The notes below the pieces were generated by a model. That model saw nothing but the letters and a program-made list of their open reading frames with translations. It did no database searches and was not told where the DNA came from. A stretch of 64,000 bases of DNA from Octopus vulgaris (taxonomy: Eukaryota), in NCBI GenBank assembly GCA_951406725.2, contig OX597819.1, positions 682,001-746,000 on the forward strand, read 5' to 3'. How positions within the stretch are numbered: the stretch's first letter is position 1; each line of letters opens with the position of its first letter. Position numbers and translations under genes: made by a program. Of the stretch, positions 1 through 64,000 are shown in pieces.

Positions 1-23
1 GTGTGTGCATGTATATATATATA

Positions 24-771
24 AGGTGTTCAGGTTACATTTGAAGATTTTTTTTGTTTCCTTTTCACAGGAATAGATTGATGTATTGGTGAACAGTCAA
101 CAACATTGAAGAGCATAAAGATTAAAATTGTAGTTATGAAAATGTTAGCTGACATGGAGGATTGGGAACAATCTGAACATTTTGATGGTCTAAGGGTGTG
201 TCTCCAGTGATGGTGATAACGTGCTGCCCCACATCTTTGAACAGGGTCTTTGGCTCCATTAAGACAGTTTTGCAAAGCTGGTGGAGACTGATCAATCCCA
301 GGCTGGAGAGGGTTGCTGTTGGAAGGTTGTATGTATGGCAGCAGGATTCAACTCCTCACCATACCTCCAGAAAGAGTCAGAAGTGGTTGTCGGAGAATTT
401 CTATGACTTCACCATCCTGAACTTCTGGCTTCCTAATTCCCTCGATTGTAATCCCATGGATGACTATGTGTGGGGATTGATTGAGAAAGAGACCAGCCAC
501 GCTGCCTGCAACTCAAGGCTGAGCTAGTAACAAAGATCAAGGAGGTGCTTGAAGATCTTCCCAGGGATACTGTGAGGAATGTACGTGTCAGGTTCTGGAG
601 CTGTCTTAAGGCCATGGTGAAAATTGAGCCTGGCTACTCTGAGTAAACTGTTATCGCACAAGCATAATCTGGTGGATATTTTTAGATTTTTTAAAAACAT
701 TTTAATTTTTGAATGGAATACTGTGATTTCTTTTCTTTTTATGCAAACTGTCAAATTTAGCCTGAACACTG
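24..771 (+). mobile_element. Internally deleted Tc1/mariner-superfamily element, DD37D (maT-like)
   Basis: Imperfect TIRs gtgttcaggttacatttga (26-44) and tcaaatttagcctgaacac (751-769). ORF 198-527 contains QQDSTPHHTS...WLPNSLDCNPMD with 37 residues between the last two catalytic Asp. Confidence 0.75.
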
Positions 772-826
772 TGTGTGTATCACTAAATCCACCCGTTTTT
801 TATTCTCTGTTTATTTTCTCTTATTC

Positions 827-862
827 CTTTCTGTTGAAGAGCACAGGCTCGAAACGTAAAAG
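827..862 (+). ncRNA. Minimal type I hammerhead-like motif with variant core
   Basis: CTTT | CTGTTGAA | GAGC-ACAG-GCTC | GAAA | CG | TA | AAAG. Stem I CTTT/AAAG, stem II GAGC/GCTC, palindromic ACGT stem III. The core deviates from CUGANGA. Duplicate at 31103-31138. Confidence 0.5.
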
Positions 863-974
863 ACATTCTCACTTTCCCGAGCATCAAACTAATACACCTG
901 CTTGTTGTTCATACACCTGTCTTCATCTTTTGTTTTCCTGTAAATTTCAACTATATATATATATATATATATGC

Positions 975-1318
975 CTCCCTCAATACCACTTCCCTCTCGA
1001 GGGGTCTTTGTCTTGCAAGTTATGAAGTGACCTTGTTGGTGTTGCTGCCACATAAAAAGCACCCAGTTAACTCTGTAAAGTGGTTGGCATTAGGAAGGGC
1101 ATCCAGTCATAAAACCATGTCAAATCAGACTATGCTAATGCCAGATAAAAAGCACTCAGTACACTTTCTAAAGTGGTTAGTGTTAGGAAGGCCATCTAGT
1201 TGTAAAAACCATGCCAAAGCAGACAGTGGAGCTTGGTGTAGTTACCAGGCTTGCCACCTCCTGTCAAATTGTCCGACCCATGCCAGCATGGAAGACAGAC
1301 ATTAAATGATGATGATGT
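975..1318 (+). mobile_element. SINE or RTE 3'-tail-bearing repeat ending in (GAT)n
   Basis: ggaagggcatccag...acccatgccagcatggaa...ttaaatgatgatgatg, the same terminus as the RTE 3' end at ~44770-44910. Related copies at 31255-31598 and 63165-63357. Confidence 0.65.
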
Positions 1319-1872
1319 GTATCATCACAACAACTGTTGTCACCACCATCTTCATCATCACCCACATTCCATGCTTATTTATGTCAGATCGGTTGTCAGA
1401 ACCTGAGTCATTTCTTATTAGGTAACACTACTCTTGTACATAAATTGGTGGAGTACATGTTGATCTTACAATTTCTTTTGGGCTCAGTTTTTACAGTGTG
1501 TAATTACTGCATTTTATTGTGGTATCAGCATCAGAAGAGTCACCAACTATGCCATAAGAATAAAGAATACTCATTATTTCACAATGTGTACATTTGGTCA
1601 AACTGTGTGGAAGCCCATTATGTACGTGTGTGTGTGTGTGTATCTGTATTTGTCACTCCTCACCACTTGGCAACTGGTGTTGGTTTGTTTATGTCAGTAT
1701 AACAGCTGTTCACCAAAGAGATAGAATAAGTATCAGGCTTAAAAAGTTGTGTATTGAGAGTCGACTGTTCAACTAAACCCATCAATGTTGTGCCCCAGCA
1801 TGGCCGCAGCTCAATGGCTGGAACAAGACAAACACATATATACATATCTATATCTGTTTATCTATGTATTTC

Positions 1873-1888
1873 GAGAGAGAGAGAGAGC

Positions 1889-1919
<31 letters not shown>

Positions 1920-1929
1920 CGAGAGCGAG

Positions 1930-2010
<81 letters not shown>
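1873..2010. repeat. (GA)n microsatellite
   Basis: Direct reading; second copy at 32153-32300. Confidence 0.95.
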
Positions 2011-2012
<2 letters not shown>

Positions 2013-2678
2013 AAAAGTGTAAACAAGGTTATGGTCAAAATACATTCCATAATTAAGCCAGTCTTCTGAGCAGCCAGGGAGTGAGAATGAGTGAACCATC
2101 AATTAGTTTCACTTTTCTTTAAAGCCACTTACTCAATCCTGGTCACTGAGATATTGTGGCAATCACTAAAAATATGTTAGTAACCTTGATTACAGTTTTA
2201 CTCTTATATACGCTGTGTCAGTGCTCCAGCTGATACAGATTTACACACACACACACACACATCTGTACATATACAATAGTTATGAGGTAAAGGAAGTGTA
2301 ACACTTCTAAACAAGTCTCATAAACAACTTTTCCAGTATACTTCATTAACAAAACAGATTGCATCTCATATCACATAATCAACTGTCTCCATATACTTCA
2401 CTGGAAGAAATAGATACACCTGCATGCTCAATAGTAGGAGTGTAATTTGACTGCATAAACTACTACTCCATAACAAAATTGTTTCTCCTATGCAATCATA
2501 GAAAATGCATGTAAATGTAGAAAAGTAGGAAGTATTTCAACAGAAATTCAGTTGATTATCTCAGCTTTGAAGGTTCAAGCTTTGAGATTTTTCAAATTAA
2601 GATCAAAGTAAAAGTACCTAATGAGTGAATCAATTACACCATAAAGACTTCTGTTGGTTCAAATAATTCTCACATCAA

Positions 2679-2778
2679 NNNNNNNNNNNNNNNNNNNNNN
2701 NNNNNNNNNNNNNNNNNNNNNNNNNNNNNNNNNNNNNNNNNNNNNNNNNNNNNNNNNNNNNNNNNNNNNNNNNNNNNN
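2679..2778. other. Scaffold gap (100 N)
   Basis: Run of exactly 100 N, a typical placeholder for a gap of unknown size. Confidence 0.99.
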
Positions 2779-2875
2779 TATATATATTGATTGATTGATT
2801 GATTGATTTAGCAACAGCTTATGAGCTGTGGCCATGCTGGGGCACCGCCATTTGGTGTTGCTACTTGGTTTCACT

Positions 2876-5840
2876 TCATGGAAGCTTTCTAGCAACTGCT
2901 ATTTGGTGCATGAGAGAGTTCGATGCAGCTGCCCTCATCTGCCCCTCCTGCCGTGAAGTTGGCTCATCTGGGACACCTGACAGGAAGAGATCCAGCTTCA
3001 TTTTAAAGACATCTGTATCCACCCCATGCAGGTCTCTCAGGTTCTTCGGGAGGATATTGAAGAGCTGTGGGCCTCGGAAGCCCAGGCTATCACAGAATCT
3101 TGTCCTACATCTTGATGGCAGGTTTGGAGTCCTAGGCACCACGCAGTGGCGCCCAGTTCTGGCATTTGCGTAACTCTCGATGCCAAAGTTCAGGACACTT
3201 CCCTCCAGGATCTTCCAGATGTATATTATGGCATATCTTTCCCGCCTACACTCCAGTGGAATATAATTTTAATCTCTTGAGTCTTTCCCAGTAGCTTACA
3301 TTCTGCATAGAGGCTATCTTCTTTGTGTAGCTTCGTTGGATCGCCTCAAGTTCTGTGATCAACTTGACACTGGATGGTGACCATAGCTGAGAGCAATAGT
3401 CAAAGTGGCTTAGGACAAGTGTCTTCCAGAGGACCATCATGGTTTCTTGTTCTCTTGTTCTAAAGGTTCTAAGAATCCATCCAGCCAGCCGTCTACATTT
3501 CATTGTCAGTTTAGCAACATGTACATGAAAGGTCGCGTCATCACTCATGTGAATACCCAGGTCACGCACTGATTGTGCCTCTGGGATTGCAATCCCTCCG
3601 GGTCCAGTGTATTCATTGGGTATTGCATTCAGTTTTGCATGCTGATAGTATAAAGCTTGAAACTTTCCAGCATTGAACTGCATGCTATTCTTTTCAGCCC
3701 ACTTGTATATTTCGTCCAGCTCACATTGCAGGTGTTTAGTGTCCTCAGGGTTCTGTATTGCCTGTGAAACTTTTGTATCATCTGCATAACTTGTGATCGT
3801 GGCTCTCTGCGTGGCTGAGGGCATGTCTGAGAGGGCCATTATGAACAGTAGTGGTCCCAGAACAGTGCCCTGCGGAACACCGCTCACTATTTGTGTGTTA
3901 ATGGAGGTGGCCCCATTGGCTACTACCACCTGACTTCTATCCTTCAGAAAGTCATGAAGCCATTCTCCCAGTTTTCCAACTATGTTGAGATCACGCAGTT
4001 TGTGACATATCATCCATGATCGACTTTATCAAAGGCCTTTGCAAAGTCGAGATATATCACTTCCACATTTGAGTGGTTGAGCAGCCGTTTCAGCACCCAG
4101 TCATAGTGTTGTAGGAGCTGAGTTAAACAGCTTCTCCCTGGTCGGAAACCATGTTGGGTGTCGGGCAGCAAGTCATTCTCTTCAAGGAAGGTGATCAGCT
4201 TCCTTCTGACTATTCGTTCCATGACCTTGCTGATGTGTGAGGTCAGAGAGAGATAGGTCTATAGTTCTTGGCTTCCGCTCTGCTACCTCCTTTATGAATG
4301 GGGCATATTTTACCTTCCTTCAGTTTTCCTGGAAGTTTGCCAGCTGCAAGGAAGCTCTGAAAGAGGAACTGCAGTGGTCTTGCTAGGACTCTTTACATGC
4401 TTTTAGGAGGATTGCCGGGAATCCATCGGGCCAGTAGCTGAGTCTGTTTTCATTTCATCTATAGCCTCTCGTTACATCGTCTTCCTTTATATCGATGTAA
4501 TCTATCGTCGCCGCCTCTGATTTTATATCTGCAGTGGTAAAAAGTCAGTTGGATTGGTGATTTGGAGATGCCCAAGGGTGGAGTGAAAACACTCTTGAAT
4601 TGCTCATTCAGTATTTCACTTACGCTCATTGGTTTGCAAGTGTGCCATCCTTTTCGAGGAGTGGCCTATTCTACAGTGCACTGTAGCTGTTTCTCTGGCA
4701 TACCTGTAGAAAGCTCTGGGGTTAGATTTTATGTTTTCTATAGCTCAGGCTTCTTTGTCTGCTCTTTCTTTTTCATGGGAGAGGATTGCAGACATTTTTC
4801 GATTTCCAACAGTTTTATTTTTAGGCGGGACTTTTCACTGCTTTCAATCTGTTTGTTTAGGCGATTTGAAAATTTCGTACGCCGTCTCATTAAAATTTTC
4901 CTCTCTTTTGGGGATTTTGTTCTTGTGTACAGTGGCCTTTCTCTCTGGGACACATTTGTAGCATATGGCTTGCATTACAGACATGAATTGTTGAAGTTTC
5001 ACGTCGATGTCTGGCGAGGAGAGACATTTAGGCCAGTTTTGTTTGAGGATCTCTTTCTCAATTTGTTTCCAGTTTGCCTTATGGTAGTTCAAGCTGGAAA
5101 GATTTTGAGGGTTTTTGTAGGCTGCATGTCCGTGCTCTCTTTGGCCCGTACATGGTCAGCTCTATCATGTTGTGATCCGAGAGTAGTGTCGGTGTCACTT
5201 TCACATTATGGATGAGATCCATGTCATTTGTGAAGCAGAGATCCAGTGTGTTACCTGCCCTGGTTGGTTGGAGTATTACCTGCTCCATGTACAGGGTGTT
5301 GGTGAGGTTCAGGAGGGACCTCGCCTGTCCTCGTTCACATCTTGTCATTCCTGGGAGAGAAAGGCCCTCGGGCCATCTGACATTGGGCAGATTGAAGTCT
5401 CCCATAAGAAGCACACCATGTGTTGTTCTAATGTGGTTAGAATTTCTTCTATTTTTATAAGGCAGTCTTCAAACTTGCCCACATGGCTTGGGGCATCTGG
5501 AGGGCGTATATGTAGCACACACAACTACATCAAGTTGCCTAATATGTACAATTAGTGTGTCACACACCGAGTTTGAGTATGACAAGAGGACCTGGGGTGT
5601 GAGGTCCTCACGGATGTACATAGCAACACCTCCATGACTCCTTTCTTTCCTGTCGGTCCGTAGTACAGCATACTGTGGTATGTGTAACTCCGCATCTGCT
5701 ATGTCCGGTTTCAGTGTGCGTTTCTGTGCATGCATATGGCTTGATTGCATGCAACAAAGTCTCTCAGGAACGGGATCTTTGTCCTGTTACTGAGTGTTTG
5801 CAGTCCTCTGATGTTCAGTAGGAGTATCGAGGTGAGGTGT
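2876..5840 (-). pseudogene. LINE-A ORF2 (apurinic endonuclease + reverse transcriptase), multiply frameshifted
   Basis: APE motifs LLNIRGL, HGGVAMYI, LMGDFNLP, QPTRAGNTLDLCF, SDHN. RT motifs [49 protein letters not shown]1-like C-terminal region. Confidence 0.92.
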
Positions 5841-6726
5841 GTACGTTGTTGCCGGCGGTGTCCATCCTGTGTCTGTTTGCTGTGGTGGTCTGGTATATAG
5901 TGGGTAGTCCCACCTGCGGGCTTGCAGGTTTGATGAAGCCAGGTCAGCTGCTGTACAATCTTTTGTGCCATGCACAAAAAGATTGTTGCTCAGCAGCTGC
6001 TCTTTCGACAACATCATGTTGGCTGTTTGTGGCGCGCACAACATCTGCGTACCTCCGCTTTGGGGCAGGTGGTGCGTGGTCCATCCCTTTTCTTTGTGTT
6101 GATGGTTTGTCCATCTGCCTCGTGTCTCTGTGGCAGGGTCCCCGATGTGCAAAGCGGCAGCCTGCACCTTCCTTTCCATGCCAGCAGGAACCTCTCAGGT
6201 AGAACATACACACCCGTGTGCGCTGTTTGGTTCCATCCTTTGCGGTTCCACTTCTATTTCTGGTTGTTTCACTCTTTGGTCCTGCTTGAGCTTTTTCTTT
6301 TCCTTTAGCTCTTCCAGTCCTTCTTTTAGTTCTTCTTCCTCCTCTACCTCTTCACCGGGTTCTCCGTCTCCATGGCCCTTGCTGCCGGTTGGAGAACTTG
6401 CACCTGTTCACTTCCCGGGCAGGTTCTCATTCAAAACCTCCTCCCGGGCGTCCACCAGGTGGGGGTGACTTCTTTCATCGTCTCCATTCTTGCCATCTTT
6501 GCCCCGCTCGTTCTCAAAGATGGCATCAAGTGCGCCAATGTGCGACCGTACAAGCGCATATGAGCGCACGAATTCCTGTCTCTTTCGCTCCATCTGAGCC
6601 GCTGTCCTCTTGTAGCCTCTGCTCTTCAGCAGCAGCCGCAATCACCTCCCTAGGGCTATCTCCGCCGGCGCACTCCCATGCTCGTACGAATAAATCCAGC
6701 TCGTCACGTCTCCATGCTCTGGACAT
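5787..6726 (-). pseudogene. LINE-A ORF1: Myb/SANT trihelix-like N-terminus, acidic region and CCCH zinc finger; frameshifted
   Basis: Joining ORFs 6526-6726 and 6408-6641 with a 1-nt correction gives RAWRRDELDLFVRAW...EVIAAALKSRGYKRTAAQMERKRQEFVRSY. ORF 5944-6213 gives CMFYLRGSCWHGKEGAGCRFAH (C-x7-C-x8-C-x3-H). Confidence 0.7.
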
Positions 6727-6779
6727 GCTGGATAATCCGTCTATCCGTTTATCTATCTAATTATGTTCGAGAGAAGACA

Positions 6780-8020
6780 GGAAGATATTAAGGCTAATTA
6801 GAAGATAGAGTACTTGAAAAGAAATATTAACAATATTAAAGTTTGTGTAAAAACGTTATTTGAGTAAAACGTTATTTAATCTTAAGGCTAATTAGGGGAT
6901 AGAGTATCTGAAAATGTATTAGCAATATTAATATTATGTTAGGCAGTGTGGATAAAAACGTTGTTTAATCTTAAGGCTAATTAGGAGATAGAGTATCTGA
7001 AAATATATTAGCAATATTAATATTATATTAGAGTGTGGGTAAAAAAAAAAAAAACGTTATTTAATCTTAAGGCTAATTTGGAGATAGAGTATCTGAAAAT
7101 ATATTAGCAATATTAATATTATATTAGAGTGTGGGTAATATTAAACGTTATTTAATTTAATCTTAAGGCTAATTAGAAGACAGAGTATCTGAAAAATTAT
7201 ATATACAATATTAAGCAATATTAACCGTTATTTAATTTAATCTTAAGGCTAATTTAGAAGATAGAGTATCTGAAAATATATTAGCAATATTAATATTATA
7301 TTAGAGTGTGATAAAAACGTTATTTAATCTTAAGGCTAATCAGGAGATAGAGTATCTGAAAATATATTAGCAATGTAAATATTATATTAGAGTGTGGGTA
7401 ATATTAAACGTTATTTAATTTAATCTTAAGGCTAATTAGAAGATAGAGTATCTGAAGAATTATTAACAATATTAAACGTTATTTAATTTAATCTTAAGGC
7501 TAATTAACAATAATTATTAACAATATTAAACAATATTAAACGTTATTTAATTTAATCCTAAGTGCTAATTAACAATAATTATTAACAATATTAAACAATA
7601 TTAAACGTTATTTAATTTAATCTTAAGGCTAATTAACAGTAATTATTAACAATATTAAACAATATTAAACGTTATTTAATTTAATCCTAAGGCTAATTAA
7701 CAATAATTATTAACAATATTAAACGTTATTTAATTTAATCTAATGCTAATTAGACGTTATTAATATTAAACGTTATTTAATTTAATCTTAGGCTAATTAG
7801 AAGATAGAGTATCTGAAAGATTATTAACAATATTAAAACAATATTAAACGTTATTTAATTTAATCTTAAGGCTAATTAACAATAATTATTAACAATATTA
7901 AACAATATTAAACATTATTTAATTTAATCCTAAGGTTAATTTGATGAGGTATCAATATTAAACGTTATTTAATTTAATCTTAAGGCTAATTAGAAGATAG
8001 AGTATCTGAAAATTATTATA
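6780..8020. repeat. Modular AT-rich tandem array (~17 units of 50-95 bp) upstream of LINE-A ORF1
   Basis: Recurrent core AAACGTTATTTAA(TTTAA)TCTTAAGGCTAATT with optional modules GAAGATAGAGTATCTGAAAA, TATATTAGCAATATTAATATTATATTAGAGTGTG and ACAATAATTATTAACAATATT. Confidence 0.9.
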
Positions 8021-8258
8021 TGAGAAGAGATATTGAAAATGTAAACAAACAAAATGACGATTATTATCGCAACTTTAACTAAGATGTGGGCCTAAGTGAA
8101 AGATAAAATAGAATAATAAATAAAATATGAAATAGATGAAATTGATACTTAATCCAACAATGTGGTCTGGATTATTTTTCTTGGTTTACGGGATTTTTTT
8201 CATAGGAGAGATACTTTTTTCTTTCTTGCAGGAGATAACTTGATTCAGTTATTTTTGC

Positions 8259-9690
<1,432 letters not shown>

Positions 9691-9854
9691 GTTATCGCCA
9701 TACTAATATGGCATTCTTATAATAAGAATAAAGCTGTCCGCTTATTAGCTCCATGAGGCCATCGCCTTAAGTTAGCTATTTGATACACAAACTGTATCCA
9801 TATAACCTTCGAACATATATGTGTTATATATATATATATATAAATATATATGTG

Positions 9855-9909
<55 letters not shown>

Positions 9910-9919
9910 TGTGTGTGTG

Positions 9920-10024
<105 letters not shown>

Positions 10025-10300
10025 ATTAATTAATAAGGGTGAGAGAATTAGATACTAATTTAATAGTATATCTATTCAACACCAAGTGGCCTAGTGCTCC
10101 GAGAAACCTGGATTATTATAATATTTTATAATATATTATAATATCTTTACAAAATAAATATAAGAGAGTGGTCACTATATGGCTCACTCTAGCACCAGTT
10201 AATCCAAAAGGTTTCAACCACAAAAATACATGTTTCCCATGAAAGTCAGTACGATTGTTAGCTCACACGGACAGGGCAAATAAAAAAATAACAAAAATAC

Positions 10301-10395
10301 AGATTATTTTGGGACAATTGTTTCAACTATTAATGAATTAAATGTAATTTTACTTACAAAAAATCCACTTGTAGCTCGTCAGCCAAGAACTATCT
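10301..10395 (-). ncRNA. Type I hammerhead ribozyme, copy 1
   Basis: Minus strand: TTGG-CTGACGA-GCTA...TAGTT-GAAAC-AATT-GTC-CCAAAA; base of stem II slightly altered. Confidence 0.75.
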
Positions 10396-10839
10396 GGATG
10401 AAATCCACTCAATCACACGCCAGATTTTACCATAACGATAAATACGCGTGTGGTTCAATTGATTACATCCGACGTTATAATTCAAATGCCCCAACTAACA
10501 GCGCGCCAAACTTCTTCACGGAAAACAAAGACTGCATTTAGAAATAAATGTAGCATAATTATAATTAATTAATAAGGGTGAGAAATTAGATACTAATTTA
10601 ATAGTATATCTCATTCAACACCAAGTGGCCTAGTGTTCCGAGAAACCTGGATTATTATAATATTTTATAATATATTATAATATTTTTACAAAATAAATAT
10701 AAGAGAGTGGTCACTATATGGCTCACTCTAGCACCAGTTAATCCAAAAAGGTTTCAACCACAAAAATACATGTTTCCCATGAAAGTCAGTACGATTGTTA
10801 GCTCACACGGACAGGGCAAATAAAAAATAACAAAAATAC

Positions 10840-10933
10840 AGATTATTTTGGGACAATTGTTTCGCTTATTAATGAATTAAATGTAATTTTACTTACAAAA
10901 AATCCACTTGTAGCTCGTCAGCCAAAACTATCT
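10840..10933 (-). ncRNA. Type I hammerhead ribozyme, copy 2
   Basis: Minus strand: AGATAGTTTTGG-CTGACGA-GCT...AGC-GAAAC-AATT-GTC-CCAAAATAATCT. Complete core, stem I TTTTGG/CCAAAA extended by AGAT/ATCT. Confidence 0.85.
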
Positions 10934-11032
10934 GGATGAAATTTGAATTATAACGTCGGATGTAATCAATTGAACCACACGCGTATTTATCGTTATGGTA
11001 AAATCTGGTGTGTGATTGAGTGGATTTCATCC

Positions 11033-11121
11033 AGATAGTTTTGGCTGACGAGCTACAGAGTGGATTTTTTTGTAAGTAAAATTACATTTAATTCATTAAT
11101 AGCGAAACAATTGTCACAAAA
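11033..11121 (+). ncRNA. Type I hammerhead ribozyme, copy 3 (inverted segment)
   Basis: CTGACGA 11045-51, GCTA/TAGC stem II, GAAAC 11104-08, AATT, GTC 11113-15. First stem I pair is a G.A mismatch. Confidence 0.75.
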
Positions 11122-12932
<1,811 letters not shown>

Positions 12933-12955
12933 TATATATGTTATATATATATATG

Positions 12956-13006
<51 letters not shown>

Positions 13007-13052
13007 ATATATATATATATATGTTATATATATATATATATATATATATATG

Positions 13053-13163
<111 letters not shown>

Positions 13164-13206
13164 ATATATATATATGTTATATATATATATATATATATAT
13201 ATATGT

Positions 13207-13286
<80 letters not shown>

Positions 13287-13296
13287 ATATATATAT

Positions 13297-13578
<282 letters not shown>

Positions 13579-13602
13579 ATATATATTATATATATATATA
13601 TG

Positions 13603-13651
<49 letters not shown>

Positions 13652-13660
13652 ATATATATA

Positions 13661-15956
<2,296 letters not shown>

Positions 15957-15998
15957 ATATATATATATATATATATGTTATATATATATATATATATG

Positions 15999-16035
<37 letters not shown>

Positions 16036-16071
16036 ATATATATATATATGTTATATATATATATATATATG

Positions 16072-16202
<131 letters not shown>

Positions 16203-16222
16203 GTTATATATATTATATATAT

Positions 16223-17109
16223 GATTGATTGATTGATTGATTCTAGTTTCAACTTATGAGCTGTGGCCATGCTGGGGCACCGCCATTTGGTGTTGCTACT
16301 TGGTTTCACTTCATGGAGGCTTTCTAGCAACTGCTATTTGGCATGAGAGAGTTCATGCAGCTGCCCTCATCTGCCCCTCCTGCCGTGAAGTTGGTTCATC
16401 TGGGACACCTGACAGGAAGAGATCCAGCTTCATTTTAAAGACATCTGTATCCGCCCCATGCAGGTCTCTCAGGTTCTTCGGGAGGATATTGAAGAGCTGT
16501 GGGCCTCGGAAGCCCAGGCTATCACAGAATCTTGTCCTACATCTTGATGGCAGGTTTGGAGTCCTAGGCACCACGCAGTGGCGCCCAGTTCTGGCATTTG
16601 CATAACTCTCGATGCCAAAGTTCAGGACACTTCCTCCAGGATCTTCCAGATGTATATTATGGCATATCTTTCCCGCCTACGCTCCAGGGAATATAATTTT
16701 AATCTCTTGAGTCTTTCCCAGTAGCTTACATTCTGCATAGAGGCTATCTTCTTTGTGTAGCTTCGTTGATCGCCTCAAGTTCTGTGATCAACTTGACACT
16801 GGATGGTGACCATAGCTGAGAGCAATAGTCAAAGTGGCTTAGGACAAGTGTCTTCCAGAGGACCGTCATGGTTTCTTGTTCTCTTGTTCTAAAGGTTCTA
16901 AGAATCCATCCAGCCAGCCGTCTACATTTCATTGTCAGTTTAGCAACATGTACATGAAAGGTCGCGTCATCACTCATGTGAATACCCAGGTCACGCACTG
17001 ATTGTGCCTCTGGATTGCAATCCCTCCGGGTCCAGTGTATTCATTGGGTATTGCATTCAGTTTTGCATGCTGATAGTATAAAGCTTGAAACTTTCCAGCA
17101 TTGAACTGC
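16223..17109 (-). mobile_element. 5'-truncated LINE-A 3' end with (AATC)n tail
   Basis: Matches 2787-3683; flanked by TA tracts. Confidence 0.92.
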
Positions 17110-17213
17110 TTATATATTTATATATATATAAATATATAAATATATATATATATATACATAAATATATAAATATATATATATATATAAATATATAAATATA
17201 TATATATATATAA

Positions 17214-17276
<63 letters not shown>

Positions 17277-17277
17277 A

Positions 17278-17357
<80 letters not shown>

Positions 17358-17540
17358 TATATATAAATACATAAATATATATATATATATAAATACATAA
17401 ATATATATATATACATAAATATATAAATATATATATATACATAAATATATAAATACATATACATATATAAATATATATATATATAAATACATATATATAT
17501 ATACATATATATACACACACACACACACACACATATATAT

Positions 17541-17655
<115 letters not shown>

Positions 17656-17692
17656 TATATGTATATATATATATATACATATACAAATATGT

Positions 17693-17737
<45 letters not shown>

Positions 17738-17853
17738 TGTATATATATATATATACATATACAAATATGTATACATATACACACACATACACACATATAC
17801 ATATATGTATATATATATATACATATACAAATATACACACACACACACACACA

Positions 17854-17895
<42 letters not shown>

Positions 17896-17904
17896 AATAT
17901 GTAT

Positions 17905-17948
<44 letters not shown>

Positions 17949-17955
17949 TATGTAT

Positions 17956-17994
<39 letters not shown>

Positions 17995-18006
17995 AATATG
18001 TATACA

Positions 18007-18046
<40 letters not shown>

Positions 18047-18066
18047 TGTATATATATATATATATA

Positions 18067-18507
<441 letters not shown>

Positions 18508-18778
18508 TTAATAAGGGTGAGAGAATTAGATACTAATTTAATAGTATATCTATTCAACACCAAGTGGCCTAGTGCTCCGAGAAACCTGGATTATTATAAT
18601 ATTTTATAATATATTATAATATTTTTACAAAATAAATATAAGAGAGTGGTCACTATATGGCTCACTCTAGCACCAGTTAATCCAAAAAGGTTTCAACCAC
18701 AAAAATACATGTTTCCCATGAAAGTCAGTACGATTGTTAGCTCACACGGACAGGGCAAATAAAAAATAACAAAAATAC

Positions 18779-18873
18779 AGATTATTTTGGGACAATTGTT
18801 TCGTTATTAATGAATTAAATGTAATTTTACTTACAAAAAAAATCCACTTGTAGCTCGTCAGCCAAAACTATCT
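18779..18873 (-). ncRNA. Type I hammerhead ribozyme, copy 4
   Basis: Same core as copy 2; one mismatch in basal stem II (GCTA/TAAC). Confidence 0.7.
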
Positions 18874-18972
18874 GGATGAAATTTGAATTATAACGTCGGA
18901 TGTAATCAATTGAACCACACGCGTATTTATCGTTATGGTAAAATCTGGTGTGTGATTGAGTGGATTTCATCC

Positions 18973-19067
18973 AGATAGTTTTGGCTGACGAGCTACAAGT
19001 GGATTTTTTTTGTAAGTAAAATTACATTTAATTCATTAATAGCGAAACAATTGTCACAAAATAATCT
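18973..19067 (+). ncRNA. Type I hammerhead ribozyme, copy 5
   Basis: AGATAGTTTTGG CTGACGA (18985-91) GCTA...TAGC GAAAC (19044-48) AATT GTC (19053-55) ACAAAATAATCT. Confidence 0.75.
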
Positions 19068-20800
<1,733 letters not shown>

Positions 20801-20801
20801 G

Positions 20802-20912
<111 letters not shown>

Positions 20913-20915
20913 ATG

Positions 20916-20954
<39 letters not shown>

Positions 20955-20965
20955 ATATATATATG

Positions 20966-21004
<39 letters not shown>

Positions 21005-21155
21005 TGTGTGTGTATATATATATATATATGTATATGTTATATATATGTATATATATATATATATATGTATATGTTATATATATATGTATATATATGTTAT
21101 ATATATATATATATATGTTATATATATATATATATGTTATATATATATATATATG

Positions 21156-21194
<39 letters not shown>

Positions 21195-21211
21195 ATATAT
21201 ATATATATATG

Positions 21212-21342
<131 letters not shown>

Positions 21343-22235
21343 GATTGATTGATTGATTGATTCTAGTTTCAACTTATGAGCTGTGGCCATGCTGGGGCAC
21401 CGCCATTTGGTGTTGCTACTTGGTTTCACTTCATGGAGGCTTTCTAGCAACTGCTATTTGGTGCATGAGAGAGTTCGATGCAGCTGCCCTCATCTGCCCC
21501 TCCTGCCGTGAAGTTGGTTCATCTGGGACACCTGACAGGAAGAGATCCAGCTTCATTTTAAAGACATCTGTATCCGCCCCATGCAGGTCTCTCAGGTTCT
21601 TCGGGAGGATATTGAAGAGCTGTGGGCCTCGGAAGCCCAGGCTATCACAGAATCTTGTCCTACATCTTGATGGCAGGTTTGGAGTCCTAGGCACCACGCA
21701 GTGGCGCCCAGTTCTGGCATTTGCATAACTCTCGATGCCAAAGTTCAGGACACTTCCTCCAGGATCTTCCAGATGTATATTATGGCATATCTTTTCCCGC
21801 CTACGCTCCAGGGAATATAATTTTAATCTCTGAGTCTTTCCCAGTAGCTTACATTCTGCATAGAGGCTATCTTCTTTGTGTAGCTTCGTTGATCGCCTCA
21901 AGTTCTGTGATCAACTTGACACTGGATGGTGACCATAGCTGAGAGCAATAGTCAAAGTGGCTTAGGACAAGTGTCTTCCAGAGGACCGTCATGGTTTCTT
22001 GTTCTCTTGTTCTAAAGGTTCTAAGAATCCATCCAGCCAGCCGTCTACATTTCATTGTCAGTTTAGCAACATGTACATGAAAGGTCGCGTCATCACTCAT
22101 GTGAATACCCAGGTCACGCACTGATTGTGCCCTCTGGGATTGCAATCCCTCCGGGTCCAGTGTATTCATTGGGTATTGCATTCAGTTTTGCATGCTGATA
22201 GTAAAAAGCTTGAAACTTTCCAGCATTGAACTGCT
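21343..22235 (-). mobile_element. LINE-A 3' fragment, duplicate of 16223-17109
   Basis: Same truncation (ttgaactgct|tata) and shared variants (HGADTD, ETMTVL). Confidence 0.92.
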
Positions 22236-22310
22236 TATATATTTATATATATATAAATATATAAATATATATATATATATACATAAATATATAAATATAT
22301 ATATATATAA

Positions 22311-22377
<67 letters not shown>

Positions 22378-22426
22378 TATAAATATATATATATATATAA
22401 ATATATAAATATATATATATATATAA

Positions 22427-22486
<60 letters not shown>

Positions 22487-22502
22487 TATAATATATATAT
22501 AT

Positions 22503-22533
<31 letters not shown>

Positions 22534-22590
22534 AATACATAAATATATATATATATATAAATATATAAATACATATACATATATATAAAT

Positions 22591-22625
<35 letters not shown>

Positions 22626-22652
22626 AATACATATATATATATATATAAATAC

Positions 22653-22706
<54 letters not shown>

Positions 22707-22770
22707 AATATATATATATAAATATATAAATATATATATATATATAATATATAAATATATATATATATAA

Positions 22771-22853
<83 letters not shown>

Positions 22854-22871
22854 TATATAATATATATATAA

Positions 22872-22957
<86 letters not shown>

Positions 22958-22964
22958 TATATAT

Positions 22965-23115
<151 letters not shown>

Positions 23116-23153
23116 TATATATATAAATATATAAATATATATATATATATATA

Positions 23154-23242
<89 letters not shown>

Positions 23243-23253
23243 TATAAATATAC

Positions 23254-23284
<31 letters not shown>

Positions 23285-23285
23285 A

Positions 23286-23438
<153 letters not shown>

Positions 23439-23443
23439 TATAC

Positions 23444-23591
<148 letters not shown>

Positions 23592-23601
23592 AATATATAT
23601 A

Positions 23602-23739
<138 letters not shown>

Positions 23740-23787
23740 TATATATATACATAAATATATAATATATATATATATAAATATATAAAT

Positions 23788-23818
<31 letters not shown>

Positions 23819-24244
23819 AATATATAAATATACATATATATATAAATATATAAATATATATATATATATAAATATATATATATATAAATACATAAATATA
23901 TATAAATATATAAATATATATATATACACATAAATATATAAACATATATATATATATATAAATACACATATAAATACATAAATATATATATATACACATA
24001 AATATATAAACATATATATATATATATAAATACACATATAAATACATAAATATATATATATACACATAAATATATAAATATGTATAAATACACATAAATA
24101 TATAAATATGTATAAATACACATAAATATATAAATATGTATAAATACACATAAATATATACATATGTATAAATATATATAAATATATATATACATATATA
24201 AATACATATATAAATATATAAATATATAATATATATATATGTTT

Positions 24245-24333
<89 letters not shown>

Positions 24334-24409
24334 ATATATATATATATATGTGTGTGTTATATATATATATATAGTGTGTGTGTTATAAATATATAGATAT
24401 ATATATATA

Positions 24410-24471
<62 letters not shown>

Positions 24472-24577
24472 CACATCAAAAATCTTGCAAAACAAATATA
24501 TATATATGTAATATGTATATATATATATATGTAATATGTATATATATGTAATATGTGTATATATATATATATATGTA

Positions 24578-24616
<39 letters not shown>

Positions 24617-24656
24617 ATATGTGTATATATATATATATATATATATGTAATATGTG

Positions 24657-24690
<34 letters not shown>

Positions 24691-25368
24691 ACCCGCTTGG
24701 GTTATAAAAAACATTAAGTCAAACCCAAAGACCTTCTTTCATTATGCAAAAGAAATAGCCTCAGTACACTGCAAGATAGGACCCCTCTTCCAAAAGGATG
24801 GCTCCCTCACAGACAGTCCAACTAGTATCAGTGAGTTACTGAATGATCAGTTCAAAAGTGTTTTTACCATCCCATTGAAACAGAGACAAGTGAATGAACC
24901 AGTGGACTTCTTTGCCGCCTCACCTATAACCAGCGAGGCAGTTAGAATGGAATGCATTGACATTAGTGGAGAAGACATACTATTAGCCATTGATGAAGTG
25001 GACACAAACTCAACTGCTGGTCCTGATGGTTTCCAAGCAATCCTCCTTAAATCGTTAAGCATATGCTGGCAAAACCCCTCCAGATTCTCTTCCAGAGCTT
25101 TCTTGCAAATGGCAGACTGCCAAGCAAGTTGAAGGAGGGAATAATATGCCCAATCCATAAAGGGGGAAGTAGAGCAAATGCCAAAAACTAAAGACCTATC
25201 TCTCTGACTTCACACATCAGCAAAGTCATGGAACGGATAGTCAGAGGGAAACTAATCACATTCCTTGAAAAAAATAACTTGCTGAGTGATATCCAGCATG
25301 GCTTTCGACCAAGTAGGAGCTGCCTGACCCAGCTCTTACAACATTATGACTGGGTGTTGAGACAGTTA

Positions 25369-26661
25369 CGAGGGGCGTTCAATAAGTAATGCCCCTGACC
25401 CACTTCCCATAGCAGTAGAGCAGCGAAACTTGGAACAGTTATTAGTCTTTTTCTACATAGGAACCACCCAGAGTTACGCATTTCTCCCATCGTTTGATGC
25501 AGCTCTGAAGACCGTTTTTGTAGAAGACCCCAGCTTGGTCCTCCAACCACGACGTGACTTCAGAAATCAAGGCTGCATCATCTGGGAAACGCTTTCCTTT
25601 CAAAAACAACTTCATGGCTGGGAAGAGGTGAAAATCAGAGGGTGCAAGGTCAGGAGAGTAGGGGGGATGGGGGATGAGTTCATAGCCGCACGCCTGTGCT
25701 TCTGATCTGGCGACACGCGAGTTGTGGATCGGAGCGTTGTCCTGCAGGAGGAGGATGCCTTTGCTGATCTTGCCCCGCCTCTTGATTTTGATAGCTTCTC
25801 TTAATTTCCTCAAAAGTGAAGCATAATAGACTCCTGTAATTGTGGCACCCTTTGCCAGGAAATCTGTCTTCACTACTCCGTCCTGGTCCCAGAAGACTGT
25901 AAGCATGACCTTGCCAGCGGAGGGCTGCACCCTTGCCTTCTTTGGAGGAGGTGAGTCACGGTGCTTCCACTGCATTGACTGGGCTTTGGTCTCTGGATCA
26001 TAGTGATGGACCCAGGTTTTATCCTATGCAATCAGTCTTTTGAAAAATTTTGACTCATCTTCTTGGCACATCTCCAAATTCATCCTCGAGCAATCGACGC
26101 GTTCTTGCTTCTGGAAAGGTGTGAGCAACCTGGGAATCCATCTGGCAGACACCTTTTGCATATGCAAATGGTCATGAATGATAGTTTCCACAGACTCGGT
26201 ACTAATCTTGACCTCATGGGCTATTTGGCGAATAGTTATGCGTCGATCTTCCAAAATGGCAGCCTCAACTTGACAGACAGATGCCTCATCAATGGCAGAA
26301 GGGGCGACCAGATCTGGGAGCTGTTTCCACAGAGTTCCGACCATGTTTGAATTCACGATGCCAGCGTTTTACAAGGTCATATGATGGGGCATCATCACCA
26401 TAAGTTACAATTTCATTTCATCAAAAGTCTCCCGTGGTGTGCGTCCTTTCAAATACAAAAACCGGATCACTGCTCGACACTCAACATGCTCCATTTCACA
26501 CTTGACTCAGTTCAAACACCTGTAAATCGGAAACCACAATTAGTTCAGAGCTGTAATTTGCCACTTAATCTATAGAGATATAAATAATTGCACATGCAAA
26601 ATTTCAGCTAGATCAAACAACTGCAAGTGGGTCAGGGGCATTACTTATTGAACGCCCCTCG
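25369..26661 (-). mobile_element. Mariner (DD34D) DNA transposon, 1293 bp
   Basis: Perfect 37-bp TIRs CGAGGGGCGTTCAATAAGTAATGCCCCTGACCCACTT; TA target duplication at 25367-68 and 26662-63. Confidence 0.96.
25442..26494 (-). pseudogene. Mariner transposase, disrupted
   Basis: MEHVECRAVIRFL..., WIPRLL, QDNAPIH...HPPYSPDLAPSD (D34D spacing). In-frame stop at 26024-26026 and a frameshift near 26320-26400. Confidence 0.9.
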
Positions 26662-27137
26662 TACTCAACAACTCAAATGTGGACGTAATATACCTTGATT
26701 TTGCAAAAGCTTTTGACAAAGTGGATCATGGTATGATATGCCACAAATTGTGTGAATTCGGCATAGCTGGAAAACTTGGAGAGTGGTTATAAGATTTTCT
26801 GAAAGATAGAAGTGAGGCAGTAGTGGCTAATGGAGCCACCTCTATGAAAACACAAATAGTGAGCGGTGTTCCACAGGGCACTGTTTTGGGACCACTGTTT
26901 TTTATAGTGGCCCTCTCAGATATGCCCTCAAGTGCCTAGATAGCCACTCTTGCAAGCTACGCAGACGATATGAAAATCTCGCAGAAAATACAGAACCCCA
27001 GCGATGTTGCACATCTGCAGCAGGAGTTGGACTCAATTTACAGATGGGCTGAGGATAATAATATGCAGTTTAATGCTGAAAAATTCCAAACCCTGCACTA
27101 CCAGCATCCAAAACTGAATATGAAACTTACTATTATA

Positions 27138-27298
27138 GGTGCAGGAGTGGCTGTGTGGAAAGTAGCTTGCTTACCAACCATATGGTTCTGGGATCATTCC
27201 CACTGTGTGGCACCTTGGGCAAGTGTCTTCTACTATAGCCTCGGGCTGATCAAAGCCTTGTGTTGGATTTGGTAAACGGAAACTGAAAGAAGCCCGTC

Positions 27299-27343
<45 letters not shown>

Positions 27344-27565
27344 CATGTATGTGTGTGTATGTGTTTGTGTGTCTGTGTTTGTCCCCCCAACATAGCTTGA
27401 CAACCGATGCTGGTGTGTTTACGTCCCCGTAACTTAGCGTTTCGGCAAAAGAGACCGATAGAATAAGTACTAGGCTTACTAAGAATAAGTCCTGGGGTTG
27501 ATTTGCTTGACTAAAGGTGGTGCTCCAGCATGGCCACAGTCAAATGACTAAAACAAGTAAAAGAG
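27138..27565 (+). mobile_element. tRNA-derived SINE (octopus-type), full length
   Basis: Head ggtgcaggagtggctgtgtgg..., central TA/TG microsatellite, 3' gtgctccagcatggccacagtcaaatgact...gtaaaagag. Confidence 0.85.
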
Positions 27566-29123
27566 GGTACACTGGTCCACAAGGAATTTCAATCCCAGAG
27601 CCTAAGTGAGGGACCTGGGTATCGACATGAGTGATGATACCTCTTTCCAAGTGCACATAACCAGAATGGCGACAAAGTGCAGACGACTGGCTGGATGGAT
27701 CCTGAGAACATTCAGAACCAGAATTAGGAAACCACGATGGTCCTCTGGAGGACATTCATCCTCAACCACCTGGATTACTGCTCATAGCTATGGTCACCCA
27801 CCAGTGTGAAATTAACAGCGGACCTTGAAGCAATCCAGAGAAGATTCACCAAGAAGATTGTCTCTTTGCAACTGCTCAGCTACATGACAATAGTGGACTC
27901 TATGGAATGCATATGTTATTCTCATTATGCTCATCTTAACTTTTTCTTCTTGCTAAAAACATTTTAAAAATTAGCAATTCACTAAGACATAAAAGTGGAA
28001 AGATAATACAGATACTCATTGCTGAAATACATTCAGACATAACTCAGAAGCAATATCTTAAACTAAAATAATATTTCATAAATTTTCTGTTTCTTTGGTA
28101 TTTAAAAATTTTATAAATGGCCTTGACTAATTTTATTCAATATTTATATCTATACTTAAACTAATAGCTTCAATAATACTGAAGAGATATTTGTTTTAAT
28201 GAGAATGCATACTTGTAACATTAACAAAGGCATGATGATTTAGGATAAATTAGGAGTTTCTGATTGAAAAACTAATAAAAAGACAACAAATTAAGCCAGA
28301 CTCTTAATTATGAATGCAGATACATAGTTCTTATCATCCCTATCACTAATCCATTTGTTGAGCTAAAGACAAAAACAATGTGAGATAGTTAACACATGTA
28401 AATAATAAAAGAAACTGTGTCATTCTATTAATACTTTAAAGACAGATTAGCACAATTTATAGTCAATGACTAAGATATCCTCTCCTCCCTATCAAAATAC
28501 TCCATTCATTGAAAGCTTTTATTTCATCGAAATAGAATTTAGGACCAAAAGATAATGTAAAATACAAACTCTGATAGGTTTTACACAAAACTTATAAATA
28601 TCTAAACATAATTTGTTCTAAGAATTAGTATGATAATGTAAAAATACTCTATTTAAAATAAAATTAATCAGAAAGAAAGTACTGTGTAACACTTTAATTT
28701 ATGAAATTAAACTATCTTAGGCAAAAGCATGACTGTGTGGTTATGAAGCTTGGTTTGCAGTCACATGCTTTTGGGTTCAGCCCTACAGCACAGGTCTTCT
28801 ACTTTAACCCCAGTCAACCAATACTTTGTGAGTGAATTTAGTAGATAAAAACTGTGTGAAAGCTTGTTGTGTGTGCGTGCGTGAATTTCTGGCTGAATTT
28901 GAACTTTGACTATAACTAATTACCACATCAAATTTTCTATTGTTATTTCCATCTTACAATTAATGAAAATAACAACTCTTAAAAATACATGGACAAACAA
29001 AAGCTATATGTGAGATATGGAAAAACAATATGGGAACCACAAAAAGATAAAAAGTTCTAGAACTCAGGCAAGAAAAATACTAAAAACTTTCTTAGAATTG
29101 ATGGCAAACTGTAATAAACATAC

Positions 29124-29235
29124 CTGTTTCTGTAATTGTTTGCAAATGTTTTAAAGTTTCTTTCACTTTTGTATAACTATCCATTTCCTCAGATATTTCC
29201 TCCTCTTCCTCGGGTGACTCTTCACTTGGGGAATC
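29124..29235 (-). CDS. unc-76: unc-76/FEZ internal coding exon (acidic linker)
   Basis: cattAG acceptor, GTATG donor; 112 nt, phase 0/1. DSPSEESPEEEEEISEEMDSYTKVKETLKHLQTITET continues MMQ as in FEZ proteins (MMQ-(E/D)SP followed by an acidic stretch). Confidence 0.8.
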
Positions 29236-30298
29236 CTAATGACAATAGTTAAAAAAAAAATAATACTCAATTTTGGAAGAGAAAATTGAATTCCATTTAA
29301 ACAGAAAATAAAATACTTAGACCAAAAATGAATTTACTTGTATCACACTAGATTAAGAATGACACATAAGTCAACAAACTTCTATGCCTGTATGCATGTG
29401 AAGGCATCTTTATTCAGAAATCTTTGTACAATTTAGAATCTGTTATTTATATGTGTATCTCAAACACAAATAGTTACTGCCCTGCCATGAAATACCCAAA
29501 CATTTCAATCAACTCCATTGCATCCCAAGCACCTTTTCCACAATACTGAAACACTGGCAACCCAATATCTATCTACATGAGTCTGGAGAGGGGCACTGAT
29601 GGCTGATATTAGATGGTATTCAATAGTGTTATGGAATGATACTGAAAATGCGAGGTGGATGACATGGGGAGGTAATTCCAAGAAGAGGGGAAACTGTAGT
29701 ACAAAAGGGCATGATGCGACTCTGCTGTCATATAATTATTATAACAACAGCTGAGGTAGAGTTAGTTGAGTGATAAATATTGAGAAGATGTGTAGACAAA
29801 ATGATATGCTTTTAATGACCTAATTTTTGCCAAGATGGTCAGGTCTTCTTGAGCACAGTAAATCGCCACTCATCTTGGTCTTTTGTCATCTCTTCCATGA
29901 GGTTCAACATCCTGAGATTGGTCTCTACTACTTTATTCCCTGTCTTCCTTGTTTTCCTCTTCCACAGGTTCCATCCACATTTAATGTCAAAGGCTTTCTC
30001 TGAGCCAACAAAGGTAGTGGCTTACTTTTCGCTAAATTCTCCTGAAGTTGCCTTTCTAGAAACAAAGCATCAGTAATGCTTCTCCATGTCATAAAACTAC
30101 AACTCGGCTAAGCTAATTCTTTTCCTGATTAGTTGAAGTATAACTCTTTCTCTAACTTTCATTACCTGGTCCAGCAATTTGATACCTCTGTAATTACTTC
30201 TCTTTAAGGCATCTCCTTTAATTAAAATGCTGGTGTATATACACACACCCATTATATATTTATATGTGCACATGCGTGTGTGCATGTATATATATATA

Positions 30299-31046
30299 AG
30301 GTGTTCAGGTTACATTTGAAGATTTTTTTTGTTTCCTTTTCACAGGAATAGATTGATGTATTGGTGAACAGTCAACGACATTGAAGAGCATAAAGATTAA
30401 AATTGTAGTTATGAAAATGTTAGCTGACATGGAGGATTGGGAACAATCTGGACATTGTGATGGTCTAAGGGTGTGTCTCCAGTGATGGTGATAACGTGCT
30501 GCCCCACATCTTTGAACAGGGTCTTTGGCTCCATTAAGACAGTTTTGCAAAGCTGGTGGAGACTGATCAATCCCAGGCTGGAGAGGGTTGCTGTTGGAAG
30601 GTTGTATGTATGGCAGCAGGATTCAACTCCTCACCATACCTCCAGAAAGAGTCAGAAGTGGTTGTCGGAGAATTTCTATGACTTCACCATCCTGAACTTC
30701 TGGCTTCCTAATTCCCTCGATTGTAATCCCATGGATGACTATGTGTGGGGATTGATTGAGAAAGAGACCAGCCACGCTGCCTGCAACTCAAGGCTGAGCT
30801 AGTAACAAAGATCAAGGAGGTGCTTGAAGATCTTCCCAGGGATACTGTGAGGAATGTACGTGTCAGGTTCTGGAGCTGTCTTAAGGCCATGGTGAAAATT
30901 GAGCCTGGCTACTCTGAGTAAACTGTTATCGCACAAGCATAATCTGGTGGATATTTTTAGATTTTTTAAAAACATTTTAATTTTTGAATGGAATACTGTG
31001 ATTTCTTTTCTTTTTATGCAAACTGTCAAATTTAGCCTGAACACTG
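30299..31046 (+). mobile_element. Duplicate copy of the DD37D element
   Basis: Near-identical to 24-771; part of the duplicated segment. Confidence 0.75.
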
Positions 31047-32151
31047 TGTGTGTATCACTAAATCCACCCGTTTTTTTATTCTCTGTTTATTTTCTCTTAT
31101 TCCTTTCTGTTGAAGAGCACAGGCTCGAAACGTAAAAGACATTCTCACTTTCCCGAGCATCAAACTAATACACCTGCTTGTTGTTCATACACCTGTCTTC
31201 ATCTTTTGTTTTCCTGTAAATTTCAACTATATATATATATATATATATATATGCCTCCCTCAATACCACTTCCCTCTCGAGGGGTCTTTGTCTTGCAAGT
31301 TATGAAGTGACCTTGTTGGTGTTGCTGCCACATAAAAAGCACCCAGTTAACTCTGTAAAGTGGTTGGCATTAGGAAGGGCATCCAGTCATAAAACCATGT
31401 CAAATCAGACTATGCTAATGCCAGATAAAAAGCACTCAGTACACTTTCTAAAGTGGTTAGTGTTAGGAAGGCCATCTAGTTGTAAAAACCATGCCAAAGC
31501 AGACAGTGGAGCTTGGTGTAGTTACCAGGCTTGCCACCTCCTGTCAAATTGTCCGACCCATGCCAGCATGGAAGACAGACATTAAATGATGATGATGTGT
31601 ATCATCACAACAACTGTTGTCACCACCATCTTCATCATCACCCACATTCCATGCTTATTTATGTCAGATCGGTTGTCAGAACCTGAGTCATTTCTTATTA
31701 GGTAACACTACTCTTGTACATAAATTGGTGGAGTACATGTTGATCTTACAATTTCTTTTGGGCTCAGTTTTTACAGTGTGTAATTACTGCATTTTATTGT
31801 GGTATCAGCATCAGAAGAGTCACCAACTATGCCATAAGAATAAAGAATACTCATTATTTCACAATGTGTACATTTGGTCAAACTGTGTGGAAGCCCATTA
31901 TGTACGTGTGTGTGTGTGTGTATCTGTATTTGTCACTCCTCACCACTTGGCAACTGGTGTTGGTTTGTTTATGTCAGTATAACAGCTGTTCACCAAAGAG
32001 ATAGAATAAGTATCAGGCTTAAAAAGTTGTGTATTGAGAGTCGACTGTTCAACTAAACCCATCAATGTTGTGCCCCAGCATGGCCGCAGCTCAATGGCTG
32101 GAACAAGACAAACACATATATACATATCTATATCTGTTTATCTATGTATTT

Positions 32152-32302
<151 letters not shown>

Positions 32303-34773
32303 AAAAGTGTAAACAAGGTTATGGTCAAAATACATTCCATAATTAAGCCAGTCTTCTGAGCAGCCAGGGAATGAGAATGAGTGAACCATCAATTAGTTTC
32401 ACTTTTCTTTAAAGCCACTTACTCAATCCTGGTCACTGAGATATTGTGGCAATCACTAAAAATATGTTAGTAACCTTGATTACAGTTTTACTCTTATATA
32501 CGCTGTGTCAGTGCTCCAGCTGATACAGATTTACACACACACACACACACATCTGTACATATACAATAGTTATGAGGTAAAGGAAGTGTAACACTTCTAA
32601 ACAAGTCTCATAAACAACTTTTCCAGTATACTTCATTAACAAAACAGATTGCATCTCATATCACATAATCAACTGTCTCCATATACTTCACTGGAAGAAA
32701 TAGATACACCTGCATGCTCAATAGTAGGAGTGTAATTTGACTGCATAAACTACTACTCCATAACAAAATTGTTTCTCCTATGCAATCATAGAAAATGCAT
32801 GTAAATGTAGAAAAGTAGGAAGTATTTCAACAGAAATTCAGTTGATTATCTCAGCTTTGAAGGTTCAAGCTTTGAGATTTTTCAAATTAAGATCAAAGTA
32901 AAAGTACCTAATGAGTGAATCAATTACACCATAAAGACTTCTGTTGGTTCAAATAATTCTCACATCAAAATACAACAACTGTCTGGCTTTGTAAGCAGGA
33001 CTGTGTGGTTAAGAAGTTTGGTGTTCAAACTAACTGCATAGCGTTTTGGTCAAGTAATTTTTATCATAATTTCAGATCAACCAAAATTTTGCCAGTGGAA
33101 TTTAGTAGACAGAAACTGTGTGAAGCTTGTCAGAGACTTTTCTTGTTTTGGTCTGGCAGACCTAATCTGTCACCCAGTTTAACACCACTATCTGGTCTAC
33201 AAGAGCCTCTGGGTGAGTCCAATCTATTACAAACATTTGAGCTCAATCTCCAATCTGAGAACATCTTCTCCCCTTCCTCCCACCTATCTCAAATGTCCCG
33301 AATGACTCATTGATGCTGCTGTGACTAAACCATATAAAGAAAAGAAACCTAATAATTGAGTAAAAATTCTATTGTTCTATACATATTTATATATTTATAT
33401 ATTAATGACTATATTAACCAATGGCTTATTAAGGAAGCTCAATTGATATTTGGAATTTGCTACTGTATATTACTTCTTATAATGTTTTGTATCTTTTCTT
33501 CAGCTAGATAAACAGATATATAAAGAACAAAATAGGATAGAAATAAATAATACATGACTCCTAATATCTTGAGTCAACCACTTCACTTCTAACATCTATA
33601 CTTGTAGAAATTTGGAAAGATTTTATGAAGAAAAAAAAAATTTCAGCAATTTTTCCACTCATGCCACAAAATTTTATGAATGAGTAAATATTTTAATAGT
33701 GCAGATATAGCTGTTTCAAAAATTTGTTTTGCAACCACATGGTTTGGGGATCAGTCCTACTGCATAACACCTTGGGTAAATGTCTTCTACTATAGTCCTG
33801 GGCCAACTAATGCCTAGTTAGTGAATTTGGGCGATGGGAACTGTGAAAGTTAATCGAATATATATATATATACGTATCTTTATAAGTGCATATGTAATTT
33901 AAAAGTATACTGGAAGGCACAACACATTGCCAAAAGGCTTGGGATTGAGAAATGCTTCCACACTCTATTCCTTTACTCCATGTAATCATAACTCTCGACA
34001 GGCAAGCATGTTGAATTTGAGCTGTATTATATATTCATAAGAAACGCAGAAAATGCTATTGATATTTTTTATGCGTTATATGACAAAAGCATGTCTCTTC
34101 AAGACACTCTTATGTTATATGATTTTCACTATTACTCGCCAATTGTCACTATTACACAAGCCAATACTGCAGAATAAGGGGTACTACTATTGCCCTCACT
34201 GAACATTAATTGCATCAGGCAAATGATCATATAATGCACCAAACTGTTTGGACTTTGACAGCTCCCAGGTTTGTTCTACCTGGAACATTGATGCTGGGCC
34301 CATATGATATTAAGCCTTCCTGCATGGATACACTGTGTATGATATATAATAATAGATGGAGTACCACTTAATACCTGCAGTGCTCTATATTGATTTACTA
34401 TTGTATTTGTGGAAGCTAAAAGATGTATACATGTGCATGAAAGTCTTACAGGGATGGCATGTCTGGAAATGGCAAGGTCAATTCCAGACATGCCTGTCTA
34501 TGCATACATATGTTTATGGTTGTGTGATTGTGCACGAGTACTTCTCTATCAAAATTTATTTTCATATTTGTTTTCAATCTATAAGAATCTCTTTAATGAA
34601 AAGCCCTTGTGTAACTTGGGGAAAACATTTGCAAAGTTCTAAGTCACAAATGATTGCAAAAGCTTGTATACAGTGTTTTTGGGAATGGTACAATACTTTG
34701 ATTTCTTCAGTTTAGTCAGTTACAAGTACATAATACACTAATTTCTTTTTTAAGTGTGTGTGAGAGAATGAGT

Positions 34774-34811
<38 letters not shown>

Positions 34812-35496
34812 AAGTGAGTGTATGTGTTATGTGTTTTTTATTTAGTCAAATTAGTAGTGGACAGCATCAACAGACATTGCAGGCTCCCTCACACTAGTTC
34901 AACTTGGTCTGTAGCTTAGTGATTGTAAGAATAACATGGACAGGCAAGTAATCTAGTTGTAAGTAGAAAGGATGAGATGAAGTGCTTAATACTGAGTGTG
35001 ATGGAATAAGACAAGGTAGGAATTGGATGGGTCATTAGATAGGGACAATATTAGTGATGCATTGGATGGAGGCAGTCATGATGAGCAGTGAATAGGATGT
35101 AGGATTGGTGGAACATTAGATGGGAGTGGATTGGGGCGTAATATTGATGAGGCATTAGGTGTGGGTAGCATTTAGCTAGCTGGTTTGGAAGAACAGGAAT
35201 TCCTGTTCCTCCAAACTAGCAGTGAAAGAAGAAACAGGGAGAGAAGACTTAGCATGTAGGTTAGTAAATCATAAGAATATGAAGACCATAGGTATATTTG
35301 AATAATTTACAAACAAATGTCTTAATCTAAAAAAACATGTTAATTCCACCAGGAAAAAAATATATGTAGAAAATAGGTTCTGCCAAGTAAATGATTTTGT
35401 ATTGAACATATGTTTTAATTATGTTTCTTAATCATATGCATTTATTAATTATATAATTTCTCAAGCTGATATTTGGAGGAAGCAATTATAACTTAC

Positions 35497-35649
35497 CTGC
35501 ATCATGTGCTCTATTTCATTAATGACCTCATCAGCAGTGGCCAGATGACCTTCATCTGTGTTAAGACTGGAAATAATCAGAGAGTGCATATCAAAGGCTT
35601 CTGCCAGTTCATCGTCATCAGGTAAATCCAGATCAGTTGTCTCTGTTTC
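35497..35649 (-). CDS. unc-76: unc-76/FEZ internal coding exon
   Basis: Polypyrimidine tract plus ttctcttAG acceptor, GTAAGT donor; 153 nt, phase 0/0. ETETTDLDLPDDDELAEAFDMHSLIISSLNTDEGHLATADEVINEIEHMMQ matches the FEZ motifs DMHS.I and TA..VI.EIE.MMQ. In frame with the 58308-58416 exon. Confidence 0.93.
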
Positions 35650-38600
35650 CTAAGAGAAAAAAAGAAAGAAAGAAAAAAATTTAAATGCTCAGTAAAAATA
35701 AAAATAATTGAAAGAATTAAGTGTTACTTTCCTCAGATATAGCATGAAATTCTTCAAGATGAATATTCTAGACCACAATCATGGTCTAAAGAGAACAAAA
35801 AGTAAACTATTATACATAGCAGAAATATGTATGTCTGCATTGAGCAGTCACACAAGTGTTGCTCACATAGGACTACTACTGATATATTTGGACTCTACTG
35901 TTTCTACACACAAAAACATAACCAAAAGAAAGCTATTCAGTTAATTAACAAATTTGCTTTTTCTTCCACATGACCACTGCGCAATAGTTGTAAGCAAATG
36001 CCTCTGTCATGCAGACAGTGTCATTCTCTTCCAGTCTTCCATGAAAGATTATTGAGACAAGGGGAAATATTACCTTACTTGGAAACAGCTGACTACTGGC
36101 AACAGAAAGGGTATCCAGCCTTAGAAAATTCACTTTAACAAATTCTGTCTATTACATGCAAACATAGAAAGGGGTAAATTAAAATGGTGAGTACACACAC
36201 ACATGTATATGCATAAATATACACATATATAAAATGGCCTTGTTACACTTAAATCTAACTATCACCAGTTTACCTACATATATAGTAGAAAACTTGTGAA
36301 TAATTGTATATTAGTACTAATCAGAAAGGTGTATTATCTACTATATAATCTCCTAAGCACGTTAACATATGTAATAATAAAAGATAAAAGAAAATGATTT
36401 CTTAAATAACTGCATTTAGGTGTTTGTCATTTGATGGTGAACAAATAAATGATATAGGTTTCTTCAAATTGAACTAACGAATATGTTTTACATATATACA
36501 CTACTACGTTTTAGAAAATGCAAAATAGCTTATTAATAAGTAACACAAAAATGTTTTTCACAGGCTACATTTTTTTAGTGGTACAACCCTTCAAGCAATA
36601 ACAAAAGTTTAATCAAGGAGTTGATGGATAATCAACATGGTCGGTTGACTGTTTGAATAACTGAAAGAGAGAATATACAGAGCAAAGAGGAGGAAAGAAA
36701 GTAAAAAACTAAAAAAAAAAAAAGATTTGCTCTCTTCAACTGAAAGTACCAAGTGTTACTGTCTTTTGAAAAGTTCACCCACTCATTCATACATACATAC
36801 ATATCCTTGTAGGTGAATTTGAGAGAAGAAAACTGAAATAAATCCGTGTTTGTGTATGTGTGAATGTTTATGTTTGCATTTCTCTGGAAATTGCACAAGC
36901 TACAAGCAGTGACATTGCTGTAATTTCTCCTGTCAATTGGTTGCCCATTGGTTTCAAGCCTTCAAAGACATGTGAAATAAGGTAACCCTTACTTGAAAAA
37001 CAGTTAAAAATTAGTGGCAGCAAAGGCATCCAATTGTAAAACAATTTGATAATATATTCATTTAATTCATACTAACATAGAAATGTAGTAATTAAAATGG
37101 TCAAATACACACATACATATAGATACATGTACAATTTGAATATTTTGATGTATACATCTTTGCCGAGAACATTTGTAGCTCAAATAAAGTAGTTACAAGC
37201 AGGAAGCAAAACAAGACCTAATATTTAATATTAATAATCATGATAAACATCTATAAATTTTGAATACTGCTATAAAATTTGTAAAATTATCTTACCATGT
37301 ATTTTAAATGTAAAAAATATTTCCTTCTAAAAAATTATATAAAGTCAGTCTAGAAGAACTGAAAGTTATCAAGAAAGAATTGTACTGATTCTATTGTTAT
37401 TTTTCTAATTAAATATAACAAAAGGAAAAAAAGGGATAGCAAAAAAAGAACAATAACGTTTTGATATCATTCAATCAAACTTCAGAGTCCAATAACTTAT
37501 TCAATTTAGTCAGTTGATAAGTTAATTAAAAGAAGATTTTAATGATAAAACTTCTATATCATAAGTGTAAATCACTTACGTTTGTTATTTACTTCTTTTG
37601 AATGACAAATAATGTTACTCATCATTCTTTATTTTTGTTTTGCTTAATTGAAAGAGTTTTAATGAATTAAAAAAAGCTTCCAGAGAGAGAAGGGAAAATA
37701 AATACGCAGTATTTCATTTCATATTACTTTGCACTTATGTTAATTTAAATGATGCTCAGGATCACCAGTGGACACACACGCACGCATGCATACATGCACG
37801 CACGTGCACACACACACATACACACACATACACACACAAAGCTTCTGTACATTTTATGCATATCAAATTCCACTGACAAGGTACTGTACAATGGGATTGA
37901 CTGTAGAACCATGTGATTGTGAAGTGAACTTCTTAACCTCATAGCTGTATTTGTGTTGACAACTCTAGCAGCTGTCTTGTTACTAGTGTCATAGTTTTAA
38001 CATCTACCCATGCTTGCATGGGTCAAACAAAATTCGTTGAGGCAGATATTCTATCAGATGCTCTTTCTGTTACCACCTCTCACCTGTTTCGAAGCAAAAT
38101 AATATTTCCCTTAGTCCTTCAGATAAGAAGAGCTCAATGGCTAGATATGTTTCCACAGATTACAAACAAATCAGTTTTTGTATGAACGGGGACTTTGTTT
38201 ACAATCAGTACACAATGTCTACACAAAGAGACAATTTTGATTGGTCCTAAATATACATGTATGCATGCACACACACGTGTTTGTGTATTTGTGCCCAAGA
38301 AGTTTGTTTCACTCCACAAAGTTTCAAGTTCAGCCCCTCTGTACAAAACATTTTCTACTTTAGCCCCAGACCAACCAATGCCATGTGAGCAAATTCGGTA
38401 GATGAAATTGGTATGGAAACTTGTGCGTGCATGCATGCATGTGTGTGTGTGTGTACGCGCACGCATGCATGTGCCTGAGAGGTATCATTTAAACTACTTG
38501 CATGATGTTAGATGAATGAAAACAAAATCCCCAAAGTGGTTTTATATATGCATCTCTAGTAAATATTACAGTCCATAACTTTGTGCTCTTAAAATAGTGG

Positions 38601-39659
38601 AATAAAAAAAAGTTTCTTATTTAAATAACAGGTAAGATATGGTACCTGGTCATGAAAATTCTACTTCAAATAAGTTACTTGGTTCAACCTATACATGTGA
38701 GATAGCACAAATGGAATGAGAGAAATAAGAGACGGGCAGATGGACATGAGAGTTAGGCAAAAATTTTTAAAAGTGATGAAAATGTGTGAGCATCTGTATA
38801 TATATAAGGAAAAAATTTAGAAATTTCACTTATAATAATGTGAATAGATTACATTTAGTAAGCAAGGTATTTAATATAAACATATTAGAACAGTGTAAAA
38901 ATACAGTAGATGAAAAATAGTCAAATTTAATCCAGGACTATCAATTTGTAGATGTTTAGTTCAAAGTGCAATAGATACCATGATCTATTTAAATAGTTGA
39001 ACTAGACACTCATATCTTGTTCATTACTTTATACTTCTGAGTTCAAATTACACTAAAATTATACTCCTGAGTTCGAATTTTCTTTTCATACCTCTGAGGT
39101 TGATACACATAACAATAACATAAAGGGATTTGGATAACATCCCTTTGTAAAGAAAAAAAAATCTAAGTGTTGTAATAGAAACTAATACACATAGACTATT
39201 AATAGAGCTATAATTAGTACCTAAATACTTAAAACAAAGCTAATAGCTAATAAATTAGTTCTCAAAATAGTAATGAAAATGAGGCTGTCAACAACATTGA
39301 TTCAGGAGAATTAGGATTTAGATATGTGAAATGTTGAACTAAATAAAAACATCTTAAAAGTATGAGTGTTTCTGAAATCCATGCACTAGTTCTCACATAA
39401 TATTTAGGCTAGACAAACTAAATCATTCTTATTCTAAATTCCAACATTAAAAGATTTTAACAATGGCAAGCTAAGTCATAGATCTAAAAGTTAGCTTTTA
39501 GAACAAGGCAATCAAGACTTCTTGAAAAACAACCAAAACTTCAATTTAATGGCAAATATATTTGAATGGCAAAAAGAATCTTATACATTTAATCTTGATT
39601 TTTATCATACCATCATAATTTATCCCAACCAAAGAAACTGAAATTTGGTATTACTTCCT

Positions 39660-40077
39660 ATCCATACCCTCCATCAGACACCTACCATATTCTGAGCGCC
39701 TTGTTTCCCTGGGCATGGATTCACTGAAGCTCCGGCGTCTGGCGACGGACTTGGTAAACACCCACAAGGTTATCAACCACCTCACCAACAACAACACTGA
39801 ACACCTTTTTGATCTCCATGTGTCTAACACACGTGGACATGCCTACAAAGTCAGAAAACAGCACAGCTCCCATGACTTTCGGAAACATTTTTTCACGCTC
39901 AGGGTTGCTGAAGCGTGGAATAAACTGCCTGCGTCAGTTGTTGACTGCCATGACACTGCATCCTTTAAGGCCCTCATGCTTCCCGAAATCCGTCGAAACT
40001 ACACCTGATTATATATACACTTTAGATGAGTTGTAGTGCACCTGAGCACTGTACACAATTATTATTATTATTATTAT
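39660..40077 (+). mobile_element. CR1/L2-like LINE 3' fragment with (ATT)n tail
   Basis: PYSERLVSLGMDSLKLRRLATDL...NTRGHAYK...RKHFFTLRVAEAWNKLP, a typical CR1-type C-terminus. Confidence 0.85.
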
Positions 40078-40829
40078 TTTAAATGATCTCTTTAGTTAAA
40101 CTGAAGATAACACCATAATAACAAGGAAATCAAGAATGAAACCATTTCAAATACTTATTAAAAAGAAGAAAAATAGAAATTTCAATAATTAATGATGATG
40201 ATATAACTTCTTTCTTGGTTGTCATATTTGAATACGCTGTTATAAAATCAGTAAAATAGTAGAATTTGAGGAAATCAGCCTGTGTTAATAAATAGAAAGT
40301 ACACAAAGTGAAATAAATTATGCTGCTACAAGAAAGGAAAGAGTCTAAAGTTTTAAGAAAGAAGAGTTCTGTGTGAAATGCTAGAATTCTTTTCTTCCTC
40401 ATGACACCACTCAGTGAATTGTTATAAATACTTTAATTCTTTCTAAATTAATTCCCTGTAATCACTTCATCATCTCTAAATTCTTGACATGGAATAGACA
40501 ATTTGCTGTATAAAAATGTTAACATGCAGTAGGCACAGATATATGACAACAAGCCAACTCCATATTATCAGTAACTGTATTGTGGGAGAGCCATTCTAGC
40601 CATTTAATAACAAAGATTTTAATACAGCTTAAAATTATTTCAAGACTTATTAAAATTTTTGTTGCACAACATAATTTAAAGGGAGGACAGGATTGGACAG
40701 CAGAAGGAGATGGGGAGGAGAGATAAGTGTAGTGCTTGAAAAAGAGGAAATGTTAAGAAGAGATGTAGTTTGGCTTATTGGGGTAGGGTGTATGAAAAAT
40801 TTGTTTCATGTAGGTGGGACACTCAGCTC

Positions 40830-41250
40830 TTGCAGTTTTGCTGAGGTGGGTGGGTCTTCTGAAGAACCTCATATTGCCAGACATCTCGGTCCATTTGTCC
40901 ATGAAGGTCAATATCTTGAGATTGGTCCTCACTACTTCATCCCATGTTTTTCTGGGACTCCCTCTTCCACAGGTGCCATCCACTTTATACTGCTGTCTAC
41001 ATTTAGATATATCACATGTCCAAACCAACATAGTCTTCTCTCTTGCATGTGCATCTGATTCCTAGCTTCATTCCTCTCTAGTCTATGCACATCTTCTGCA
41101 TTCTGAACCCATGTTTTACTACCATGGAATATAACCATTCATACACATGCATCATACAATCTGCCTCTCACTCTGAGAGGGAGTTCTTCTTTTGCCAACA
41201 GAGGTATTAGCTTTCTGAACTTCCTCCATCCTATTCTTTTTTCAGCAACA
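40830..41250 (-). mobile_element. RTE-clade LINE remnant
   Basis: HGSKTW, QERRLCWFGHV, GTCGRGSPRKTWDEVV. Confidence 0.75.
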
Positions 41251-41986
41251 ATATGGTTTCTTATTTAAATATGAAGTGAACCAATTCAAATAAAAATATT
41301 CAAATCAAAAGGATATGCTTATGAAAGAATGAACACAGACAGCTTAGGTTAAAAGGGATTTATTACTATTGTAGGAAACATATATTTTAGTGCTGGTGGC
41401 AACATAAACTGCATCCAGTCTAGGCTGTAAAATAATTGCTGCTAGAGAAGGTCTACAGCCATAGAAACTATGTAAAAACATGTTGCACACAGTAAAGATG
41501 ACTTTTCTCTATTGTTGTCTGTTTCAGATGACAAAAAAAGACTGGAATGAGTGGTAATGCTCTGAGATCCATTGCCATTATTATAATGGCACAGGCTGCA
41601 TGATTAAGAAGTTTTCTTTGCAGCTGCATGGTTTCAGGTTCAGTCCCACTGCATGACAACTTAGGCAAGCGTCTTCTGTTATAGTCCATGTTGACTAAAG
41701 CCTTGTGAATGGATTTGATAGACAGAAACTGAAAGCCTGTTGAGCAAGCACACATGCACACACACATTCACACACACATACACATATGTATATCTTCTTG
41801 TCTTGACATCATACAGTTGTAAACAGGTGTTACCATCATACAAGTGGTGTCTTTCATTTCCAGTCTTCTCTGGAAACATGTCCAGCCATTAAGAAATATT
41901 CTCGCTTGGAAACAGGTGAGGGATGGTGACAAGAAGGAGATTTGGTTGCACAAAAATTCTGATTGATATGCACAGTGGACATAAAA

Positions 41987-42019
<33 letters not shown>

Positions 42020-42149
42020 ATCATTATCATTATTCACTCACAGCTTACTTTCCCATCACAGTGCCTGCTAATGTAATCAATAACAATGATTTCTTTTATT
42101 TGCCACAAGGCACTGAGGATTATATCAAAAGATGAATCAATAATAATAA

Positions 42150-42600
42150 TAATCTTTCTACCATAGACATAAGGCCTGAAATTTTATCCCTTTTTTGGTG
42201 GGGGGAGTTGATTAGATTGACAGCAGTGTCAACTGTTACTTATTTCATTGACCTTGAAAGAATGAAAGGCAAAATTGATCCCAGTGGAATTTGAACTCAA
42301 AACACAAAGAGAGACGAAATTCCATGTTGCTAAGCAATTTGCCTGACTTGCTAACAATTCTGCCAGGTTGCTGTCTTCATGATAGTAATAATCCTTTCTA
42401 TCATAGATACAAGGCCTAAAATTTGAGAGTAGAGGGGCAAGTCAATTACATCAACTTCAGTGCTTGACTGGTATTTTCATGCACCCTGAAAAGATGAATG
42501 GCAAAGTCAACCCTGGAGGCATATGAACTTAGAATTTAAAGACAGACGAAATGCAGCTGAGCATTTTGTCCAGTAAGCTAATGATTCTGCCAATTCACTG
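42150..42600 (-). mobile_element. Two tandem SINEs of a third family in (TAA)n; related copies at 47685-47900 (+), 63895-64000 (+) and ~44910-45100
   Basis: Two ~230-bp similar units (aatc.tttcta.cataga.a.aaggcct.aaattt ... gaatgaaaggcaaa ... ttgaactca ... gctaacaattctgcca). Confidence 0.7.
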
Positions 42601-42602
42601 TT

Positions 42603-42636
<34 letters not shown>

Positions 42637-42789
42637 TAATAATAATATTGATTTCATTTATTTGCCAGAAGGGCAAAGGATGAGGGGGACAATACAATAA
42701 AGCATAGGGGTTTACATATAATGAAATGATATTATACATGGTATAATAACAATAATAATAATGATAATTAAAAATAATGTATCAACCAT

Positions 42790-43345
42790 CTCTTGAGCAA
42801 ATGTAGTAAGCTAAAATAAAAGAATATAAGAGCAAGCATGACTATGTAGGTGAAAGTGTGCATTGGGATGTTTGCCGAGTGTGTGAATTCAAAGTAACAC
42901 AAAAGTGGTATGAACACAAGCCAAAGGCTGTGATAGAGAATAAGAATTACAAGATTTCATGGGATTTCCCCATAAAGACTAACTATACTATTGAAACAAG
43001 GAGACTGGATATGGTTACATAGGACAAAAAAGAAAAACAAAAAAAGTGCAATACTATATGATAATATAGTGGATACCATATAAATTGCAAAAAATTGAGA
43101 AATATCAGAACCTAGTCAGAAAAATGAAGAGATTGTGGAAGACTAGGACTAAGATTATTCCTGTAGTAATTAGTGCATTTGGCAAAACACTCAAACTGCT
43201 ACCTAAGGGATTGATAGATATTGGAATTGATACTTGCACTGTTGATCTGTGGAGAAATACAATCCTATATTCTAAAAGAATCCAAAGAAAGATTCTTGGA
43301 ATTTGAGGAGACTTGTCACCAAGCCTTAACACATCTCTCTATTAA
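42790..43345 (+). mobile_element. Restriction-like-endonuclease LINE (R4/Dong-like) 3' remnant; similar remnant at ~47180-47660
   Basis: KWYEHKPKAVIENKNYKISWDFPIKT...KIEKYQNL...IIPVVISAFG; adjacent to (TAA)n repeats. Confidence 0.7.
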
Positions 43346-44059
43346 CTAATAGAATAATAATGATATATTTTAATTGTCTGATGGCATGGAAGATAAAAAC
43401 ATACTAGTAGAATTTGTAGTGTCATGGTTGTTGAGAATCTGACTGCAAGATCTAATATTATATTGAAATGTAGAAGGAGAGTTTGATTTCCATACTTCAA
43501 CAACCAAAACCTCATGCTCAACTGCAATATAGAGCACTACACACCACAAGATATCAACTTGCAACTCTTCAGTTAAAAGAGAAGCATATTATGTACATGA
43601 CCACTGTAAGTAATCCTCCACAAGATAACAATACCGATTTCTTTATTACTTTCAAATCTTATTTTTTTTAAATGCTATAGTTGATTGAAAGACTTATTAC
43701 CTAGGGACATACTCTGCATGAAAACCAAATACTAAGGTCAGTACTAATATAATGCTGTAAGCCAAAAAAAATTTAATTAATTAAAATTTTACCTTGGGGA
43801 AAAGGGAATGACTTATTAGCTTAATGATCATTTCAATGCTTTTCTAGACTAGAATTGATAATTAAGCAAACGATTCTGTTTCCTCATTATTGATGTGATT
43901 TTAATTAGCTAAGAGTTTTAGCTCAAGAGTTAAAAAAAAAATAAAGAAAAGACAAACATGAAATAGTAAATCAGGTAAGTAGGCAAGTAAAGATAAATAC
44001 AAATTACCATTCATAAATTTCTTTAAAAAAATTTTTTTAAAGTTACTATTTACCTAAGA

Positions 44060-44910
44060 ACCATCAGATGTGGTGTGCAAGAGAGACAACTGCACTTGTA
44101 TGGTCATGTGGTTAGAATGGATGAGGATAGCTGTGTGAAAAAGTATCACACCCTAGCGGTTGAGGGAACCTGTGGAAGAGGTGGACCCAGGAAGACCTGG
44201 GATGAGGTAGTGAAGCATGACCTTTGAACATTAGGCCTCACCGAGGCAACGACTAGTGACTGAGACCTTTGGAAATATGCTGTGCTTGAGAAGATGCAGC
44301 AAGCCAAATGAGACCATAACCCATGGCCTATGCCAGTGGTGTAACCAGCCCACTTATGCATACCTTTCCTTCATTGGACACTAAACTCTGCTTGCGAAGG
44401 CCTGTTGAGGTAAGTGAAATCGAAATCAAATTTGATGACAGCACCTTTTGATTGGCATCTGAGCTAGTGGAGCACTAAGAGCATCATCCGAGTGTGATCA
44501 TTGCCAGGGCTGCTGACTGGCTCCCATACCGGTGGCATGTACTAAGCACCATGCGAACGTGATTGTTACCAGCGTTGCCTTACTGGCAATTGTGCTGGGT
44601 GCACGTCAAACACAACATTCAAGGGAGGTCATTGCCAGTGCTGCTGGACTGGCTCCTGTGCAGGTGGCATGTAAAAAACACCATTTGAGCATGGCCGTTG
44701 CTAGTACTGCCTGACTGGCCCTCATGCCGGTGGCATGTAAATGCACCCACTACACTCTCGGAGTGGTTGGTGTTAGGAAGGGCATCCAGGTGTAGAAACT
44801 CTGCCATATCAGATTGGAGCCTGGCGCAGCCATCTGGCTCGCCAGTCCTCAGTCAAACCGTCCAACCCATGCCAGCATGGAAAGCGGATGTTAAACAATG
44901 ATGATGATGA
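44060..44910 (+). mobile_element. RTE-clade LINE 3' end with internally repetitive 3' UTR and (GAT)n tail
   Basis: VQERQLHLYGHVVRMDEDSCVKK...VEGTCGRGGPRKTWDEVVKHDL; terminus acccatgccagcatggaaagcggatgttaaacaatgatgatg. Confidence 0.82.
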
Positions 44911-46079
44911 ATAATTTCTTATATTGGCATAAAGGCACATTCTGGGAAAAGAACACAGTCAACCTAATAAACACCAGTGCAAGACAAATACTTTATTTTC
45001 CTGATACTGGAAGGATAAAAGGCAAGAACTGAACCCAGAATGAATGCAGCTAAATACTGTAAAGTAATTTGATGACACACTACAGATTCTGGAAGTCGCT
45101 GTCTTAATCATGGTAAGCTGGTTTCCATGTTGCATGGAGTGGACAGCTGGAATGAGTTTGATGAGTTGGAGGATGACATTATGCACCAATGGTTTATATG
45201 GCTGGATGCCCTTCCTAATGCCAACCACTTTACAGAAAGCTCTAGGTGTCTTCTTCATAGTACCAGCATTAAGAGCTTAAAGAGGCCTCTATAACTGAGA
45301 GAGGCCAGAAGAGAATGGGGCAATGATCCAAGGTAAAAGGATCAACAATTCTAGGTAAGAAAATAAGATGGGAGTTTGGTAAAGAACAAAGGAAAGGAAA
45401 GGGATTAGAGACAGTGGTGACATTATAAGGGGCAAGTATGGACAGACAAGATGAGGGAAAGGGGACAGGAAGGTAGCAATAGACTAGGATGGAGAGGAAT
45501 AATAAGTTAATGAAGTGAAATCTGGTGGTAAGTCAGAGGGGGAAAGATGAGAAAAGGTATTGAGGGAGAAGAGAAGTTGAGGGGAAGAAATTAGAGGATG
45601 AAAGGAAAAAAGATGCCGGAGGGTACCATGGAAGTACTTTCCAGAATGATGAGGAAGAGCAGAAGAGAGCATGGAGAAAGAGAAATTGGGGGGGGGGGGG
45701 GGCATAGGTGGGTGCAGAGAAGATATCCTAGAGGTGTAAGGGTAGGTAGTAAAATAAAGGTAAGAGATGAAGGGTGGCAATAGAAGTAACCCAGAGGAGT
45801 GTGTGCTGTGATGATGAAAAGATCGGATTCCACTTGGGGACATGTAAGGTGATGTGATGGTGAGGTTGGCTTAGTCATTTTAATGTCCACTTTTCCATGC
45901 TTGCATAGGTCAGAATGAATTTGTTGCAACAAATTTTCTATAGCTGGACATCCTTTCTCTTGCTAACTCTCATTTGTTTCCAAGCGAGACAGTATTTTCC
46001 CACGGCCTGAAAAGTTTTCACAGAAGATTGGAAATGAACTGCAGTATTTCTACTGCAGCACCTCTTCTGGCTATGAAAC

Positions 46080-46590
46080 CAAATTGCATTTCATCTATAT
46101 TTACTCTGTTATGAATCAATTGCGCTATGGCTCTCGGTTTCTTTTATAACCTGTTCAAGTAGTTAGATTCCTCTATAATTTTCTCTCTCTAAGCCATCTC
46201 CTTTGCCTTTGCAACAGTTTGTGATGATACTGCAATACCAGTTACAAGGTATGATACCTTTCTTGTATTACTTGAAATAATTATGTATCTGGCCTGACTA
46301 AGTATTTTGATCCATCCCTGATGAACCAGCTCCTTTTTCACCCTTTATTCCCTTGATCATTTTATCTACCATGCTGCTGTCAACTTGAAATGCTGGTTCC
46401 TCTGTAAGGTCAGCATGAAGTAAACTCTCTTTATTCTATGCATTTTCTACATTGAACAGGATCTAATAAAAGCACATCCATGCCACTTTTTTGCCTTCCA
46501 CAGTAATGGTGCATGTGCCTTCATTATTCTAAATACACTTCTTTCCAATGACATCTCAGTTCTCTAAAACACACTGTTTCACAATCCTAA
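46080..46590 (-). mobile_element. Old RTE-like RT remnant (similar piece at ~29830-30220)
   Basis: Degenerate (A)LER.NYRGI.LL.QV.K motif in both pieces. Confidence 0.55.
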
Positions 46591-47904
46591 AAATTTAACA
46601 ATGACAATTAGATCTACAATTTTATAAATTGAGAACTACTGTTGATAAGTTGATAACGATGAAGAAAAATATAAACCTGCAATTGATTGACAATTTTAAA
46701 GATGAATGTACATATGTATGTGTTTTGTATAGTTGTGTATGTGTCTGCATGTACTACTATATTGCTGTGCTACAAGCTGTGATATTATCATTTCCCCTGT
46801 CAACAAATTGTCAACTACTTTTGTGCCATTTGAAACAAAGAATAAAAGATACCTTACTTGAAAAACAGTTAAAGGTTAGTAATAAGAAGGGCATTCAGCT
46901 GTAAAACAATGTCTCAATAATATATTTGTCAAGCCCATGCTAACATGAAAAACATGGACATAAAAAAAGGATGAAAACTTCAAAAATGCAAGTAGAAAAT
47001 TTGTAAACTGACGATGACAAATTACAATTTGATATAATTACGGATATGTACTTGCATAGCAAGTGATTTGATCTGAGATCGTGTGCTGGAATGAAAACAA
47101 TTGCAGCGTGGAAGGTGTTTGTAAGCCATTTAAGAATTTGATATAAGAATCAAGGAAATTACAAGAGAAACAGGAGGCCAACAAGAATTATACTACTGGC
47201 TCCAAAATTCATGTTTAACAATTTCCTTTGAAATGGTTCTAGCACAAGATCAGAACCTGCCCACCAAAAGTTATAAAAAATTACTGGTGTTTAGCTAAAT
47301 CTGAGTACAGCAACAAACATATTAAAGCGAACACATAGGTGACAGTGCCAACACTTTGAAATTGGCATAGAAAGCAGTTGGTACAAACAAACATTGCAGG
47401 CAATATTTGTGGGTGCTGATAGATTAGAGTAAACCCTCCTGTGAAAGAGACTAGTAATAAACGTAAGACAACTCTTTGAATTACAAGTATATTCAATTTG
47501 AAGAGATAAAGAATTGTTTAAGTATGAAGATTTACAAATAGAAACAAATAAGATACGAAAACCAGAAACACAAATAATTCCTGTAGGTATACTAGGACTA
47601 AGAACAATAATAAAGAAAAAATACATCAAATAAAGAAACAAAGATATATCAAGTTTATCCACATTATTACATATAACATTAAGTTGAGAGGCTGGCAGAA
47701 TTCTTTGTGTTGGACAAAAAGCTTAGTGGCATTTCTTCTGGCTTTACATTCTGAGTTTAAATGCTGCTGAGGTTTACATTGCCTTCAGTTTCTTTGGGAT
47801 TGATAAAATAAGTACCAGTTAGTAAGTGGGGCCAATGTAATTGACTAACTTGCACCCACCAAAATTTTAGGCTTCATGCCTACAGTGGAAAGGATTATAA
47901 CATA

Positions 47905-49212
47905 CTAGCATTATGACCCGTCGTTGCTGGATCATAGCGCCAGATATAAAGGTAAAAATAAAATATTTCCACTTTGCAAGGTTCGAGTCGAGTACTCCCT
48001 TGCACGCTCCGTTGACTCGAACCTTGCTTCTATTGTGGCGAATTTACCGCCTCTGATTAGATATCTTTCATAGTCGCACCAAGACACTTTTCGATGGTGC
48101 TTTCCTCCAGGTGTTCAAATCTTTTTTTTTTCTCTACATTGTATACTTTATAGACAATAGTCTTTTCTTTAATTTAATTTTTTATTTCGTTTGGTGGTGT
48201 TATCCTAGATTCACCGTCTTTGTCGGTGATCAATCCGAAATAGGCTTGTATTTCTTCCATTTTTATTTTAATGAGTTCGCGCCCGCCGACGGCTGCAGTG
48301 AAATTCATTTTTGGACTTTCTTCTATTGAAGGCATTTTAACAAAAATGCTTCCGTATAAACGGTGAAAATATTGTCAATTTCCCCAAACAGGGACACAAT
48401 TCAATTTTTAAACAATAACCAAAGCTCCTTCTCCCAAAGGGGAAGGGTTACGGTTTACAATTATTTAACAAATGCAACACGTTTCCCTTATGAGGAACCA
48501 ACAAACGTGATAACAATAGTTAAACTGTAATAATAATAACAACAAACCTTACGGTGAATCAAAAAGCAGTACGCAGTTGAAGCTATAGTCCTTTATGTAT
48601 AATAAATAAACCAACAGCAGTACTCAGTAGAAGCGGATGTTCACTATTACATACAGCCAAACTTCATATAGATACTTAATGCTAGCTAATTAGCAGATAA
48701 TCTAATGTAAAAGCCGTGGTAAAGGGTATGTGTACAGCTCCATCTGGACTATTCCATTTCTGCACACTAATTTTATTTTTAATTTATTCCCATTCATGTG
48801 AAACCACTTATTCAAGTTCGAGTCATTGATGCAATTTTATACCAATTGCTATTTTTACTTTTAATTGTTATGTTACGATTTAATTTAGTTTGATTTTATT
48901 TATTACTTACTACATATAATTCAATTGTTATTATTATCTCTAATTTTTATTGTTAAAGTGAAAGTATCTGACATAAAATAGAGAAATGTTTTTGTTTCAC
49001 TTTTAACACGTAATACTGAAATAGTGGAGAAGATATGATATTGCTATGGGCTTGCCCTAGGCAAGAAGTTGAACATTTTTTTTGCCCATGAAACTACATG
49101 GACCCTAAATAAGGCATGTGTAAAATTTGAATGAAATTGGTTGTGTTCTCAACTTTTAGGGAAACACACAGACAGACAGACAGACACACATTCTCAGTTT
49201 TATATATATAGA
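47905..49212 (-). mobile_element. Non-autonomous Helitron-like element
   Basis: Minus strand begins A|TCTATATATATAAAACTG... and ends with an imperfect hairpin GATCCAGCAACGACGGGTC about 6 nt before CTAG|T; A-T target with no TSD. Confidence 0.75.
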
Positions 49213-50491
49213 TAGCATTCAAATACAGCAGATTATGTATTTGAATGAGGCATGGCACATGAAGAATGTAACATTCTGAAGCAATAATAGTAATGTCTTG
49301 CATGAATACAAATTTAAATTAGAAATGTATAGTTGATTAAATCAACACTCAGTTAATACTGGAATTTATTGTTAATATTATAGGAAGATAAAGTAAAGGT
49401 GAACTTAGAAAGTGATGAGACATCAACAATGATATTTTAGTTCAGGCATGGGTGCACAAAGAGAACATGAAATAAAATTGATAGACATTAAATCATACAA
49501 AATCTATAGACCACAAAAGAAAGCACCCTCTTCCCCAATACCTTAAAAGATATTTACCCTATTAATAAACTAACCATAAATCATAAATACTACTTAAATG
49601 GTTAACTCAAGTGAAGAAAGCATTCTAAACAAAATTGGCTAGCATCAATAATAATACATCAGGAAAAAATAGGAAATCACAGAGCTTCAAGTAAAAGGGG
49701 GAAATATAAAATGAAGTCTTATCTGGTACTAATACTGTTAATCAACATGCTAAACCAGACTGAATGAAGGCATGCTATATAGTGAAACCTGTCTCTTTCA
49801 CATGAATGTTTTGATATATGTTGAAGATGACAATCTAGAAACATTTCTGGAGATGATATATGGATACACGAGGGAAATGTGATGCAGGTCTAGAAAATGT
49901 GTCAAGGCTATTTAAATAACAACTTGTTAACAAATCCACAAATATTTAAGAAATAATGACTACAATGAGAAAACAGGTTACAAAATTCTACATTTTTAAA
50001 AGTAAAAACTGAAAAATATACTTGGTGTAAATTATCTAGAGGCTTTGTAAAGTTGCAGTTACAGCATAGTCAAAAAGAAATTAGAAAGAATAAAACAAAT
50101 AAAACAGAAAATAATGACAGTACAGTCACCAAATCTGGCAGAGAATATATATCATGAATACAAGGAGTCAGAGATTTTCTACACTTAGAAGATTATAATA
50201 TGATAGCTATTATAAGGTTACAAATATATCTAATGGAGAGAAAAACTGAAACAATTTCTTCTATTGTTTACTTGTGTCAGTCATTCAGCTATGGCTATGT
50301 TGGGATACTGTCTTGAAGAGTTTTAGTTGAACAAATCGACCCCAGTACTTATTTTTTTAAGCCTAGTACTTATTCTATCAGATTTTTTTGCTGAACTTCT
50401 AAGTTATGAGGACATAAATGCATGAACACCACTCATCAAATGATGGTGGGGCACACACACACATATACATATATATATATATATATATATA

Positions 50492-51631
50492 CTAGCAGTA
50501 TAGCCTAGCTTTGCTTGGGATTAAGTTAGGATTATTAAGCTAATCAAGCTCTTTATTTCAAAGCAAACTAAGTAACGTCGATGTCAAATTTGAATGAAAT
50601 CCGTTGAAATTGGTAAACTTTTGGGTGAAATTTTGCAGAAAATTTGATTGGGAAATCCCATAAGGAATCGGTTTATTGATTTTTTCCACTCATCGTTTTT
50701 TTTTTTTTTTTTGTTTTTGGAGAACTAAAAGCATTCAAAGATCCCATGAGTCCTAAGTAATGCTCGCATCAAGTTTGAACAAAATACATCAAAATTGGTA
50801 GACGTTGGAATATAGTGTAGCCAATTTTAGTGAGAAGTCCTATAAGGTATCGGTTTATCAATTTTTTTTATTCTGATTAAATGGAAAACCCCATAAGGAA
50901 TCAGTTAATTGATTTTTCACCCAAATAGGACTTAACCAAACATTGCTGATTCAAAAACATCGATATTTATACTTTAAAGTTGGTTTTCATACCCAACCCA
51001 GTTCTGCAGAATCAGTGTCGCGATGGGAGCACATGGGTTGGGAGTTTGATCGGCAGAGGTGATCAGGTTGCATATGCCAACTCTTTTGAAAACACCACCG
51101 CCATCATGTAACCCCACTTAGCCCATGGGTTGGGAACCCTTCCAGCAAGGAAACTAGAATGCCCAAAAGGGCCCCCGATCCTCTGTATGAGAAGCAGTTA
51201 TGTTCAGATCAGAACTAAGTATATATATATATGGGCAACACACACACACAAACATATACATACATACACCTATTGCATACATGTTTTTGCACGCCTTTGC
51301 CCATGCCCCTGTCCCACCACCACCACCTCCTACCCGAGTAATACCATCAATTGAAGCAGATTTGGCACCCGGACATAAGTTTTGTAACAGGAATAGAGAA
51401 ACCTACCTTCTCCAGCAGAGATGTGAGAGTCAGATCTCTCCATTCGAAAACATGAACAGTTTCGAAACATTGTTTACAAAATAATATCTGATTGTTTGCG
51501 AAGGAGTGTTTCTACAGTCTTCTGCTATCCCCCATGTTCACACATGACCAGCTATAAATCGCTATGAGTAGAGCAACGGATTCAGCTAATTTGGAAGTTA
51601 GTTGTGGAGAAACGGAGAATATCGTTTATAT

Positions 51632-51678
<47 letters not shown>

Positions 51679-52060
51679 GGTCAACACACATTGCATGCAT
51701 GTGCTTTGTATGCATACATGCTCGTGTGTGTGTGTGTGACTGAAGCCATTCACACATACATACATAACACCTGTCTGTCTGTTTTTGCCTGTCATTCACT
51801 CTTTCTCTTTACACCATCGCTATTGTAAACAATAATGGCATCACTACAGTGGATTTCTCCACCGTGAAAATTGAAGTTATGGCTAAAAATTATTTACCGC
51901 TATTCACGGGTGCCTTGGGGGAAAATAATTTGATGAAAATACAGCTAGGGTCGTGACGAATGTCCTCCTAAAATTTGAGCAACATGCGTGCTAATTTGTG
52001 GATATGCATAAACTACATTCACGTACACACACACACATCCTGCCTTATATATATATATAT
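50492..52060 (-). mobile_element. Second non-autonomous Helitron-like element
   Basis: A|CTAG terminus with an adjacent decayed hairpin (cctagctttgcttggg); other end acacacatcctgccttatatata; internal repeats cc(c/t)ataagg(a/t)atc(g/a)gtt x3. Confidence 0.6.
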
Positions 52061-52425
52061 ATATATATATAAACCATTAAAAGTCAGAAGGTATGAGAGA
52101 TTTATATATTCATTTAATCACTTGAAATCCTTAGGATTACAGCCACATTACAGTCTTCTTCATATAGTAATAATTTCAGTGTGGAATAAAATTATACAAT
52201 ACAACAGTATATTTGCAAATCAATGCAAATAAAGAAAGCTAGCTCATCAGATCACCAGAACATCATGGTTACATCAATGATTCAACTTCTAAGGATGTCA
52301 AGTAATTAAATATATTCATTTCTCATAACTCCTAACTTTTTATGATTTATATACTATCCTAAAATACAATAGCTGTTTCAACACATGATTTCACATCAGG
52401 AGTCTTGCAACACAAATTCATAAAC

Positions 52426-52468
<43 letters not shown>

Positions 52469-52498
52469 GAAATAATATATTTCTAAATCTCTCAGAGA

Positions 52499-52578
52499 TA
52501 GTGTCTTCTACTATAGCCTCGGGCCGACCAAAGCCTTGTGAGTGGATTTGGTAGACGGAAACTGAAAGAAGCCTGTCG

Positions 52579-52609
<31 letters not shown>

Positions 52610-52838
52610 GTATGTGTTTGTGTCTGTGTTTGTCCCCCTAGCATTGCTTGACAACCGATGCTGGTGTGTTTATGTCCCCGTTACTTAGCGATTCGGCAAA
52701 AGTGACCGATAGAATAAGTACTGGGCTTACAAAAGAATAAGTCCCGGGGTCGAGTTGCTCGATTAAAGGCAGTGCTCCAGCATGGCCGCAGTCAAATGAC
52801 TGAAACAAGTAAAAGAGTAAAAGAGTAAAAGAGAGAGA
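52499..52838 (+). mobile_element. Same SINE family, 5'-truncated, (GTAAAAGA)n tail
   Basis: Aligns to 27220-27565; splits the first copy of the direct repeat of the 351-bp unit. Confidence 0.85.
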
Positions 52839-53018
52839 GATTTATGCAGTAGTGATACAATAAAGTAGTTGTATGCTGTCAACGTAATGTGACAGTCCCA
52901 TGAAGGGAATGATACTACTGCTATTTAGCCCTAGGAAGCAGCACCACTTCCTGTCAGCATTGACATATTTCCTGTGTCCTTATGTTTACAAGGGGGAGAT
53001 AAGCACCCCTACCCAGCT

Positions 53019-53082
53019 AAGCCAGCACTCAGAGACTAGTTTCTGAGTCATTGCTCGTCTTCAGTCTGGAGTAGCCTGGCTT
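53019..53082 (-). ncRNA. Minimal type I hammerhead ribozyme
   Basis: Minus strand AAGCCAGGCTACTCCAGA-CTGAAGA-CGAG CAATGA CTCA-GAAAC-TA-GTC-TCTGAGTGCTGGCTT. Long bulged stem I, palindromic ACTAGT stem III; first stem II pair is C.A. Confidence 0.8.
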
Positions 53083-53255
53083 GCTACCTGGAGATGCCTA
53101 TCTAGCCCCTGTAAACATATAATTATCCTAGCGAAATACATTCACTGATTTCAAAAATAGAAATAATACATTTTTAAATCTCTCAGAGAGATTTATGCAG
53201 TAGTGATACGATAAAGTAGTTGTGTGCTGCCAACTTTATGTGACAGTCCCATATG

Positions 53256-53302
<47 letters not shown>

Positions 53303-53304
<2 letters not shown>

Positions 53305-53549
53305 GAGCACTCCATCAGTTACAACAATGAGGGTCCCAACTGATATGATCAACAGAACAGCTTACACATGAAATTAACATGCAAGTGGCTGAGCAGTTGA
53401 AATACAAGTACTACTCGCTTTTGCCAACTGAGTGGACTGGAGCAACATGAAATAAAGTGTCTTCCTCAAGGACACAATACATTACTGGGGATTGAACTCA
53501 TGACCTTATGCTCATGAGCCGAATGCCCTAACCACTAAGCCATGCGCCT
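53303..53549 (-). mobile_element. tRNA-head SINE of a second family
   Basis: Minus strand AGGCGCATGGCTTAGTGG (A box) ... GAGTTCAATCC (B box), followed by a tgtgtccttgagg domain. Confidence 0.75.
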
Positions 53550-53565
53550 TCACACACACACATAT

Positions 53566-53596
<31 letters not shown>

Positions 53597-53713
53597 ATGA
53601 TAATAATAATAATAATAATAATAAAGGGTAAAATTAATTAATCAATTAATAATTAATAATTTTACCAAGTAGTTCGGTATGTTAAAAAAACCATTATCAG
53701 TAAACTTATATAA

Positions 53714-53984
53714 AAATTCTATAATTATGAGCATAATTATAATTAGGGTTCAGCAAAATTTGCTTCACCACATACTGAAATTTAGAAATAGCAGTTAAAA
53801 TACTATTCTACTACCATATCTCCCAGACAGCAGTACTCTACAACTTTGTTAGAGTTGTAGAGTATTGCTGTCTGGGAGATATGGTAGTAGAATAGTATTT
53901 TAACTGCTATTTCTAAATTTCAGTATGTGGTGAAGCAAATTTTGCTGAACCCTACTTATAATTATGCTCATAATTATAGAATTT
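53714..53984. repeat. Near-perfect inverted repeat, 132-bp arms and ~7-nt loop
   Basis: 53714-53845 versus the reverse complement of 53853-53984; two mismatches seen. Confidence 0.95.
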
Positions 53985-54002
53985 ATACATATATATATAT
54001 AT

Positions 54003-54387
54003 TCTTTACTCTTTTACTTGTTTCAGTCATTTGACTGCGGCCATGCTGGAGCACTGCCTTTAGTCGAGCAAATCGACCCCGGGACTTATTCTTTGTAAGC
54101 CCAGTACTTATTCTATCGGTCTCTTTTGCCAAACTGCTAAGTGACGGGGACGTAAACACACCAGCATCAGTTGTCAAGCAATGCTAGGGGGACAAACACA
54201 GACACACAAATATATACACATATATACAACAGGCTTCTTTCAGTTTCCATCTACCAAATCCACTCACAAGGCATTGGTCGGCCCGGGGCTATAGCAGAAG
54301 ACACTTGCCCAAGATGCCACGCAGTGGGACTGAACCCGGAACCATGTGGTTGGTTAGCAAGCTACTTACCACACAGCCACTCTTGCG

Positions 54388-54389
<2 letters not shown>
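54003..54389 (-). mobile_element. Same SINE family, full length; partial copy at 54434-54581
   Basis: Reverse complement aligns to 27138-27565. Further decayed heads at ~28727, 32990, 33704, 38295, 41593, 56843, 59670 and 62760. Confidence 0.85.
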
Positions 54390-54431
<42 letters not shown>

Positions 54432-57400
54432 ACTTCTTTCAGTTTCCGTTTACCAAATCCACCCACAGGGCTTTGGTTGGCCTGAGGCTGTAGTAGAAGA
54501 CACTTGTCCAAGTTGTCTTACAGTGGGGCTGAACCCAGAACCATGTGGTTGGGAAGTAAACTTCTAACCACACAGCCATACCTTTAAACAATTTAAAAAA
54601 CTGTTTTCTAATAGGTCTAGAGACTAAAATTATGGGTAATTCTGAGGAAGAGAGAAAATATGAAGAATGAAGTAAAGGCACTTAAAACAAAATCAAAAAT
54701 AAAATTAAAAAAAAAATTCCTGTTACATGGTTAAATGTTTGGTAAGACAGAATAGAGCTGAAGCAGAACAGAGGATATCTTTGTAAAATCAGAGAAGCTC
54801 AAAGTAGAGACGGAAATTCCTAGTTGGTGCACAAAACCCTAACCTTCTCACCAGAAACTATTGTATAATGAAGTAAAATGTTAAAAAGAGACAGTTGATT
54901 ACATTGTTTTTGAAAGCTCTGTCTTGAACACAATAAAACACATTAGAGAGGGATGGCAAAGTTGGAGGATACATACAATTGCAATTGTTCATATACAATC
55001 CAAACATTGGACAAGTGGTATAAATACAAACCACAAAATGTCACAAAGTAAGAATGAATGCAACAATGCATTCATTGAATACAGATTGGCAGCTTCTCTT
55101 TTGGAATAACCTATTTTGACTTTTTTTTTAACATTTGCTCATGGCCTACATTAAATTATATCATATCTTACATTATATCTTACATATAAAAATATCAGGT
55201 TTCTCGCCATTTTCACCACTGGTTATGTGAGCAAAAATTGGACAAACTATGACTCAAAAGACAGTGTAAAAACCATCAATTGCTCAATGGCTCTTGAACA
55301 CATTAAATTTCAAATTCTTATAGAAAGATCTGGAGCTTGTAGAGAACACCTTAGTATCTTGCTTGTGTGCCACAGCCCATCTGTTGCTGCTCTCTGCTTT
55401 AGAGCATGTCAGTTATCCTTTTGACAGATAAATTGTTGTGATTTTAGTTTTGATCACATGATTTTGATTGTCTTGATTGCTGTTATATGCCTGCAGTGCA
55501 ACTGCGCGGAGTTCTGTTATGTTTGCAGCACAACATGTTCAGCGTTGATTTTAGTTAGTCGAGAATGTAGCAACTCGCTGCATAATAATGTTATTGCGTT
55601 GAAGTTTGGTTTTGCTTACAATTTAGCAATATTTGTTTGTATTGTATATTGCTGTATTTTTAGTCAATTAAAACCTTTTAAAACTTTGATATTCGAGTTT
55701 GGGTTTTTAAACAATAATCAAAGACAATAGGCCAAAAATATTATCGATAAATATAAATTCCAGTGGACAATAACATAGCTATAAAAAATTGAAGAACTTA
55801 TTCAAATATAAAAATCTGAACACTAGGACATCTGCTGTATGGAGATGGAAACAAGAAATCCTCATCATAATAACAAGATGAAAAGAAGATAAAGAAAAGC
55901 ATGAAATCAAGATCCTAAGGACATATACAACATATCAACATGAAAAGTACATGCTTATGTTGGTTTTACAGCAACAGAAGAAAACTTCAATGTTACATTG
56001 CTTGCATCATATTGATATTTTGGATGTTTTGCCTTTCAGATGCTATGATGTTGATGAAAAATATGTCTTCAGGACTCTGGTTTAATGGGATTGAAACCTA
56101 GTACTTGGCATTCATTTGTACAACATTCACTTTAACTGTGAAAAAGAGCAGAGGTTTAGTCTTTCTATTGTTGCATTGTAGCTTTTTTCCTTGAACTGCT
56201 AAACTTTGGAACCCTCTTCCATCTCATTGTTTTCCTCTTATGATCTAAACTCTTTCAAGTCTAAAGTAAATTCATTCCTTTCATCTTAATTTCTCCTTCT
56301 TCATAGTTCCTTATGCTAAGTGGCTTCTCACTTTGCTTGGGACTTATAATAATGATGATGATGATGATAATAATAATAATAATAAAAAGATTGTGGGTCA
56401 TTATGGATTTCCATTTACAAAATTTCATTGGACATTTCAATTTTTCATTATGGCCTGTCTGAAAGCTTTCCATTTTACGCAGTGGTCATAGAGCAAAATA
56501 CTGCTATTCGTAATCTTATCAAAGCAATAAAATGCCACTAAATCAAAATTTAACATTCATGGAATACTAAATTTGGTTAATAACTTAGAATTATTAATAT
56601 ACTGTTCAACACATTAAAATTGAATGAATAATTTCTTTCTGTCTGGGACTAGTTTTGTAAACATGTCATGGTGCATCATTTATAATTTCTGAGAATTTCA
56701 GTTTTGCCAATGGAAGTAGGACACTCATCAGTACAACAAAGAAGAACGAAGCAGTATGAGTTGCCAATATTGAAATTTAAAAAAATTGCCTCACAAATGT
56801 TCTCTAAAATTCAAACCTTTGCCTTACGAATATAATTATCAGGCATGGCTGCGTAGATAAGAAGTTCAATTTGTAACCACATGCTTTCAGGTTCTATCCT
56901 ACAGTGTGGAACCTTGGGTTGACCAATACTTTGAAATTCATAGACAGAAACTGAACAGAAGCCTTTCAAGTATATATATATATAAATAAATGCATGTATA
57001 AGCATGTATGTATGTGTGTATGCATAAATGTTGACTACTTGCCTCTTTGCATATTACCACCTGAGCAAAATGGTGATATGTTTATTTTCCCAGTAAACAA
57101 TGCATCCTGTGGCTCTACACATTCAAGGGCCAGTGGAAGAAAAAAATTTCTAACTTGAAAAATACTTAAGGGTTGGTAATAGAAAAAGTATCTAGTTGTA
57201 AAATACTTCTCCAAATACATCTTCATCCAATCCATGCCACCATGGAAAAAAAAACATAAAACAGATGAACTAATATAATCTTCAAAATAATATAAGATCA
57301 TCAACATTCTAATCCCTAAATGTATTGTGCACATAAAAGAAAGTAAAATGGTCAAAAAACCTTTAAACCATAAGATTTATTTTGTAATTCTTTTTAGTTG

Positions 57401-58307
57401 TCATTTAATATCTCATAAACCAAAAAATTAAAAGGGTTTGGAGAAGTGTATAACAAATGGTATAGATTGAGATCAATATGTTGATGGATAGAAAACATCA
57501 ACAACTGGGCAGAGCCTGAAAATCCTCATTAAGAAAATACCGGTTCAATACAAGATTAACATAATTCTTAATAAAATCTCTTATTGCTTGATAATCCTTG
57601 TAGGATATTTTGGGGATAGTTTAATAGACAAAAGCTAATCAATCATATTTGAAGGATCTACAGTTTGATTTTAAATTTCGATCACATTTGTTATTAGTAC
57701 TCATTTCATCATCTCAAAGTAGATGAATAAGGCAGGCTTCAAAATCAGAATATAACTGACACATAACAACCAATCAATCTTTTAGGCTAACCTACAGTTA
57801 ATATAGTTTTATCTTACTATATGCATACATACTGATATCATTTTCCCAACTATATACTTTAAGTCAAATAAAGGCATTTGTTTAAAAGTAGAACATATTA
57901 CTGCAGTGACTGAAGAGAATTTATCAGTTTTGGTAGTTGATGATAATGATGACAACTATATTGTCTATACTTTAGAACAAAGTATTCGTCTTCTCTACTT
58001 TCATTGATGTGTCTTGCATAAGATATTGCTCTTAATCCTTTGTTCGTAATTTTTTTCTAAAATTATCAACTAACTGTTCCTTTAAGCTATTGACATGTAA
58101 CAATTCAAATTTCCTCAATTTTATCACACTATGACAAATTCAAGCCACCTCAGACAAATTAATAATAAGAATCTTTCTTCAAGAATGTAAATGCACTAAA
58201 TATATTGAGGTAATGTTTGAAAATATAAGTTAAAAGTTTGAATAAAAATCCTTAATGAAAAAGAGAAAAAAAATCAGCTATCTATGGGAATTTAGATGTA
58301 TACTTAC

Positions 58308-58416
58308 TTTCTTTTCTGAAAGATTTAAGGCTCTTGTATGCAGTTGCCTTGCATATGATTTAGACCAATCTATTGGAAGTAAGTTACCAAAGTTTCCTGT
58401 AATTGTCCACCACATT
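58308..58416 (-). CDS. unc-76: unc-76/FEZ (fasciculation and elongation protein zeta) internal coding exon
   Basis: Minus strand: tttgttttatAG | A ATG TGG TGG ... AAG AAA | GTAAGT; 109 nt. Translates MWWTITGNFGNLLPIDWSKSYARQLHTRALNLSEKK, matching the conserved UNC-76/FEZ block (WWTITGNFGN.LPIDWSKSY). Ends in phase 0. Confidence 0.93.
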
Positions 58417-60420
58417 CTATAAAACAAATAAGAAAAAACATTAGAAAATGAATTTCAAATTAGAAAAGGACATGTAGCTTAGTGCTTGGTGTGCAAGGTT
58501 TGCAATCATAAGAGTGTGGATTCAATTCCTGGACTACATGGTATATTGTGTCTAAATGCAAAGCACATTTAATTTCTGAAATGAAAAGTACCAGTTTCAA
58601 CAATCTATTCATTTACTCAAGTCGAGGTCAGAAATTTTGATATGATCTTTATGAATTTGTTATTTTTTTTCTATCACATCAGATTTGTTTCGGAAGTATT
58701 AAAAATATTTAAAGATAGAATTCTGTCTAACAAGAGAACCACCAGATCTCCCTTGCATTTTTTTTGTTTTGTTTCTCTTATGAGCTATGTGGCTGCTCCT
58801 GTACAGTTTATGCAGCCAGATGCTTTGTAATTCCACCTTTCTTATACACATATATCAATGCAATCATTCTTCAAAAAGAACTTTATTAGTTGACAGGACA
58901 AGATATTGAAAAATATCTTCTCTTCAAAGCTAATAATGAGATGGTCCTAAACTGCTTGATCTTAGAATTTTTTCCCTTAGAAATCCAAACATCCTCAGTA
59001 CAGCTCCACTGGTTGGTAACTCTTTCCCTCCACCAGACCACTTTCAGCATCTTCCAGTGTTATTAAAGGTATTTCAGACAATATTTATAAACACTGTTTA
59101 AAACACTATTTAAAAAAAATAAAAGAAAAACTGTACAGTACTCCGCTAGGCTCTGGAGCACAAGCTGACCTTGTTACCTTAAAGACTTCCTAAACTTCCT
59201 TTCAGTTTTGTTCATTTTTATTAAACTAAGTCATTTGGGGTGCTGAGCTTGCCATAATAGTTGAGATTAAAATGTAGAAAATGCATTATTACAATCACAC
59301 TTAAATTATGGTTTTAGACAGCTGTTTGTAATCTGGCATATTTCTGTTTCCATTCCAAAAAATGTTAGCCAGGCTTCAAACTTAATTTAAGACCCACATT
59401 AAAAATTTATTTCTATAACTTATGGTCCAATATAAATACCAAATTTTAATCTTGTTTCAGTTACAACTTATGGTAAAAGTATTTCAATATTCCTCTATCT
59501 TTAGCATGAGCTTTACAAAATGTTTCATACACCTCAATTTCATGTACAACAGAGCTACTAGAACTTTGCTTAAATGTATAAGAACTGTAACAGCATTTTC
59601 AAATCCTGGCAAAAATTCCTATCAAAGTGACCGGATTTTCTGATGAAAATAACACAAGTCAGTCTTGCTGTTCCTAGATATCAAAAAACACATGCTTTTT
59701 AGGTTCAATCCAATTGCATGACACTTTGAGCAAGTGTCTTAACAATAGCTTCAAGTTGACCTATGCTTTGAAATGAAATTAGGTAGAGGAAAATTGTACA
59801 TAAACATGCCATCATTGTCATCATGATCATCTACTTTCTATGTTGGTATGGATTGGATGGGTCATTATGATTTGACTCAGTTGTATTTGGAGTTAATGTC
59901 CTCCTCAATAGGTCAGAGGACAATGTGTCCTTGAACATTTTTATGTATGGCATAGTTTCAGTGACTAGCTGCATTTTATTGTGGCACCAGTACTACAGGG
60001 GTTGTTATGTCCTTGATAAGACATGACAACCTCATTGTGTTCAACGACTTAGTGGTTGCAACATCTGAAAACCAGAAGATAAAGTACCTAGAAAACAAAC
60101 AAGAGTTGGTATCAGGAAGGGCATCCAGCTGTAGAACACTGTTTCAAGTCTTGTCTAAGTTACACCAGCATGGGAAAAATGGATACAATGATGATAATTT
60201 GGGTTTTGAAATGCAATTAAAAATTTAAGAAATAAACAAAAAAAAATGTGTTTGAAATAATAAATTGATGTAGATTTGCTATGATTCACATTAAAAAAAT
60301 TAAGGTGAAAAGACAGTGAAGAAATAACAGAGAAGAGAGAAAGTGAAAAGTAAAAGCATAAAAGTTTTTGTAAAAGACAGATAGCTTAGCCATGTGCATC
60401 TAATAAATATGCATGTGTAA

Positions 60421-60467
<47 letters not shown>

Positions 60468-61229
60468 GCATGTGCCATCAGTAATTACTCAAGGTAGGCA
60501 ATTGATGATGTTTATGTAGTAAAACATACAAAAAAATAAGCGAAACACAGCCACACGACTGAGTTGGAGGCAGATTTATTTCTGCCTTTATGGCGCGTAA
60601 AGAAAACGTAGGAATGTACACACCATGCGTACTACAGTAATTCGATGCATAACTTTAATACTGAGATTGAAAGGCAGGGGCAAATTATGCCTACCTAATC
60701 TACAAAAAAATAAAATATTTTGCATTTTATGCTTAGTAATCAGTGTAACCTTCAAAGTTTTATTGAATTAGGTGCATATTTTGCCATAAAAGGAAAATGT
60801 TAATATCAATCTATTTTATTCAGGGTAGGCACTGCCTACCTTGCCTACCCAGGCAAGGTATATATATGTATATCATATATTCTTTCCACTTGTGGTTATT
60901 CTATCTTTTCTTCCTCCCTAATTGTTTCTTGCTATATCTCTTGTCTTTTTCTTTTGTTCTCACCACCATTCAATAATTCTCACTTGTTCTCAACACCACT
61001 TATTTCTTTCACCCTATCTTAATCTTTCTTTCTGTCCCTTTTTCTAATCATGTCTGTTCATACTCTTCTCTCTTTGTTACTCTTTCACACTTCTACCCAT
61101 CTTCCTTGAACTGTGCAGAGGGAACAAAATTTGTTACTCTCATCCTGCCTTCTCTTCTTCTTTCTTCCTTTCATTCATGCTCTTAGCATGTGTAATTTTT
61201 CTAGCCTCGACAGAAGACTACCATATATA

Positions 61230-62460
61230 TTTATCAAATCTTTAAGAATGAAATATCTGATTTTGAAATGAAAGTTTATTTTACTTTATCTCAACAAAAA
61301 GCAATGCAGTTAATCAAAGTATGCACCTAAATTATCAACACAATTTTGCCATTTTATCAGTAGCTTATTTATGCCAGCAGTGAAGAATTCTGGAGAACAA
61401 GAGATGATGAAATCATGAAAGGCTGTTTTGACAACTTCTTCAGATTTGAAGTTTTTTCCTCACAAAAAGTTGTCAAATGCCTGGAAAACATGATCTGTTG
61501 AATATGGAGGATGACAGAGTACTTCCAAGTTCGGTTCCTGTAACTTGAGTAGCATTCTTTGTGCAATATATGGTCGAGCATTATCTTGCAAAGGAATTGG
61601 CCTTTCTCTATTGACCAATATCAGTTGTTTAATTGAACGTTCACTCATCATTTCATCCAAATTGGTTGATGTATGCATCCGCTGTTATTGACTTACCAGG
61701 TCTCATGAAGCTGTAGTGGGTGACACCATTAGCTTTTTTTACTTGGTGAATATTCTTTTTTGGATTGTGCTTTGGCACTTCATCTCTATCCAACCACTGT
61801 ACAGAGCGCTTTGCTATTGTTGAAAAGAATCCATTTTTCATCACATGTAACAAAACGATGCAAAAATGGTTTGCTTTTATGCCGTGACAGCAAAGAACAG
61901 GAAGTTTCAACATGATGTGTCATTTGATGCTCGTTCAGTTCATTTGGTACCAACTTGTCAAGCTTCTTTACCTTTCTGATTTGTTTCAGATGGTCCAGTA
62001 CAGTTGGAATTGAAACATCAAACCTTGCTGTTAACTCACATGTAGTTTGAGATGTATCCACTTCCACTACAGTTTCCAGCTCATCATTATCCACCTTGGT
62101 CTCAAGTCTACCATGGAGCTGATTTTCAAGAGTAAGGTCACCAGACTGGAACTTCTCACACCATTGACGTACAGTGCATTCATTCACCACATCTTCACCA
62201 AACATCTCATTGATATTTCAAGCTGTCTAGGGAACTTATTCATAAACAACATGAATTTTTGATCTATCCAAGGGTTCATAAAAATATACTTACAAGAGCA
62301 AACTCACAATATAATCAGACACCATGAATTGCATTTCAAAAAGTGATGATGTAATTCTTCAATGTTGTAAAACAAAGAACTGTCAGGATAAAACAGAGTT
62401 AACAACTGTCAAACTTCATGCCTAAGAAAATTGGACACTTCATTCTTAATGACCTGATAT
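61230..62460 (-). mobile_element. Ancient mariner remnant
   Basis: VRQWCEKFQSGD, LVPNEL, VTCDEKWI, LQDNARPY, HPPYS across broken frames. Confidence 0.85.
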
Positions 62461-62899
62461 GAGGCTTATGAAACTGTATTACATGTATCTATCAATAGTT
62501 TTCCACCTCATTTGCATGGCATCCTTCAAATCTGTGTCTTCCAAACTTCCATCACTTTAATTATATAAACTATCACTGACACACCAAAAAGGGTAGTACC
62601 ATTGAATTTAAAGTCCTTGGACTTTAAATGCACAAAACTACACCAATTCTGGTTTCTATGGCTGAGAAAAAAAGTTCCATATTTAATTGTTTCTTTTTGT
62701 TAACTGTTTCTATATTTCCACTTCAATTTTTACCACACATACACACACACACACGTTTATAGGCTTAGGCATGACTGCATGATTAGAAGTTTGCTTCCTA
62801 ACTACTGTAAGTCAATCAAAGCCTTGTGAGGTGGGTTTGGTAGATGGAAACTGAAAGAAGCCTGTTGGGAGTGTGTGTATGTATATATATATATATATA

Positions 62900-63130
62900 T
62901 GGTACTAGCAATGACTACAACTACAATGCATGGATGCTATTTACATGGCACCAGCACTGACCATGACTACGACGATTCATGGGTACCCTTTACATGAAAC
63001 TGGCAACAACCACAACTATGACTCATGATTACATGGCACAATCAATGACCATGACTATGATTCATGGGTGCCATTTATATGGCACTGTCAAAGACCAGAA
63101 CAATTCATGGGAGCCATTTACATAGTTGTG
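62900..63130. repeat. Degenerate ~45-bp minisatellite (~5 units)
   Basis: Recurrent gaccatgacta...attcatggg...tttacatggca. Confidence 0.65.
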
Positions 63131-63384
63131 AATCAAAGTTGTGGCTGTTGCTGGTGTCACATAAATGGCACCCATGCTGGTGGCACATAAAAGCATCCAT
63201 TACACTCCTAGAGTGGGTGGCGTTAGGAAAGACATCCAGCCATAGAAACCATGCCAAATCAGATTGGAACGTGGTGCAGCTCTCTGGCTTATTAGCTCCA
63301 GTCAAACCGTCTAACCCATGCCAGTATGGAGAGTGGACATTAAATGATGATGATGATATATATATACACACACATGCAAACATG

Positions 63385-63428
<44 letters not shown>

Positions 63429-63438
63429 TGCAAATATG

Positions 63439-63469
<31 letters not shown>

Positions 63470-64000
63470 GAATGCATGTGTGAGTGTGTGTGTTTGTGTC
63501 TGCTAGTCTTGTAAGATAGCTAACAGCTAACCATGGATACAAGTAATACAATATTACTCAAAAGTTCCACATTTTACTTGGTAGCAAATGCAGTTTGTGT
63601 GCAAAAACAGATTAGCATTGCAGTAGTGGTGACAGACTCATGAAACACTGGGTGAATTTTTTAAATAAAGTTCATTAAAATCAATCCATAAGTGTTTATT
63701 TATATCATTCTAACACAATGTTAAGAATTTAGTGAAAGTATTTAAAGGAAAGTGTTTACATTCTGTATTATGTCTTAATATCCTTACTTAGGGAAGGCTG
63801 ATGGCAGTATTTCCATATGTTCACAAGTAAATTTTTAAAAAATCATTTCTAAACAATAAAATGCAAAGGTCCATAATATATACAAGAAAAAGCAATGAGC
63901 TGATAGAATCATTAGCAAGTCTGACAAAAAGGCTTAGTGGTATTTCTTCTGGCTCTTTATGTTCTAGGTTCAAATTCTGCTAAAGTTGACTACCTTTCAT

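What the first reader, a model, noticed from the sequence alone, without database searches (positions are those of the whole stretch)
5944..6726. LINE ORF1 with a hidden Myb/SANT trihelix-like domain and a CCCH zinc finger
Seen: removing one nucleotide in GCGGCTGCTGCTG (~6630-6640) fuses two ORFs into W-x3-E-x2-LFV-x2-W...IA-x2-L-x3-GY-x-RT-x2-Q-x3-K-x3-F-x3-Y. Further downstream come an acidic/charged stretch and C-x7-C-x8-C-x3-H. Known: the first pattern is that of Myb/SANT-like trihelix DNA-binding domains (GT-1 factors, Harbinger partner proteins; Pfam Myb_DNA-bind_4), whereas CR1/L2 ORF1s usually carry PHD, RRM, esterase or zf/leucine-zipper modules. Inference: an unusual ORF1 able to bind DNA (own promoter array or TA-rich targets) and RNA (CCCH).
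Basis: partly seen in the sequence, partly recalled or inferred. Interest (0 to 1): 0.75.

Follow-up and report, generated by a model that had tools for sequence, protein, structure and literature searches.

The report
Retrotransposon ORF1 with Myb-like DNA-binding domain
A jumping gene in what is probably an octopus genome encodes a packaging protein that starts with a Myb/trihelix-like fold, a type normally used to grip DNA, followed by a zinc finger of a type that usually binds RNA, a pairing unusual for this class of element although what it binds is untested.

Summary
Observation confirmed and extended. The region is ORF1 (6726 to about 5815, minus strand, about 130 nt longer than reported) of a two-ORF, APE-type LINE. 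The frame join at about 6630-6640 is real. Four uninterrupted relatives, one from Octopus vulgaris, carry the N-terminal domain, a C-x7-C-x8-C-x3-H finger and a C-terminal amphipathic helix in one ORF. The X-read-through matches the Octopus protein at 37 of 72 residues without a gap. The domain folds as three helices (AlphaFold2 of that relative, pLDDT 86). Its best Pfam match is Myb_DNA-bind_4, below the curated cut-off. Its top structural match is GT-1 (Z 8.1), tied with other Myb/SANT folds. It is basic, with an invariant R-x3-Q-x2-R-K helix, but lacks two of the three trihelix tryptophans, so it is a degenerate Myb/trihelix-like domain. Binding is untested. TA-repeat association is shared by two other LINE families here, so it is not attributable to this domain. 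Verdict: new ORF1 architecture of a known element class; interest 0.5.

The parts
5815..6726 (-). ORF1, about 300 codons, broken by about five frame changes and one stop in this copy
   Evidence: Frameshift-aware alignment to P0035 spans 6726-5818, with matching aromatic C-terminus; stop at 5817-5815
6510..6726 (-). Myb/SANT trihelix-like domain (72 residues), split by a one-base frame break at about 6630-6640
   Evidence: model and fold searches of the relative's domain
6211..6509 (-). Charged, unconserved, predicted disordered linker; reading frame unresolved (TGA at 6410-6408 plus a net frame change)
   Evidence: pLDDT below 50 over residues 77-193 of the relative
6145..6210 (-). Single CCCH finger, C-x7-C-x8-C-x3-H
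   Evidence: zf-CCCH E=0.0042 and Torus E=4.5e-6, both below cut-off; family profile hits MBNL fingers at E=0.002-0.004; spacing
5925..6015 (-).
   Evidence: Invariant columns in 5 of 5 relatives; helix 253-287 in the model
2876..5865 (-). ORF2 with APE endonuclease and reverse transcriptase, in several frames; its start overlaps the end of ORF1 (start codon inferred at 5865)
   Evidence: Exo_endo_phos_2 E=8.6e-10 at 5082-5468; RVT_1 E=1.3e-8 and 1.3e-12 at 4013-4258 and 3249-4025; junction
6785..8021 (-). AT-rich (80%) tandem array of irregular monomers, mostly 64-96 nt, directly upstream of ORF1; probably 5' UTR/promoter, but membership of the element is not shown
   Evidence: core motif 14 times in the array and 0 times elsewhere in the window
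2779..2808 (-). 3' tail of (AATC)n followed by a short TA run and an assembly gap
   Evidence: the same tail ends the truncated copies at 16214-17109 and 21334-22234

Best explanation
This is ORF1p of an APE-type, two-ORF LINE, probably of the CR1 group and probably from an octopod. Its layout is: basic Myb/trihelix-like domain, disordered charged linker, one CCCH finger, C-terminal amphipathic helix (shown by comparison; about 0.9). Most likely mechanism (inferred; about 0.4): ORF1p coats the element's mRNA through the CCCH finger and the charged linker, and self-associates through the C-terminal helix. It enters the nucleus with ORF2p, where the Myb-like helix 3 grips double-stranded DNA with modest sequence preference and holds the particle on chromosomal DNA. 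The APE endonuclease of ORF2 then chooses and nicks the TA-rich site. The Myb-like domain occupies the N-terminal slot that a PHD finger fills in many CR1/L2 ORF1s. The frame breaks in this copy are assembly indels or post-insertion decay, not programmed recoding.
For: Shown: ORF1 lies upstream of and overlaps APE-RT on the same strand. Four relatives hold all modules in one ORF. Two 90%-identical O. vulgaris relatives lie on different contigs of 135.6 and 58.8 Mb, as a dispersed repeat would. Three-helix model, pLDDT 85.8, pTM 0.66. GT-1 ranks first at Z 8.1, rmsd 6.9, 73 aligned. Atlas model TM 0.67-0.69 to four Myb_DNA-bind_4 clusters. Myb_DNA-bind_4 is matched at E up to 1 by 3 of 4 relatives' domains, best E 1.1e-4, and by the window read-through at E 0.0078. 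The domain has pI 9.1-9.9 in 5 of 5 sequences. R40, Q44, R47 and K48 of helix 3 are invariant in 4 of 4 relatives and kept in the window. From papers (passages): helix 3 is the likely DNA-binding helix of GT-1 (PMC4195496); PHD fingers are common in CR1/L2 ORF1s (PMC4120745).
Against: No binding of any kind was tested. Every Pfam score shown is below the curated cut-off. Foldseek gave no match at E up to 0.001. The VIA Z of 8.1 is tied with RAD, LUX, TEAD4, ARR1 and SANT domains and lies in the range the tool calls a common arrangement. Sequence searches of the PDB found no Myb. The helix-2 and helix-3 tryptophans are absent. The relatives' own genomic context could not be fetched, so only this copy is directly shown to sit in a LINE. 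An intact 606-codon ORF nearby shows that indel error is not uniform.
Confidence: 0.45

Rival explanations
1. The Myb-like domain is simply a second RNA-binding or chaperone module that replaces the RRM of other ORF1s and has no role on DNA.
For: No RRM is detected in the family. A basic surface fits RNA as well as DNA. Atlas neighbours include an RNase J family bearing Myb_DNA-bind_4 (row 7), and Cdc5 Myb domains appear among the structural matches (rank 14). Loss of two tryptophans suggests a changed role.
Against: Conservation is concentrated on the recognition-helix face. Most top structural matches are DNA-binding domains. A CCCH finger is already present for RNA.
Confidence: 0.25
2. ORF1p binds the monomers of its own 5' tandem array and so controls its own transcription, or recognises its own DNA as Harbinger/Ping Myb proteins do.
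For: A 1.24-kb array with a core repeated 14 times and found nowhere else in the window lies directly upstream. Ping ORF1 has a GT1/Myb/SANT domain thought to bind element DNA (PMC9921582, passage).
Against: The array is seen in one copy only, so it is not shown to be part of the element. Recalled GT-box hexamers occur only 1-2 times each in the array. Repeated 5' subunits also occur in CR1-group elements with no ORF1 (PMC13343379, passage).
Confidence: 0.15
3. The domain is a SANT-type protein or histone-tail interaction module, a chromatin reader standing in for PHD.
For: SANT domains (MiDAC Z 7.2, DNAJC2 7.1, MTA1 6.6) are tied with or close to the top hit. It holds the same N-terminal position as PHD in CR1/L2 ORF1s (PMC4120745).
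Against: Net charge is +3 to +6 in 5 of 5 sequences; histone-binding SANT domains are typically acidic (recalled).
Confidence: 0.1
4. Artefact: a chance frame join, or a fragment of a Harbinger-type or host Myb gene that happens to lie next to a LINE.
For: Neither frame alone matches a Myb family. No second ORF1 copy exists in the window. Word-based searches found no relative.
Against: Four intact relatives carry the domain and the CCCH finger in one ORF, with a gap-free 37 of 72 match across the break. The ORF1 end overlaps the APE start.
Confidence: 0.02

Closest known systems
CR1/L2 ORF1 types I-V (Khazina and Weichenrieder scheme, as surveyed in PMC4120745), especially PHD-led types III and V
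   Same: Separate ORF upstream of APE-RT, modular, small N-terminal domain, zinc-binding module.
   Different: No PHD, RRM, CCHC knuckle, Transposase_22 or esterase was detected here. Myb, SANT and CCCH occur 0 times in that paper's main text and in none of its Table 1 rows.
R2 and R4/Dong LINEs with an N-terminal Myb/SANT domain (PMC7998251, section 3.3)
   Same: A LINE-encoded Myb-type domain; Dong inserts into (TAA)n microsatellites. The R2 chain 8ibw (residues 148-215) appears at Z 5.2 against the full model.
   Different: Those are restriction-like-endonuclease elements with the Myb domain on the reverse transcriptase protein. Here it is on a separate ORF1p of an APE element and resembles GT-1/Myb_DNA-bind_4.
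Plant trihelix factor GT-1 (PDB 2jmw) and Pfam PF13837 Myb_DNA-bind_4 proteins (MSANTD-type)
   Same: Three helices with a long third helix, G-(F/Y)-x-R entry into helix 3, basic recognition helix, L-x2-I pattern where the fourth helix lies.
   Different: 14% identity; shorter helix 1-2 region; helix-2 and helix-3 tryptophans absent; helix 3 and the fourth-helix segment model as one continuous helix; below the Pfam cut-off.
PIF/Harbinger (Ping/Pong) ORF1 Myb protein (PMC9921582)
   Same: Transposon-encoded accessory protein with a GT1/Myb/SANT domain; a possible donor class.
   Different: DNA transposon working with a DDE transposase; no homology beyond the fold was tested.
HTH_1 ORF1p of Coccomyxa L1/Zepp (PMC5203782)
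   Same: Precedent for a helix-turn-helix domain in a LINE ORF1.
   Different: LysR-type HTH in an algal L1-type element; different domain family and clade.
Muscleblind-type CCCH fingers; P0025 (unnamed record with a PHD-like N-terminus and several CCCH fingers)
   Same: MBNL fingers are the best PDB sequence matches of the family profile. P0025 shares the C-x7-C-x8-C-x3-H spacing.
   Different: Single finger here, with 8 rather than about 5 residues between Cys2 and Cys3. That P0025 is a LINE ORF1 is recalled or inferred, not shown; its PHD was read by eye, with no Pfam match.

Membership tests
APE-type two-ORF LINE | ORF2 with APE endonuclease followed by reverse transcriptase | tested here: met
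   Exo_endo_phos_2 and RVT_1 above cut-off
APE-type two-ORF LINE | Simple-repeat 3' tail and 5'-truncated sister copies | tested here: met
   (AATC)n tail; four truncated copies at 96-98% identity, two of which keep the tail
APE-type two-ORF LINE | Target-site duplication | not testable with these tools
   Ends lie in TA runs and beside an N gap
CR1 clade (versus L2, Daphne, Crack, Zenon, Nimb) | Reverse transcriptase groups with CR1 references in a tree | not testable with these tools
   No classified reference set was available to the script machine; the supplement motif search was uninformative. The CR1-group label is recalled from ORF2 motifs.
CR1-Zenon | Poly-A tail and no ORF1 (as stated in PMC13343379) | tested here: not met
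   ORF1 present; tail is (AATC)n
Myb/SANT-like fold | Three-helix bundle with helix-turn-helix | tested here: met
   Helices 7-20, 26-35, 42-77, pLDDT 85.8 (modelled on the O. vulgaris relative); the hit list is dominated by Myb/SANT-type domains
Pfam PF13837 Myb_DNA-bind_4 | Score of at least 27 bits | tested here: not met
   17 bits for the window read-through, 19.2 for P0032, 14.6 for the P0035 domain; the bit score behind the best E of 1.1e-4 was not printed
Trihelix (GT-1) domain | Conserved tryptophan in each helix (PMC4195496) | tested here: not met
   Helix-1 Trp present in the window and 3 of 4 relatives; helix-2 and helix-3 Trp absent in 5 of 5
Trihelix (GT-1) domain | Elongated helix 3 and fourth amphipathic helix (F/Y)(F/Y)xx(L/I/M)xx(L/I/M) | tested here: inconclusive
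   The aliphatic-x2-aliphatic half is present in 4 of 5 sequences, the aromatic pair in 1 of 5; modelled as a continuation of helix 3; GT-1 Z 8.1, rmsd 6.9, 73 aligned, tied with others
Trihelix (GT-1) domain | Sequence-specific DNA binding | not testable with these tools
   Needs a binding assay; only charge and conservation were examined
CCCH zinc finger | Three Cys and one His, conserved | tested here: met
   All four invariant in 5 of 5 relatives and present in the window
CCCH zinc finger | Canonical C-x7/8-C-x5-C-x3-H spacing and Pfam cut-off | tested here: not met
   Spacing is 7, 8, 3; 17.4 bits against a cut-off of 20.5
ORF1 types I-IV | RRM with CCHC, Transposase_22, PHD, or esterase | tested here: not met
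   None matched in the window frames or the relatives by hmmscan; the model has no folded region large enough for an RRM or esterase. HHpred-level search was not run.

The most novel reading that the evidence does not exclude
ORF1p itself is a sequence-specific targeting factor. Its trihelix-like domain reads (TA)n or related AT-rich repeats and delivers an APE-type LINE to microsatellites. That would be an independent re-invention, on a separate protein, of the Myb-guided targeting of R2 and proposed for Dong, with target choice separable from the endonuclease and the reverse transcriptase.
Probability: 0.15. Interest if true: 0.75.

Novelty: new variant of a known kind. Interest (0 to 1): 0.5.

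Why it matters
LINE ORF1 proteins are seen as RNA-packaging proteins, and what their accessory domains (PHD, esterase) do is an open question. A lineage in which the N-terminal slot holds a small, basic, Myb/trihelix-like domain gives a direct handle: 75 residues, four invariant helix-3 positions, and standard assays to tell DNA, RNA and histone binding apart. If it binds DNA, ORF1p would act on the genome (targeting or self-regulation) and not only on the RNA. It also adds an ORF1 architecture that domain annotation misses, because all matches fall below Pfam cut-offs and the O. vulgaris proteins are unnamed. ORF1 domain shuffling as such is well known, which limits the surprise.

Tried and rejected
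Word-based homologue searches gave nothing for the CCCH frame (0 of 1091 candidates) or the Myb region (0 of 5). The family profile returned only 2 of its own members among 3571 candidates. The family is therefore rare in the collection or poorly reached, and its range is unknown. PDB sequence searches found no Myb (0 hits; mostly ribosomal S8 at E of 0.07 or worse, rejected as chance). Foldseek had no match at E up to 0.001. The top VIA hit of the full-length model, fission yeast Sap1 (Z 8.6), draws on the low-confidence packing of the C-terminal helix (pTM 0.26) and is not among the 50 rows for the domain alone, so it was set aside. Atlas feature scores were all below 0.9, leads only. The complex prediction for three copies of the C-terminal helix gave no verdict. 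Bacterial and archaeal genomes: 72 pattern matches, none a relative. The window's own domain was neither folded nor searched in the Atlas; all structural evidence comes from the O. vulgaris relative. Programmed frameshifting was rejected because the relatives are uninterrupted. A single ORF1-ORF2 fusion was considered, because the C-terminal helix frame runs into the APE start. It was judged unlikely because the relatives end with a stop after a tail that aligns to the other two frames. RIP-like hypermutation was considered (52 of 54 substitutions are transitions) and rejected: changes go both ways with no single context. Of the 32 hits, 5 matched across most of the query and were treated as candidate family members, plus cluster mate P0035; P0006 is a fragment and was left out of the alignments. 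The other 27 match mainly the finger and were not aligned.

Full report
Setting. The window is AT-rich eukaryotic DNA full of microsatellites. The finding lies in a minus-strand LINE running from a tandem array (6785-8021) through ORF1 (ATG at 6726), an APE endonuclease (Exo_endo_phos_2, E 8.6e-10) and a reverse transcriptase (RVT_1, E 1.3e-8 and 1.3e-12) to an (AATC)n tail at about 2790-2808. Four 5'-truncated copies at 96-98% identity lie at 11122-12682, 16214-17109, 19064-20625 and 21334-22234. None reaches ORF1, so there is no second ORF1 in the window. The only named relatives are Octopus vulgaris proteins; an octopod host is my inference. The CR1-group label rests on recalled ORF2 motifs and was not tested by a tree.

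Is the join real? Neither frame alone matches a Myb family. Read through with X at the break, the N-terminus has Myb_DNA-bind_4 as best Pfam match (E 0.0078, 17 bits, cut-off 27), which is weak alone. The decisive evidence came from the other end. An exhaustive search with the unaltered CCCH frame gave 32 hits, of which 5 matched across most of the query. Three of these (P0008, P0010, P0032, unnamed records) and the O. vulgaris cluster mate P0035 (CAI9734422.1) carry an N-terminal domain, linker, finger and C-terminal helix in one uninterrupted ORF. P0007 begins at the end of that domain and P0006 is a fragment. Since the query held none of the N-terminal domain, this is independent support. 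The read-through matches P0035 at 37 of 72 positions with no internal gap. A profile of the four relatives scores it at 85.7 bits and the two separate frames at 21.1 (positions 1-30) and 56.1 (positions 34-77), against at most 8.0 for 2000 shuffles. Nine of the ten columns invariant in the relatives are kept in the window copy.

True extent. Frameshift-aware alignment to P0035 runs from 6726 to 5818. After the finger comes a conserved amphipathic helix, broken at a T-run near 5981, then a Pro/Gln-rich tail and a stop at 5817-5815 that overlaps the first APE motif. An ATG at 5865 lies within the codons of a tryptophan kept in 4 of 5 relatives' otherwise variable tails. I infer that it starts ORF2, overlapping ORF1 by about 50 nt. 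The linker between about 6420 and 6310 holds a TGA and a net frame change that the three alignments place differently, so the extent of the acidic stretch is unresolved. The breaks look like sequencing indels. The duplicate copies at 16214 and 21334 differ by 1 substitution but 6 indels in 841 columns, and those at 11122 and 19064 by 5 and 6 in 1501. That predicts two to three breaks in 912 nt against about five seen. Against a uniform error rate, another LINE nearby keeps an intact 606-codon frame, so some decay may be real.

What the domain is. Structural work used the intact O. vulgaris relative. AlphaFold2 gives helices 7-20, 26-35 and 42-77, pLDDT 85.8, pTM 0.66. In the full protein the linker is disordered and a second long helix spans 253-287. 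Among 48,161 solved chains, GT-1 ranks first (Z 8.1, rmsd 6.9, 73 aligned), tied with RAD Myb (7.7), LUX (7.6), TEAD4 and ARR1 (7.4) and SANT domains (7.1-7.2). The tool warns that such values can reflect a common helical arrangement, and Foldseek found nothing at E up to 0.001. The Atlas model matches four Myb_DNA-bind_4 clusters at TM 0.67-0.69, and 3 of 4 relatives' domains match that Pfam family at E up to 1, best 1.1e-4. The three approaches, each weak, point to the same subfamily. Strict membership fails: the scores shown are under the cut-off, and the tryptophans of helices 2 and 3 that define trihelix domains (PMC4195496, passages) are missing in 5 of 5 sequences. It works like a Myb/trihelix domain in fold and charge (pI 9.1-9.9; invariant R40, Q44, R47, K48) without being a canonical member.

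The finger. All four ligands are invariant. The 7-8-3 spacing is shared by the five aligned relatives and seen in 8 of the 32 hits, whereas most others show 7-5-3 or 8-5-3 (first six fingers of each listed). Best solved matches are muscleblind fingers (E 0.002-0.004). One hit, P0025, combines a PHD-like N-terminus (read by eye) with several fingers, two of this spacing. I recall such proteins as ORF1s of invertebrate CR1-like elements, which would make this protein a derivative in which Myb replaced PHD. No call shows this, and the family profile did not extend to P0025's termini.

Targets. All five distinguishable LINE insertions in the window have at least one end at or within four bases of a TA run. 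About 24% of positions 1-30000 and 2.6% of 33001-64000 lie within 10 nt of such runs. Two of the five belong to other families (72-78% nucleotide identity; 36-52% protein identity to this copy), and both are truncated before ORF1. TA association is thus a wider property, most simply of the endonuclease or of survival in such sequence, and cannot be credited to the Myb domain. The upstream array has a core found 14 times there and nowhere else in the window. It is seen in one copy only, and recalled GT-box hexamers occur just 1-2 times each.

Mechanism. Shown: architecture, conservation, predicted fold, charge. Inferred: RNA coating by finger and linker, self-association through the C-terminal helix (heptad pattern read by eye), nuclear entry with ORF2p, and DNA tethering by helix 3 while the endonuclease picks the site (about 0.4-0.45). 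Rivals: RNA-binding only (0.25), binding its own array (0.15), SANT-like protein contact (0.1), artefact (0.02). Sequence-specific TA targeting by ORF1p is the bold form of the main reading (0.15).

Comparison and novelty. The survey of 448 Jockey-superfamily ORF1s lists PHD, RRM, CCHC, Transposase_22, esterase and zf/lz, with no Myb, SANT or CCCH (PMC4120745: abstract, passages, Table 1 section). Term searches of main texts found no Myb or CCCH in PMC13343379, PMC5203782 or PMC11203168 and no Myb in PMC10294476 (passages only). Ten library searches listed no paper on such an ORF1, judged from listings and abstract starts. PMC9115989 and PMC8967140 (passages) cover octopus RTE, Dong and CR1 without describing such a protein in the passages shown. 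Precedents: Myb domains in R2 and R4/Dong, on the reverse transcriptase protein (PMC7998251, section 3.3); GT1/Myb in Ping ORF1 (PMC9921582, passage); an HTH_1 ORF1 in algal L1 (PMC5203782, passages). Repbase, Dfam, subscription journals and most supplements were not seen (one supplement searched for two motifs; one only listed), and any of them might already record this family.

Verdict. A real, conserved and apparently undescribed ORF1 architecture within a well-known class whose ORF1s are known to shuffle domains. New variant of a known kind; interest 0.5, rising to about 0.75 if the domain proves to direct insertion.

Noticed in passing
window 13662-15726 (minus strand): 5'-truncated LINE of another family with an intact 606-codon reading frame (13744-15564), a short-repeat tail and TA runs on both sides; probably young. 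Its exact sequence is not in the protein collection.
   Followed up: partly
window 24695-27870 (plus strand): Related LINE family, 72-78% nucleotide identity to the main element, 5'-truncated next to a TA array and interrupted by other repeats.
   Followed up: partly
window 1-2678 vs 30276-32968; 10560-13420 vs 18499-21342; 15726-18066 vs 20831-23186: Large near-identical duplications (99.1%, 97.1%, 91.4%), the first ending at the N gap 2679-2778; likely assembly or haplotype duplicates, so the four truncated copies represent two insertions.
   Followed up: partly
window 10021-11121 and 18499-19068: AT-rich repeat of about 540 nt, tandemly duplicated, with an internal inverted repeat; it abuts the 3'-cut ends of two LINE copies. 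Possibly a non-autonomous DNA element; not classified.
   Followed up: no
window 2847-4412 vs 11122-12682 and 19064-20625: Substitutions between copies are almost all transitions (52 of 54 and 47 of 49), in both directions and without one dominant context; unexplained.
   Followed up: partly
window 1046-1317, 31326-31597, 44739-44906, 63174-63355; and 27134-27565, 50267-50491, 52500-52821, 54005-54578: Two dispersed short repeat families, likely SINEs; not classified.
   Followed up: no
window 8022-8258: Unique 237-nt segment between the tandem array and the TA array; if truncated copies are a guide (5' ends abut TA), the element may begin near 8258.
   Followed up: partly
protein P0025 (hit): Unnamed 534-residue protein with a PHD-like N-terminus and several CCCH fingers, two with the same 7-8-3 spacing; candidate representative of the ancestral ORF1 type.
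   Followed up: partly
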